Below are positions 1-64,000 of a stretch of DNA of 64,000 bases, piece by piece. The notes under the pieces were generated by a model, which made no database searches, had not been told where the DNA came from, and saw only the letters and a list, made by a program, of their open reading frames with translations. Source of the stretch: Lepidodermella squamata (Eukaryota; Animalia; Gastrotricha); the NCBI GenBank assembly GCA_047495785.1, contig JBLDXI010000054.1, forward strand, positions 1,798,001 through 1,862,000, in the 5' to 3' direction. Each line of letters begins with the position of its first letter. Position 1 is the stretch's first letter. The position numbers and the translations under genes are program-made.

Positions 1-2419
1 ATTCGAATGACATCGAAGAAGATGATACAATTAATAGGTTGAGACGACGGTGAAACGGGTATGCTGCAGAGCCGATCACAAAACCGGTGAACACAAATCG
101 AGGGCAGCCAATGCTGAGCCGGGTGCCAAAGCTGTAAAGAAGAACATTGACTCTGACGTCGAAGTCCATCTTCGAAAAATTACTGGCTGTAAAACCTATT
201 TCAACGTAACTGTTCTACCATCCATAGAAGGATTGGAGAGGCGAGCTAAGAATGAGCGGCTGCGAAGAGACGACTTATACGAAAGTCACCCAGTGTTCGT
301 GGATGTAAGCTGACTGAACTTGAATTGTAATAATGTTTGTAGTATTTCAATTCACTGATGTAGATAAATTGGTCTCACAACCACTTCGTTTTTGGGCGAA
401 CAGCGCTGAGATATAAAGATTTGCGAGAAGAAACGAAGAGTCGAATGCGAGCCCTTCTTACTAGCTCAGCGTCTGTGACTCAGGCGGCAATGAAATTCCA
501 GAACGAGCTAGAACAGCGTTTCCCTGACGTTCACCCCACCATCCTGGCTGCTGATCGTTCTCTTTGTCCGACCACTCGAGAATGGTTACCTCAAAGATCT
601 TGAAACGATTAGCCTCTATGGCGAGCGTACAGAAGATGCGATGCTGGATCGATTACAGAAATTTGCTAAGGAGCATGCAGATGTTTGCAAATTCCAGGTT
701 ATTTGGATACATCATGGTTTCTGTGATTTATTACCAGTTTTTGTATTCTCAGGTGTGGCACGAGGATGGGCGGCGTCAGTGGGGTCTGGTCATCAGGACT
801 CCGTTAATGGAAAGGGTCTTCTCGATGGTGGCTCAGGCAAAGAAGCTGCTATTCTGCGATTCAACAGCTAGTGTGGACCTCACGAACTGCAATTTGACGT
901 TGCTCATATCAGCCTCGTCAGCAGGCGCCCTACCTTGTGTTGTGGCGATTCACAGCAATCAGGATACGGAGTGCTATAAGCGCGTGTTCAAACTTGCACG
1001 GATATGGTTAGGCGAAAACGTGAAATGTTTCATAACTGATATGAGCGAGGCTGAGCAACAAGGTCTCCTAGCCGCCTTTCCTGGAAGCAGCCTGTTTTAT
1101 TGTGTGTTCCACGTACTACAGGCTGTTTGGCGGTGGCTGATAAATCGGGACCATAGCATTCCTCGCGACTGCTGGTCACGCATTTATGATCGTAAGTTAA
1201 CTGATTTACCGGAATGATGTCTCTTTATAAATAGTTTAAATTTATAGTGTTCCATCGAGTTGCGTATTCTTCCAATTCGGAGGAATTTAAGCGTAACAAG
1301 GATGAGCCACTCGCCGATTCGCTTGTTGCTTGCAATTCAAAGCTGCGCGAATACCTCTTATCACATCTGAAGAATGCTGAGAAATGGGTGGTTGCTTTCC
1401 GGTCTGTGGATTGCGAGGGTCAGATGACAAATAACATCGTGGAACGGTGTGTTGGAATTATCAAAGACATCATCCTCTCTAGAGTTCTAGCCTACGATCC
1501 TGTTTGTCTGGCCGAATTCATTATTGCTGATTTTACCGATTTTTTCAAGAAAAAATTGCTGGATTAATCATCTGGACGTCGAAAGCTAAAAACAGAATGG
1601 CTTTGTCACCGTCATGCAGATATCGAGCATGCCTCTCAGTTTGAAACATACAAGTTCAAAATTACTACCGGAAATGGTGATGTGTACATGGTTGATTTGA
1701 ATTCCTGTTCATGTCCATATGGTCTGAGTGGTCGCATTTGCAAGCATCAAATGACCTTAGCGAAGGATCATGAAATCCCTTTGCCTCTGAACTATATGAT
1801 AATTGGAGAGCCTGAAGTCCTTCAGCTGTTGTCCATTATCGCAACTGGCAGTGCTCCGAAAATCTCATTCTTCGCTGATGAATGCACAACCTACAATATT
1901 GCTGTCACTTCCATTGACAGCAATAATGGTCCCATCTCCGAAGACTGCTGCCTCGACTTGGCTCCAGGTGAAGATACAACTGTTGTAGAGTACGCATCTA
2001 CATTATCAGCTTTCAACGTTGCATGTGGGAAGGTAGCCGATTTAGTACAAGCATCTTCCAGCAGTACGTTAAATCACCAGGTGGAGCGGTTTGCTCTGAG
2101 GCTATCAAAAGCTGCCGCCATGGGCTCGGCCTCTTTGGAGTCGTTTCTCGCCTGGTGCTCTTCGAAACATAATGATCATAGAATAGGGGCGAGAATTCGA
2201 GTTCAACCGACGGCAACCGGAGGACGGAAGTACGCGACCGGGTCTTCCCGCCCGCAGCAAGTCGGAAAGCGGGGCAGAACATCTGTTTCCAGCTGGTTGA
2301 TTGCGGCAGCTCGCCCTTCGGATGCTGCTTCAACACACATGCCGACAAGCTCTCAGAAGCGCCGTCTGGCTCAAAAGTTGCTCAAAAGTTCAAAGGCGAA
2401 ATCTCGGAGACTTAAATGA
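1..2419 (+). pseudogene. MULE (Mutator-like) DDE transposase with SWIM zinc finger, degenerate, 5'-truncated by window edge
   Basis: Motifs LFCDSTAS, CFITDMSEAEQ..FPGSSLFYCVFHVLQAVWRWL, TNNIVER and SWIM CSCPYGLSGRICKH. Short GT-AG introns at about 698-752 and 1192-1247. Frameshift near 575-600 and in-frame TAA at 1565-1567. The element's right end is probably near 3140 (not confirmed). Confidence 0.85.
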
Positions 2420-3167
2420 TTGATATTTATTATTTGCTTCCATGTGATATCAAGATTTGAATGATAAGAATAATAAAGATATGAATAAGTTATTCAAGTT
2501 TGTCTTTTTCATCTGAGTTTTACTTTAAGGCGTATCAATTCAACATTTAAGCTTCCTGGATATACGGGAGAGATCCGGAAAGATGATTGAAGTCTCCATT
2601 AAGCCCCGAGAGGGCCAAATTAGTTAATTTCCTTATCACGCGTTTTTACAGCAACTGCTAAGTATTTAGATCACGGTGAGTTGAGTGCAACTGACAGAAT
2701 TGATTAATTCGCCGTAGTTATTGAGATGTGGCATAGGGAAAGACAGGCGATGCAGGAACAGGACTTAGCTAAAACTCAAATTCCCCCCATAACTGCGTCG
2801 CTATGGTAACTATTTTGAATAATTCTAAATTTTGTTTATTTGAACATTTCTATTAATTGTGAAATTATTAAACTCGCGTGAAGAAAGTGGGGGAAAAGGC
2901 GGAATTTTTTAATTTTACCCTGCACGGAATTGAGCTCCAAAATTACCCTGTAACTGTCCAAAGTTACCGGAACACATTTCAATTTGCCAAACGTCAGGTA
3001 AAATTCTCAAAATTCTCAAAATTTGCAATGAATTCAAGAATCACCGTCCCCACCTGGTGAAAATTTCAGAAATTTAGGATCAAAGGCTGATTTTTGATCT
3101 CCGAAAAACACGTTTTGTCCAAAGTTACCACTCGTTACGGTATTTAAAATGGCTCATAACGTGAACT

Positions 3168-3980
3168 CTAGGAAAAAATATAGCTTTTTAGCTCAGGGCC
3201 ACTCAAAATGCTAATAATTTCGTTGCCGTATTTAGCTATTTTTAGCTATTTAGTCATGTTCAACCATCATTATACTCCCGTTTTGCAGGTCAAAGGTCAC
3301 CCGTGCACACGTGATCAAAACGTGTGATCAAAACGTGTGATCAAAACACTAAATTTTTAGGTTGTTGCTAGTGTTGTAGTTTCGTCATTTCGTCATTTCG
3401 TCACCATGAAAAAAATAATAATAAAATGTAATGAGCTGGAGTCGAACTATCAACCTCTGGTTTCCTGAGCTATAGCTTGAACCACTAAACCACACAGGAG
3501 ACACATGGAACCCGTCTTAGAATCAATTGATATAGGTCACAGTTAAAGCATACTTCAACAAAATAGATGCACACGATTTTAAGACAACTTGCTTGTTTAG
3601 TGGTTCCAGCACTAGCACTCGAAACCTGAGGTCGATAGTTCGACTCCAGCTCATATCATTTTTTATTTTTTTCCAAGTTTTTTCGGCCTTTTGGAAGTTT
3701 TTCAAAGTGACGAATTGACGAAATGACGAAATGACGAAACCACCACCAACTTAACAACAAGCAACAACTTAAAAGCTTAGTGTTTTGATCACACACTTTG
3801 ATCACGTGTGCACGTGTGACCTTCGACATGCAAAACGGGAGTATAATGATTGTGTGTGTAATCTTTTGATCCCTTAACAATGAATTATGGCTAAATAGCC
3901 AAAAACGCTAAATAAGGGTACGGGAACGACATTATTAGCATTTCAAGGGGTTCTGAGCTAAAAAGCAATATTTTTTCTAG
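3168..3980. mobile_element. About 810-bp foldback/MITE whose two arms are imperfect inverted repeats, each with tRNA-like A/B boxes
   Basis: Left end CTAGGAAAAAATATAGCTTTTTAGCTCAG versus reverse complement of right end CTAGAAAAAATATTGCTTTTTAGCTCAG. Internal arms mirror each other (GTGTGATCAAAAC, CGTCATTT repeats, GGAGTCGAAC/GTTCGACTCC). Confidence 0.85.
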
Positions 3981-4059
3981 TGACGTGGTTTTACTCGAAT
4001 AGAAACCTTTAAGTTGCATTCTTGGAGCTTCAAGCCATAAAAATAAACTATTAGGTATC

Positions 4060-4300
4060 AGAAGGATCACAAGGAAGGATCACAAGGAACACGCTAGTTA
4101 TTATTTCAAAATTTTAGGAGCGATATGAACCACTGAAATTGAAGAAATTCAATTTCGCTGATGCAGATCGAGACCAGATCGAGCTCTACAATTTGAATAC
4201 TTGGAGTGAACTTGTTTACTTGGCCTCCAAGAAATTGATGAATCAGCTGACCATCTGGCGCCCATGGCCTACACCCTTTTTCACGCGAGTGGGCGATCTC
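4060..4300. repeat. Dispersed repeat (MITE-like), related to 12930-13490
   Basis: 4211-4297 matches the reverse complement of 12930-13020 (CTGATGAATCAGCTGwCCATCTGGCGCCCATGGC). 4070-4120 matches 13092-13140 directly. Confidence 0.65.
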
Positions 4301-4812
4301 TACTGAATTATATCTATGATTACGCATAAGGCCTCTTTGTTAACACCCTGGAAATAGGGAATGTTCGAGATTATTGCTGAATCTTACGGCTCGAATTAAA
4401 AAAGAAACCATGCCTTCGAGAAAATCGATAATCCTACTTGCTCTTTTGTAGTCGCCTTTTCTCCTCTCGCGTAATCAAAACTAAAAAGCGTACACGCCGT
4501 GAACGATAGTTCAAACCTCAATGGAACATCGAAATATCCTTATTAGGCTCAAGCTGAAACAAATCGGGAATAACTGGGATAAATTGACCGCCCGAGAATT
4601 AACCATCTTGCAAAAACTAGGACGATAAAATTTTTGCCTCACGCACGCCATAACATTAATGTCAATATATATGTTATATGCCATTTGGAACCTACAATGT
4701 GTTCCGAACAAATCGAAAAAACCAAAAGGCAGAAGTTCGGCAAACCCCTGTTATTTCGCCCTTTCATCCACAAACCTGATAATAATGTAAAATTCTCGAT
4801 TCGTCGGCGAAA

Positions 4813-5992
4813 ATGTTTCTAAATCGAGCGCTGTTACCGATAATTATGCGCATAGTAAGCTGTGATCTGTCACCTGAACGATTTTTTCAGGCCCATGAGG
4901 CGAAGTTGCTCGCCATTTTCAGTCAGAGGTGCGATCTCTTCGCCTTCTCACGTCCATCTTCAGCACATTTCAGCACACCCATAAGCGTGTACGTAGAATT
5001 GACCGCCATCGAGTTTCGCAGTCTCGTCGACCGCGATGAAACATTCACTTTCACTGCAAAGACGGAGATCAAATGGAGCCATCCATGCACCATTTGGTCA
5101 AACGAACCAGTTTACAATGAAGTGGGCAGTATTTAATTCCATGCTAGATCTGGCATCCATTGATCTACCTTAAAAACGGAGCAACCGATTTAATGCCGTT
5201 CGAGCAGCTGAAGGATTCAACGCCAGTCTACTTTTATTCGGACGGCAGTGTATCTTGGACTATTATGCGGGAAATCACCGTTATGTGCGGGATGAATTTC
5301 ATAAAATTTCCGTTTGATAGCCAATGTTGCGATATCGTCCTAGAAAGTGGCCAGAATATAAATAAATCTACCTTCACAATGAAGCCTAATTCTCTGCGGT
5401 TTGCAAACAATGGCTTCCTTGGTAGCGCGGATGTTTGGGAGCTGACAAGCCTGACGTACCAAAATAAATCTTCTCTTGGACCGCCGGAATCAATGAAGGT
5501 ATACAACCAAGTTGTCATTGAATTTGGTTTCAAGCGAAAAAGCGTTCCTTATGTTACGAATATTCTCGTTCCATGTTTGCACTACAGATACTTCAGTGCA
5601 TGACGGGATTCATAGGCCATCAGGAGGTTGACCGAGCTATTTACATCGTCACATGTGAGTAGCCTAATATTTTTTCTGGTTAATGTAATTTTTTGTTTGG
5701 TATCGCAGTGCTTCTTACTGATCTTTTCCTTCAAACAACCATCTCAAGCCTGCTGCCAGATACGGCCGAAGTGGCTTACATCACTATTTTCATCTTGGTG
5801 CAATTCCTTACTGGGTTTATAATAACTGTATACAGCCTGGTTGCGCTCTCTCTTGGAAAGCAGAAATGGGCGCGACTTAGACTTTATGGCGAAATTTCTC
5901 GCATAGATTTTATTGATAAGGTGTTCTTCCTCGGAATTAGCGCTTTGACGATTTCCTTTGATTTCTTAATTGTTAGTCTGATGATGAATTGA
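4813..5992 (+). pseudogene. Divergent Cys-loop pLGIC subunit G1, frameshifted
   Basis: Signal peptide, RCDL, WSHPCTIW, IWHPLIYLKN, Cys-loop CGMNFIKFPFDSQCC, four TM segments, 54-nt intron 5655-5708. Frame breaks at about 5125-5150 and about 5578. Confidence 0.8.
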
Positions 5993-7680
5993 ATAATGGC
6001 TGAGGGGTAATGCGATACTTTACTTATTCAACGAGAACATAAAATGTGCTCTGGTTAATATGGACCTGGAACATAGAGAACAAAAGCACATTATCGCTAT
6101 AAATATAAATGCACTTTTATGTTCTCTATGGCCTGGAATTAATTGAAATATATTTGGCAGATAAAGGGTTGAGCAAGCCGAGGTTTTGATTTTGATTATT
6201 GATGAAATAATCAAGTCGTGATAAACTGTTCATAATCAGGAAAATAAAACAAATTTGAAAGTTCAAGCTTTCATTGTGCATTGATGAATGGAGTGAATCG
6301 GTAGGGATAAAGCCTATCCCTTATACTTCATTTTTTCACACCTGTAACAACAGCGTTACCATTTTGCATGAGTTATGGTTATGGAAACCACAGCAAACTT
6401 CGACGGGAAATTTCCCAAGTCACCACGTGATATTTTATTCTTGGGAGCAAAAAGCAAATAACTCAAATTTTGTTGATATAGTTATCGTGACTTGGCTTCT
6501 AGACCTGCTATAAACGAAATTAAGTCTCCCTGCTAGTTGTGACTTAGACTCAGCGCCAGGATGAGAATATCACAAAGAAGCATCATAGTGCCCATTGCAC
6601 TGTAAACGATGAGATCAGCTAGTCGAATCCTAGAAATTTTCCAATTCGTGCGATAAACAGTTATCAGATCCGAGTAATACGGGTCGCATGCGAGAGGACA
6701 TGCCAATAGCGTATAGACAGTTAAAATGGAGCTGAACAGCATCTGCAGCGCAATAAGAACCAACACGTATGCGATTTGGGCCGTTTCGGGTATTACTGCC
6801 GAAAGAGATGACTGGAGGACCAAAAATGACAACAAAACTAAGGAGAAAGCATCTTAACTTGAAGAGCGCTTAGTATTAGGTATTAGGTATATAAATCACC
6901 TGTTATACAAAATGAACACTTTTCTCCGTTTTCTGGCGGAATGCAAGCAGACATCAGAATTACGATTTGAAGAATGAAGCAAGGCAAATAAATCCCCATC
7001 ATGTAGACCTGGCATCTTCGCCTGACAACGAATGTGAGCAGCACTTCGTCGTATATCCGATTATTTGTCATATGATGGTATTTTCCTTGTGACAAGCCAA
7101 TATCCTCGAGTGACCAAACATCAGCATCGCTGATGAATTTCGGATCTACGGGTATGTAACTACTAGCCGGCTGCATATTCACCTTGTTAGTACTGTCGAA
7201 TGACATGAGTGGGTAAACGCATGTTTGCTTGTCGAATGGGAAGTTGGAGAAATCCATATCGCAGTAAAATTCAAGCGTAGTGGCAACTGTCAAATGAACG
7301 GCTCCACTGGACATGAAAAGTGCCCTGCTTTCTGCGGCCAATCTGCAGATAGAGATAAAATAGTAAATCAAACCATGTGGGCAAATAATGGCTTACTTTC
7401 GAAAGGGCATGCAATTGCCAACTGCTGAGGTTACTACGACAAGGGGCGTCCAAATACCACTGCCACTCACAGTGAAATATTCTGTCGAGTTGAATCTGGC
7501 GTCTGAAGACCAAGTAGTGCAAGGATTGGTCCATCGAAAGCTGACCTGAGCTATAAAGGAGAATATTTGCTTCTGACTATCTATGCCGAGAAATCTCATG
7601 GGAATAAAATCCACTGTTATATTCAGTATTTCGTGGAAGTTTTTGACTGGTCTGAATTCTGACAATAGATTGCATCGCTT

Positions 7681-10600
7681 CATAGACAATGATGTAACAG
7701 ATCGGACACTCACGCACTTGCCTGTTTACGCTAAACCATAAATTTGCACACTAATTTAAATGCATTGATTTAAAAGGTGAAAATAGTCGTAGGCCTCGGA
7801 ATTTTTTGAAACTTGGACCTAAAAATTCCTCATCTTTCAAGGATGCTAGTGATGCAAACTTCGAGGTGCGGTTCCTTCCCTATGATTTTTAAATTAGGAA
7901 AAAAGATTGTAGCGATTTTTGTCAGTTGTTAAGTCTATTTTCAAGTTTTTTTTAGCGCCACTCAAAATTTGATTGTTACGAAAAACGAACATCTGTGGCA
8001 CACTCCATTTTTATTGCAATTTTTCAGCTTTAATTTAAGTCGATCGAAAAATAGTAGATAGATATCAAAATAGAAAAAAATTGAAGCGTTTTTCATTTTT
8101 CATTCACATGTTTTGGTTTTGAGCCGCTTTACGGCTTTTCGTCGGTTGCTTCATAGCCACCTGCCGCATTTTGAGCTCATGGCGAAGGAAAGTTCCAGCC
8201 GCAACAGCGACAATCGATTTGAAGAGTTGATGAGAGTGTGGCGCAGCACCGGCGTCGAATTCTTGGCATAGGCCGTCAAGAAGCACCGGCCTGGCACAAG
8301 CCGCGTAAAAAAGCGTTCTTTGCACGGCAACGATGGGTAGTGAAGTCCTTAGGTAATAGTCCAGATTTTCACGTATGATCGACCGGACGGATTTCACGAT
8401 TCGATATACCGTCAATGACGGGCGAGTGAGACTGAAATCGTACAACTTTTAGATAACGAATTCCAAGCAAAATGTTTATTACCATAATTTTCCGTCTTGT
8501 TTTCGAAAACTGAAGCCCTTTATCACACGGCATGGAGTCAGAAGGAAATCGCGTGTCAGGGAATCGATACAGCCGGGGCATTTCAGCTTGTCAGTTAGAA
8601 GTTTTTTGACGCAAAATCCACCAATGTTGGCAATAATTTCTTCCCCAATTAGGGGGAGCGTTGCTTCGTACTCCATTCCTCTTTGCAGTAACTCGTCTTC
8701 AGCTTCAATTTCGTCCCATTCAGTTAAATCATGAAGCTCAGCAACCTAGAATAAAATAAAGTTGTTAAGAACAAATCTCCATATAATTCAAGTCTCAATT
8801 ATCGAGGCAAAATCAACCTTGGTCTGAATAAAAAAATATCGAAAAATTCAAAAAAATTATGGAAAAATCAATTTTTAAATTTTAAATTGAATTAAATCAA
8901 TTTTCGAATTATTTTCCAATAAATGAGATTTTGTTTCATAGATTTATAATAAAACCTACAACAAAATTTCTTTCACAATTTTGCAGCCTATACTAAATAT
9001 TTTTATCGGTTTCAATATTTTGGAAAAAAATAAAAATGAGCACAATTTAAGGAGGATCATCACTCACTTTTTGGCTGCTATCGTCGCCATCATACAGCGG
9101 TTTTTTGATGTGATCGAAAATCGTCACTTGGTTGAAACGCATGGTTTTTTCGACGTTTCCCTTTGCCAATACATATCTCTGGATCATATAGCCCCGGATA
9201 GCAGCAATCAACTGCTCTGGGGTCGGATTCATCGCAAAACCATTGAATTGTCGAGCAAACGAGAACAACAACTCTAGGCTGTCCTGTAGAAAATAGTAAG
9301 TCGCGACGAATGCAACGTCACAGCTGAATAAGAGGTATTCAACAACAGCAACAGTCGTTCTTATCGCTTGGACCATTCCACGCACGCCAGATTTCAATGT
9401 GCTTTCAATAGCCTTGTTGCCAACAGTGTCGGTGAAACTCAGTAAAACATCGATGCCATCTTCGAGGTGAGATTTCCAGGTCGGGAAGGTTTCCTTGCGA
9501 ACTGGGCGCCGATTGGGTTCGACATCGGAAAGATTGCGCTGGTTGAGGCAGTCCCACACTGTGTTAATAATTCGGCACAATTTCTCCGTGCCTTCGCTAT
9601 TTCCGAAATTCGTCTGATATTGAGGGATGCTACGCAGTACAGCAAGGGCATTGGCGACGCTGCCGCTGAAAATTTGTACAGCGAGTGTCACCTTCATCGG
9701 CCACTTTGCCCAAGCCAAGTGAGAACTGGTCAATTTGGTGCGAAGGTGGAGGCCAACTGCATCTTGGAGATGAACCAGTTCAACGACGTGGAGCCAATAG
9801 GCTTTGTAAATCTGGCCACGGTAGGTAAAAACTAGAATTCCCCATTTGGCAAAGAGAGCGCGAATTAGTTTTAAGCAATGAGTTGCGTCTTGGCTCCAGT
9901 ACCAACTCGACTCATGCGCAGCTGGAAACGGCGAGAAAATTTCGGTCGGAATTTCTTCAAAACCTTCCATGGTCTTTACATTCGCCCGGTGGCCATCGGC
10001 AGTAGTTACAATAGCGTGCAACCCTCGCGTTACAAACTCCTGTCGAATTTCCTTCAGAACTGCTGACTGAATTGTTTCGCAAGTCGATTCTAACAACAAG
10101 AGGCAAACCGGGTAGCACACGCCACCTGACAGTGAAACAGCTAAAAAAACTACTGCTTCGTGCGGAGGTTTGCCGAGCTGACTTTCAACATCGGGCAGGG
10201 TGTTGAATGATCCCGCGTCAACCAAACCGTGAACTGTTTCATCACCGAAATGGAAGTACTCGCCCCTTTTGATTACCATAGCGTCCATTTGGATCACGTA
10301 GTGACGCTTTGATGGCGATTTAAAACGAATCGTTTCAAGGAGAGACAAAGCCAATTGATTAAGCCCAGGCTTAACAACAACTTGAGCCAGCCATCGACGA
10401 ACTGTTCGCTCAGACGGCATGCATTTTCCGAAATATACACGAAGTTTCATTCGAGCAGAGGGCTGCAAACCTATAAAAATAATTTAAACATTTACCGGAA
10501 AAATTAAAAAATTCGAATTAAAAAATGTACAAATTAAAAATAAAAAAATAAAAAAATGATTTCAAATAACATATTTTTCCGAATTTTCCGAAGTGAAAAA

Positions 10601-11963
10601 ATTCAGATCGGTAAAAAGTATAATAATAAAAATTAATCAACGTATATTTAAAAACTATATGAATAATTAGGGAGATTTTTGATCATTTCTATAATTTTAT
10701 TGAAGCTTCAATTTGTTAAAATATGATTCGTAAATTCGATACATGAAGTATAGTTGTTTATTAGTTATAATAAAAAATAGCCAAAAAAATCAAAGATTTC
10801 TTTGAACCTGTTGCCATTTCCTTGAATAAATTTGAGTATCGTCGTCCTTTGAGCGGCTTTGATGCAATTGTTTCCATCTCGTCAACTAGTTGCTTTCCAA
10901 CCTCGCCCAGGGAATTTCGCTTTTGGTGTATTTTGTTCAATTGATTTTCAAGCGACTTCATTTTTCGCTTCATTCTGCTGCAATTTGTCTTCGCTATACT
11001 GAGTCTTGCTTTCAGTTGTTCTCGGGTGAATTGGGTTCGACCAGGCCGCCGGGCCGGCAATTCTTTCACGGCGACGGCTGCAGAGGTCGATGCAACGTTT
11101 TCCTGGGACTGGAGAGGTAAGCCGTTAGAACCACCGAAACTGTCTTGTCCGGAAGAATTTTCTGCATCTATTTGTCCACCCGAACCCGGGCCTTTTGATT
11201 CGTTAATTTTGTAAATCCCGAATTCGAGTTCATTATTGTTAAATTGGTGAAGCTTTCCACCTGAAGGCTTGCGCCTTTTCTTGAGTTCCCGAACGCGGCT
11301 GGCTCGCGAAACAAGCGCGAGTCGAAGCGAAATTTCATCTTCGTCCTCGGCCAAATTGAACTCCTTCTTCATCAGCTCTCTTTGGACTTTGTGGGTGGCC
11401 TGTCTCCAAGAAATTAACCATGAGAATCGAACTTTAACAACCCGCATATTAAGAAATGCCGCATGCCCGCATGCTATATTAAGAAATATTAAGAATGTTA
11501 AGAAATTAAGAAATCAGCAAAATTAAGAATTAACTGAAAACTAAACATGTTAGGTTTGCATTTAAAATGAAACTCAATAAAAATGGGTAGGAAATAGATT
11601 TCAAGAAATCCTCCTTAAAAATTTCCTCTGAAGTGCTGACTTTAATGACACATGCACACAACAACTTTACATTTTTCGAATGCTTATTTTTATCGAGTGA
11701 GCATGGCACGCGATGACGCAACACAACAATACAGAGTGTGAGTAATCGATTTTTCGATATTGATTTTCTCGGCAACGAAATCGAACCGCACTACGGGACT
11801 TGGATCATTATTACCGTAAAAAAATGCCCGATTTTTCGATATTTTTTTCAAGAATTTAGGAGAACAACGACTTTTCGGCCGGATTTATAATGGCCGATCC
11901 ACGCATAATTAGTGTTTCAATGCGAAGTGCGTGAGTGTCCGATCTGTACCATCATTGTCTATG
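7681..11963 (-). mobile_element. P-superfamily DNA transposon, 4283 bp, apparently full length
   Basis: 39-bp TIRs (CATAGACAATGATG..ACAGATCGGACACTCACGCACTT, 37/39 identical). Perfect 8-bp TSD CATCGCTT at 7673-7680 and 11964-11971. Contains a P-type transposase. Confidence 0.95.
8104..11447 (-). CDS. P-element/THAP9-like transposase, multi-exon (true start not resolved)
   Basis: Coiled coil then GRRYS, MPSERTVRRW HTH, catalytic IQMDAM, TTADG, QDATHCLKLIR, QDSLELLFSFARQ..NPT, C-terminal IGGFCVKKL..CPGC. Exons join in frame across introns at about 10471-10807, 8747-9068 and 8432-8482. Confidence 0.9.
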
Positions 11964-12294
11964 CATCGCTTGACCATTTCTTGATATACTAAAGCTTCCT
12001 CAGTCAGAAAAACATTTTCCTCGGTTGCTGTAACCGAACAAGCCATAGACAATAACAATAATGCGATTATGATCATAGCTGTGTGAAATTCTACTGTAAC
12101 GCCCATCGCCATTGCTGTCAAATATTTTGGGTGAGGGAATACTTGGCGAGGATATTGCAATAGGAGAGTACTCAATTTTAACCGGAATTTCGTAATCGAA
12201 ACGTAAATAAACCAGAGCTATCGGTGCATATTTTTTTATATTGGCAAGACTTCGAGCGCATTCTGTTTTTCATCCAATGCATTTTTATTACATA

Positions 12295-12472
12295 TCATGA
12301 CGCAATAATGGCAAATAGTAAAAAATCAGCTAATGTTTTGACAATTAAAACAACGTAGTAAAAAAAGAAATCGAGCACGCGTATCCGGGATATTCTCATG
12401 GGCCATTTCGTAAAGGGGAACGGTTCAGTGAATATGACTTTTTGCCTATAATACGCTCTGTCCGATAAATCG
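12295..12472 (-). pseudogene. Orphan copy of the 3' end (M3-M4 loop and M4) of pLGIC G4, marking a tandem-duplication breakpoint
   Basis: 5 mismatches in about 178 bp versus 17166-17343. Confidence 0.9.
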
Positions 12473-12929
12473 GATGTAGGAAATTTAGGGAATAAAGTTA
12501 GGATAAAGTTTCAAGCTTTGTGCATTTGCCAATGGAGGGATTCGGTAGGGATAATCCCTATCCTCTATCCTTCATTTTTTCACAGCTGTTTTCATCAGCG
12601 TTCCCATTTTTCCACAATTATGAAAACCACAAACCTTAATTGGAAATTACCCAAGTCACCATGTGATATTTCATTATTGATAACAAAACAGAGGAAGCTA
12701 CATAGTAAAAATAGTTATCCGGATCATAGTGGGAAATATGACGTAAAACAACCCGGAATATTTCCTGCTATTCCGGGCTGTTTGAGCCAGGATATCTTGA
12801 TATCCGGGCTGATTTAAACCCAAGTCATGGCTCGAAATTTTGCAGCATTTACCTCTATTTTCGGTTTCTTTAAGCACGAAAACAAAAGTCACGAAAATAC
12901 TGAGACGCCCATAGACATAATTTAGGATA

Positions 12930-13490
12930 GACTGCTTACTCACGAGAAAAAGGGTGCTACGCCATGGGCGCCAGATGGACAGCTGATTCATCAGCGCTTG
13001 GAGGAAAAGTAAACAAAATATTCGATTCTTTTTTTACTGGTTCCGTGACGGTTTTGATTTTCCCAAGGGTTTGGTTGATGGATCCAGACAGAGGAAGTCA
13101 CGAGGAACACGTTGGTTATTTTTTCGAAATTTTTGAAGGAATTTTAACTGGTTTTATAAACAAAAAACGGTTTCGCAGTTATAAATAAAAATATAGAATT
13201 GTCGTCAAAAATATAGGTCGAGTTGCTTTGACAATTCGATATTTTACGGTATAACATTCGTAAATCGTTCATATCTGAACTCGCCGCACTCGATTTACTC
13301 TTCGTAACTCGCCTCCGGCTCGTCACGACTCGTAAATCTCGGGCGGCTCCGTACAGATATAAACGTTTTACTCATGTCATACCATACAAATATATTTCAT
13401 GATCACTTAAATTGAAATTGAAGCAGTTTTTTGGTGGTCCAGGTAGCCCACATCGTGGTCCACATTTCAATACTTGGAGCGACCTTCGAT
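12930..13490. repeat. Dispersed MITE-like repeat containing a long imperfect palindrome (13239-13393)
   Basis: Shares blocks with 4060-4300. Palindrome arms of about 75 bp with repeated CTCG/CGAG mismatches. Confidence 0.65.
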
Positions 13491-13967
13491 GATTTTTTAC
13501 TGATTTTTTAGGAATTTTCAAAATATCACCAAGCGAAATTGGCATTATATTGAAAGAAAGGCCCTACTACAATCTTTTTCCAGCTACGCCATGTGGGTGT
13601 GGCGCACGTGCTGTCAACAAAGATTCCAACTGGACTCATGACTGTATTCATCTTCGGTTCCTGCGGAACCTCGATTCATACAGTCATTCGTACAAGAAAA
13701 GTGTTTCTGTATTCTGACCCATCCAAGATTGCTTAAATCTTATTTAAGTATTTGTCCTGCTGGATCCTTGATCAGACGTTACAAGCGAATCTGAGGTCGT
13801 ATTGGCTGCTAATTACGTATTTTCCGAATGTTGTATGGTTAAAGAAACATAAGCCGTTTAACACTTTAACTGCCAAACAATAGACTGCGAGGTCCGATAT
13901 TTGGGTCTAAATCCTGGGTCTGTCAAAAAGTCCTTTTTTCGGGTCAACGATGTGTCGTAGAGCAGAA

Positions 13968-14250
13968 TGCCTGACAGCGAAATGTCATGATCCGGCGGTT
14001 CTTTTGACACCGAATTTGAGGCCACAAGGTCTGAGCAGGTCATAGAAAATAACAGTGAAATAACGGCGAAATGTTGGATTAGAGCCAAAAATCAGACCCA
14101 AGAATTGGACCTATTAGACCCAGATCATGGCGCAACAATCGAAATTTCAGTGTTTCTTAAGTTTGATTTCTGTGCGTTCCTTGAAGTCTTTGGCCCCGAA
14201 TTTGGTGTTAAAAGAACCGCCGGATCATGGCCTACATTTTGTCGTCAGGC
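13968..14250. repeat. Inverted repeat pair (MITE remnant)
   Basis: CATGATCCGGCGGTTCTTTTGACACCGAATTT versus AATTTGGTGTTAAAAGAACCGCCGGATCATG. Confidence 0.6.
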
Positions 14251-14593
14251 TGTCAGTGTTGTACCATTTATTTCAACGTTTTGGTTTTAAGATGGATTTT
14301 TTTTCGTGAAATGACTCTTCCCATGTGATTTTTCGCATTTTTAGGGGCATAGACCCACGTAACAGGAGAGGGTAACAGCTTCCTCCCGAGTACTATGTAA
14401 CATAGAGCCCACGATACGGCCAGTTTCTTGGAAAAATCTCGAAACTGGCCTCCTCTAGGGCTCTATCTATACACGATACAGAAGATACGATACAGATCTG
14501 TACATATAACTACCCCAAATTGTGTTGATATAGTTTTCAGGATTTGGCTGTTATAGACCTGCCATAAACGAAATTATGACTCGTTGTGACCTG

Positions 14594-16981
14594 CTAGTTG
14601 TGACCTAGACTCAGCGCCAGGATGATAACATCGCAAAGAAGCATCATAGTGCCCATTAAACTGTAAACACTGAGATCAGCTAGGCGGATCCTAGATATTT
14701 TCAAATTTGTGCCATAAACAGATATCACATCCGAGTAATATGGATCGCAGGCCAAAGGACACGCCAATAACGTATAAACGGTTAAAATTGAGCTGAACAG
14801 CATCTGCAGCGCAATTAGAACCACAACGTATGCGATTTGGGCTGTTTCAGGTATTACTTCCGAAAGATACGACTGCAGCACCAAAAACGACAATAGAACT
14901 AAGAGTAAAAGCTAGAAACTTTGAGATCTTCCAGAAAATCATGAATAACTTGCCTGTTATACAAAATGAACACTTTTCGCTGTTTTCTGGTTGAATGCAA
15001 CCAGACATCAATACTACAAATTGAAGGATGAAACATGGCAAATAAATGCCTATCATGTAGATCTGGCATTTTCGTCTGACCACGAATGTGAGCAGGATTT
15101 CGTCGTATATCCGATTAGTCATCAAATGACTGAATTGCCCATGTGACATGCCAATATCCTGGAGTGACCAGACATCAGCATCGCTAATGAAATTCGGATC
15201 TAGGGGTAAGTGACTACTAGCTGGCTTCATATTCACCCTGAGAATACTCTCGAATGACATGATAGGGTAAACGCAGGATTGCTGATCGAACGGGAAGTTG
15301 GAGAAATCCATGTCGCAGTAAAATTCAAGTGTTGCGATCATCACCAATTGAACTAATCCACTGGACGTGAAAAGTACCCTGCTTTTCGCGGCCAATCTGC
15401 GTGGAGATAGATAATCAGAGTTATGAATCCTTTTCAAGCTTTATAATATGCGATAATGGCTTACTTTTGAAACGGCATGCTGTTGCCAACTGCTGAGCTT
15501 ACCAGGACAAGGGGTGTCCAAACATTGCTGCCTTTGACAGAGAAAAATTCTGTCGAGTTGAATCTGGCGTCTGAAGACCAAGTAGTGCAAGGATTCGTCC
15601 ATTCGAAGGTGACTTGGGCGATGAAGGAGAAAATTTGTTCCCACATGGTTGGTTATTTTTTGCTTCAATGGAAAATGTGATTCCGCCCGGTGTTTCCGCC
15701 CGGTGATTCCGCCCGCTCACGCGTTTTAAGGTGGATCTTTTATTATTAATTTCGGTTAAAATCCAAATCATTGAATTACTGGGCGAACCAGACTCCATTT
15801 AGGGATTGGACTAGCAAAGCAAAAATTTGAACCAAGGAAAGCATTTTAACAAAAACCATTTTTATTGAACAATAATACTGTGGGAGAGCTTATAAACAAT
15901 ATTCAGTTCTGGATGTGACATGCACCGTGCAGTAAATTACTTGACAACTGGCGTCGACCGTGAAATGGCGTGATTCAAACCGGTTCTTCAGGCTTAACAG
16001 GATCACAGCCCAACAATGCCAATGCCGTCGCTTCGCATAGAGATTTTCCACCGAAAGTCGTTGAACAGCATAGTCGGCGTATCGTTTCCTGGAATTTTGC
16101 ACCGTGCCAATTGTCTCAAGCGCCAATTCTTCGATGTATTGTTGCAGTTATTCAGCAACGCCTTCAAATTAAGCTTCGTCATCGCCGTCGGATTGAACGC
16201 TGGAATCTGATCGGCCAAGAGGAAATTCGGGCTTTTGCTATAGCAGCTCGATATCTTGAGCATTGCGGTTTTCACGAGCTGATTGGTGTCGCTCAGACTG
16301 CAACAGCCATATCCATTTGCTTAGAATCGACTGCGTTTCCGAGGATTAAATCGCCGATGCCGTGCGTGGTTTCAACCAACAAAGAATTCAGTGCAAAAAT
16401 TGATTTAAAAAAGGAATGAAACAATTAGAATTTGTTAATCGATTTTTTAAGGTTGATTTTTTAATTTCAACAAAATTAATTTAGTCAGACACAGTGGGTA
16501 TGAGTGTTTAGGCATTTTATCCAGATTTCCAGTGGAAAATTGGGTTTTTATTCAGAAAATAACCAACAATGTGGGAACAGGAATCCTAAACTTGTGTTTC
16601 GGGCAAAAACTCGATTTCAGCCCTTGAAAATACCCTCGGGCTTCGCTTCGCTACGCCCTCGGGCATTTTCAGCGGGCCGAAATCTCGTTTCTGCCCTCAA
16701 CACCGTTAAGGATTCCTTAATTTCTGGCTATCCATGCCGAGAAATCGCATTGGTAGAAATTTGACGGTGATATTCAGTATTTCTTTGAAATTGCCGACTG
16801 GCTTAAAGTCGGATAGCAGATTGCACCGAGTTGACATTTCCTGATAAACTAATGCCTCGTCACTCATGAACACTTTTCGTTCAGCTATGTCGGTTGTTGT
16901 AGCCGAGTAAGCCGTTGAAAATAACAACAAGGGGACTATGATCATAGCTATGTAAAACTCCGATGTAACACCCATCGCCAT
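14594..16981 (-). pseudogene. Divergent Cys-loop pLGIC subunit G3 (closest paralog of G2), exon 1 interrupted by a 1083-bp insertion
   Basis: Removing 15638-16720 restores LGMDSQK-QIFSFIAQV. Cys-loop CDMDFSNFPFDQQSC. Same intron positions as G2. Confidence 0.88.
15638..16720. mobile_element. Non-autonomous insertion with asymmetric inverted repeats and a terminal palindrome (Crypton- or Helentron/HINE-like, unresolved)
   Basis: 24-bp IR at 15636-15659 and 16556-16579 (1 mismatch), palindrome at 16580-16716, terminal TTAA, 13-bp tandem repeats GTGwTTCCGCCCG near 15677-15715. Inserted at TT with no longer TSD. Confidence 0.75.
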
Positions 16982-17166
16982 CTCTGTCAAATATGTTGAG
17001 GATGGGAGTTTTAGATGAATGTATTGCTGTAGGAGAGTACACAATGTGAACCGGAAATGCGTAATCGAAACGTAAATAAAGCGGAGCCATCGGTGCCAGC
17101 CCATTTTTTAATTTCGCAAAACTGCAAGCGCACATTATATTTCATATAATGTATTTTTATTAGACA

Positions 17167-18520
17167 TCATGACGCAATAATAGCAAATAGTAAAAAATCT
17201 GCTAATGTTTTGACAATTAAAACAACGGAGTAAAAAAAGAAATCGAGCACGCGTATCCGGGATATTCTCATGGGCCATTTCGTAAAGGGGAACGGTTCAG
17301 TGAATATGACTTTTTGCCTATAGTACGCCCTGTCCGATAAATCGTTTACAATTAAAGCGTAACCAGTGATTACAAATCCGGCAACTAATTGAAATGCAAT
17401 GAAAGATTCTACATGCGTAATAACAGCTGATTTTGGCATCTCTTTGGTTATATCAGACTGAAGGAGAATGTAAGCCAAAAGTACGGTTATGCAGAAAACA
17501 GCTCGATCTGGATATTTGGCCGGAATCCAAAAGGACAGGACACTAAGGGTTTGCAGAACGATGCAGGGTAGAAAGATGTTATTCATGTAAATGCTGAATT
17601 TTCTCGAAATCACGAATGTGATGATAGTTCTGTCGTAGGTCGCATTATCGCTCAAAAATACGAGCGATGCATTTTTCGTCCTTATGTCGATAAGTTCCCA
17701 GACTTCGGCTGGAGATATGAAGTCCACGCTAGAAATATCGAGGCCTTTGCCTTTGAGTGCGATTCGAATCTTCTGGCTTTCGTCCCATGATTCCAGGACC
17801 AGATTGCAAGTTTGCCGGTCGAATGGAAACTTTCGGAAGTCCAAGTCGCAGAAGACTGAAAATGTTGTCATGATTTGCCATAGAACTGTTCCATCGGATT
17901 GAAAGAAAACCAAAGATTCTTTAGCCAGTCTAAACGAAACTAACGAAATAGGAAATTTAGAGAAAATCAATTGTCCTCACTCGTCGAAAGGCATGACTTG
18001 ACTGATAGCGTTGTTGATACTCAACCCGGGGTACCAAACTTCCGAAGCCTTCATTTTGAAGTATTGAATCGAGGTTGGAGAAGTGCTGTTCCATGATGTG
18101 CAAGGATGTGCCCAAACGAAGTCTATCTCTCCAACAAAAGAGAACCTTATATCGGTCTAATTCAAGATTATTTTATTCGAAGTAAGAAAGTGCTCACGTT
18201 TGCTCGCGGTCCTTTAATCCTCTGAATCTCAGCGGTATGAAATTTACGGAAACATGAATTGCCTCGGAGTAGTTCCTAAGAGGCCTTGCGTTAGACTTGA
18301 GATTGCACTTTTTTATGAAAGACTCGATGAAAAGCTTCTCCTTCGATACAAACGACGGCATTGATTTCAGATCATCGCAAGGGAGGGATGAGCAATTTGC
18401 GATAATCGACCGATAGGGATGACTTGTCCGGAGCAGAAACTGACTCGGTTTGCAATCGACATAATTAAGGCTAAGGATCGTGATTAAACTAGGTAGAAAA
18501 TGCAATCGAAGCATTTTCAT
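17167..18520 (-). CDS. Divergent Cys-loop pLGIC subunit G4, intact, 3 exons
   Basis: Signal peptide, KCNL, WAHPCTSW, Cys-loop CDLDFRKFPFDRQTC, loop B ESWD, M2 DRAVFCITVLLAYILLQ, short M3-M4 loop. Introns at about 18146-18197 and 17929-17980. Confidence 0.9.
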
Positions 18521-18779
18521 CAATTGCTAAAATGCATCTCTTCAAGACATCTCAAATGTATGTATTAATCGATACACATTGACAACAGGTGTTTATTCAG
18601 CATTAATTATAAATCGCCCATAATTTTGTCGCGTTACTCATGCGGAACTTAATCTCTATTTACTTAAGAATAGGTAAATACCAACTAGCTGTGATATACT
18701 GATCGATCTTGAACAGATTTAGCTGGAATTTGTTCGACAAAAAATGTCCAGAGGGTTCGTGCCAACATTTTTTATTACT

Positions 18780-20118
18780 TCAAGTCGAAATAAGCGCAAA
18801 AATGCTCAAATCAGCTAGAGCTTTCACGAAGAAAATCGATGTGTAGAAAATGAAATCCAAAATTCGAATCCTTGAAATCACCATAGGCATCTTAGTGAAT
18901 GGGAAATGCTTGTTAAACTTAAGATCAGACATGTAATAAGACTTGTCAGCCAAATCATTAGCAATCAAAGCATAGACAGTGATAACAAAAGCAGCTGTTA
19001 GTTGAAACGCAAGGAAAAACTCAATGTTCGACACTAAAGCAGACTTTGGAGTGTCTTTTAGGATCTCAGCCAAGAGTAGGACATCGGCCAATAGTACTGT
19101 CGTGCAAAACACCGCTCGGTCAGGGTGTTTAGCCGGCATCCAAACTGACAGCAGGCTCAGAATTTGTAGGACAAGGCAGGGTAAGACGATATTATTCAGA
19201 TAAATGCTTGATTTTCGGCGGATTACGAATGTTATAACAGCTCGGTCGTAGGTGAAATTATCGGCCACAAAAACTTCAGTTGTATTATAGGTCCGAACAT
19301 CCGATAGCTTCCAAACCTCGGAGGGACTGATGAAGTCATCAGTTGTCATGGACAAGCCTTGGTCTTTGAGGAACAGTCGTATCTTGGATTCATCATCCCA
19401 CGATTCGAGGATCATGCTGCAGGTTTGTATGTCAAAAGGAAACTTTTGAAAATCGAGTTCACAGAAGACGGAGAAAGTTGACATTATTTGCCATGAAACT
19501 GTCCCATCCGAATAAAAGAAAGTTAAAGTCTCCTTAGCCAGGCTAAATAGTCACAGATATTAAATAACAGCTAAGAGAGCTGCTACTAACTTACCTATCA
19601 AATGGCATAACATCGCTTATCGCATTGTTTATGGCAAGACCAGGGTACCACACTTCAGACGATCTCATTTTGAAGTAAGGAATGTGGCTGTAGTTGGTAT
19701 GGGTCCATACCGTGCAAGGATGTTTCCAAGAGAAATCGACCTCGCCAACAAAGGAAAACCTTAAAAAGCCAAATTTTGAGATGGATTTCCCTTTGATCTA
19801 GGTTAAAACTAACTGTTGCTCTCGGTCTTTAATACCCCGGAACCGTAGGGGCTGGAAATTGACTGATACGTGAACTGCCTGCGAATAATTCCTGAGAGGT
19901 CTAGCGTTAGATTTCAAATTGCATTTCGACACGTAGCTCTCAATGAAAATCCTTTCCTCTGCCACAAAACTTGTGAGAGTGTCAAGATCGCCACATGGAG
20001 TCGAGCAGTTATTGATAACAGCTTGATACGGGTGGTTAAGCCTCAACGAGGTTTGGCTTGGCTTTCCTTGAATAGGAGTCAGCCAATCGATGAAAAAAAG
20101 TAACGGCACTACTATCAT
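18780..20118 (-). CDS. Divergent Cys-loop pLGIC subunit G5, intact, 3 exons
   Basis: Cys-loop CELDFQKFPFDIQTC, ESWD, M2 DRAVFCTTVLLADVLLL. Two roughly 50-nt introns at the same positions as G4. Confidence 0.9.
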
Positions 20119-20291
20119 GGTTTCTATTATAATGAAACATGTGTCTTTGCCACCATTTGATCATCCCCCTTAAGAATTGATTTTCTTCTCAGAGCTCACT
20201 CAATAATGCATAGGGTGATCGATCTCATTTATTTTTTATCAATTTAAGAAACTTTATTCATATACAGCAATTAACGGAGATTTATTTTTGT

Positions 20292-21712
20292 CTATGACGT
20301 TATCAGACCAAATATGATAAAATCGGAAATTAACATGACGAACCCGGTGGCGCTATAGAAACAAATGTCAATAAATCTATTGCGCGAGAATGAGTTTTTG
20401 AACGAAAGTGTAATTTTGGCATCCTTCATGAAGTAGTCACGTGGGCTCAGCTCGTTGGTGATCAGGGCGTAGACGGTAATTACAAAGCTTGAGGCGAGCT
20501 GCACGCCGAAAAAGACGACCACGTAGGCTATTTCGGCAGATTTTGGCATAGAACTCGTAATGATTGATTGCAAAACCACATAAGCCAATAGCACTGAGAA
20601 AAAATCGTAAAATTACTTATTGAATAAGGTTAAATCGTCAAATCACCTGTTATGCAAAATACAGCTCTATCCGGGTGATGGCCAGGCATGAAACCAGACA
20701 TCAGAATCAGAAATTGAAGCACAAAAGCAGACAGGAAAATGTTGACCATATAGCTTTTGTACTTCCTCGCAAAATCGAAGGTAACAATGACTTGATCGTA
20801 GACTAACGGACTACCAGCGTAAGTTCTGGTCTGGTTTCTCGCAGCGGCATCGTGAAGCTCCCAAATATCAGCTTCTGTGATGAAATCGTCAAAGTCGATA
20901 TCGAGGCCTTTGCCCCTCAGGAATAGTCGGATAATTCGAGTGTTTTCCCAAGATTCGAGGGTTATGCTGCATTCCTGTCGGTCAAATGGGAACTTTTTGA
21001 AGTCGAGTTCGCAAAACACGGAGAATAGTGACATAACTGGCCACATTACGGTTCCATCAGCATAAAAGTAGATTTGACTCCTCTTCGCAATGCTGGAAGA
21101 TTGAATTTTCAAGTTTTTAGGATCAAAGATCAAAGTAAACTTACTCATCAAATGGAGTGATTTCACTGATAGCATTGTTAATGCTCATAGTGGGGTAGTA
21201 GGTTTCTTCAGCTGTCATTCGGAAGTAATCAATGTTTCCGAAAGATGTGTCAACCCAGCTGGTGCAAGGATGGTCCCATCGGAGATCTATTTCACAAACA
21301 AGATTGTACCTGAAAGAGAAGAAATCCTATTTAAACATCGCTGCATTTATTTCTAAACTTACGTTTGCTCCCGATCCTCCAGGCCACGGAAAAACAGGGG
21401 TATGTAATTGACGTTAACCATTAAAGGCTCGGAGTAATTCTTGAGAGGTCGAACTTTGGCAGCCAAGTCGCATTTGGAAATGACAGTTTCTCGTAAAATG
21501 GCCTCGTCAGCTTTGAAGGTCTCTTCCTCGGTTTCGTTCTCTGCGTGAGACTCAGATGCATCAACGACAGGCTCCGGCATAGCTGAGGCGATGTCTGTGA
21601 TTGATTCTGCCGTCATGTTCCCATCAAAATCTTGTTTCGATGCCACATATTTTGAAATTGAGCAAAGTAAGGCAACTATTAAAAGTTTAGAGCCAATTTT
21701 CCAGAGCAGCAT
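20292..21712 (-). CDS. Divergent Cys-loop pLGIC subunit G6, intact, 4 exons
   Basis: Signal peptide plus acidic N-terminal extension, Cys-loop CELDFKKFPFDRQEC, ESWE, M2 DRAVFCITVLLAYVVLQ. Three short introns. Confidence 0.9.
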
Positions 21713-22073
21713 TGTCGCGTGGAAATAGCCCAATCGTTTCGTTTCCAACTTTCACAGGAGATGCCTCCGTATCGCAACGAGCTAATGCATCGATTTCCGT
21801 ACGTTTTTTATGCGAGTCTTGAAATAACACTAAACGATTTTTTGTTCGCACACCTCATCGCTTGGAGCGCTCATCACGCAGTATTGTTTACAGTCGATGC
21901 ATAATTCAGAGCGAGCCGCATCTATTTTTAATTTAGTTGGCAATTACACGAAATGTCTCTATGACTGTGAATCCTTTTGCTTGCAGAGTTGGAGCCAAGA
22001 TTTGAGTTATTCATCGGCGCTGTATGGCTCCAATGGCGTCTCTTGTTTTATATAGCGACTGAACAGTCTGTCA

Positions 22074-22233
22074 CAGTGTTCGAAGTACGGGGGAATCGTA
22101 CTCCCAGTTCGAAAGGCTAAATAGGAAAAACTCAACAAATTCAACAAATTCAAATTCAAATTCGACCCTTTGGTCATAAAATAGGGCCCAAAAATACCCC
22201 TACCCTAGTTCGAGGATCCTACTTCGCGCACTG
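22074..22233. mobile_element. hAT-like MITE (CAGTG termini), older copy
   Basis: CAGTGTTCGAAGTA...TACTTCGCGCACTG. Same family as 31295 and 32535; TSD degenerate. Confidence 0.7.
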
Positions 22234-22746
22234 GCCTGAACCTTTGAACAATGAACAATTTCCCGGGTACGGGGAGAAGAGGTTAAAAAGCCACACCTGC
22301 ATGGTATTCAAAAATGTTGGAAAAATAACTGAAGACCCTTGAAGAACTGCAGGACTTGATTTACCATTGGGAATTACCCAGAAAGAGTTAGCATGTATAA
22401 GACGGCGTCTTCAAATTTGGGTTATACGGTGAGATACATCAGTGTCATATAATCCCGCATCTTCAAATTCAAGTATATTTACCAATTAGAAAAAACCCAT
22501 ATCATAACAAAATAGCTTCTCAGATTTGCTAAAGTAGCTATCTATAGAACAGAGAAGAGCATGATGATCCAGTCTCGGAGCGGCTAAGGTATCTTCCGGT
22601 TGTTTTGAGCCTTTATGTAGTTACCGCGTTATGTCAGCATAACAATGTGCGCATTTTTTATAGAGCACCCAGGTTGCGAGCCGTGGCCATGAATAAAATT
22701 ACGCCATTGAGCAAAAAACACTCACGTTGACTCATGAGTTGCCTAA

Positions 22747-23985
22747 ATGACAGCTAAGCATGTAGGCACTTTTATTATACTAACTCTCGTCATAATCGCA
22801 TTTCATTCACTTGTGAATGAATCAATCATATACTCAAAATTTCCGCATATTCGCCGCGGATCAAATCTGCGGTCAGCCAGCGAGACGAATGCTGATCTGT
22901 TGCAAGAAATGATGTGCAACTTCAACGCATCTCGATGCAATTTCTCGAGCGGATTTTCAGAGGATTTCCGCAATTTTTCAAAATCAGCTTTCAGCGCTAT
23001 GAGGCATAATACTATCCTAGTTGTGGTTTTCAACTTCGCTTCCAATTACGAGGTCGCTCCGATGATCGAATCGATGTATGGCAATATTATCAGCGAAATC
23101 CGATATTGTGGGCCGTCGCGAAATTCTTCAGATTTCATAGATCGAATTCGAAATTACTACAACGGTTCGAAAGTTCTAGTAGATCATCTCGAAAAGCGAT
23201 TTATCAACTATGAATTGGAAAAGCCGAGATATAAGGGAGCGGGGGAGACTGTTTACCACTGCATTAATCTCGCTGTGGGAGCTTCTAAAATTCCCTATCA
23301 CGAATTGAACGGGATATTTCTAGTTCATGACGATGCCTTGATCGGCTATTGGAAATTTCTGTTCCAGCCTTCATATTACGATTTATCGAGGAGCTACCCG
23401 ATGTCTCGAAACAATTTCTTCTACAATGTCGACACGCTCGATCGATGTGAAAAAGAATGCGTTTATATAAATCATTGGTCGAATTGGCCGACTTACTACG
23501 CGAACGAGACTTATGCTTACTTCAACGAATTCGAAGCTCTGGCTTGGAGAAAAATCGAGCCTTACAGAACTTGCTTCGAACGGCTTAGCAATGTTACAAA
23601 CGGGCCTCGTCGGGTTATCAGAGGATTGTCTGATTTATTTTACATTTCAAAGAAGGATATGAAGGTTGTTATGACAATTTTCGATTTGATGGCGAAGCAT
23701 CACGTTTTTCAAGAAGTTGCCGTAGCCACAGCGTTTTCATGCCTCGACAGGCCGGGTTTTATTGATGATCGCAACTGGTATACAATGTCGCTGCCAGAGC
23801 TGCCTGATTACCTAATTAACTTTGATCTGGCAATGCCGCTGCATCCCCTTAAACTGTCTTCATTGGCTGCTTACGCTCTTCACAGTGATCTTTACGAGTC
23901 TAATGAAGAAATATCTGCTAAAACTTGTATTTATTGCGAATTTTTGAGATCTGCAAAATATTTGTTGACACATCATAATGTGTAA
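22747..23985 (+). CDS. STELLO/DUF288-like putative glycosyltransferase, type II membrane protein, intronless
   Basis: N-terminal TM anchor. Motifs ILVVVFN, IRYCGP, YHCI, GIFLVHDDA, SDLFYI, VFQEVAVAT, HPLKLS. Confidence 0.75.
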   Translation: MTAKHVGTFIILTLVIIAFHSLVNESIIYSKFPHIRRGSNLRSASETNADLLQEMMCNFNASRCNFSSGFSEDFRNFSKSAFSAMRHNTILVVVFNFASNYEVAPMIESMYGNIISEIRYCGPSRNSSDFIDRIRNYYNGSKVLVDHLEKRFINYELEKPRYKGAGETVYHCINLAVGASKIPYHELNGIFLVHDDALIGYWKFLFQPSYYDLSRSYPMSRNNFFYNVDTLDRCEKECVYINHWSNWPTYYANETYAYFNEFEALAWRKIEPYRTCFERLSNVTNGPRRVIRGLSDLFYISKKDMKVVMTIFDLMAKHHVFQEVAVATAFSCLDRPGFIDDRNWYTMSLPELPDYLINFDLAMPLHPLKLSSLAAYALHSDLYESNEEISAKTCIYCEFLRSAKYLLTHHNV

Positions 23986-24216
23986 TAAAAACTCAACATG
24001 TTTTCTTTGATTTTTGCACTAAAATTGAAAAATTGATACGGCTCTGAGGAAATGTAATGGAAGTTGGTCAAACGCCGAAAAAAGGAACCCGTATTGAATC
24101 GCTTAAAAATGAATCTTTTATTTTTGAACTCACGGTTCTTGTTTACGAATTATGGATGTGCACCAGGCACAGGGAAAATTACTGGAGTAATGAGAACAAG
24201 GCTCAGTGGATCATGT

Positions 24217-24627
24217 TCAACCAGACTTGTTTCTTCCCTCTTGCTGCCCGTTACCACGCTGCTGTGGCTTCTGGCTTCCGGAGACAACACCACTTCGGAC
24301 TGCATTAGTTCCGTCACTCGTGGCAGTTGTAGTTTCAATAGGCACAACAGTGGTCACTTCTTCAGAGGAATCATTTTCGCCAGAGTGGCCGCCTTTGTTT
24401 CCATCCTTTTTGCCATGTTGTTCAGCCGAATTGCCGCCCTTTCCATGCTCGGGCTTGCTTGGAGAAACAGAGGAGCCATCGGCCGATGGGACGATTGTGG
24501 TGCCATCGACTTGACGATTTCCTCGTCCTTTGTTGTTGTTATCGCCACCATTTCTGCTCATTGGAGCAGCAAGAGCTGCAACAGCGAAGGCGGCGACTAA
24601 GGCGAAGACGATAGAGAACTGCATCAT
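24217..24627 (-). CDS. Small secreted low-complexity (G/N/K/T-rich) protein
   Basis: Signal peptide MQFSIVFALVAAFAVAALA then APMSRNGGDNN. Clear paralog at 41414-41803 with the same frame conserved. Confidence 0.75.
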   Translation of the reverse strand: MMQFSIVFALVAAFAVAALAAPMSRNGGDNNNKGRGNRQVDGTTIVPSADGSSVSPSKPEHGKGGNSAEQHGKKDGNKGGHSGENDSSEEVTTVVPIETTTATSDGTNAVRSGVVSGSQKPQQRGNGQQEGRNKSG

Positions 24628-25297
24628 TCAAGTATGAGTTTTGATGTTGAGAATTGGAGTATTATTTCGATTGCGAAGTTGATTGATGAAAATCCCGCTA
24701 TCAGCAGTCATTTATATACAGTTGTAAACGTGTGTGAGCTGGCGTGGGTTGACCAGCGTAGGCCGATCTCATTCACGCGAACCTGGTCACAACTCGCCCT
24801 CAACGTATTTCAGAACACGATTTCAGAATGATGACACATGCACGTTTGCTACTATTCACGCATGCGTGTCTGGTGACGTGCTCAACACGCCATGCGCAAA
24901 TTGCAACAGGTCTGATTGTTTGTGAGATTTGGAAATTTCAAATTGGAACGAATCAAGGGCAAATTTTAAAGCTAATCCTGAGACTCCATTTCAAGGTCAG
25001 CTTTTTGAACTGAGTTTGCATTATAAACTTGAAAATGAGATACTTAATTACATTTGTTTGCCATTTCGATTTGAAAACGTTTGATTTCTTCTCCAGTACA
25101 AAATGACTCTACCTGACTGTGTGTTGAAGTGCGAAGTAAGTTCGAACTGAGTCCTTTCAACCTAATTACCTAATTTATTTTCGGATGATCAATTTTGAAA
25201 GCTTGTTTTGCGGTAAGACATGTCCAGTCTCCTAAATAACTTCTATAAACGTCGGGGATCGATTGCAATTTTCATAAAATCCTACTGACATTTCGCA

Positions 25298-27793
25298 ATG
25301 ACTAAACTTCTGTCCAAGTTCGAAATGCTAGTTTTGCTGGCTATTCTCTCTTTAGACTTGGCGATTGGAGCTGAGAAGCCCTATCGGCTCTCTCTCCTTG
25401 CTATGATGCCTTTCACGGGAACTGAACCTAGGGATGGTAAAATCTGCAAGGCCTCAATGGAGCTGGTAGCAGAATTAGCAAACAAACGATCCGATTTCCT
25501 GCCAAACTATCGCATCGAGATGAAATTCGATGACGAAGCGTTCGGAAGCATGCGAACACCGCTGAACATCGTAAAATTTAGCCAGAAATTCGAGGAATCA
25601 ACTTACGCCGAATTTCAATCGCCGTTATCAGTTGGGCCACTACTAAGTGACGGTTGCAGACGCTTGGCTGCACTAATTCATCATTTCGATATGGTCGCGG
25701 TTGGCCTAGGCTGCATGGTACCATCTCTAACCGCTAATCGCATGGTGTATCCGAATTTCTATCGACTACAAATCGGCGGAGAAGCGTCGATCTACGCACG
25801 GCTCACTTTTCTAACAAAGATAGGAAAGTGGAAGCGAATTGGGATATACACGAATACGAACAACCTAATGGACTACTCCCTGGCTTTGATGACTCAAAAG
25901 TTGGCGATTGAATCAGGTATCAAAGTGGATTTCTTCGACATAGTTTTCGAGGTAACTTCCGCGTCAATCGAATCGTTGAAAACTAGCGATGTTCGTGTGA
26001 TTTTTTTCGATCTAAATTTTCCAATCATGGTACAGCAATTCTTGTGCGAAACCTACAACCAAGGTATCTCTGGAGATCGGTATGTCTTGATAGGACAGGC
26101 GAATGCATATATTGATCCGAAACTGTCACCCGAGCGGATTAGCCCTACATGCACGCGTGATGTTTTGTATAAGCAAGTTGAACGTACTGTCTGGTTAGGC
26201 GCGGCTTTGGACGCTGCGGGGGTTAATTATGGAACAACTGCATTAGGTTACGATCTTAAGACATTCGATGAACTAATTGACGCCAAGACGAATCGTTCGA
26301 GATCCCCAGACTACGCATTCCGTCACCGTTGCTCGGATGGACTTTTACAAGGTTTAATCGCGATGGATAAAGCTGAGAAAGTTCTGAACTCGAAGAATTT
26401 GAGTTTGAAAGATTTCAAGAACGAAAAGTCAGAGGTATTAAGTGCTGTGAACTCTAGTCTAGCTGAGACAGACTTCCTATCACTGCGTGTTGGTCAGCTT
26501 AAGTACTCGAAGCGGGTCGAATTTGATGACGAGCCTCAATTTGTCAGTTTTTGGACGCTTGCGACTGGAATTCGAGTTACATTCAAGGTCACTCATAACT
26601 CTGCGTTCGATTTCGCCGATCTTAGCTCGTACAACATTTTCGGAACACCTCCTTCATACTACGTACTCTCTAAAGACAGGGCTCGGGAGATTTTTCATTG
26701 GCGCAAATTTCCTATCGAACTTTCAATTCTCGTATACACTCTAGGGACAATTTCGGTTTTTGGCATGTTAGTTTTCACGCTAAAATCAGCTGTTTTGCGC
26801 TATAATAAGGGGTCCTTGCCCTCTGAACTCGAACTTTCCCCAATGTTGATACTTCTCGGCTGCGTCTTGACAAACATTAGTGCAATTCTTGTAGCTAATA
26901 GAGCAATCAGTGGAATAACTTGTATTATCAAAGTTATATCTGGAAACGTTGGACTTGCTTTGATGAATGGAGCCCTGATTGGCTTAGTTAACCTTCTCCC
27001 TATATTTCGGTCTGTGGGAGGGGTTAAGCTACGATATGAAAAGTTTGTCCTCTTCTTCAAGGAGCAAGGTGTTCTCTCGCGAAACACAATCAAAGAGCAG
27101 GAAATTTTCGTCGCCATCTTTGCTCTAATCCATTTAGGTTTCATCGCCGTTGTGACTGTTATTTGGCTTTGTATTGAGAATATTTTCGAAGTAGAGTTCA
27201 AGGCTAAACCAAGCTATGATCCAGCTTCAGATACTATTTGGCATACTATTATTGAAATCTGCTCCACTTCTGATAGCGTTTTGGCAGCTTTCGCCATCAT
27301 TCACATAATCATAGCCTCATTTGGAGCTTTGCAAGCTTTTAAGGCTCTAAGACTAGTCAAGCGATACGATGGTTTATTCTTGAGACCTCATTCAAAAGCT
27401 GCTGGCTTTGCGCTGGCAAATAACGCTACAATTCTCGCGGCGGCTATTTCGATCATCGCGATTTTGAACGATCCGATTTACGCCGAAATCGCGACTTCAT
27501 TTTCCCTGATTATAGTTGCCGATTTATCAGCGATATTCGCGATATTGCCAACTACGAAATGGCGCTTGTTTGAAGATGAAGTGAGTAGCAAGATATCTGT
27601 GGCATCTGCGCCGCGCGGTCGAAATTCCCTGCGCAGAACATCGAATGAAATTCGGCAGAGTGTTGTGATAGCTGCTAGGCCAAGATCTAATACGGCGGAA
27701 TCGCGGGTATCTGCATTGAGAATTTCTACTGTGTCTGTGCTAGAAAGGAAGCGCACAAGCACGCTCAGCACTGATTTATTCAAGGATCACTGA
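25298..27793 (+). CDS. Class C GPCR, GABA-B-like (Venus flytrap plus 7TM, no Cys-rich domain), intronless
   Basis: Signal peptide, ANKRSDFLPNYRIEM, YPNFYR, KWKRIG, seven hydrophobic helices, Ser/Arg-rich C-tail. Confidence 0.85.
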   Translation: MTKLLSKFEMLVLLAILSLDLAIGAEKPYRLSLLAMMPFTGTEPRDGKICKASMELVAELANKRSDFLPNYRIEMKFDDEAFGSMRTPLNIVKFSQKFEESTYAEFQSPLSVGPLLSDGCRRLAALIHHFDMVAVGLGCMVPSLTANRMVYPNFYRLQIGGEASIYARLTFLTKIGKWKRIGIYTNTNNLMDYSLALMTQKLAIESGIKVDFFDIVFEVTSASIESLKTSDVRVIFFDLNFPIMVQQFLCETYNQGISGDRYVLIGQANAYIDPKLSPERISPTCTRDVLYKQVERTVWLGAALDAAGVNYGTTALGYDLKTFDELIDAKTNRSRSPDYAFRHRCSDGLLQGLIAMDKAEKVLNSKNLSLKDFKNEKSEVLSAVNSSLAETDFLSLRVGQLKYSKRVEFDDEPQFVSFWTLATGIRVTFKVTHNSAFDFADLSSYNIFGTPPSYYVLSKDRAREIFHWRKFPIELSILVYTLGTISVFGMLVFTLKSAVLRYNKGSLPSELELSPMLILLGCVLTNISAILVANRAISGITCIIKVISGNVGLALMNGALIGLVNLLPIFRSVGGVKLRYEKFVLFFKEQGVLSRNTIKEQEIFVAIFALIHLGFIAVVTVIWLCIENIFEVEFKAKPSYDPASDTIWHTIIEICSTSDSVLAAFAIIHIIIASFGALQAFKALRLVKRYDGLFLRPHSKAAGFALANNATILAAAISIIAILNDPIYAEIATSFSLIIVADLSAIFAILPTTKWRLFEDEVSSKISVASAPRGRNSLRRTSNEIRQSVVIAARPRSNTAESRVSALRISTVSVLERKRTSTLSTDLFKDH

Positions 27794-28889
27794 CAAACAA
27801 CTATTTCTCGCTCTTCAAATTTGATCTGGGTCCCTGATCATTTTTGAATATAGCATAAAATTGAAAACTGTATTAATCGGATAGTGATTAAGTACATGTG
27901 TGAAAGGAGCAACACTAGTGCAGAAGTGACATGCGCAATAAAAAATGCTAATCGATTGGATAAAAAGCGTGTCTTCGCATGAGAAAAATGATTAATTTAC
28001 CAATTATGTCTCTAACGGCTAACAGTAGACTAAACTGAAGTCTGAAACATTTTTAGTTGTATGAAGTGCGAGGTATCCGAAGTAAAATTTGTAAAAACTA
28101 AAATTTGTTCGCTGGTATGTGCGGAATAAAACGCATTAAAAGCAACTTGTTTCTTATGATTTTTTATTATGTATGCTGATCAGGTTATGCGATCAGGATG
28201 TGGAATCTTAGAAAGTAAAATCTTTGCCATGAAGTAATAAGTGGCTATTTCTCTTCACCTGGTTTCAAATATTCCTTTTCGTAAAGAATATGCACGTTTG
28301 AAATGTTCATGAATATTTTTCGGAGACCAAATGGGTAGGGAGTCCATCACGAACAAAGAACAAACATTCTACTCGATTTTTCTTGATTTTTACATACAGC
28401 TATACCTTTACGAACTATTCTTGATCAGATCCGAGATCGAAGTCCAATTCGAGCTTCGAGCTCTCTTCCAGTATAATTCTTGAGAATGTCCTGTGCCGTT
28501 ACGTTGCTTTTGCCGTGATATGAACAAGAACTGGGCAATTATTTGTTGCGACGGCTTCATCAGATTTAGGAGCTGTCTGGCGCACCATGATGCTGTGACG
28601 TATTATACATTATACTGAATATGATTTGAAGCTACTTATAGGCATCAATTCCTCTCCGCCTTAGACCGCTCTCAAAGACTAAAACTGATATTATTACCAA
28701 CTTCTCTATTATTTCCAAGTCAAGGTCTTTCGACTTTTTCAGCAGTGACTTTAACGCAGTTCGGTCGGCGATTGTATAAAACAAGTTCTACCTAGGTAAT
28801 AAGCCGTATGAATTACAACCATCCGGTGCCACATCAGAGACGTTAAACTTGTTCTTTATATTCGAACAAAAGTTGACAATCTAGCAATA

Positions 28890-31148
28890 ATGAATAACCT
28901 TTTCACGGTAAGAATTACGATGGCACTGTTCAGCTTCCAAGCCTTCTCCGCTGCTACAAAGCCTTTCAACATGTCCATCTTAGGTATTGTTCCCAACTTC
29001 GGAGCCATGTGCAAGCTGGGCACTGATCTTGTGATTGAGACTATCAATGAGCGTTCGGATATTCTCCCCGAATACAACATCGTAATGGAATGGAAGGACG
29101 AAGTCGATCCGGCTATTGGTTACTCACCACTTGTCGAATTTCTGAAATTTAGAGAATCTCCACCGAATGATAACACCTTTCAAGCTCCGCTGTATCTCAG
29201 CGGATTCTACTCCAGCGGAAATATCCCTCTTGGACGAACTCTACACCACTTTGATTCTGTCGGTATATGCTTTGCGTGCGGATCTCCAGTTTTAGTAAAC
29301 CGCAAAGCATTTCCAAATTTGTACCTAACAGTGACTTCAAGTGATATTGTGGTGTCAGCTTATGTCAAATTTATGAAGGTGATCGGGAAATGGACAAGGA
29401 TTGGGATATTAACAACTGTTCTAAGTGACTACGACTTCATGACCGCGAAATACTTCTACCAGTTCGCGAACGATGAAAATATGACGATACCTTACTTCAA
29501 CGCTGTTTTAGGAATCGATAGTTACGTCATTGAAGAAATAGTGAATAATGACCTTCGAATCATCTTCTTACCCCTGAGCATTTCCCCGATGATTTGGTCT
29601 TTCCTCTGTCTCGCATACAAACGTGTGTTGACAGGGCCTCGTTACATGTTCTTCGCCGATTCTTTCACAGCTCAAAATCCAGAAAGCATTCCTAAAACAG
29701 ACATCGTAGAAAAAGATTGCACCAGCAAGATTCTAGCGGAGCAGTTCAAAAGTGTAATCTTCGCAGGGCAAGAATTGTCGCCTTTCGACAAGTCTCGGAA
29801 ATCTGAGATGGGATTTTCAATTAAAGAATTCGACTCACGGATCGATGCTAAACTTGGATTCCACAGTGAAGACAACACCCTGGCTTACTTGATGAAGGAA
29901 TAGAATACCTCGATCAAGACGCATAGCAGCAGGAAACAAGTCGCTAAGGTGATGAATGAATCAGTTTTAGCCTCAAATCGCGCCGGTTTTCGACATCAGT
30001 TGCGCTACAACCAGCGTGGAGCTAATGATGAAGACATTGTCACTTTCATGCGATGGAATGGATATAAATTTCTCACCAATTAACAAAGCCAGCCGAAAAA
30101 TCAGGGTTTCACTATTGAGACTGCACCTTCTGGTCTTGCCTTCGAAACATGGTTTGGCGGTCGCCCAAAAGATGCAGCATGGCAGCGAATCATTGTTGAT
30201 GGAGTCTCAAAACCTGTTGCTATATCAGTGTTCATTTTCAGTGTAGCTGTCTCGTCTGCTCAAGTTGTATCAATCGTTTTGCCAATATCCCTACAAAGAA
30301 TTAGGCTATATGGCTCGCTGGCAATAGCGAAACTATGTTGCATTGTTGCATGCACGTTGATGAATGTGGGATCAGTGCTAACTGTCATAGAAACAACGGG
30401 AGCAATTCAAGTTAGTAGAATCGTTGTTTTCACAACCTCTCTATCTTTCATCAATGGAATCGTCAGCTTTCGAGCAATCAACCTATTTCGAACAAGCTGT
30501 CAGGCTGTAAATGCTCTGAAGAGCCGACCTCTCTCCAATGGCCGTATCGCCCTGCGTAGGGAAAATTCCAATCAAATCAAGGCTGCCGTTCAAGAAATGG
30601 AAATTGGTGCTTCAAACTCATTGATAAAGCGCTCCCTTTGCTTTCTAGGATTGAATTTAGCTGTTGTGATAATTTGGCTTTCAAGTGATGGTTTCATTTG
30701 CACATCCATCCCAAAAGACTCTGGATCATATTATGACCTAGTTTCCGACACTTACTTCTCAATTGAGCTGCGTCGATGTGGCGTGACATGGAATACTTCG
30801 ATGATATTGGTTTTAGCCGGCATTCAAGTTGCCCTCATGGTTCTAGGCTGCATCCAGGCTGTTCGACTCCGGCCTTTAGTTGAGGTTCTCAAAAATCACG
30901 TTACTTTGCCGTCTGCGTCCTTAATTACAAGATTAGCTAGTATGAACGCTCTGGTGCTTTTCGTTTGCGTGTTTGTTTTGGCTATCGCTACTTCATCGCA
31001 GAAATTGCAACAGATTTTCGTGGCTTATGGAGCTCTGACTCTTTCTACATCAACTTCGGTCATTTTGCTATTTATGGATCTGAAAATGATCTTCTTCAAA
31101 CCGCAAAGCAACAACCGCTCATCGCGAAATGTTTCCATGGGATTGTAA
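28890..31148 (+). pseudogene. Class C GPCR pseudogene, duplicate of 38565-40874
   Basis: In-frame 57-nt deletion near 29890 (loses CHDTAVTGIMALQDTNLLL), TGG>TAG at 29901-29903, TAC>TAA at 30081-30083. Confidence 0.9.
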
Positions 31149-31294
31149 AAGGATATTATAAAAGGGGACTTGTCTATTGTCTATATGGGACTCGTCCTGT
31201 GATAGAAGTTCTTATTCGAAGACATTTTTCTTGTGGCCTCTCATGTAGCCTCCAGAAGCGTCTGGGAATGTTCTTTCCTTTGATTAGCGTATCC

Positions 31295-31451
31295 CAGTGC
31301 TCCGAGTACGGGGGGTAAGGGGGGAAAACGACCCCCCCTTGGCGTTCGAAAATTTCTGAAAAACGTGAGGGTCCTCCCTGTTGATTTGTAAATTTTGGGC
31401 TCAAAATAGCTCCATTTACCCCCCTCAGAGCTGGACCTAGTCGGATCACTG
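31295..31451. mobile_element. hAT-like MITE, 157 bp
   Basis: CAGTGCTCCGAGTA...TAGTCGGATCACTG with perfect 8-bp TSD GCGTATCC. Absent from the paralogous site at 41030. Confidence 0.9.
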
Positions 31452-31739
31452 GCGTATCCTATATTCTCTCTACTCTATTTTCATCCTAATTATATATTAT
31501 TATATCTGTCTCGAAAGAAATACGAAACCTCAAGAGTAATGTCTCCTGGGAAATGTACCATGTTTTTAGTATGGAATATAGATTTTTGTCGAACTGACTA
31601 CATTAAATCATCTGCTATTATCAAAATCGTTACAAATACTCACGGTTGCGGTATTATTTGCACTTTTTGATCCAATTCAGCACAAGCTTGAAGTAAATGT
31701 ATCATAAATCTCATATATGGCCCATTGAATAATGAAGCG

Positions 31740-31880
31740 AGAGACGTTTCAAACATGCTTGATCTTGTCCACCACTTTATGTGGCCACTTGAAGCCGGCT
31801 AGAACACTATTTCGAACTGCGTTGGTTCCGTTAATTGTTGCCTTGCTGGGGCTAACGGGTGTTTGGGAGACGGAAGGAAT
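31740..31880 (-). pseudogene. Remnant of the small secreted-protein gene (3' part, internally deleted)
   Basis: AAACATGCTTGATCTTGTCCAC and ACACTATTTCGAACTGCGTTGGTTCCG match 41416-41500. Confidence 0.75.
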
Positions 31881-32534
31881 TTGTGATGAACTTAAATCAA
31901 GCTGCCTGATGGGTTTCCAAAGCTATCAATATTCCAGCTCAAAATTTCGTTAACTATTATAATATATCAACTAGCAACTGTATTTGTTTTGAGTGCTCGT
32001 CTTATTTGTCTGATGTGACAGAGCGAACAGCGAATTCACCACGAATTCGTGTTTCGTGTTTCCATTTTCTACGTTTAATCAAGATGCATTTTTCTTCAAA
32101 AACCAAAATAGCCCTCCTGAAATAACAAAACTACATCATCGAAGTCATATAAATATGTAAATTCCTCTAAAAAAAACTCGGTAACACGTAGTGACGAGAC
32201 AAGGTTTTAGGAAGGTCAAATAACATTTCAGAAAAAAGTAAAGAAGAAATCTTCGCAAGATTGTTCTTGCTGCTGATGAAAAAGCGCATTTGGATGAGTC
32301 TTAGTGGCAATTCAGAGAAAGGTACTACAATTGACGAATGATATAACATTCCTCTTGTTGACAACCGAAATGATGGCACAAGGACATAACAAAAAGTTGC
32401 GATCAAAATGAGGTTAATGTTAATTCGGCAACTTCTTTTCTATTTTATGTTGTTTGTAGCTCTTTTTTTGCTTGAGATGGTAGTACCTATATAGTTAACT
32501 ATGCAAAAATATCGCAAAAGAGGCAGCATAGCAG

Positions 32535-32681
32535 CAGTGTGCGAAGTAGGATCCGGGAGCTGAGGTCTTTTCAAGCCGAAGATACCAAAGGGTCCCACCT
32601 GTAGTTTTTTAAGCCTTCCTCTGGTTGTAGTCTCGGAGCTGAGGTGTCGCGACACCCAGCTCCCCTGTACTTCGCACCCTG
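32535..32681. mobile_element. hAT-like MITE, 147 bp
   Basis: CAGTGTGCGAAGTA...TACTTCGCACCCTG with perfect 8-bp TSD CATAGCAG. Confidence 0.9.
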
Positions 32682-33130
32682 CATAGCAGATTTAATTATT
32701 AAAAAGATCGAATCTGCCGGGCGCTCTCATGTGCTCGCAAACCAAGCCATCTGTAAAATAAATTTATTGGGCACATGAAAAAATGTGTAAATATACATGG
32801 TATATCAATGATTGAAGTTGAAGCTATGAACAACTGCGGAACCCTTGTCAGTATTTGCGCTTACGGTAACATAAAAACTGGTAAAATAACATTTTCGAAC
32901 GAATATTGCAACCTTTCCCGGCAGCAGTCGGTTGCATATTCTAAAGCAAGGGATCTTCTCAGAGACCACAGAGTGAATATTGTCATTCTAGCAGCAGTAA
33001 TACAGTGATAACTTGGACTACCGCCCTGGACCCAGATCGTCAAGAGAGAAAAACAAATTTCGTGAATTTACGAGTATTATACATCACCAAACGTCTGCAG
33101 AAATTCTGAGGAAATTTGATCTCATACAAG

Positions 33131-35270
33131 ATGGTCACTAAACACTGTATTTTGGTCTTATTCGCCTGCATTACATGTTCGGGGGGCGAAACGATGCCCG
33201 AAATGCTTACTTCGCTACCACGACTGGATAGTCTTCTCTTCTACTTCCCGACCGGTCTTATTTGGAAAATCCTTGTTTTCGACAAGAACGGCAATACCAA
33301 TACGTTTGTCACGAACCCTCGGTCATCGATGACCAAACCTGGTGGGCCTTATGGAGGTGGGTCGTATACGACACCTATAAATGGTAACGGGCTAGCTATA
33401 TCTGAATTTCCAGCAATGACTGAGCTGACCATCGCCTTTTACTACTTCGGACCGTGCGATCAAAATGCAGCAGTTATCATGTCGATGTTTGTGAACATAT
33501 ATTGCAGCGCTAATAACTTTCGTGTCCGCGATGGCTTGGGAAATCTATTGTCGTATAACTTTCCGTATACGACGCCGAACGAATGGCAATTGGCAATCTT
33601 TACATACAACAACGTTTCAAAACAACTGTCCTACTACAAACAGACTCTCGCTGATCTTACACCAACGTCCCTTCCACAAATTGATGTAAATTTGCAGTCG
33701 TCAACTTCTGGAGAAGTTCAGGTCGGAACCGTGCATGATGGACATGATTTTATAAACATGAATGAGGCGACTCAAAGAATTGCATGCGTAAGCTACCATT
33801 CAGTCGTACTGACAATCGAGGAAATGGCGAGATTGTCAGTAGCATGTAGCCAATCGCAAACAACAACTACTTCAACTGAACAAGTCCCTACTACAACGAC
33901 AACAACCTTGGCACCAAGCGAAGCGACTACTACAACATCGGGTACAACTTTCCAGTCTATTTCAGTTTCAGATCCGATGACATCAACGCAGGGAAGCCAG
34001 GAAACCTCAGAGAAGCCGGTAGCTTCAAGTTCGAACTTAGAAACTGCATCTTCAACAACATTGACAACGACGCCTGCTAATACCTCATTTATTGAATTGA
34101 CCGCAAGCCTAGCAACGCCCCAGCAGGCTTACCCAACTTCGACTGTTGATGGCGAGCTAAGATTAGGTAGCACGCGATCTGCCCAAAGCCTAATCGAGTA
34201 TTTAGATGACTTCAAAGAGCCACCCCCAAGCCGAGCCTTTGATACAGCCGAGAATGTCCTGAAAAATTGCGACCACTTCGAAAATAGCAGATTTTCTCCA
34301 CCCCAAATCGACTTGGAGAAACCTAATATTGTCAACATCACATTTGAAGTCCCCAGCCTGTTAGAATTATCTACCTCCGATGATACAATATCAGTTAGCG
34401 GCATTGTGCTTATGTCATGGAGAGTCAACACAGATTTACGTTGCTAAGCCTGATCAAATGTGGTTGCCGCAAATAAGATTTGTAAACAGTGCTCATTTGA
34501 ATATCTACATGAAGAATGTAGCTGTCGGGGACGATTTCTTGGTAACTATGGACGGAGCAGGTTTGGAGTTGGAGCCAAACAAAACCTTCAACTTCTACTG
34601 GACAAGGGAAGGCTTCTTCAAAGCCGATCGCATGCAGATCATTACGGATTTCCCATTCGATACTCAGACATGCATTTTCGAGTTTAGTCTCACGAGATCT
34701 CGTAGAATCTTGACATTCGCCGACCTGCCGACTTTTCTCTGGCGTATCGGGGCAGTTAGTAACACTGAATGGGTTGTCAAGGATCTCTCAAGTCGTTTGT
34801 CCTGGACACGCTTTAACGGATTCAATGTGACCACCGCTGTGTTCGAAGTCACCCTAAAGCGGCTTCCGAGGTATTATATCGACAATCTATATCTGCCAAC
34901 AGCAATTCTGGGTGGGCTAGACCTTGCAACGTTCTTCATGGCCGCTGCTATGCCTGAACGACCATCCTTCACCGTGACCATCCTCTTGGCAATGGCTGTA
35001 TCACAAACGGAGTTAATCAGCGGGTATGCAAGTGCGGATAGTACTATACTCAGCAGTTACATGCAAATGATGGCTTGGTTCTCGGCTGCGGTCACCCTTT
35101 ACCAAATGATTGCTCTGTGGCTAGTACGTTCTGTGTTTGTGGGGAAACGCACGATGAAGAGGCTGCTGCGGGGCCACATCAGTCTGGTCAGGCTTATTGA
35201 TGCTATAGCCTTCGTCGCAGCTTTGGCATTTTTCTGCTTCGCCAACGGCTTCGTGCTCAGCAAGTATTGA
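33131..35270 (+). CDS. Chimeric pLGIC G7: signal peptide, LamG/pentraxin-like domain, Thr/Ser stalk, Cys-less pLGIC; one frameshift at about 34423-34447
   Basis: LamG-like pattern ELTIAFYY...EWQLAIFTYNNVSKQLSYY...IACVSYHSVVLTIEEMARL. About 100-aa T/S-rich stalk. Channel motifs MWLPQIRFVNS, TDFPFDTQTC, LKRLPRYYIDNLYLP, PERPSFTVTILLAM, four TM. Confidence 0.75.
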
Positions 35271-36234
35271 GAGCCTTTTATCATAATGATTCTAAATAGC
35301 AGACTATATCAGCCAGAAACATTAAACATTATTTCTCATCTTCATTTTATTAGTTCTTATTTAACTTGAACTGCAATTAAAATGCAAAGTGTAAGCCAAC
35401 CTATGATTTTTCTCTCATAACAAGCTAAGTGTTCCGTGTAGCTTCTCTTCGCTCGAACCGAAAACTGGGTTATTCTCGAGTTAAATTCGCTATATGTTTC
35501 TACACTGTAAACAATTTGGGTATAACTTTCTCGGATATTATTTACCCATAAACTCAATTATTATGGAGTGAATGCTTTTTGAGGAGTTCCGAATTGAACT
35601 TCACAATAACGAGCTCCTTGTTGATTCCTGGATCGTTGATGAACAGCTCCTGAATAACTGGCTCAATTCCCATCAATAGCTGGTATGGGAGTTCCAGCGA
35701 CAAAGATCAACTCGGCGAAGCCGGTTACTATTATACTGTAAGCTTGAGCTTCTCGGCTGACTGTATCCTCAATCTAAAACTTTCATTTCAAATAAGAATA
35801 TGGAAGCATCATAAGCTTTAAGTCTTACTGTGGCCCAATAGTTTGAAATTTCGGAGAAAACTGCGATTTTCCGCCACCCAATGTGACGGATGTAGTGAAT
35901 GAGGTATTTGTAAGTTGTAAGTTAGGTCGTAAGAAAGCATTTGTAGGACAAATAAATTGCTGACGAGTTTCCGATTAGCTAAAATCTCAGGACTAGGCGT
36001 TCCAGTTGCTATTTGTTTCAGATGAGATGCAGAAATACGATAAGTGACTACAAAATCTCACCCCAGCGATGGGAAACTGCCTCATAATAGGGGCTGTGTT
36101 CATTTGAGATGGACAAATTGGCCCAATCATAAGCGGTAGCCTAGTAGTAGCCGTTTCACTTGCAGCCAGGGTCCTCGAACACTGACAAATTCATTCTCAA
36201 ACATGTGTCACAGAAAATATCTGAATTTACCATG

Positions 36235-36891
36235 TTATCTCTCTTTGAGCATTCTTTGTGCACCACCCAGGCCCGCAGCTCAATTTCGTTGAGCTTCTTT
36301 GAGCACTCCGTTGAGCAGCGTTGTGCACATTGAGCACAAAATGAGACTTTTCTTTAGGCACGTTGCGCATCTTTAAGCCGCCTTCAAGCACTCGTTGAGC
36401 GGCTATTGAGCACCGCGTTCAGCACCAGATTAAGCACCAGTCGTCAATGACACAATTCAATTAAAAAAAAATCAGTCTCGGGCGGGAATTGAACCAGTGA
36501 CCATTGCGCCACTGGTTCCTCATAAATGGATACTATTAAAAAATCGACTTATCGATAATTTCATTTGTTAACAATTTTGCAAGTTTTGCAGTTTTTTGTA
36601 ATTGCAAGACTCCGCAACGAAAAAGAAATTGGGAAAAAAATATTATAAAAAACAATCAGTTGGGTGCGGGAATCGAACCAGTGACCACTGCCCTCACACT
36701 CATTTTTTTCATGTCATGTCATCTTTGGAGTGCTCAACGATAACCTGTTATCCTTTTGAGCACAAGTTGAGCACTTTCGATAGGTTCCGGCTGAGCATAA
36801 ATTGCGCACAAATTGAGCACCCATTGAGCAATCATTGAGCATTTTGAGCACAAGTTGTGCAATTGAGCAAAAGTGCTCAAAGGAGAGATAT
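36235..36891. mobile_element. MITE with TIRs, many TTGAGCA repeats and two tRNA-like B-box units
   Basis: TATCTCTCTTTGAGCA versus TGCTCAAAGGAGAGATA. Minus-strand GGTTC(A/G)ATTCCC at 36484-36495 and 36668-36679. Confidence 0.7.
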
Positions 36892-36937
36892 TATTATAAA
36901 TGGGCTCGACCGCTAAATCGAACTCGGTTAAGACGTT

Positions 36938-37143
36938 AGCTTTGTGAAGAGTGTCTAGCCCTATCCGAATGCTTTCAGGACATATCGGGCCCATAGATAG
37001 GAATTGACCACCTGAAACAAAAATCAGCTTTTTCTTCGGCAGCTTTGTGAAGAGTGTCTAGCCCTATCCGAATGCTTTCAGGACATATCGGGCCCATAGA
37101 TAGGAATTGACCACCTGAAACAAAAATCAGCTTTTTCTTCGGC
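36938..37143. repeat. Perfect 103-bp tandem duplication
   Basis: AGCTTTGTGAAGAGTG...CTTTTTCTTCGGC at 36938 and again at 37041. Confidence 0.95.
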
Positions 37144-37379
37144 ACATGGCCGGCCATAACGCACTCGGAGTGCTTGCCATAATTTATCGATCGAAGGATT
37201 CGAAGTTGCGGTTTTGAAGGATTCCAGCCATTTGAAGGCGTGATCAAGTCACGCATGTGCGATTTTGCCGTCAACCTTTGGCCCAGGGTGTAAAATTGTA
37301 AAACAGTGGGTCTGGCCCGGCTGAACTGAAAAAGAAGACTAATTTGCTGTTTTCCGTTTAATCACTCATTAGCAGCCTA

Positions 37380-38150
37380 CGGAATACGCGTCAATGGAAA
37401 ACTAACATTGCTCGACTATCATTACCGTACCTTGGCGAAGACATTGTGAACGCACTTAGAGAACCAGTTAAAAAACTAACGTCGTTCTTTCAAAGAGATA
37501 TCCAGCTATGCTGGAAATCCACACCTCTCAAACTAGTTTTTACTACACGTTTTGGTGATTACTTACATACTAACTACAAATGCTGGGGTTGCTTATGTGG
37601 CCTATCCAAGAAATCTACCTCATTGTGTCCTATACAACACACCATCTATCAACAAACATGCAATACCTGCCAAGAAATCTACATTGGCTGCACGAGCCAA
37701 CCTGTCGCATACCGTACTACACAACACTGTTACGCTTCTAATAAAACTAAAGATGGCACCATTGGGGAACACTTCAAAACCTGTACTAAATCTGATCCGC
37801 CGTTCTCTACTCAGATCCTACATCATTGTAAATTACCTTATCGTTTACTTCGTACTGAAAAACTATTTATCCAAGCTCTTAACCCTAGCCTTAATAACTA
37901 CTGTAACAAATAATTACTCATACAATTTATTTTAATAGATCATGATTTCTGTCTTTGATTCTTTTGATTAATTTTTGATAATTACACGAAAAAAACGATT
38001 GGTGACAAAATTGGTAAACTTGTTTTAATATTAGTCTCGAAACTTGATTGTTGATTTCCTTACTTGTTGTCAGACCCTGAAGATGGCTGAATAAAAGCTG
38101 AAACATGTCGGATTAGGCGACTGGTTTTTCATTTTTGAGTCATAATTATG
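37380..38150 (+). mobile_element. Penelope-like retroelement, 5'-truncated (GIY-YIG endonuclease end plus pseudo-LTR)
   Basis: ORF 37446-37913 with IYQQTCNTCQEIYIGCT..R..QH, IGEHF, E.LFIQALNPSLN. Hammerhead motif downstream. Confidence 0.85.
38074..38112 (+). ncRNA. Minimal type I hammerhead ribozyme of Penelope pseudo-LTR type
   Basis: CC-CTGAAGA-TGGCT(gaataaa)AGCT-GAAA-CATG-TC-GG: CUGANGA and GAAA boxes, palindromic minimal stem III ACATGT, GUC cleavage triplet. Confidence 0.7.
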
Positions 38151-38564
38151 ATATCGCTTTTCCATCAAATCCTACGACTAAAGATTTAGTTTCATTTTTC
38201 AAAGATTTGTAAGATGTGCTCTTACGTTACTACCTGGTGTATGTGAAAAACGAGCTGGGCAATTCTTTGTAGCGACCGAAGCATATAAAATTTCCGAGCT
38301 GTCTTGCGCACCCTGGAGCTATGACATCTTATACTGATTAGCCTTTCAAGTTACTTAGGCATGAGTTCTCCACCTTAGATGACTTATTATTACCAACTTC
38401 TCTAGTTTCCAGAGAACGCAGTTTCACGCAGTTCACGAGTCGGCGACTCGATGAAACAAGATCTACCTAGGTAATAAGCCGTATGAATTACCATCATCCG
38501 GCGCCACATCAGAGACTTTAGACTTGTTCCGTTTATTCTGACAAAATTTGACAATCTAGCCATA

Positions 38565-40874
38565 ATGAATAAGCTTTTCATAGCAAGAATAGCGCTGTTC
38601 AGCTTCCACGCCTTCTCCGCTGCTACAAAGCCTTTCAACATGTCCATCTTAGGTATTGTTCCCGACTTCGGAGTCATGTGCAAGCTGGGCACTGATCTTG
38701 CAATTGATACCATCAATGGGCGCTCGGATATTCTCCCCGACTACAACATTGTAATGGAATGGAAAGACGAAGTCAATCCGACTTCTGGTTACTCGCCACT
38801 TGTCGAGTTTCTGAAATATATAGCTTCGCCTTCGAATGATAACAGCTTTCAAGCTCCACTCTACCTCAGTGGCTTCTTCTCTAGCGGAAATATTCCTCTT
38901 GGACGAACTCTACACCACTTTGATTCTGTCGCAATATGTTTTGGGTGCGGATCTCCAGTTTTAGTAAACCGCAAAGCATTTCCGAATCTGTACCTAACAG
39001 TGACATCAAGTGACATAGTTGTGTCGGCTTACGTCAAATTTATGAAGGTAATTGGGAAATGGACAAGGGTGGGGATACTAACAACTGTTCTAAGTGACTA
39101 CGACTTCATGACCGCAAAATACTTCTACCAATTTGCAATCGATGAAAATATGACGATACCTTACTTCAACGCTGTTTTGGGAATCGATAATTACGTTGTT
39201 GAAGAAATAGTCAGTGATGACCTTCGAATCATTTTTTTACCCTTGAGCATCACCCCGATGCTTTGGTCTTTCCTATGCCTCGCGCACAAGCGTGGGTTGA
39301 CAGGGCCTCGTTACATGTTCTTCGCCGATTCCTTCACAGCTCAGAATCCAGAAAGCATTCCTAAAGCGGACCTTTTAGAAAAAGATTGCACCAACAAGAT
39401 TCTAGCAGAACAGTTCAAAAGCATAATTTTTGCAGGGGCGGAATTGTCGCCTTTCGACAAGTCTCGGAAATCTGAGTTGGGATTTTCAATTCAAGAATTC
39501 GACTCCCTAATCGATGCTAAGCTTGGATTCCACAGTGAAGACAACACCCTGGCTTACTTATGCCATGATACTGCTGTGACGGGAATTATGGCCCTTCAAG
39601 ACACCAACTTGCTGTTGATGAAGGAATGGAATACTTCGATCAAGGCTCATAGCAGCAGAAAACAAGTCGCTAAGGTAATGAATGAATCAGTTTTAGCCTC
39701 GAATCGCGCCGGATTTCGACATCAGTTGCGCTACAACCAGCGTGGAGCTAATGACGAGGACATTGTCACTTTCATGCGATGGAATGGGCATAAATTTCTA
39801 ACCAATTACCAAAGCCAGCCGAAGAAGCAGGGTTTCACTATTGAAACTGTCCCTTCTGGGCTTGCCTTCGAAAAATGGTTCGGCGGTCGGCCGAAAGACG
39901 CAGCAGGGCAACTCATCGTCGTCGATGGAGTCTCAAAACCCGTTGCTATATCAGTATTCTTTTTCAGTGGGGCAGTCACATCTGCTCAAGTTACATCAAT
40001 CTGCTTGCCAATATTACGGCGAAACATAGGGCTATTCGGCTCGCTGACAATAGCGAAACTGTTTTGCATTGCTGCATGCATTTTGATGAATGTGGGATCA
40101 GCGCTAGCTGTCTTAGAAACAACGGGAGCAATTCAAGTTAGCAGGATCGTCGTTTTCACAACATCCGTGTCTTTCGTCAATGGAATCGTCAGCTTTCAAG
40201 CGATCAGCTTATTTCGAACGAGTTCTCAGGCTGTAAATGCTTTTAATAGCCGACCCCTCCCTAATGGCCGTATCGCCCTACGGAGAAAAAATTCCAATCA
40301 AATTAAGGCTGCCGTTCAAGAAGTGGAAATTGGCGCTTCAAGCTCGTTGATAAAGCGCTCCCTTATCTTTTTAGGGTTCAATTTAGCTGTTGTGATAATT
40401 TGGCTTTCAAGCGACGGTTTCAATTGCACATCCATTCCGAAAGACTCTGACTCATATTATGACCTGGTTTCGGACACTTACTTCTCGTTTGAGCTACATC
40501 AATGTGGGGTGACATGGAATACTTCGATGATGTTTGTTTTAGCCGGAATTCAAGTTGTACTCATGCTTCTCGGTTGCATCCATGCTGCTCGTCTCAGGCC
40601 TTTAGTTGAGGTTCTCAAAAATCACGTTACTTTGCCGTCAACATCCTTGATCACAGTATTAACTAGTATGAACACTCTGATGCTTTTCGTTTGCGTGTTT
40701 GCCTTGGCCATCGCTACTTCATCGCAGAAATTGCAACAGATTTCCGTGGCTTATGGAGCTCTAGCTTTTTCTGCATCAACATCGGCAATTTTGCTATTTA
40801 TGGATCTGAAAATGAATTTCTTCAAACCGCAAGACGAAAATCGCTTGTCGCTCAATGTTTCTGAGGGATTGTAG
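38565..40874 (+). CDS. Class C GPCR, GABA-B-like, intact, intronless
   Basis: Signal peptide, INGRSDILPDYNIVM, FPNLY, KWTRVG, seven TM helices, short C-tail. Confidence 0.85.
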   Translation: MNKLFIARIALFSFHAFSAATKPFNMSILGIVPDFGVMCKLGTDLAIDTINGRSDILPDYNIVMEWKDEVNPTSGYSPLVEFLKYIASPSNDNSFQAPLYLSGFFSSGNIPLGRTLHHFDSVAICFGCGSPVLVNRKAFPNLYLTVTSSDIVVSAYVKFMKVIGKWTRVGILTTVLSDYDFMTAKYFYQFAIDENMTIPYFNAVLGIDNYVVEEIVSDDLRIIFLPLSITPMLWSFLCLAHKRGLTGPRYMFFADSFTAQNPESIPKADLLEKDCTNKILAEQFKSIIFAGAELSPFDKSRKSELGFSIQEFDSLIDAKLGFHSEDNTLAYLCHDTAVTGIMALQDTNLLLMKEWNTSIKAHSSRKQVAKVMNESVLASNRAGFRHQLRYNQRGANDEDIVTFMRWNGHKFLTNYQSQPKKQGFTIETVPSGLAFEKWFGGRPKDAAGQLIVVDGVSKPVAISVFFFSGAVTSAQVTSICLPILRRNIGLFGSLTIAKLFCIAACILMNVGSALAVLETTGAIQVSRIVVFTTSVSFVNGIVSFQAISLFRTSSQAVNAFNSRPLPNGRIALRRKNSNQIKAAVQEVEIGASSSLIKRSLIFLGFNLAVVIIWLSSDGFNCTSIPKDSDSYYDLVSDTYFSFELHQCGVTWNTSMMFVLAGIQVVLMLLGCIHAARLRPLVEVLKNHVTLPSTSLITVLTSMNTLMLFVCVFALAIATSSQKLQQISVAYGALAFSASTSAILLFMDLKMNFFKPQDENRLSLNVSEGL

Positions 40875-41040
40875 GGTTGAATGGATGCTAACAGGTGATT
40901 TCAAATAATATGAAGAATTAAGCTGGAAGCAAAAGCAACATTGTATATATCTGACATTTTTCTTGTGGTCTCTTAAGTAGCTCTAAAGAGTCTTGTGAAA
41001 TATTCTCTAGGTATTTCTGTTAGCTGATTAGCGTATCCTA

Positions 41041-41103
41041 CACCAGAAAAAAATCACCCTAATTGCGGTGATACTTTTACCTTGAGGTGATTTTTTTCTG
41101 GTT
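41041..41103. mobile_element. 63-bp mini-MITE with TA TSD (Tc1/mariner-like)
   Basis: CACCAGAAAAAAATCACC...GGTGATTTTTTTCTGGTT flanked by TA. Absent from the paralogous site at 31460. Confidence 0.8.
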
Positions 41104-41413
41104 TACATTCTCTATACTTATTCTTCATCATTATTTATTATGATCTGTCTCGAAAGAAAGACGATACGTCAAGAATAATGTCTCGTTGTAACGACTATAT
41201 TTTTGTGGTAAGTCATAGCAGGGATTGTTATCGAACTGACTACTAAAAACTTGCTACTTTGTATCATCTCCAATTACCAAAATTGTTACCGAAATTCAGG
41301 GTTTGAGTTTTATTTGCACTATTTGATTCAATTCAGCACAAGCATATAAAGCACAGTATCATACATCGTATATTATGGCACATTGAAGAATAAAGCGTAA
41401 AGCGAGAGATTTG

Positions 41414-41803
41414 TTAAACATGCTTGATCTTGTCCACCTCTTGGATGAAGCCGGCTACAACACTATTTCGGACTGCGTTGGTCCCGCTATTTGTTGCAGC
41501 TGTCGTTTCAAAAGACACAGCTGTAGTAGTCACTTCTTCAGAGGAGCCGTCCTTGTATCCACCCGTCTTGCCATGTTTGGCCGAATTGCCTTCCTTACCT
41601 TGCTGGGGCTTACCAGTGTTCGGGGAGACGGACGTGGCATCCGAGGACGGGGCGATTGTGCTGCCTTCGCCTTGTCGATTACCGCGACCTTTGCTCTCTA
41701 CGTTGTTGTTCTTGTTGTTATCGCCACCATTTCGGCTCATCGGTGCAGCTAGAGCAGTAACAGCAAAGGCGGCAGCCAACAAGGTGACTAAAGAGAGCTT
41801 CAT
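41414..41803 (-). CDS. Small secreted low-complexity protein, paralog of 24217-24627
   Basis: Signal peptide MKLSLVTLLAAAFAVTALA, APMSRNGGDNN, KGRGNRQ, SSEEVTT, GTNAVR. Confidence 0.75.
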   Translation of the reverse strand: MKLSLVTLLAAAFAVTALAAPMSRNGGDNNKNNNVESKGRGNRQGEGSTIAPSSDATSVSPNTGKPQQGKEGNSAKHGKTGGYKDGSSEEVTTTAVSFETTAATNSGTNAVRNSVVAGFIQEVDKIKHV

Positions 41804-42113
41804 TGCTGGTTTGGAGATTAGTTTTGATATTTAAGAGTATCAAAAGTTGATTGATGTTAGCTTTGCCTTCGATGTAAGCTTATAAGCAATCGTAGTCGTG
41901 AGCAATGTGCCGTGGGCGAGCAAGCGTGGAATGTATCACGACTATATAAAATTGGTTACGAGCACGCCACGTTACGCCTTTTGCGCTGTATGATGAGTCC
42001 TAATCATCTTTTTGTTAGAGTGTCGTTTTGCAAAGTTATTTGCTGCTGGTATTAGAAAAGTCACTTGTTTGAATACCATTCGAGAAATACAGGCATAGAT
42101 TTTATTAATGCTT

Positions 42114-45100
42114 CTAACTCGTGCTGGACATGCTTTCTCTAAGAAATTGCGCTAGGGCTACATGCCCCGCCTTCTCAGCTAGAGTCAAGGCAGTTTCGCC
42201 ATCATCGTTCACACATTTAATCATTTCAGGATCCTTCATCACTAGGAATTGCGCTACTTCCATATGACCGCCCATGGCAGCTGCCATTAGAGGTGTTGTC
42301 TTCTCTTCTGAAGAGCAGCTGGGAACATATGCGATGCATTTGCCATACAGAATTTCGACACATTCCATGTTGCCAACGAGAGACGCCATGAAAAGAGGCG
42401 TGTTGTCATCAACCGAATCAGGAACGGTATCCAAACAATCAGGATGTTGCTCCAAAAGGTATTTCAAGCATTCAACGGAACTCAGACTAGCCGCCATTAA
42501 ACATGCGATAAATACATCAGCCTTATCATATTTTGGCAGAAGGTATTTAACCATTTCAAGCTTGTTCCATCGAGAAGCGTTAGCCAGCGCCGTTTCGCCA
42601 TTTGCGCCTTGTACTTTCACCATATCTGGGGCGATTTCGATTAGGTACTTGACGACATCCATGTACCCTTCACCTGCAGCTAATGACAGAGCTGCGCCTC
42701 TGTCGCGATGGAGTTGCCTAATAATTTCCGGCGCAGTTTCAGCTAGAAACTTGACGCATTCAAGCTTGCCACCCCTTACTGCATAAGCGAACAACCCATA
42801 CGTTTCCTCGTCTTGCTTCGTGACCTGGCTTGGGTTTTTGTTGGCAAGGTACTTCAGAACTTCTAGGTGGCCGTATCGAGCTGCGAACATCATAGCGTTC
42901 CGTCTCTCTTCATCGACGTATTCAAGCGATTTCGGCCACTTCTCAGCCGCGAATCGAACAATGTCGAGGTGGTTTCGTCTCGCAGCTGTGTAAAGAACTT
43001 CACCTTGCAAACTTTCGTCCAAGCATTGCTCAGCTAATTCTTGTACTCGTTTTTGATCGCCATTAAAGGCGGACAGAATTATTTCGGGAGTCTGCGATTC
43101 TTTTTTAAGAATTTTCTCTTCCCAGGCCCAGACTTGGTAGAACGGAATCCAAGGAGACAGGCGGGTCAGCAATGGGACGCGATCAAGACCATGCTTTTCA
43201 TAGGCTTTATCTCGTACCACATCCATAAACAAGCAGGAGTAGGTCTCGCCAGTCCTTTTTTCGGTTAGAACTTGAAACAAACCATCTCTGCCGAAGGCGT
43301 CTTCAACCTTAGCAAACAACTTCCTAAGCAGGCGATAACTCTCACTGGGAAGATATTGACCTCCCAAATGTGAGTGAAGATGCTTTTTCACCTTGGTAGT
43401 CCAGTTGACCTGATAAAGATACTGCACGAATGTCATGCCATCAGTCGCATTCGTTTTAGTCATGCATAACTTCCTAATGGTTTCGGGGTCAAGTTTCGCA
43501 ATGATGCGTTCTATCAGCATTTTCCGACGAAATTTGATGGCTGATAATAGGACAGCTAGGCCAGATTCGTTGCCAGCCTCACTTGAACCCATGGCACCAG
43601 TGGCGATGCTAATACGGATTTGCAGCAGACACGATTCATCCGAACCCTTTAGGTTGAAGTCTTTTTTCGCCTTCTCGAGGGCGGATTCGTAAAGCATCTG
43701 ATGCAGTAAGAACCGATCTTCAGTCGAATCGTCTATTTCATTCTCATTGTTCTCTTTTTCGTCTTCGTCAACCTCCTTAATTGCCTTCTTAACTCGTCTG
43801 ACCAATGATCGTTTCTCGAAGGCTCGGCAGATCCCACGCAGGCCGCACCTACTGTCTTCGTCCAGGTCGAAGCCCCATAGAATTCCAAGGTCGAAAATAG
43901 AAACTGGCTCGGCAGGGTTGAACAGCAGAAAGGCGTAGTAGAGACATCTGAGACTTGCATCCATTTGATCCAAACTGAACGTGAATAGGCTTGAAACAGT
44001 TTTGAACGATCTATTTTGAGTTTTCAGGTCACTGATTTTGTACTGTGGAGAGATAAGTCGTTTGTACTCTGACTTGATCTCGGCCTTATCTTCGCAGTTT
44101 GAGATTCTAGCAGCGATGAGACTGGCAATCAAAGGCAGCCCGCAGCATAGAGTTGCTAGTTTCATCAATTGGTCATCCATCAGAACATTCGAGAGTTTGA
44201 AGGTCGTTTTCAGCATAGTCTTGATACCAGCATCGTTCATTTCATCGACCCTTTCGACCTTCTGGACTATTGTGAAGTTTGCATCTAACACGGTTTGAGC
44301 ATCTCTTGTCACGATGAAACAGATGGGAGGGTCGTTGAACTTCTCGAGGAAGGAGAGTAACAACCGATAATTGAACATGTCATCCAAAACGAAAGCGACC
44401 CGCAGGTTTTTCTTTCGATAGTAGCTAGCAATGCTTTGCAGACTGGAAAACACGGCGCTGCGATCAGAATCCTCGGCTTCCTTCGCGAGATTCAATAACT
44501 TGTCAATAAAAGCTTTTTCATCGTAGCGTTCTCGCCAGTCGAAGCAATTTATCCAAATGGCTCGGTTGATATTGCATTCTCGAACAAAGTAGCCGAATTT
44601 TTCTTCACCGGTGACTAGACGAGCGACTAGGGTGGTTTTGCCAACTCCGCCATCACCGCACACAATAAGACAGCCTTCGTCAGGATTTTGAGCGACAAAC
44701 TTCATCTGAGCCAGGATTCGGTCTTCATCCTCTTGGCGACTGAAATATTTCGATTTTGAGAAGAATGGTACCCCAACTGATTTGAAGCTATCAGAGAGAT
44801 TAAGCTGGTTTACTTTTACCCTGATCTTACAACTTACTTCACTGTAGTTTTTTGCTCAATACTCCTCAGTCCGCTTTTGCTTGGAGACTGATTCTTGTGG
44901 TTACGGAGGAATTCGAGAATCTTTGCTGCAACATCATCGAATCGATCTCCTTCGCAGTAATCGAGTCTTAGTTGAGATTTGAAGATGAAAAGAAGCCATC
45001 CATCAGGCCTGTAACCCTTTTCGACCCGGATTGGCAGTATTTCCTTGTTCTTGTTAGCAGCGTACTCAATTTCACGTTTACAGTTAGCGCTATCCGCGTA

Positions 45101-45534
45101 TTCTTGGCTGAAGAAGCAAATTACAATATCTGCATCATCGATTCCCTTAAAAGTCAAAGTAAAAATTTAACTTCTGTAAGAGATAGCGATTTTACCTTTG
45201 CCATGGACTCATAAGCATACCCACTGATGTTCTGCATGTCGATCCATACTTTGAGGTCGGGCTGGTTCATCAAATGATTCGCCATTTCGTGAACAGCTTC
45301 TTTGCGACTGTGCCAACAATAGCTGATGAACACGTTGATTCGCGAATTTGGTTCTTGTTGCTCTCTTTTTCTAGACGATTCCTCGTGAGCTGAATCGGAT
45401 GCAAATGTTTCAACTTTGGAGATGAATCGCCGCATGATGCCATCTCGATTTCCAGCTGATCGTTCGATCTTGGAAGATTGGACTCGCTTGTAATCGCGAT
45501 CCAGCTCCTCATCATCTGTCAGCTCTTCGATCAT
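42114..45534 (-). CDS. TIR / NB-ARC (STAND NTPase) / ankyrin-repeat NLR-like protein, 3 exons
   Basis: TIR VFISYCW..VWID..YADSANCKREIEYA. P-loop GDGGVGKT, Walker B FVLDDM, GLPL, FLLHQM (MHD site), about 8-9 ankyrin repeats. Introns at 45146-45195 and about 44787-44836. Confidence 0.9.
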
Positions 45535-46028
45535 TTAGATAAGCTGCCGTTAACTGCTTCAAGCTTGAACTAAAAAAGCTTATACCAACAGCTACATATA
45601 CGCTTGAGCCATTTTGTATTTCATGCCTTCTCGCATATTCGCTATCGAAAATCAATTACATTGGCTGACGCTCCTGTATATGTTAGGTACTACGTTATTA
45701 ATTATTAAACCACAAGCTCGTCAATATGCTAACCGAACATAACCTTTGAAATTTTCTCCTTAAAAAATTGGCCGATTCACGGCCGCGTCAATTAGGAATT
45801 CTGAAATAACAGAAATCAGAAAAGGAATGTTCAGTGTAAAGACTAAAATTAGGAATCTCTCCTCTCAAGCGTGGCTAATTAATTGAAATTGTCATGGAGA
45901 CGAATGGCTCATTTAGTGAATGAAAGTTTATTTATAATGATCTTCTTATAAGCATTGTTTACAAGGAAGTAATACATCGTATAGTATCATCAACTGCACC
46001 AAAACTTTAGTCATATCACACATTTAAA

Positions 46029-48035
46029 ATGCAACAAACCGTAAAGCATTTCTTAATTATCATAGCTGTTATATCACCCTTTGTCATTCTTTGGACTTAT
46101 TTTGGCATTAATCGCGAAAAGCTCATAGCAACTGTTCAAGTGACAAACGTCGCTCTTCAAGGGCCGGCAAAAACAGATACCACAATCTGCCCGAAATGTG
46201 AAATCTGCCCAAATTGTACATCACTACCGTGTCCTAGCTATTCATTGCCGCCTTTAATCAAAATTACAGCTGCTGAAAATTCATCATGCCCTGAATGTCC
46301 CACCTGTAGTGCGAGCACTTCAGCAATCGAAAATAATCTGAATCAATTGTTGAGATTGGCGGGCCACATTGCGAAGGCCCATCGTCACTCGAGGAGTGGG
46401 ATAGCCGTGACCGAGCTGAACAATGCCTATTCAATCATTACGGAGCTACTTGGGGGAACCTACGAATCATTGCTGAATGAGTCTCTACCCCAGGTCCCTG
46501 TTAACCATGAAGAGATCGAGGTCAAGCAGGATGAGCTTCCGGATGTCTGCGATGAGTACATGCCGAGTATGACGTATGGCTATCCCTGGTATTTTCATGG
46601 CTTCATCCTCAATCCAAACTGTACTGCTAAGCCTATTGGATCTATGGTCAACATTCTGATTAATGCGAAAGACATGGAACCTAAGAAATTGAGATTTATC
46701 CTGAAAGGAGTTAGGAACACCTACCCTAATGTGACAGCTATTGCGGCCGTTTCGACGAATGAGACATTGGAAATGGTGCTTGAAGCAGGATATGGGGCAC
46801 TGAATATTAGTTCCGACGAGAGAGATGGAATGGTGTGGAAATGGTTGGCAGATTCCGCCAGCGCAAAATATGTCCTTATCGGCCGCGATTTATCACGTTT
46901 TGACAACCAAAGCAGCCTGGAACGGCTTATTCGTATGGCGAGCTACGCTGGTATGGAAATTGTGGGAGGGTCTCAACGTTTCGGAGATGGACGGTGGTTC
47001 AGAGGATGTCACCAAATTGGCTTGAGGAACTACACCCTGAAATTTGTGGATGGTTACGATTTCGCGTACAAATCCTGCATTTATTGCGACTACATCCCCG
47101 GGCCGTTTTTAACCAAACCTTCGTTGATATCCGAGAATGTTGACTTAGATCTCGATGGCGACATGGTTTTCATCGATATTTTCCTGAAAAGATTTAAGGA
47201 AGAGAGAAAGAGGCAAATGGTTTGCCCAGACGTAATGTTCAGTCTCGACTACAACGAATTACACAATGTTGCTAGACATGAATGGTTGCCCCTTGCTATT
47301 AAATGGAACCTCAATCGAATAATTTTCACAAACAGCCAAACTTTAGCGTTTTCATGCTCGGAATCTGGTAGCACTTGTTCGTGGACTGGCGGTTTGTCCC
47401 TCCCTATATGCTGCATGGAAGAGCTGGCTGAATCAACAAAACTCCTCGCGAAAATTAGCGGGGAAATCAATGGAACTATCGAATTAGAGGCTGGAAGTGC
47501 CGTCGGAGCTGTCAAGTTTTCCGGCGTCATTCCGTGGGAACGTGACGAGGATTTCAATTGGCTTGCTGATGACGAACAAGAGGCAAAGTTGATGAACCGA
47601 TCTTCTGACTTCGAAAAGAACGGATGCGCGCTTCAAGTCTGGAAAACCAACTACACGAAATGTTACATCGAAAAAGCTAGTGTGAATTGCGGTTATATCG
47701 CTTTGCGTACAGCCAACTGGCGGTTGGAGCTTTGGGGCGTTATTGAAACTGGTGCGACTAGAATGGCGGCTGATCTCGGAGTCGAAAATGTTACTCGAAT
47801 TCTCTTTGATGGAATGTGGGTTAAGACTAATCACAACCCGGCACTCACGTTGCGGAATGAGTATGGTGATGACTTGTTTGAGCACGTTGAGCATTGGACG
47901 ACGCTTGGCTATTCAACTGGATGGGTTCATCCGCCAACTGGCAGGTTCCTAAAATGTCGGGATCCTGGGTTCCATGGTTGCTTGGAACAATACTTGCCGG
48001 TTGGGAATATTCAGTTCCAGGACGTCTACGTTTAG
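46029..48035 (+). CDS. Fukutin-related (FKRP/LicD-family) phosphotransferase, type II membrane protein, intronless
   Basis: N-terminal TM, CPxC-rich stem, GT-like stem domain, CxxxxCxW..CC zinc-finger region, LicD motif GSAVGAVKFSGVIPWERDEDF. Confidence 0.85.
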   Translation: MQQTVKHFLIIIAVISPFVILWTYFGINREKLIATVQVTNVALQGPAKTDTTICPKCEICPNCTSLPCPSYSLPPLIKITAAENSSCPECPTCSASTSAIENNLNQLLRLAGHIAKAHRHSRSGIAVTELNNAYSIITELLGGTYESLLNESLPQVPVNHEEIEVKQDELPDVCDEYMPSMTYGYPWYFHGFILNPNCTAKPIGSMVNILINAKDMEPKKLRFILKGVRNTYPNVTAIAAVSTNETLEMVLEAGYGALNISSDERDGMVWKWLADSASAKYVLIGRDLSRFDNQSSLERLIRMASYAGMEIVGGSQRFGDGRWFRGCHQIGLRNYTLKFVDGYDFAYKSCIYCDYIPGPFLTKPSLISENVDLDLDGDMVFIDIFLKRFKEERKRQMVCPDVMFSLDYNELHNVARHEWLPLAIKWNLNRIIFTNSQTLAFSCSESGSTCSWTGGLSLPICCMEELAESTKLLAKISGEINGTIELEAGSAVGAVKFSGVIPWERDEDFNWLADDEQEAKLMNRSSDFEKNGCALQVWKTNYTKCYIEKASVNCGYIALRTANWRLELWGVIETGATRMAADLGVENVTRILFDGMWVKTNHNPALTLRNEYGDDLFEHVEHWTTLGYSTGWVHPPTGRFLKCRDPGFHGCLEQYLPVGNIQFQDVYV

Positions 48036-49290
48036 TCGTATATCATAGATTTCAGAATAAAACGATATAAGTACGTTGATTTTTTTTCCGAAGTTATTGT
48101 TAGAGTCCAATGAAGCGGAAATGTGCCGGAGGTGGCTTCTAGCTTGACAAGTTCAGATCTAATAATTTCACGTTCATAATTTGATGCTGAACCTTAAGCT
48201 GAAATCTGAAATTGATTTCGCATACAAATTGGCATGGAGACACTAAAATCTAAAATATGTTAATCAACCGTAGGAAATTCGCGTTCAACCTGTAGAATTA
48301 CATAATTCTGGAGCACAGCGATATGTTTTGCCGAATCCTTCAGAAACGGCTTCATCGCGCAGAAATGCATGAAGTTTGCGCTGATTGTGCGGTTTTTTGC
48401 AGTTCTGGAGGAAACATGCGCGCGTATTTAAAATCGATAGCGCACAGCAGCGGTAAATTTTTATTGGAGTCCGGTTTTTTGAGAAACATCCTGTACGTTG
48501 ATGAAATCACGATAGTTGCATTATTAGTCCATTGATATAGAGAAACATCATAGATAAAATGCAGGACATTGGAAATATCGAAATATCCAATATCGAGTAG
48601 GCTGCGTGTCAGCGTTTCAGCGTTTCAGCTTGCAGCGTCCGGAGCCTACAAGAATAATGTTTCTGAGCAGAAGGTGCGTGACTTGAACACCAGCAGTTTT
48701 GAAGTGGATTTGAACTGCAGCGAACGATGTTGATAGTCATGATGCCTGCTTAACACTTGACTTTCAACTTAAATAAAGCTAACTAAATTCAGCTCAATCT
48801 GTAAACTCACCTGAAAACATGAGCTTGAATTCAATCAATTAAGAATCACTGCTGGCTTGTTTAAAAAATATATGCTCGGGCGATCATTCATCGAAAAGGC
48901 ACGTCGACTTCAAATCGAAGGAAAGGTGAGGTAAGGTGAAGGCTGCGTATATCTCCGACCATTGGAAACATTAACATCGAGCGGCTTCGTTTGAGATTTT
49001 AAAGTTTAAGCATTTTCTGGACAAATTATTTTGACATGTACAAAACTTTAAGACTATGAAAACTGAAAACAAATCTCTCGGATGCGAACATGGATCGAAA
49101 TCAAAGATGAACTCCAGTATTCTTACCATATTCTAAAGAAGTCGGAATTTCACAAAACCCGTTGTTAGAGAGCAGAGACAACTCAGTCGTGTGGTCAAAA
49201 AATCATATTCAACGGATTATTCTATTCTTTTTTTCTCAGCTATCATTAAAATGTGTTACTATGTTTGTAATTCATCATATTTCGTATCTT

Positions 49291-49700
49291 CAGGGGTGCA
49301 AAATCTGCAAAAATGGCGCAGTGGCTACGCGGGAAATTTTTGGGAAATAGAGATGTAAAAATGCTCAGAAATCGCCAAAAATTAGCGGGAAAGAAGGGAA
49401 TTCAGCGGGAAATCTAACAAGTGCAAAATCTTCCACCGATAATTTATTTCAATAATTAAGTGATTGAGCTTATTAGCAATTCACGAATGACTTTCCTTTC
49501 TAATTCAAATAATAACTTCTGTTTAACTAGCGCGAAATCGGTGATAATAACGGTTAGGAATTTCAAAAACAAATTAGATATTCCGATTCAGCGTAAACGG
49601 TTGGGTATTCCTGCCAGTTGGGTATTCCTGCCAATAACCGGTTGGTTTATTGGGAAATTAAAATCACTGCGCGGGAAGTTCTGCAGATTTTGCAGCCCTG
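49291..49700. mobile_element. hAT-like MITE, 410 bp
   Basis: TIR CAGGGGTGCAAAATCTGC / GCAGATTTTGCAGCCCTG. Imperfect 8-bp TSD CGTATCTT / TGTACCTT. Confidence 0.8.
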
Positions 49701-50856
49701 TGTACCTTAGTATTTAATTGAGCTAACCTAGTGGTCAACCTGCTTGTAAAGCCAGGTCGCAACGATTGCATGATAGGAATGAGAATCATTTGCAGCATTA
49801 GCGCGAGAATTACTAGTTTGTGATTATCCGACGTCAGTAAATATGGTCCAGCGCTGTCGAATAAAATGAGCGCTACCATAGCAAATATTCCTGGAAAAAC
49901 TGATGCCATCAAAATAAGAAATGAAGCGAATGATTGCTTTGCTAGAAATAACTCTCGGGCAAGCCACTGAGCCTGCTGATTTTTTGACGACAAAGAAACG
50001 GGTGTGACTGTGTTACCCTTGTACGAAGCAGATGTACAGGGCCTGGAGCTTGTAGCACGAAGAGGGTTGCGATAGCGGGAAACGGTTTTATATATTTGCC
50101 TGGAATAAGTAAATGAATTGAGAACATGTTGCTACTAATGAAGAATCCTTACCAATAATTGTACCCCAGAAGGCCCTGAGAGAGAGAAACATTAGCCAAC
50201 GTGAATAATGGCCGGAATATTGAAGAATCAAGCCCGTCGGCAATTTTATGCTCGAATGGCGCGCAAAAAGCAGCGAACTCAGTTCCATTATCATTAATCG
50301 GCATCATTTGGAGACTAAAGCCGTAGGGATACAGCGTAACAGGAAAAGTAGTAAGCATGACGTAGATTAGCATAACTCCGGCTGAAGTAACAGTCCGTTT
50401 CAAGTTTATTCCCGATGTTGGAAGAGCCCGGGAGATGCAAATACGCCTTTCATAGCTTATTAACATGCAGACGCTCTGACTGTAGCAGCATGCGACGTAG
50501 TAGCCCCAGCCAAGCATCAGGCACGTCAAATCGCTGCCCTCAAAGTGGCCTCGTGGCGTGGTCAGCGCCATTAGGATTGTTTGGTTAATGCAGAAAATTG
50601 AGTTGGAGATACCGAGAAGCATGACGAGAAGTAGAAAATCTCGCCTAACACCTCGCCGCCAATAAATGTAGCCATTTACGGCGTTGCAAATGCAAACTGC
50701 CAATGCCACGAGGGCATAAAGGAAAGTATAGATTAGGCGATGAGAGAACGACTGAAATGGCGAATTGTAAAAACCGACGAACCAATATCTACCATTGTCA
50801 AAACCGCGGCCTGGCACGACTGCGTAAATCCATGATGAATCCGCAGACTTGTTCAT
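49664..50856 (-). CDS. Divergent class A (rhodopsin-like) orphan GPCR, 2 exons
   Basis: TM1 Asn (ICNAV), TM3 Cys and ISYERR (DRY equivalent), seven TM. Intron at about 50100-50152 gives GYNYW-QIYKTV in frame. Confidence 0.8.
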
Positions 50857-52400
50857 TCCTTACTGCTGATGTTTGAAATTCAAAGTTCAAAATGATCTTA
50901 TCGCAGGTCTGCAAATGAATTTAAAAGTGAAATTGGAGCATATGAAATTCCACTCAAGCGGATGCGGCTGTCACGCTTTCCTGGTTTTGCTGATTCTTGA
51001 CACCTAAAATCACAGATTATAGGGATGAGCCGATTCAGCTAGACAGGAAGATGACACGTCGCATCGCCGAATGATGCGAGCTTCTGATGCAATGAATTAT
51101 TAGGTATGTAGTGAAATAATAATATCTACACGGAGTCGATACTCAATTTCTAGGCCTATCCTGGGCATAGACAATTCATGAATGAATTGGGTTGCGGTCT
51201 AGACGAGGCCCAACATTCTCGAGCCATGTTCAAAACTTTATTGTTATAGGCCCAGCCTAAGCCAAGACCTGAACTGGGCTTGTTGCAATTAGGCCTATAA
51301 TGTGCCTAGGAACCTGGGTCCATACAGACTTTTGACTGGCTGAATAGTGATCAAAATATTTCATTTTATCGCTGTTGTCCACTCCGCTAGTTGCCCTGAT
51401 AAAGTAAAATGGCTGTTGTAGACATTATGATTTTAAATGGTACATGTCATAACTGCATCTCATGCGAGTCAGCTATTTCTTTTATGAGACGTTGAGCATG
51501 TCATACGTCATACCAGGTGTGAAATAATCACATTCAAAGGCGAGGTTTGAAGCATACTGCGTGTCACTGCCGCGATCGAATTAGCGAGGGCGGTTCATTT
51601 ATTCGTAGAAAAGCAGTGCTTAAAGTGTAGCCTTCCGGTCACGCAGTGCCACAAAGAATTTTGTGAACAATTTGTGAAATTTTGTGAAACAATTTGAACA
51701 GTGGACATTGCCGTCGATATTTTCCACAATCAGAGTAGAGTTACCGATGAAAAGTGCTTGGATGACAGAGATTTTATTTGAGACTTGGCTCAACGAACTC
51801 GATGAAGCGATGGCTCGAAAAAAGCGAGAAAACATTAACAAGAAAACAAATCACAATTGACTCAATTTTTGCTGAAACTGAGTAATAAAGGCAACTTTTT
51901 TCGGACTTTCTGTATCTTCAACAGCTCCAGTATAAGACGGTTTTAGGCCTCTACGGAAGCTGTCTAAATTATGGAGATTTTACTGCACTTCTTTCACCCA
52001 GCACCGTCCAAGGTTGTCCCTGGATGATCTCACCGCGTCACTGTCTTGCTCACATCATCTTCGAGTTTTCACACATTTTGACGCCGCGTGCCTCTTTTCA
52101 ATATTTAATACAGTGCTCCCTCGCTAAGTGCACCCTGGCTATTGACGAAAGTCGATACTAATACGATGTTAACGAACAGCAATTTCTGCTCAAAAAATAC
52201 TGCACTCGCACAAGTTCGGAAGGTAGACCGGTTTTGGTCCGAAAAATCCCCGGCTCCTACTTTGCGCTCTGGCCTAACTCTATCTTCAGTCATTCGAAAA
52301 TAGGGTGATAGGCTATAATGATTATGCGTCAGCTGATGTCATCTTTTCAAATGAATAGATAGGACCAAAATCAGGTCTCATTTGCTCGAGCCCATCTAAC

Positions 52401-52490
52401 GTTGGTCGACGCTGGCTGTTCAACTCAACGGGTTCATCCGCCAATCGGCATTCCTGAAATGCCGGGATCCTGGGTTCTACGGCTGCTTAG
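52401..52490 (+). pseudogene. Fragment of the FKRP-like gene 3' end
   Basis: GGGTTCATCCGCCAAT..TTCCTGAAATGCCGGGATCCTGGGTTC matches 47922-47972. Confidence 0.8.
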
Positions 52491-52811
52491 ACCGAAACGT
52501 CGTCTGTTTTCTAGAATCTGACTGCGAAATCAATGATGACGGGATATTTTCCTCACCGTTTGCCAGTTTCAAATTCAAGCGTGGCGAGCTCGAACATGTG
52601 CGAAGAGAATGATCGAATGAAATTTTAGGAACTCATGTGGAACATAAGATAAAGGATCAATAGCTTTTCGAAAAAACGTCCTGAGGCGGAAAGTGTAGGA
52701 TAGATGATTTTTAAAAGCAGTTCCTTTTCACTGACAGTAAAACATAAAACTAAATGTGTTCCAATTCATTCCATTCATTCAATCGATTCATTCCAATTCA
52801 ATCATATAATT

Positions 52812-53930
52812 ATGGCTGTTTCGAAAAATTCTGCATGGGTGTATGCGACTTTGCCCGATCTTGGTTATAACTATAGTCGCTTATGGTTTCCTAGCATGTT
52901 CAACGCCCCTGCAGATTCATACGAAAATCGCCTAGGGTTCACTATTGTTTGTATTCTCTTATCAATCAGCGTTTGCATATCAAATTCTGCGAATTTTTTC
53001 ACTTACTATAAAAGAGGGGCGAGAAAAGACTTCCTAGTCCTCAATTCTATACTGGCTATAAACAACGGAATCTACTGCATATCATACACTGCTGCTATGG
53101 CAATCACCACAGAAACAGGGCTATGGGAAAGCACCAGTCTATCATGCACAGCACTCTCGTCATTGACTCACATTACAGGTGCTTACAGTTTAAGCGTTAT
53201 GATGCTGATCAGCTACGAACGGCGGCGTTGCATCTCGAACATACTATCAATAACCCGTAACCACGTTTCGAGAGGTTGCATGTCAGCATTCGGTATTTTC
53301 CTCGCCACCAGCGCTGTTCTATTTCCCGTGACAATTTACCCATATGGGTATAACAGACAAATAATACCGTTATTGAAAATAGGCGAAAACCAGACCTATT
53401 TCATACCATTATGTGGACCATTCGACTACAAGCTCGGGTTGATGGACAGTGCATCCATGCGCTTCATGGCAACAATGTTTCTGGCAATTGTACTTGGTAC
53501 TATTCTTGGATATAATTACTGGCATTTTTTCAAAGCATTACGAAAAGTTCGAAAGGGTAATCTACCTAATATCATGCCAGCTCAATCCACTCACATTTCT
53601 GTAAAACCCGCTTCCCCCGCCACAAGGTCTATTTGACTTCGAGAAGCTCATTGGCTTGCTCGCGAAACGTTTTTCGCAAAGCAGTCGCTGATTTCATTCT
53701 TTACTTCCACTTTATTCTATGTTCCGATCATGTGGACCTTTTTAATGCTTGCTCTGCATGAAAGCATTGGACCCGAAGTTCTGACGTCAAACCTTTGCAA
53801 AAGCACTGTCATGGCCTTGATGCTGGAGATGGTTATAGCCCCAACAGTTCTAAGTTTGCGCCCAGGTTTCTTCTCGGATAGGAGCGGAAAACTGCAATCG
53901 TTCATACGGAAGCTTATAAACCGAATTTAA
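52812..53930 (+). CDS. Divergent class A GPCR paralog, intronless, with one in-frame TGA at 53634-53636
   Basis: ISYERRRCIS, FPVTIYPYG, LGYNYW. The frame continues past the TGA as LREAHWLARETFFAKQS...LRPGF, matching the paralog. Confidence 0.75.
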
Positions 53931-55771
53931 AATTCAATCATTATCAAACGTATGTGTGTAAAATCTGCCTGAACGAAAGTAAAAGTTATCAGTGTAATAC
54001 AACATATATTATGTTGATGTTGAAAGCCACCGTGAAAGTCGCGTTTTTAACTCATTGACTGCCAAGGCCCCGATGTATCGGTTTTTCCTAGGAGAAACAC
54101 TAATATCTCCACTAATATTTGAAATGTTCTGCGGTTCACTGTGTAAACAATGGGCGCGGTGTGTGCGGGTAACAATGTAAACAATAATTACCATGCATCG
54201 CGCGCTACCGCGCTGCCGTCCTGTGTCACGTGCCGGCTGTTTGCTTTGTTCGATTATTAGTTAGAGCGATCGATCAGAGGGGAACGAATCATGAATTCGA
54301 ATTATTACGCCTTTTATGACGAGAATGGTGTCATAAACTTCAACAAATCCCGCGAGTATCATGAAATTCGAGCCAGTGACATATTTGGCTGGTTTTATAT
54401 GAAATTTAGCTATCACTGTGATATCTCACCCTACGCGCGTGAAATCGTACCAAGGGCCACCCATGCATGACAGACACGTGAAGAAATTCGGCTCCAAGGC
54501 GCAATTTAGAGCGGCCCATGACGATTTTGATGTCAAGGTGAGCATCTGCTACTTGGAGGCATTCCTTCAAGGCCACGAGCCCCAGCCAATAGGAGCGCGC
54601 GCGGAGAAAATACTGGCGGGCCGGAAATGTGCGATTTTCTTTCAATTTGAGTACATTGTACATTGAGTATGTCTAGCCTTCAGCAAATTTCACCGGTCTT
54701 CGAAGGTATTCCCGGTTGATGTTACCCAGTCCGGCACGAGCACGTTTGGCTCATTCGAACAACTCCGAACAATACGAGTCGACCCCTTTGTTCGCCCGCT
54801 CAAAAGAGGCGAACATCCTGGAAATTATCCGCACCCTAGTAGAAATACCTGAAAGCAATTTATTCTTACTTATCTGAACTTGGCAATCATCGAGGATTGA
54901 TATTCGCGCTTCGAAAATTAGAATTTTTCTAAAGCTTTCTGATCTACTAGATCCTATAATTTGGATTGCACCTAATTGATAGCATTTGTTTCTATAAAAG
55001 CTGGCAACTCGAGCTACTATAATTTCAACCTTGAAATATGAGCTATTCTTGAACCTTGACCTTGACCTCGATCTTGGATAAATCGTTCCCAAAGTCGGGC
55101 TTTGGAACAGTAGGTATGTGTTTTTTGCGTCAAGGGGGCCGCCATTTCGATTTACTGAAGTCATGCTGAAGTCATACTGAAGTCGATTAGAGCTTCGAAT
55201 CAAATTAGCGGAATTTCCTCAGCTTAGCTATGCGGTAAAAACGCTCGAAAACAGTTTGAATTCAGGCTCCTGGTTCCTTGTCGGAATTAACATTTTCGAG
55301 AATGGGATGAAATGAATTTATGAAGGCCTTCTTTTGTCAGAAGTCTTCAGAAATCAGAAAAACCTAAGCTTAAGAGTGGTTGATTAGAATGGGCTTCTAT
55401 TGGAACAGCTACGGTATTTGGCATTCGCGCATATTTTTTCCAATATTTTTATAATTCGGGCCACTATTTGAACTAAACCAGCGTAAAGATTCTCTACTTA
55501 TCTTATTTGAAACAAAGAAAAAACACAGTCACGGTTGAGATAAAATTGTATACTAGGAATTTTTCATTTGCACACCCTAAATTCCAGTGTTCCGCGCAAA
55601 TTCTAAATTCCCAAGGCAAGGGCTATATTCCTGCACTGTATTCCTCAACAAATAGAATTTCAGGTCTTCAATCTTCAATCGAATTACTGGATTTTTCATT
55701 TTCACGCCTATCTGAGAGATCTCCATATTACAAGGTATTTAGCGCTATAAGCTCAGTAAATCGATTCTACA

Positions 55772-56378
55772 AAGGGTGTAAATTTTCCTACCATCAATTT
55801 TGGGACTTTCACCATCAATTTTGGGGTTTTTATCATCAAATTAGGGCTTTCGCCAACGAAACCGAAACCGCCATCAATTTAGGTACTTCCGCCAACAAAA
55901 TTGATTTTCTCGCCAGCAAATCCGAAAATATCCGTTTATTTAGTTGAAAAAAGTTCGAGACATAGTGAACCACGTAACATCCTCATTGCAGACGAATTCG
56001 AGCCTGTCCATGTCAGTTTTAAGGTAATGCTATAGGGTAATAAATAAATATAAAATGAAATGTTTTCATTTTTTATAATTTGCATGACTTTGACTTTGAC
56101 TTCAAAACTGACATGAAAAATTCCAAATCCGACTTTTCCGTCCGCGCCAACGCCGTTTGGCTATGTTTTGAACAGCTTGGCACTAAATCAGCGGGTGCTT
56201 TCGGATTTGTTGGCGAGAAAATCAATTTTGTTGGCGAAAGTACCTAAATGGATGGCGGTTTCGGTTTCGTTGGCGGTTTCGTTGATGGTAAAAACCCCAA
56301 AATTGATGGTGAAATTTGAATTTTCCGGTTTGATGGTGAACGTCCCAAAATTGATGGCAGAAAGCATTTTCCCCTTCT
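55772..56378. mobile_element. Foldback/MITE with about 170-bp imperfect inverted arms
   Basis: TTTAGGTACTTCCGCCAACAAAATTGATTTTCTCGCCAGCAAATCCGAAA versus its reverse complement at about 56199-56248. ACCATCAATTTTGGG subrepeats. Confidence 0.8.
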
Positions 56379-57121
56379 ACAAATCGGTGATTTTCCCTTG
56401 GGAAATATTCCAGATATCATCTGCCTTGAAACCCAACAAATAATCTTCCACATAAAACCCAAGGTCCAAGGCATCTTGTGGCTAAAACATAATACTCCCA
56501 GGTTTAGGGAGGCAGCAATATCAAAAACAAAGACCGCTAAATCGCGAGAAATCTGAACAATTCGGACGGAACAATTTTTCAGTGCTGGAACTTCATTTTT
56601 TGTGGAGATTTCAATTTCCGAAGTCATTCAAAATTTATTGTTGTTTTCATTCAAAATTGCGAATTAATTTTGTTATTCGAATAAATAATTCGTCGTTGGC
56701 GGGGAAAAAGTGCCATGTCCACGAGACGAATGTTCAAGCTTTGAAGCGAACTTTTTATCTAAATGGGCTTTGCGATGGTCAAGCAAAACTCCGCGGGCTT
56801 TTGAATTTTACATATTATAAGCGTTTATTCATTTTGGAGCCTAATGAGCCGATTTGCAAAGTTTGAGCTCATTTTAACATTCCTATGGCAATTTACTAAA
56901 AAAAGTCGCGGAAAGCAGCGGGTATTAGCCATATATTCACTTTTAAATATTTATGTGAGTTATTGCAAAAAAATCGCCAGTAATTTACGTTCATTATTTG
57001 CGAGGACTTCGCGGGCTTCGTCCACCGATATAAATGGCCTCGTAAAACGACTACCCCTATGGACTAATCCCTGAGAAATTTCGAAACTTGGTTTTCAAAA
57101 TATTGTAGAGCGCCACGAGCA

Positions 57122-57170
57122 GTTACGTACTTGGGACTAATAGCAGCTATTAGTCCCAAGGTTGCGTAAC
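57122..57170. repeat. Near-perfect palindrome (15-bp perfect stem, 1-nt loop)
   Basis: CTTGGGACTAATAGC-A-GCTATTAGTCCCAAG flanked by GTTACG/CGTAAC. Confidence 0.85.
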
Positions 57171-57643
57171 CATCAAAAAGTCATCTTCGGCCGGGTATGG
57201 GCGTAGCACCTTTTCGCGTCGACGACAAATTCGTGATATTAATTTCGACTTTTTAAATTTGCCTGAAGCGGTTCTGCATTTCAAACAATTTCAAATAAAT
57301 ATTTCGGGCGATTCCATACGGCTATTTCCGATTAATTTTTCATAAAATATAGCATACCGTATTTGTTCCAATAGCAGCCCGAGCCAGTAAATTTTTAACC
57401 TGGAAATTTTGAAAATTTCAAAAAATAATTGTAGGTGAATCTTGTCGCCGGATGCTGCGTAAGCTGTCATCTGAATCACTGAAACGCAGCCCACTCGATT
57501 TTAGAATTTCCAGTCTTTATTGATGTCCAATGTCCCCACCCTGCATTTTCTCATTGTTTTTTTCATTAACTCTTTCACTGCCAGAGTTTTCTCCTGGAGA
57601 ATTTTTTCTCACGGGAGTTTTTCTCCCCGGAGAAACCAAACTT

Positions 57644-59560
57644 TGCCAAGAAGTAGACGGCAAGTTGAAACTTGTAGCATCAGCGAGCAAAAGTCTAACT
57701 CAGGCTGAGAGACATTATGCCACCATTAAAAAGGAGGCGTATGCCATCTTCTGGTCTGTAGCTAGAAAATTCAGGCAATATTTGCTGGGTCAAACTTTCG
57801 TGATCCGAACTGATCATCAACCGCTGCTTGCGCTCAGATCCCTTGAAACTCCTAATGCTCAAATGAACCGATGGATGCTGGAGTTGCAAGAATTCGAGTT
57901 TCGACTAGAATATGTCCCAGGAAAGAATCAATATGCTGATGCACTTACGAGATGCTTTCCCTCAGAAGATCAGGAAACCGATTTCATCCATTTGATCTAT
58001 TTGAAGGAATTAAGCTGGAATTTTGACGAGCTTAGTCAGGCTCAATGGACAGATCCTGAAATAGGACCTGTGATTAATTCCAAAAAACAAGGCACTCGAG
58101 AAGTCGGTGAAATTGATAATCCTGAAACTAAGAAGCGAATTGATTGTATCATGCGTAATTTTGATCGCCTTGAACAAGATCCCTCTCGGGGAAATGCCTG
58201 GTGCAAACGTCTACCCACTGGAGAACTTTCACTCCTTGTTCCAAGAGAGTGGCGAAAATACGTCATGTACCAAAGCCATGATGCTCCTTCCGGCGGTCAT
58301 TTTGGTAGCAATAAAACTATCAAACGTGTCAGGGATCATTACTGGTGGCCACTGATGCCATCGGACATTAGGCATTATTGCCAAGGTTGCGACCTCTGTC
58401 AAAGACGTAAAGCCGAAACTCGAGCTCTACGCGGCGGAATGAAATCACTTATGGCATCGAAACCTTTCGAAATGGTTTCCATTGACTTCGTAGGCCCCAT
58501 TAACCCGCCTACCATAAGGGGCAATGCTCACATCCTCACGATTGTTGAACATTTTTGCCACTTCGCCCAAGCAAAACCAATGAAAACAATTACAGCTGAA
58601 GCAACGGCTGATGCCCTTGAGTCCTATTTCTTGCAGTACGGAATACCCGACGTTCTACTTACTGATCGTGGCACCCAATTTGAAAGTGACCTGATTAAAG
58701 ACTTTTGTGAAAAGTGGGGTATTGAAAAAGTCCGAACTACGAGTTATTATCCTCAAGGTGACGGTGTAACGGAAAGGTATAATCGGGTTCTCGCTGACAC
58801 CATTGCAATGATGGCGCGTAAATACCGCAAAAACTGGGACAAAAACCTTGATGTTGTAACATATGCATTTAATGCTACTGCTCACAAAGCCACGGGTGTA
58901 AGTCCTCATGAGATGGTCTTTGGGCGAAAGCTCAAGGATCCACTTTATCTCATGTGCGGTGACAACAAAATTACCCAAACCACCTCTCCATCGGAGTATA
59001 TTGAAGAAAAAATGAAAATCATGTCAAAAATCTGGAAAGAGGCTCAAACAAGGGCCAAGGCTGACTTCGAATCACGGAAAAAGCGCGCTGATGCCAATTT
59101 GAAACCCATTTCCTTTAAGGTGGGTGATTTGGTACGAAAAAAGGTCATTGATCGCGACGGCAAATTCGGTGACCGCTTCGCGGGTCCATTCGAAGTTGTA
59201 GAAGTCTTTCCGGATAACGCTAATATTGTCAGGCTGAAATTCGGCGAATCTAATACGGACACTGTAAATGTCTCAAAAATTGACTTGTGGAAAAATCAGC
59301 CTGAACACCTGATCTTCCATCCTATCGAAGAAGTGACAGAAGAAGGAGAAGAAGCTATCGACTATTCCATCCCGAATATATTGGCTACTGCTGGGCAGAA
59401 GACTGTTCCCCACCAGTATAATACAAGATCGAAAGCCAGAAATACTGATGTAAATCCTGTCATCGAAAATAAGGGCACAAATCTGCTGTCCTCTGCCAAA
59501 GAGAAGTTTTCATCGTTTGTCAACAGCATTTTCAGTGATACAAAAAAAATAAATGAATAA
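57644..59560 (+). CDS. Gypsy pol remnant: RNase H plus integrase
   Basis: ASKSLTQAERHYAT..EAYAI, IRTDHQPL, HHCC (H..GHFG..CQGCDLC), DDE (SIDFVGP, LTDRGTQF, TERYN), GPF motif. The first ~38 codons of the called ORF derive from a flanking repeat. Confidence 0.92.
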   Translation, partial: CQEVDGKLKLVASASKSLTQAERHYATIKKEAYAIFWSVARKFRQYLLGQTFVIRTDHQPLLALRSLETPNAQMNRWMLELQEFEFRLEYVPGKNQYADALTRCFPSEDQETDFIHLIYLKELSWNFDELSQAQWTDPEIGPVINSKKQGTREVGEIDNPETKKRIDCIMRNFDRLEQDPSRGNAWCKRLPTGELSLLVPREWRKYVMYQSHDAPSGGHFGSNKTIKRVRDHYWWPLMPSDIRHYCQGCDLCQRRKAETRALRGGMKSLMASKPFEMVSIDFVGPINPPTIRGNAHILTIVEHFCHFAQAKPMKTITAEATADALESYFLQYGIPDVLLTDRGTQFESDLIKDFCEKWGIEKVRTTSYYPQGDGVTERYNRVLADTIAMMARKYRKNWDKNLDVVTYAFNATAHKATGVSPHEMVFGRKLKDPLYLMCGDNKITQTTSPSEYIEEKMKIMSKIWKEAQTRAKADFESRKKRADANLKPISFKVGDLVRKKVIDRDGKFGDRFAGPFEVVEVFPDNANIVRLKFGESNTDTVNVSKIDLWKNQPEHLIFHPIEEVTEEGEEAIDYSIPNILATAGQKTVPHQYNTRSKARNTDVNPVIENKGTNLLSSAKEKFSSFVNSIFSDTKKINE

Positions 59561-60400
59561 AAATAATAATTGAAGGTCTTCTCTTCATAATGTGAATATA
59601 ATTAGTTTGCCACTTGGCACTTCATAAATTAATCCAATTTTCTTGGAATGAATAAAATTATTCTTAACTTCTCAGTACCTATATAAAATAGTACGAATTT
59701 GCGCAATCCGCCATGAGTGTTGATTAATGGATAGTGTGAATGGAGAAATTGAGCGTTGAAATTTTAAATCTGGTACCGGAAACGTGTCTCTACTCCTGGC
59801 TAGCACCAGAAATCAGGTTGAGCTTTGTATCTGCCGCTTTTTCTAACGCTAGACTATGTTTATGCCATATTTCATTTATGAGCAATAAAAGCATGAAACC
59901 AGGATAGGGAAAAATTGGTTTTGACATCAAGGTCATCAAGCAGTCTTTAAAGTGTTGTCGGTTGGAAAATGATTATGATAAAGGACATTATAAGTTAATC
60001 ATGGGATTCGCAATTCAAATTTTACTGTAAATATCATTTGGCATCATTTTGTTATCTCGGCCTAATTATAATGGAAATTCACTAGCTCATTACAGAACTG
60101 ACTAAAATTTCAGAAATTTCAATTTTTTTAAAAATTGCTAATGATTTCCGGATCGCAATAAGGCATCCGTGCAATGATGGCTATCAATCCTTGTCATCAA
60201 TAATTACGCCACACAGCCAATAATTGGAAAATCCTCTACTTAAACCCTCAAACATTCACAGAATTTCAACCAACCATCCTGCCTTCTCAGTTTCAATCAT
60301 ATTTATCTTCGCTTTCTCAAAGGAATTTCAGTTATTTAATCATGTAAGTGGCCTAAAACAGCCCGTTTTTTTTTACCCTTGACAATTACTTCCCTATAGC

Positions 60401-60976
60401 ATGTCTGATATCGAGATGCACCAACTCAGCGCAGCCCTGCCCGCAACCGAATCCGAAAACGAATTCCTCGTAAAAACAATAGCTCAATCGGCTTTTGCCT
60501 GCGACGGCATCCTCGATGCCAAATTCGACTTTCGACTAACCAGGACCCAGGTTGGCGAAGCTGCTTCCTCCTTGAGTGGCGAACCAGACTGGAAGCTGTT
60601 GTTCATCCCTCTGATTCTTCAGCACGTCACGTCTGCGTCCATCAGGACCCGCCTTGTGAAGGCCATGGCCACCGCCTTCAAGGAAGCCCTTCTGCCTGCT
60701 CCTCCCCTCGCTGTTCCTGCCACTGTTCTGCCCTCTGTCGCCACCGCCTCTGCTGTACCGGATGCCCCTGCTGCTCTTCTTCCCCCCGGCCCTGGCTCTA
60801 CTTCTGGCGCTGGCTACTTTCGTCGCTCTGCCCTGCCTTGCTCGAATTGCGGCAAACTTGGCCATGCTGCCAGCCGCTGTTGGGGGATTCTGGGGCGTCC
60901 AAAGCCACAGCAAGCTGGCGATGACATGGCAAAACACATGAAGAAGATGATTATGATGAAGATGCTTGAAGACTAA
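60401..60976 (+). CDS. Extra retrotransposon ORF with CCHC zinc knuckle (gag/nucleocapsid-like), between pol and the 3' LTR
   Basis: CSNCGKLGHAASRC, Pro/Ala-rich linker, GC-rich relative to flanks. Ends about 80 bp before the PPT. Confidence 0.75.
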   Translation: MSDIEMHQLSAALPATESENEFLVKTIAQSAFACDGILDAKFDFRLTRTQVGEAASSLSGEPDWKLLFIPLILQHVTSASIRTRLVKAMATAFKEALLPAPPLAVPATVLPSVATASAVPDAPAALLPPGPGSTSGAGYFRRSALPCSNCGKLGHAASRCWGILGRPKPQQAGDDMAKHMKKMIMMKMLED

Positions 60977-61070
60977 CTTCGAATTTTTCTCCTGTGATTC
61001 ATCGTGATTTTCTTAATTTGCTTGTTGTCATAAAAAAACGTAAGACGTTTACTTGTAAGGGAGGGGCATA

Positions 61071-61323
61071 TGAGAGGATCGCTATGTACCCTGTCCCAAT
61101 TATTAGTTCAGTAGTCCATTCTTATTATTCTAGCTAGCGCTCGTGACAGTAATATCACGTGACGCACTTCTTTACAACTCATCTAATTTGGCGTCCTCTT
61201 GGCTATATAAGCCCTAAATAATGACAATAAAGTTATCAGTTGATCTGCTTTACTGAACTGCCTTGTATATTATTCAGTCTAATCGCTGTTATTAGTTTCC
61301 CCCGAACCAGGTCAGGGATATCA
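61071..61323 (+). repeat. 3' LTR (right end 61323 or 61331)
   Basis: Starts TG just after the PPT, TATATAA at about 61204, AATAAA at about 61226, ends CA. No 5' LTR in the window to confirm. Confidence 0.7.
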
Positions 61324-61984
61324 ACCCTTCACTTGCAAACGTACAATTGATTGCCGGTCTCAAGGTACTTCCGAATTACAAGCTTATAGAATCCTGAATT
61401 GCTCTTTCCAATTATGTACAACATTTTAATTTCTGATTATTTTCCGCTTGGCTGTAATGGCATTATCGAGTTCATCAGAGCCTTTTTTGTTGAGTTTCGA
61501 GTCCATCTCTATTTGTCCCAAGAACTCTGAATCGCGTCAGTTTAGAGCTTGGATGCAATAGTTTCTGATTTTTTTCAATAAAGTATATCTTCATTTAAAA
61601 TTGTTTATTTCAAAATGAAAAACGCAGATAGCGAAAATGAATTCCAAATACTGCGTAGCAACAAGGTCATGTGCCAATCACATGATTACCATAATCAAAT
61701 TAATTTTCACCGACGAATCGCGAATCCTAAGTCGCATCTTTACTAGTTTCATCACTGTAGTAACACGGGGTATACCTACTGTACTTTCTACACACGCACT
61801 ATATTGTATAAACTGATGTATCGACGTTTATGGAACTAGCCATGAAGATCGATACTGAAAAATTTGCCGTGAAGCATTTTCTCATAGTCTTAAATGATGT
61901 TTGGTGTCGACGTGATTTCAGTTAGGGTAACCGAGCCTATCAGCATTAATATATTTAGAAAACGATCAACCATGCTAAACTTAT

Positions 61985-62060
61985 CCACTACGCTAGGCTA
62001 TTCAACCGGACAGGTTCATCCACGAAAATGCCGGGATCTTGAGTTGCACGATTGCTTAGA
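61985..62060 (+). pseudogene. Second fragment of the FKRP-like gene 3' end
   Basis: Translates as TTLGYSTGQVHPRKCRDLELHDCLD versus TTLGYSTGWVHPPTGRFLKCRDPGFHGCLE. Confidence 0.75.
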
Positions 62061-62806
62061 CCATAGACCAATACTTTTCGGTTGGGGAAATGTGAATGTC
62101 GATGTTTTCACCGACTATGCTGCTCTTGGGCTCTTGGGCTACGACGGCCAATGGCCCGGAGGTCGTCGCGTCAAACTACGATCTTCAACGAACTGCGAGC
62201 CTGTTCCACTCCCAGTACTGTGTCTCCACAAGCCATACCGTGTCTTGCCTTGAACCTCATAATTTCCGCCGTGTTGTGGCAAAAGGGCACCTCTCTCGGA
62301 AATACTTAAAGCTACCCCATGGTCTACTTGATTCTCCCCGCGCCCTTAATACGTCCAAGGACGTCTCTGGAAGAAGTCACCTCGTCGCTGTTTTGCTCAC
62401 ATCATCTTCGAGTTTTCACACATTTTCTTGACGGCCGGCGCGAGCTTCTTGTCAACATTTGAGATAACCTTTCATGAGCACTGTTAATTGCAAAGTAATG
62501 ATATCACCGGTGTAACAACATTTTATTTTCGCGTTATAGTTCCTTGGATAAATGAATGTTACTGTAGAACATGAAAAGATACGTGAATCAGCAGTATTAT
62601 CTGGACTGATTTCATTAGCAAGGTAAACATCAGACAAAGAACAACATTCGATAATATTACAATGCGCATCAGAAAACGGAAAACAGTTTTTAACTGTATT
62701 AGCTGGGATACGATAGAGAAATTAATTGCGGACAATTTTCTTAAGTAAATTCCGTTACCTGAAAAATCATGAAACAACAGAGTTATCCTTAATCAGTTGA
62801 GAAAGC

Positions 62807-63500
62807 TTACTTCTTTTTCTTAGGAACTACCCTGAACTTGACGGTGACACCTTTTGAATTTGCACGACTAGTCCTCAATGCCTCTATCAATGCCTCATGA
62901 TTTTGGATCAAGTTGATTAGGCTACTCGGATAGTTGACTTGAGCGAATGTAGTCGATGTTCCGGGACGCCTTGTGCCATTTACTTGCATTTGAATGTTTA
63001 AATATTCATCTCCCTCACTGTCCGTGAATCTATTATGCAAAACAAACTATTCTGATAACTTCCTAACAATAGAATACGAAAATTCACGTTTTCTGATGAT
63101 CCATTCGAACGCCCGTTGACGTGTCAGTCGGATCTGAGTACTGCATAGTACCTTGACCAGGGAAATTGTACCTTTTTCGCCAGGCTATGTAACACTTTTC
63201 AGCATCGAAAAGCTGTTTTCTGCTGGTTTCGCAAAAGTTTGTGTTATCTGTGAAATAAAACATGATTTCAATTTGCATTTCTTCCCCATTGCTGTTCTTC
63301 AGGGCAGCTTCTTGTCCGTAATTTCGCAGATCATCACGTGTGACGTCGACAAATATTGACTCGCGTGCTTGATTTTTGTTGTTGTCTTCTTTTTCTTGGC
63401 CCTTATTACCGCTTCCGGCTGGTATGCTAGGTAACGCGTTCCACGCTTTTTTCGCAAGGTAATGCAAACCAAAGGCAGCCAACAAGGCAGCACCAGTGAT
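62807..63500 (-). CDS. Hypothetical multi-exon gene of unknown function (boundaries uncertain)
   Basis: Two protein-like minus-strand ORFs (63084-63485 and 62807-63040), each ending at a GT donor-like site (GTGAAT, GTAAGC) and spaced like a short intron. No recognisable motif. Confidence 0.35.
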
Positions 63501-64000
63501 TACTCTTACCTCTAAATCTTGAGCAGAACCAGAACCTTTTTTCGATATACTTATTTATATATAAATAGCTGAATGTCGCTAAAACGTTTAGTAAGATTGC
63601 AGCAAAAATGCTAAGAAAATAAATAAAATTGATTAATTTTAAACGAATGTAGTGGAGAGCCGTAAATAAAATGAAAGAAAGTGGAAATGTTCTTATCTTG
63701 CTCTAACCTCCGCAACGGAACTTGCTTATCCATAATGAGCGCTGATTCCAGCCGCCTATTTCGGCTGGCAGTGAAAAACCAGTCAACCATAATGCGCCGC
63801 CGGCAATAGCATTAGCAAATGCTGTCGTTATCGAACGCAGCACGAATTTGGCTAATTTCCCATGTTTCAGCACAGTACCGATTCCTGCTGCTACGCAGGG
63901 CTGGATTAACGCATATGGGCTTGAAAGGCTGCAGCCCAGGGACCACCAGAAAAAATGGTGACGACTTCGATTTGCTTGAATATTCGCGCAGCCCGATCCT

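Follow-up and report, generated by a model that had tools for sequence, protein, structure and literature searches.

Cephalopod chemotactile receptors, which arose from nicotinic receptors within cephalopods, are characterized by expression in the sensory cells of suckers and by gating through hydrophobic or environmental molecules. They are nicotinic-type pentameric channels that lost acetylcholine binding and expanded in tandem (PMC11526382). For molluscs, Jiao et al. (2019, PMC6896357) have already described divergent, intron-poor expansions of nicotinic-like genes in tandem, and a minimal linker between helices M3 and M4 occurs in the prokaryotic channels GLIC, ELIC and sTeLIC (Jaiteh et al. 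2016, PMC4795631).

Positions 4813 to 21712 of the window (the whole 64-kb stretch of DNA analysed here) hold six paralogous Cys-loop, i.e. pentameric ligand-gated ion channel (pLGIC), genes, three intact and three broken. This array has its tandem layout, few introns and pseudogenes in common with the mollusc arrays (PMC6896357), and it shares the lost acetylcholine site and the tandem layout with the chemotactile receptors, a general resemblance rather than a comparison of sequences. A minimal M3-M4 linker is common to these genes and the prokaryotic channels. As divergent nicotinic-like tandem arrays are documented in molluscs, the genomic pattern itself is not new. We conclude that the array is real and that it is a divergent, short-looped Cys-loop branch, a variant on the tandem nicotinic-like theme known from molluscs. 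Its features, and those of a more distant seventh member, are the following.

4813-5992, forward strand: g1, pseudogene, exons 4813-5654 and 5709-5992 in a three-frame view
6533-12112, reverse strand: g2, 391-aa frame split by a transposon, pieces 12112-11964, 7672-7397, 7342-6900 and 6837-6533
7681-11963, reverse strand: P-element-like DNA transposon of 4,283 bp within the first coding exon of g2
12298-12472, reverse strand: isolated duplicate of the g4 3' end (final 59 codons), situated immediately upstream of where g2 begins
14594-16981, reverse strand: g3, 394-aa frame split by an insertion, pieces 16981-16721, 15637-15465, 15396-14954 and 14898-14594
15638-16720, no strand assigned: non-coding insertion of 1,083 bp in a coding exon of g3, bounds set by comparison with g2
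17167-18520, reverse strand: g4, intact, 417 aa, exons 18520-18198, 18145-17981 and 17929-17167
18780-20118, reverse strand: g5, intact, 411 aa, exons 20118-19814, 19759-19595 and 19542-18780
20292-21712, reverse strand: g6, intact, 421 aa, exons 21712-21363, 21309-21145, 21092-20647 and 20593-20292
33131-35270, forward strand: g7, a seventh, more divergent member outside 4813-21712, found by tblastn and a weak Pfam ligand-binding domain hit

The array runs from the ATG of g1 on the forward strand (4813) to the ATG of g6 on the reverse strand (21712). All six copies were located by tblastn of the paralogs against each other, and gene models were built manually from three-frame views and verified by translation. 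Open reading frames of the array carry the Pfam domains Neur_chan_LBD and Neur_chan_memb with E values of 1e-8 to 1e-17, above the curated cut-offs; in g4, the ligand-binding domain scores 2.4e-15 and the transmembrane (TM) region 1.1e-12. Among solved structures, 307 pLGIC sequences match g4 at E < 1e-3. The AlphaFold model of g4, predicted from its 267-aa ORF and not from the full-length spliced protein, has a pLDDT of 86 and shows helices M1-M4; its top 50 Foldseek matches are all pLGICs, with sTeLIC among the best. The subunits are built like complete channels, with a beta-sandwich ligand-binding domain ahead of the four TM helices. [quoted passage not shown] The preliminary description had placed six paralogs within these bounds and called half of them disrupted; the Pfam domains, the tblastn matches among copies and the two bounding ATGs bear out the first claim, and the lesions described below the second. 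An Rfam search of the whole window gave no match.

The three intact genes are open throughout, with four exons in g6 and three each in g5 and g4, separated by GT-AG introns of 51–54 nt (the three of g6 measure 52–53 nt); introns in these genes are of the eukaryotic spliceosomal type and about 52 nt long. An AATAAA signal follows the stop codon of g4 and g5. These two are 64% identical, and g6 is 45–48% identical to either. Because g4-g6 splice cleanly and g1-g3 do not, missed introns are ruled out as the cause of the disruptions in the latter.

The three broken copies have been damaged in different ways. The pseudogene g1, 26–32% identical to the other copies, retains a single 54-nt GT-AG intron within M2 and carries an in-frame TAA (5134-5136) and two -1 frame shifts (at about 5150/5151 and 5576); it was translated by placing an X at each break and reading through. 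In g2, the pieces form one open frame once the insertion is subtracted, so the gene has no further lesion. The inserted element has terminal inverted repeats matching at 37 of 39 bases, an 8-bp target-site duplication (CATCGCTT, at 7673-7680 and 11964-11971) and an ORF (9047-10468) with Pfam TNP-like RNase H N and C domains and a GTP-binding insertion domain. Judged by its terminal repeats, its 8-bp duplication and its TNP-like transposase, it is a P-element/THAP9-type transposon; no second copy of it was found within the window. The g3 frame is likewise open when its inserted stretch is set aside, and its third intron has a GC-AG boundary. Inverted repeats occur inside this insertion as a 27-nt pair, 15636-15662 with 16553-16579 (complementary at 93%), and as a second pair of 13 nt at 16579-16717. 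It also contains an in-frame stop, and no other copy lies within the window. We rejected the possibility that it is an intron, as it has neither GT-AG nor AT-AC ends at any allowed offset.

The duplications themselves differ in age. The split of g4, g5 and g6 is old, with synonymous sites saturated, and g2 and g3 form a younger pair (78% identity, dS 0.51, dN/dS 0.25 overall and 0.15 in the TM domain). Both g2 and g3 were under constraint until their insertions, and selection has been purifying overall; their frames are otherwise untouched because inactivation is so recent. The orphan fragment upstream of g2 is 96.6% identical in amino acids to residues 209-267 of the g4 ORF (tblastn). It belongs to a block, 12472-11970, that matches 17344-16831 (the 3' end of g4 plus the 5' end of g3) at 82% overall, with the g4-like part about 96% identical and the remainder about 78%. 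Birth-and-death evolution, as proposed in the preliminary description, is thus borne out on both sides: an old split, a young pair and a duplicated 3' fragment represent birth, and one decayed pseudogene and two copies recently killed by insertions represent death. The cluster has grown by tandem duplication, accompanied by progressive intron loss and probable gene conversion, and has shrunk by point decay (g1) and transposon hits (g2 and g3).

Alignment of the six copies reveals a Cys-loop of the form C-x13-C with FPFD in every one of them. Together with the spliceosomal introns, this eukaryotic Cys-loop sets g1-g6 apart from the prokaryotic channels, and the sequences of the window genes are closest to animal cationic receptors. 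Loop B is variable, reading ESGQ in g1, MSFD in g2, MSFE in g3, ESWD in g4 and g5, and ESWE in g6. In loop C, the position of the vicinal cysteines is occupied by SD, AD, GS, TN or MT, and CC, which is present in the aligned bird alpha10, Octopus and Amphiura sequences, occurs in none of the six copies. Most of the aromatic box is also missing: compared with bird alpha10 and bat beta2, the Trp of loop D is replaced by E, Q or K and the Tyr of loop A is gone. What remains is the loop B Trp, in g4-g6 only, and one loop C Tyr in all six. Given the loop B Trp and the two aromatic residues of loop C that g4-g6 have kept, the ligand could be an amine or of the choline type. The gating features are otherwise kept, namely the Leu at 9' of M2, the Arg before M1 and the four TM helices. 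An additional conserved Cys pair lies in K-C-N-L and H-P-C and is predicted to form a further disulfide.

The linker between M3 and M4 is 25 aa between the helices of the g4 AlphaFold model and about 13–25 aa in the other copies by alignment, whereas nicotinic alpha10 and beta2 have a long loop that leaves large gaps in the alignment. Residues -1'/0' are DR in g1, g4, g5 and g6 and EK in g2 and g3, so the motif from -2' to 0' reads P-D-R or G-E-K; the P-A-R of the anion branch is not present. Proline at -2' is the usual residue of anion channels, so selectivity could be atypical. The preliminary description had named the C-x13-C loop, five loop B variants, a cationic-type -1'/0' pair (D/E then R/K) and the lack of vicinal cysteines, and the alignment agrees with it on each, as it does on the portrayal of atypical channels without a canonical acetylcholine site. 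Its M3-M4 loop of about 20–35 aa was right in being very short and slightly too long as a figure.

A profile of the clade to which these genes belong places them near cationic receptors. The best 60 solved structures for this profile are all nicotinic, Alpo4 or 5-HT3A (178–154 bits), with nicotinic subunits ahead (178–160 bits); no GABA or glycine receptor and no chemotactile receptor is among these 60. Alpo4, from the invertebrate Alvinella, is a nicotinic-like orphan receptor that does not respond to acetylcholine in the canonical way. Alpo4 (158.1 bits) and 5-HT3A (157.6 bits), both cation-type, come close behind the nicotinic subunits and lie about 20 bits under the best of them, and the genes show no specific affinity to either. 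The single g4 query is less discriminating, with GABA-A beta3 (75 bits) almost level with nicotinic beta2 (77 bits). On the strength of the acidic -1' residue and the cationic best matches, we assign the array channels to the cation-type branch, in the same superfamily as the nicotinic receptors.

Apart from the window genes, the clade consists of metagenome proteins only, nearly all from one BioSample; each of the 16 members looked up is an unannotated ENA or Logan protein. The clade alignment shows the short M3-M4 linker, P-D-R and the extra Cys pair to be shared clade-wide, and the last two, with an identity of at most 30%, separate it from the nicotinic family. One related organism has at least 20 paralog clusters with a mutual identity below 50%. 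Annotated genomes yielded no ortholog (best hit 39% identical), a word-index protein search with g4 returned one match (26%), and two JGI metagenome scans returned relatives at 22–30% only. The best annotated matches belong to three bivalves, Mactra, Argopecten and Pinctada, and are tandem genes of the “nicotinic-like” kind.

The phylogeny that had been proposed at the outset was run in part, on rows without 5-HT3, ZAC, GABA-A or verified chemotactile receptor sequences. In the maximum likelihood (ML) tree, where an Artemia pHCl-like sequence acts as outgroup, the five modelled window genes are monophyletic with respect to their nearest outside relative (support 100/100). IQ-TREE also gives 100/100 to the grouping of the window genes with P0004, and 95/90 to the clade of 24 rows. 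This clade branches as the sister group of 23 nicotinic-like rows (97/93), and none of the sampled nicotinic-like sequences falls inside it. The AU test rejects (p = 9e-5) a tree from whose clade the window genes have been removed. Nested placements gave p = 0.52 with the mollusc-type group, a sister relation that the test thus allows, 0.28 with an Octopus pair and 0.09 with the vertebrate type. Since nesting is not rejected, the origin outside the nicotinic family seen in the ML tree is not secure, and we withdraw it as a demonstrated result. The independent lineage claimed in the preliminary description therefore stands as a distinct clade and is insecure as an origin outside the nicotinic receptors. 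The clade is robustly distinct and would be either sister to nicotinic receptors, as in the ML tree, or a derived offshoot within them, as the AU tests permit.

Outside the array, g7 carries about 330 additional N-terminal residues, including a Ser/Thr-rich linker, and has a short M3-M4 linker, the pre-M2 motif P-E-R and an Arg in place of the first cysteine of the Cys-loop. The missing first cysteine and the extra N-terminal region recall the “Cys-less” Pro-loop channels. Its reading frame must change somewhere in 34365-34445, a stretch too tight for an intron that would leave the conserved Trp strand in place. Three class-C-GPCR-like genes adjoin the cluster, and the metagenome relative L001 has the same neighbourhood; a word-index protein search with a class-C-GPCR-like ORF gave no match. 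A kynurenine aminotransferase gene neighbouring the metagenome relative shares 53–63% identity with the named sequences closest to it and, in a quick tree, groups with a marine catalogue sequence beside arthropods, too weakly to indicate a phylum or to bear with certainty on the window. A 412-aa ORF adjoining the cluster was considered as a homologue of the 412-aa gene beside the L001 pair and rejected, the two not being homologous. Transposons abound in this region, in the form of P-like, MULE, gypsy and GIY-YIG elements.

What these channels do can be predicted in outline. The products of g4-g6 are probably cation channels opened by an extracellular ligand other than acetylcholine, encoded in a birth-and-death cluster. 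From what is known of the family, the subunits would assemble into homo- or heteropentamers, and the ligand would act at the subunit interfaces; family knowledge and the pore motif together suggest that the pentamers would conduct cations. By the same reasoning, they would operate without the cytoplasmic MA-helix portals and synaptic anchoring sites.

It is possible, if less likely than not, that the three genes encode receptors that are conventional despite their divergence and that detect an internal signal (an amine, a choline-like compound, a peptide, protons or a metal ion) in neurons, muscle or other tissues, as additional subunits of the animal's set of transmitter receptors. The conserved gating machinery and -1' acidic ring, the loop B Trp and loop C aromatics of g4-g6 and the purifying selection are consistent with such a role, as are AU tests that do not reject nesting inside the nicotinic-like radiation and the Alpo4-like orphan and pH-gated members among the structure and sequence matches. 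However, the near-missing intracellular domain amounts to a loss of the usual synaptic anchoring and trafficking region, so many dead copies (half of those in the array) would be out of the ordinary for core transmitter receptors, and the failure to find an ortholog in any annotated genome also argues against it.

Slightly less probably, the array may encode ionotropic chemoreceptors of sensory or epidermal cells that respond to environmental ligands, in parallel to the cephalopod chemotactile receptors. Lineage-specific tandem expansion, pseudogenes and the lost acetylcholine site all point this way, as do the class-C-GPCR-like neighbours here and around L001 and the many divergent paralog clusters of the related organism. 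Tandem clusters are typical of such families, and chemotactile receptors derive from nicotinic receptors (PMC11526382). Between g2 and g3, pN/pS peaks at 0.7–1.0 over the stretch spanning loops B, F and C, compared with 0.08–0.2 in the TM domain, but this elevated ratio is partly due to low pS. Selection is purifying overall (dN/dS 0.25), and among g4, g5 and g6 the extracellular domain evolves no faster than the TM domain (pN 0.20–0.32 versus 0.21–0.35). Moreover, the comparable nicotinic-like tandem expansions of bivalves have been tied to immunity and the response to stress rather than to chemosensation (PMC6896357). A chemosensory role of the array channels is a tentative proposal. The wider scenario of an old, unannotated cation-type branch without an intracellular domain, expanded (at least 20 paralogs in one organism, 7 in 64 kb here) and used to sense external chemicals in little-sampled invertebrates, appears unlikely.

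That the whole cluster is a decaying relic, its “intact” copies being unexpressed or forming no channels, is very improbable. Half of the six copies are indeed broken, g7 does not read through without a frame change and the surroundings are transposon-rich, but g4-g6, although old duplicates, have kept their frames open and retain canonical splice sites, every gating motif and AATAAA signals, and g2 and g3 were constrained until their insertions.

On a small scale, the cluster cleanly illustrates how genes are born and die. Subunits that are naturally almost devoid of an intracellular domain resemble the engineered loop-deleted constructs used for cryo-EM and lend themselves well to structural and biophysical studies. 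Should the clade prove to be separate, the tree of animal Cys-loop receptors would gain a distinct branch, and the clade would offer another test case of how transmitter-type channels get repurposed and expanded. If the sensory reading is true, it would represent a further independent transition from transmitter receptor to chemoreceptor, besides those that led to the ionotropic receptors of insects and the chemotactile receptors of cephalopods.

Neur_chan_LBD and Neur_chan_memb parts were found in each of the six paralogous Cys-loop channel (pLGIC) genes g1 to g6 by open reading frame (ORF) listing, Pfam and tblastn at 4813-21712, in eukaryotic DNA with very short spliceosomal introns (G+C of the window about 41%). 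Gene models were hand-built from three-frame views and verified by translation, on sequence logic only. They bear out the six-paralog array of the preliminary description, whose bounds, 4813 and 21712, are exactly the outermost start codons, and its statement that half of the copies are disrupted. The introns of g4-g6 measure 51-54 nt and have GT-AG ends, and an AATAAA lies downstream of the stop codon in each of these three genes. The intact genes and the lesions of the broken ones (3/6) are as follows.

21712-20292, minus strand: g6, intact, four exons, 421 aa
20118-18780, minus strand: g5, intact, three exons, 411 aa
18520-17167, minus strand: g4, intact, three exons, 417 aa
4813-5992, plus strand: g1, broken by a stop codon in frame (TAA, 5134-5136) and by two frame shifts of -1, one near 5150 and one near 5576
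7681-11963: element of 4,283 bp inside g2, interrupting the first coding exon
15638-16720: non-coding insertion of 1,083 bp inside g3, within a coding exon

The element in g2 has terminal inverted repeats matching at 37/39 positions and an 8-bp target duplication (CATCGCTT), and encodes TNP-like RNase H and GTP-binding domains, as in P-element/THAP9 transposases. Long ORFs (9047-10468 and 10761-11447), near-identical ends and an intact target duplication mark it as a copy that may have been active recently and could be autonomous; there is no second copy within the window. In the g3 insertion, the inverted repeats are internal. Once the inserted stretches are excluded, open frames of 391 aa (g2) and 394 aa (g3) are obtained, so both insertions are recent. 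Unrecognized introns were rejected as the source of the disruptions, since clean splicing is obtained for g4-g6 but not for g1-g3. The g3 insertion lacks intron-like ends.

The six proteins were aligned with g1 entered as X at every break. The motifs described beforehand recur there: C-x13-C with FPFD in 6/6 copies, loop B as ESGQ, MSFD, MSFE, ESWD, ESWD and ESWE (g1 to g6), no vicinal cysteines, and D-R or E-K at pore positions -1'/0'. The 9' Leu is kept, and most copies carry Pro at -2', directly before D-R/E-K. In the AlphaFold model of g4, built from its large ORF (267 aa; pLDDT 86), M1-M4 are all present and M3 and M4 lie just 25 residues apart; in the other copies the linker has about 13-25 residues by alignment, slightly shorter than the 20-35 first given. 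The window proteins have the channel fold, the gating motifs, an acidic -1' ring and almost no intracellular domain. Compared with bird alpha10, bat beta2 and invertebrate nicotinic subunits, g1-g6 have E, Q or K at the loop D Trp position and have lost the loop A Tyr along with the CC pair, so that what remains is the loop B Trp, confined to g4-g6, and a single loop C Tyr (6/6). Judged by this alignment, the acetylcholine site is mostly gone. Two extra cysteines, in the K-C-N-L that precedes the first strand and the H-P-C that follows the second, are kept in all six copies and most relatives, and we infer that they pair as an additional disulfide.

No close relative was found in annotated genomes: a word-index search returned one 26% match, from a sea slug, and none of the 5,521 HMMER matches among 1.84 billion representatives exceeded 39% identity. 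The best named HMMER matches came from bivalves and one hemichordate, as predictions that fuse tandem "nicotinic-like" genes. Trees were built with FastTree (126 units) and IQ-TREE (LG+C20, 50 rows). Five modelled window genes and one metagenome protein are monophyletic (support 100/100) and nested within a 24-row clade (95/90) that shares a short M3-M4 linker, a P-D-R motif and the extra Cys pair; the 16 members from outside the window whose records were checked are, without exception, unnamed proteins of ENA or Logan. The fetched contigs of relatives (L001, L005 and L033-L036, ENA assemblies) all share BioSample SAMN13674978, so that one animal carries at least 20 paralog groups with mutual identity below 50%. 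Family members there are either solitary genes, intronless for the most part, or tandem pairs, and they adjoin ordinary animal genes (homeobox, CNG-type channel, Sushi-domain, aminotransferase). This animal's genome is gene-dense and intron-poor (G+C 38% on L001), with 5S rRNA genes on L034; its kynurenine aminotransferase reaches only 53-63% identity and groups with a marine catalogue sequence beside arthropods.

Against solved structures, the clade profile scored highest with nicotinic alpha6 (178 bits), alpha4 (175) and alpha7 (about 164), then Alpo4 (158) and 5-HT3A (157), and no GABA-A, glycine or GluCl chain was among its best 60 matches. This profile preference places the clade on the cation-type side of the superfamily; a single g4 query is non-discriminating (beta2 77 bits vs GABA-A beta3 75), and the fold search likewise fails to separate cation-type from anion-type members. 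In the maximum-likelihood tree, which takes an Artemia pHCl-like group as its root and whose sampling leaves out 5-HT3, ZAC and verified chemotactile receptors, the clade is sister (97/93) to 23/23 nicotinic-like sequences, including vertebrate alpha10 and beta2, an Octopus acr-16-like subunit and mollusc-type expansions. The independent radiation proposed earlier stands in part. The clade is distinct, as removing the window genes from it is strongly rejected (AU p = 9e-5); within this nicotinic comparison, AU tests retain a placement of equal likelihood beside the mollusc-type group (p = 0.52), and also those beside the Octopus pair (p = 0.28) and the vertebrate type (p = 0.09), so the tree is not taken as evidence that the clade arose outside the nicotinic receptors.

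Pairwise identity among the six proteins ranges from 26% to 78%. By pairwise estimates, g4, g5 and g6 are old duplicates (synonymous sites saturated, pN 0.23-0.37), and g2 and g3 are younger (dS 0.51, dN 0.13). The g2/g3 dN/dS of 0.25 (extracellular 0.30, membrane 0.15) points to constraint through most of the separate history of these two copies; in a sliding window, pN/pS peaks at 0.7-1.0 over the loop B-F-C stretch, where pS is low, which is only a hint of raised pN/pS at these loops. An orphan fragment at 12298-12472 (minus strand) corresponds to the last 59 codons of g4, copied along with the g2/g3 duplication. At the DNA level it matches g4 (17170-17344, minus strand) at about 96%, against about 78% for the remaining duplicated block, which suggests later gene conversion between the fragment and g4. 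One intron, after R-E-Q, occurs in g4-g6 only, another, after P-F-D/K, in all copies except g1, and a third, in M2, in g1, g2, g3 and g6, a distribution that fits stepwise loss along the tree. Birth-and-death evolution, as first suggested, is a fair picture given duplicate ages, orphan fragment and intron pattern.

The surrounding region is transposon-rich and contains the following features.

564-1217, plus strand: MULE transposase domain remnant, mobile element
22747-23985, plus strand: 412-aa ORF, one N-terminal hydrophobic segment
25298-27793; 28890-29903 plus 30228-31148; 38565-40874, plus strand: three long, intron-free class-C-GPCR-like ORFs
33131-35270, plus strand: g7, seventh pLGIC gene, N-terminal extension of about 330 aa, Ser/Thr-rich linker
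37446-37913, plus strand: GIY-YIG domain ORF, mobile-element remnant, possibly Penelope-like
42114-44705, minus strand: NLR-like ORF, 863 aa, NB-ARC domain then ankyrin repeats
46029-48035, plus strand: 668-aa ORF, one N-terminal hydrophobic segment
57530-59560, plus strand: gypsy-type RNase H/integrase ORF, mobile-element remnant

In g7, Arg replaces the first Cys of the Cys-loop, the pre-M2 motif is P-E-R and M3 and M4 are joined by a short linker. Because its frame must change between 34365 and 34445, g7 probably either is a pseudogene or contains a sequence error. The class-C-GPCR-like ORFs combine an ANF_receptor ligand-binding region with about seven hydrophobic segments, and a word search of the database gave no relative. 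A class-C-GPCR-like gene, 25% identical, lies 3 kb from the pLGIC pair on L001, making the two families neighbours in two organisms. The 412-aa and 668-aa ORFs have no Pfam match, and the former is unrelated to the 412-aa gene adjoining the L001 pair, a homology we rejected.

From knowledge of the superfamily, g4-g6 would assemble into pentamers that pass cations, gated by a non-cholinergic extracellular ligand at subunit interfaces, and would work without the cytoplasmic portals or anchoring region of synaptic receptors. Pro at -2' is the usual residue of anion channels, which makes the cation selectivity uncertain. A receptor for an internal signal is a possible role, which we hold tentatively. 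The chemosensory role proposed at the outset is a slightly weaker possibility. A dead cluster, g4-g6 included, seems improbable. What likelihood remains is left for further functions, among them a part in stress or immunity of the sort put forward for the expansions in bivalves (PMC6896357). Chemotactile receptors show that channels of this sort can turn into chemoreceptors (PMC11526382).

pLGICs are reported absent from ctenophores and most sponges (PMC13335744), and the superfamily also includes Cys-less members and members from protists (PMC4795631). Mollusc nicotinic-like arrays, which are tandem, intron-poor, highly divergent and accompanied by pseudogenes, are well described (PMC6896357); tandem layout and pseudogenes are common to them and the window cluster. 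The kind of system is already known, and what is new is the clade itself, unannotated, without an intracellular domain and with sequence hallmarks of its own.

What the first reader, a model, noticed from the sequence alone, without database searches (positions are those of the whole stretch)
33131..35270. Lectin-like domain on a mucin stalk fused to a Cys-less pentameric ion channel
Seen: one open frame runs from a signal peptide through a ~220-aa LamG/pentraxin-like domain and a ~100-aa Thr/Ser stalk into the pLGIC N-terminal helix and beta1-beta2 (LKNCDHF..RFSP..IVNITFEV..SWRV). The rest of the channel follows in the next frame. Known: animal pLGICs normally begin at the ligand-binding domain; large N-terminal add-ons are best characterised in bacterial pLGICs such as DeCLIC. 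Inference: a pentamer would display up to five lectin-like heads on glycosylated tethers, which could couple surface, glycan or mechanical contact to channel gating. I do not recognise this architecture.
Basis: partly seen in the sequence, partly recalled or inferred. Interest (0 to 1): 0.9.

Follow-up and report, generated by a model that had tools for sequence, protein, structure and literature searches.

The report
Broken lectin-domain ion channel gene
This is a single-exon gene for an acetylcholine-receptor-type ion channel subunit with a lectin-like domain and a sugar-rich tether at its front; the design is real, because an intact relative exists elsewhere, but the copy in this window is broken by a frame change and cannot make a channel.

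Summary
From the ATG at 33131, one frame encodes a signal peptide, a ~220-aa beta-rich domain, a ~130-aa Ser/Thr-rich linker (41% S/T) and the first 60 residues of a pentameric ligand-gated ion channel (pLGIC) ligand-binding domain. It stops at 34447. The rest of the channel, from beta3 to M4, lies in the +1 frame up to 35270.

The fusion is genuine. The only relative among 1.84 billion representative proteins is P0003, an uninterrupted 702-aa ORF with the same domain order. It occurs in two independent metagenome assemblies that differ by three synonymous changes and no others inside the ORF.

A lectin-like (ConA-like) fold is moderately supported. P0003 hits Pfam Laminin_G_3 at E 0.002, below the curated cut-off. 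A mid-confidence AlphaFold model gives 304 Foldseek hits; the 50 listed are ConA-like jelly rolls or proteins containing one.

The window copy is damaged. The frame shifts within 34421-34430, 11-17 residues joining beta2 to beta3 are missing, the first Cys-loop cysteine is Arg, and the M2-M3 proline is gone. P0003 keeps all of these, so "Cys-less" is not a family trait. The most likely reading is a recently inactivated pseudogene of a rare, undescribed eukaryotic pLGIC family with an N-terminal domain. Gating by glycans or mechanical contact remains speculation.

The parts
33131..33187 (+). Start codon and signal peptide (19 aa, MVTKHCILVLFACITCSGG)
   Evidence: An in-frame stop lies just upstream (frame open from 33110). 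There is a hydrophobic N-terminus (Kyte-Doolittle 1.52). It aligns with the N-terminus of P0003.
33188..33850 (+). N-terminal extracellular domain, predicted ConA-like / LamG_3-type beta-sandwich (residues ~20-240)
   Evidence: 26-30% identical to P0003 residues 6-238 (BLASTP E 4e-13; phmmer E 3.5e-5 against 1.84 G proteins). P0003's domain hits Pfam Laminin_G_3 at E 0.0022, below the curated cut-off. The AF2 model of the P0003 domain (pLDDT 57, pTM 0.68) gives 304 Foldseek hits at E<=1e-3; the 50 listed are ConA-like jelly rolls or proteins containing one. The window domain itself has no Pfam hit, and its AF2 model failed (pLDDT 33).
33851..34240 (+). Ser/Thr-rich (mucin-like) linker, ~130 aa
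   Evidence: Composition T 24%, S 17%, P 8%. There is no DNA tandem repeat. P0003 has a shorter Pro/Thr-rich linker at the same place.
34241..34420 (+). pLGIC ligand-binding domain, N-terminal helix and beta1-beta2, ending at the Trp codon 34418-34420
   Evidence: Aligns to P0003 310-375 (33% identity, E 2e-8). That part of P0003 matches Neur_chan_LBD positions 17-58.
34421..34430 (+). The break: reading frame changes by +1. Relative to P0003 and solved nAChRs, 11-17 residues between beta2 and beta3 are absent. ORF1 then runs into a stop at 34445-34447.
   Evidence: The last residue homologous in frame 1 is W (34418-34420). The first clearly homologous residues in frame 2 are QIYV (from 34431). 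Both frames are open only over 34365-34447. There is no homopolymer and no room for an intron.
34431..34871 (+). pLGIC ligand-binding domain beta3-beta10 in the +1 frame, including the Pro-loop 34626-34673, which has Arg (CGC 34629-34631) in place of the first Cys-loop cysteine
   Evidence: 32% identical to P0003 385-666 (E 4e-46). Torpedo nAChR alpha E 6.8e-10. Pfam Neur_chan_LBD 18-19 bits, below the cut-off of 26. Cys-loop comparison.
34872..35270 (+). Transmembrane domain: M1 34872-34949, M2 34953-35024 (Glu at -1', Leu at 9'), M3 35046-35126, a 21-residue M3-M4 loop 35127-35189, M4 35190-35267, and stop TGA 35268-35270
   Evidence: Aligned to M1-M3 of Torpedo nAChR alpha and to P0003. Hydropathy, coordinates.

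Best explanation
Window 33131-35270 holds one intronless gene of a rare family of pLGIC subunits from the nicotinic (cation-channel) branch. Its mature protein would begin with a secreted ConA-like (LamG_3-type) beta-sandwich, followed by a flexible, probably O-glycosylated Ser/Thr-rich tether, then an ordinary ligand-binding domain, four membrane helices and a very short cytoplasmic loop. The copy in this window is inactivated. Within 34421-34430 the frame shifts by +1, and the 11-17 residues that normally join strand beta2 to beta3 are missing. Translation from the ATG therefore ends at 34447 with no membrane segment. This copy also lacks the first Cys-loop cysteine and the M2-M3 loop proline. 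Shown: the colinear architecture, the frame change, the missing segment, the two lost key residues, and an intact relative that carries only synonymous differences between samples. Inferred: the intact family members form cation-selective pentamers (acidic residue at -1', Leu at 9'). These would not be gated by acetylcholine, because the loop B Trp is Arg and loop C has no Cys pair. Their tethered lectin-like heads would bind a glycan or protein partner, either to position the channel or to modulate it, as N-terminal domains do in some bacterial pLGICs. The window copy is best read as a young pseudogene or null allele.
For: Architecture: both halves are homologous to the single 702-aa ORF P0003 in the same order. 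P0003 is encoded without interruption on two contigs from different samples. Those contigs are 99.4% identical over 9.4 kb. They have 10 gap openings (37 gapped positions), all outside the ORF, and 3 substitutions inside it, all at third codon positions and synonymous. Channel identity: PDB hits to nAChR alpha, alpha7, DEG-3 and GLIC. Fold of the head. Break. Lost key residues that P0003 and two neighbouring paralogues keep. Over the same region, the window copy scores lower than P0003 against the family profile (18 vs 35 bits). Decay occurs locally: the class C receptor-like gene 2 kb upstream (28890-31148) is a broken copy of the intact gene at 38565-40874. Recent inactivation fits two facts: both frames are otherwise free of stops, and the window copy shows no excess of substitutions at conserved columns (12 vs 15, p 0.70).
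Against: Apart from the one break, both frames are intact, so an assembly error or a null allele of a working gene cannot be excluded without reads. With only ~30% identity to P0003, the exact size of the missing segment is uncertain. The relative-rate count shows no general decay. The ConA-like assignment rests on a Pfam hit below the curated cut-off and a model of only mid confidence. No transcript, ligand or current has been examined. The source organism is unknown to me.
Confidence: 0.7

Rival explanations
1. The gene is intact in the organism, and the frame change is a sequencing or assembly error, or a rare null allele that happened to be sequenced. The true gene would encode a working NTD-pLGIC with an unusually short beta2-beta3 junction.
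For: Apart from one site, 438 + 279 homologous codons are free of stops. There is no excess of substitutions at conserved columns compared with P0003. The site contains ACACAG, where loss or gain of a dinucleotide is conceivable.
Against: Even with the frame restored, 11-17 residues present in P0003 and in solved nAChRs would be missing. There is no homopolymer at the site. The first Cys-loop cysteine and the M2-M3 proline are also lost. A neighbouring receptor gene is also broken.
Confidence: 0.17
2. After the break, ORF1 alone is the functional product: a secreted lectin-like protein with a mucin tail. The channel half is a dead remnant.
For: ORF1 has a signal peptide, a complete N-domain and linker, and no membrane segment.
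Against: ORF1 ends with 60 residues of a truncated beta-sandwich that could not fold on its own. ORF2 is still free of stops over 301 codons, which argues that the separation is recent rather than an established new gene. The exhaustive search found no stand-alone homologue of the N-domain.
Confidence: 0.05
3. The two frames are joined in the mRNA by a very short intron or by programmed +1 ribosomal frameshifting, so the full channel is made.
For: Several GT...AG pairs of length 3n+1 (10-55 nt) lie in the 83-nt overlap.
Against: Each such intron would be 55 nt or shorter. Each would also either remove residues that align with P0003 (beta2 through SW) or leave the junction even shorter. Homologous coding runs to 34420 in frame 1 and resumes at 34431 in frame 2. 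P0003 is intronless here. There is no slippery run or homopolymer.
Confidence: 0.03
4. The apparent fusion is an accident of adjacency: a lectin/mucin gene and a 5'-truncated channel gene that merely lie next to each other.
For: The window's N-domain has no Pfam hit, and the linker is of low complexity.
Against: The same frame continues from the linker into the pLGIC helix and beta1-beta2. P0003 has the same order in one ORF in two assemblies, with only synonymous variation.
Confidence: 0.02

Closest known systems
DeCLIC and other prokaryotic pLGICs with an N-terminal domain (Hu et al. 2020; bioRxiv 10.1101/2025.02.24.640012)
   Same: A pLGIC whose ligand-binding domain is preceded by an extra extracellular jelly-roll beta-sandwich module and that has a minimal cytoplasmic loop. 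In DeCLIC the NTD modulates gating kinetics.
   Different: DeCLIC is bacterial and lacks the Cys-loop disulfide. It has two lobes packed directly on the ECD, with no long Ser/Thr tether. There is no sequence similarity: a profile of the N-domain finds nothing in the PDB at E<=10, and DeCLIC is not among the top 50 fold matches. The channel here belongs to the eukaryotic nicotinic branch, and P0003 has a true C-x13-C loop.
Expanded, intronless nAChR-like genes of invertebrates (Jiao et al. 2019, PMC6896357)
   Same: Intronless, clustered and highly divergent. Many copies are silent or pseudogenes, some LBDs lack the Cys-loop, and a few gene models carry extra domains.
   Different: The extra domains reported there are dynamin and GAIN, taken from gene models. 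A LamG/ConA-like head on a tether is not listed. The organism here is unidentified.
'Secondary Cys-less' metazoan pLGICs (Jaiteh, Taly & Henin 2016, PMC4795631)
   Same: A member of the Cys-loop clade that has lost Cys-loop cysteine(s) while keeping the invariant Pro-loop proline.
   Different: Only one cysteine is lost here, in a copy that is also frame-shifted. Its relative P0003 keeps both. That survey discarded N-terminal extensions.
ConA-like lectin modules: Laminin_G_3 (PF13385), CBM40 sialic-acid-binding modules, pentraxins
   Same: Predicted two-sheet jelly roll of ~200 aa. There is a weak profile match to Laminin_G_3 positions 45-150, and the best fold matches are CBM40 (6er3, E 5e-8) and related lectin-like domains.
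   Different: The profile score is below the Pfam cut-off. There is no pentraxin signature. No ligand-binding residues can be assigned, and sequence identity to every fold match is 10-18%.

Membership tests
Pentameric ligand-gated ion channels (Cys-loop / Pro-loop superfamily) | Homology of the extracellular beta-sandwich to Neur_chan_LBD | tested here: met
   ORF2 vs solved nAChR alpha, E 6.8e-10. P0003 vs Pfam Neur_chan_LBD, 51 bits against a cut-off of 26. The window pieces alone are below the cut-off (18-19 bits) but are 32-33% identical to P0003.
Pentameric ligand-gated ion channels (Cys-loop / Pro-loop superfamily) | Four membrane helices with an M2 pore helix (9' Leu) and the invariant Pro-loop proline (FPFD) | tested here: met
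   Alignment to Torpedo alpha through M1-M3. FPFDTQTC at 34650-34673. M1-M4 located. Pfam Neur_chan_memb itself gives no hit.
Pentameric ligand-gated ion channels (Cys-loop / Pro-loop superfamily) | An uninterrupted reading frame encoding LBD plus TMD | tested here: not met
   +1 frame change within 34421-34430 and a stop at 34445-34447. Met in the relative P0003.
Eukaryotic Cys-loop receptors | Cys-x13-Cys disulfide loop | tested here: not met
   The window has Arg-x13-Cys (CGC 34629-34631; TGC 34671-34673). P0003 and the paralogues at 17 kb and 19 kb have Cys-x13-Cys.
Acetylcholine-gated nicotinic receptors | Aromatic box: loop B Trp and, in alpha subunits, the vicinal Cys pair in loop C | tested here: not met
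   In the alignment to Torpedo alpha, the loop B Trp position is Arg (LTRS) in both the window and P0003. Neither has a Cys pair in the loop C region (Cys lists).
ConA-like lectin/glucanase superfamily, Laminin_G_3 (PF13385) | Profile match above the curated cut-off | tested here: not met
   P0003 1-245: 18.6 bits, E 0.0022, cut-off 27.6. Window domain: no hit.
ConA-like lectin/glucanase superfamily, Laminin_G_3 (PF13385) | Two-sheet jelly-roll fold | tested here: inconclusive
   The AF2 model of P0003 22-243 is only mid confidence (pLDDT 57, pTM 0.68). Even so, 304 Foldseek matches have E<=1e-3, and the 50 listed are ConA-like modules or proteins containing one (TM 0.38-0.57). The model of the window domain failed.
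Pentraxins | Pentraxin signature H-x-C-x-S/T-W-x-S/T | tested here: not met
   The regex is absent from ORF1 and from P0003. A Limulus pentraxin appears only as fold match rank 35.
Mucin-like domains | Long Ser/Thr/Pro-rich segment carrying dense O-glycans | not testable with these tools
   The composition fits (41% S+T over ~130 aa). There are no tandem repeats. Glycosylation cannot be tested here.
DeCLIC-type NTD-bearing pLGICs | Homologous NTD lobes | tested here: not met
   The N-domain profile gives no PDB sequence hit at E<=10. DeCLIC is not in the top 50 fold matches. The resemblance is one of design only.

The most novel reading that the evidence does not exclude
Intact members of this family (P0003 and any undiscovered relatives) are eukaryotic pentameric channels whose orthosteric site no longer binds a small transmitter. 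In this reading, their five tethered ConA-like heads are the actual sensors, so that binding of a glycan or surface ligand, or pulling on the tether, gates a cation pore. That would be a new way of gating a pLGIC in animals.
Probability: 0.1. Interest if true: 0.85.

Novelty: new variant of a known kind. Interest (0 to 1): 0.55.

Why it matters
N-terminal add-on domains in pLGICs have so far been described and studied only in bacteria. DeCLIC is the only case that has been partly characterised. A nicotinic-branch eukaryotic subunit with a lectin-like head on a flexible tether would extend that principle to eukaryotes. It also offers a concrete construct to test, the intact P0003 ORF, for asking what an extracellular add-on does to assembly, localisation or gating. 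The window copy itself matters mostly as a caution: it is a damaged member, and its unusual 'Cys-less' state is part of that damage rather than a design feature.

Tried and rejected
1. Word-indexed homologue searches with ORF1, ORF2 and P0003 found nothing beyond P0003 itself. The ORF1 search was probably swamped by Thr-rich words, and the ORF2 search could not see proteins longer than about 480 aa.
2. The exhaustive phmmer search with the N-domain gave two bacterial repeat proteins, P0001 (LRR) and P0002 (BACON), at E ~1e-6. I reject these as multi-repeat artefacts: each matches in 4-5 short stretches that lie in unrelated domains.
3. A JGI metagenome scan with the channel alignment and family-specific DNA pattern scans (WTREG, a fixed 40-nt gap, then PFDxQTC) of metagenome and prokaryote genome collections gave no further members.
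4. Exact-protein look-ups of window ORFs, aimed at identifying the organism, found nothing on record. The sample names were not found in the literature.
5. AF2 on the window N-domain failed, with pLDDT 33.
6. A PDB profile search with the N-domain gave no hit. tblastn of both N-domains against plasmids gave only noise.
7. A short intron or programmed frameshift at the junction is rejected on position and length.
8. A DNA tandem repeat underlying the stalk is absent.
9. A MAFFT alignment of window fragments to full-length P0003 (A1) scattered the N-domain fragment across the alignment and was not used.
10. A relative-rate count looking for general decay of the window copy was not significant, 12 vs 15, p 0.70.

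Full report
**What is in the sequence**

The window is eukaryotic DNA of about 42% G+C, and its gene content points to an invertebrate animal. It carries multi-exon nicotinic-type pLGIC genes, class C receptor-like genes, an NB-ARC-ankyrin gene, and LINE, Ty3, THAP9-like, MULE and GIY-YIG elements.

- ORF1 runs 33116-34447, with its first ATG at 33131 and an in-frame stop just upstream.
- ORF2 is in the +1 frame. It is open from 34365 and stops at 35268-35270.

Thirty shuffles of the window never gave an open frame longer than 190 codons, so frames of 443 and 301 codons are not chance.

ORF1 reads, in order:
- a 19-residue hydrophobic signal peptide;
- a ~220-residue domain;
- a ~130-residue linker with 24% Thr and 17% Ser, not encoded by a DNA tandem repeat;
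- a 60-residue segment ending in LMSW.

ORF2 aligns to Torpedo nAChR alpha from the middle of the ligand-binding domain through M1, M2 and M3 (E 6.8e-10). It ends with a short loop and an M4-like helix.

**Is the fusion real?**

I ran an exhaustive phmmer search with the N-terminal 242 residues against 1.84 billion representative proteins. It gave one credible relative, P0003, which is 702 aa and aligns over residues 6-238. The two other hits are bacterial repeat proteins matched in several short stretches, and I discount them.

P0003 has the same order of parts:
- signal peptide;
- a homologous N-domain (26-30% identity, BLASTP E 4e-13);
- a Pro/Thr-rich linker;
- a pLGIC whose LBD passes the Pfam cut-off (51 bits), followed by four hydrophobic helices.

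ORF1's last 70 residues align to P0003 310-375 (E 2e-8). ORF2 aligns to P0003 385-666 (32% identity, E 4e-46).

P0003 is a single uninterrupted ORF on two contigs from two different ENA metagenome assemblies. One contig also carries a LINE-type reverse transcriptase, so the source is eukaryotic. Both are about 39% G+C. The two contigs are 99.4% identical over 9.4 kb. All 10 gap openings (37 gapped positions) lie outside the ORF. The three substitutions inside it are all at third codon positions and synonymous. That is a small but consistent sign of purifying selection.

The architecture is therefore a real gene design, not an artefact of adjacency.

**What the head is**

The window's N-domain has no Pfam hit. 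P0003's domain gives Laminin_G_3 (ConA-like superfamily) at E 0.0022 and 18.6 bits, covering profile positions 45-150 of 151. This is below the curated cut-off.

AlphaFold2 on the window domain with a two-sequence alignment failed (pLDDT 33). With P0003 as the target it gave a mid-confidence all-beta model (pLDDT 57, pTM 0.68). Foldseek against the PDB returned 304 matches at E<=1e-3. The 50 listed are ConA-like jelly rolls or proteins that contain one:
- CBM40 sialic-acid-binding modules (best E 5e-8, TM about 0.5);
- the lectin-like subdomain of clostridial neurotoxin binding domains and of NTNH;
- the lectin domains of trans-sialidase and leech sialidase;
- a Limulus pentraxin;
- PAPP-A, whose N-terminal LamG-type module I take, from background knowledge, to be the matched part;
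- the PilC minor pilin, whose lectin module I likewise take to be the matched part.

These are resemblances of fold only, at 10-18% identity. No pentraxin signature is present. I rate the ConA-like fold as moderately supported, and membership of Laminin_G_3 as unproven.

**What the channel is**

The best solved relatives are nAChR alpha subunits, alpha7, DEG-3 and, more distantly, GLIC.

Both the window copy and P0003 have an acidic residue at -1' and Leu at 9' of M2, which fits a cation channel by inference from established pLGIC knowledge. In both, the loop B tryptophan position is Arg (LTRS) and loop C has no Cys pair. Acetylcholine is therefore unlikely to be the agonist. The cytoplasmic loop is very short, about 21 residues in the window copy and about 13 more in P0003. 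The neighbouring conventional paralogues also have short loops.

**The break**

- Homologous coding in frame 1 runs to the Trp codon 34418-34420. It resumes in frame 2 at QIYV, from 34431.
- Both frames are open only over 34365-34447.
- Between the corresponding Trp and QIYV, P0003 has about 20 residues. These align with the W-x-D-x-x-L-x-W-N...Y segment of alpha7 and DEG-3. The window has at most four, so the window is 11-17 residues short in addition to the frame change.
- There is no homopolymer at the site.
- Any GT-AG intron inside the overlap would be 55 nt or shorter. It would also remove residues that align with P0003.
- P0003 has no intron here.

The window copy alone also has Arg (CGC) for the first Cys-loop cysteine and lacks the M2-M3 loop proline. 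P0003 and the two neighbouring paralogues keep both. Over the same region it scores 18 bits against Neur_chan_LBD, where P0003 scores 35.

Against general decay, the two copies match outgroup-conserved columns equally often (12 versus 15 private matches, p 0.70), and neither frame has acquired a stop. Taken together, this looks like a recent inactivation.

The class C receptor-like gene 2 kb upstream (28890-31148) is likewise a broken copy, 87% and 81% identical to the intact gene at 38565-40874. Decaying duplicates are therefore a feature of this neighbourhood. An assembly error or a null allele of a working gene remains possible. I give that 0.17.

**How it most likely works**

For the family, and by inference:
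- The subunit is secreted into the membrane with the ConA-like head outermost.
- The Ser/Thr- or Pro/Thr-rich linker acts as an extended, probably O-glycosylated tether.
- Five subunits form a cation pore.
- The heads bind a glycan or protein partner, which either positions the channel or modulates its gating.

The nearest precedent for such modulation is the jelly-roll NTD of bacterial DeCLIC, which accelerates gating.

For the window copy, as shown: translation stops after beta2, so no channel can be made from this sequence as it stands.

**Comparison with what is known, and novelty**

- N-terminal domains on pLGICs are described for prokaryotes.
- Surveys of invertebrate nAChR expansions report intronless, clustered, often silent copies. 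Some lack the Cys-loop and a few have other domains (dynamin, GAIN).
- Secondary loss of the Cys-loop cysteines within the Cys-loop clade is also known.
- I found no paper that combines pLGIC with laminin G or ConA-like terms.
- I found no further family member in any collection I could scan.

I therefore class this as a new variant of a known kind: a eukaryotic, nicotinic-branch pLGIC with a lectin-like N-terminal domain, represented here by a damaged copy. The 'Cys-less' label and the idea of a functioning five-headed pentamer from this locus do not. The proposed glycan or mechanical gating is untested.

Noticed in passing
window 28890-31148 (+) and 38565-40874 (+); also 25298-27793 (+): These are intronless class C receptor-like genes with an ANF_receptor domain. 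The pair of ORFs at 28890-29903 and 30228-31148 is a broken copy (87% and 81% identical) of the intact 769-aa gene at 38565-40874. The target gene therefore sits between two duplicates, one of which is decayed. A third, more distant member (831 aa) lies at 25298-27793.
   Followed up: partly
window 5160-5603 (+) and 6883-21175 (-): This is a cluster of conventional pLGIC exons that pass the Pfam Neur_chan_LBD cut-off (two of them also the Neur_chan_memb cut-off), with normal C-x13-C loops. The ORFs at 17167-17970 and 18780-19484 carry the end of the LBD, M1-M3, a short M3-M4 loop and M4 in one exon, so a short cytoplasmic loop is common in this locus.
   Followed up: partly
window 42114-44705 (-): A single 862-aa ORF with an NB-ARC NTPase domain followed by many ankyrin repeats, which resembles an NLR-type immune receptor.
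   Followed up: no
window 50149-50856 (-) and 52704-53636 (+): Two divergently oriented ORFs, 40% identical to each other, with weak rhodopsin-type 7TM matches below the Pfam cut-off.
   Followed up: no
window 564-2419 (+), 9047-10468 (-), 37446-37913 (+), 57530-59560 (+), 60401-60976 (+): Mobile-element remnants: MULE/SWIM transposase, THAP9-like (TNP) transposase, a GIY-YIG nuclease ORF (possibly from a Penelope-like element), Ty3-type RNase H/integrase, and an ORF with a weak zinc-knuckle hit below the Pfam cut-off (possibly gag-like).
   Followed up: no
window 36938-37143 and 36462-36691: There is a perfect 103-nt tandem duplication at 36938-37040 and 37041-37143. There are also two 46-nt copies, 85% alike and 184 nt apart, containing GGGAATTGAACC. 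This resembles the 3' end of a tRNA-derived SINE, although ARAGORN finds no tRNA in the window.
   Followed up: no
L001 7197-9305 and L002 10001-12109: Two samples carry the intact homologue. Inside the ORF they differ by three substitutions, all synonymous. All 10 gap openings (37 gapped positions) in the 9.4-kb shared region lie outside the ORF.
   Followed up: yes
window 33785-33787, 33845-33847 and 34268-34270; P0003 residues 218, 238 and 322: Three cysteines are conserved between the two proteins: two at the end of the N-domain and one in the K-x-C-x-H-F motif just before the LBD helix. An odd conserved cysteine next to the LBD could link the head to the channel or link subunits to each other. 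This is untested.
   Followed up: no
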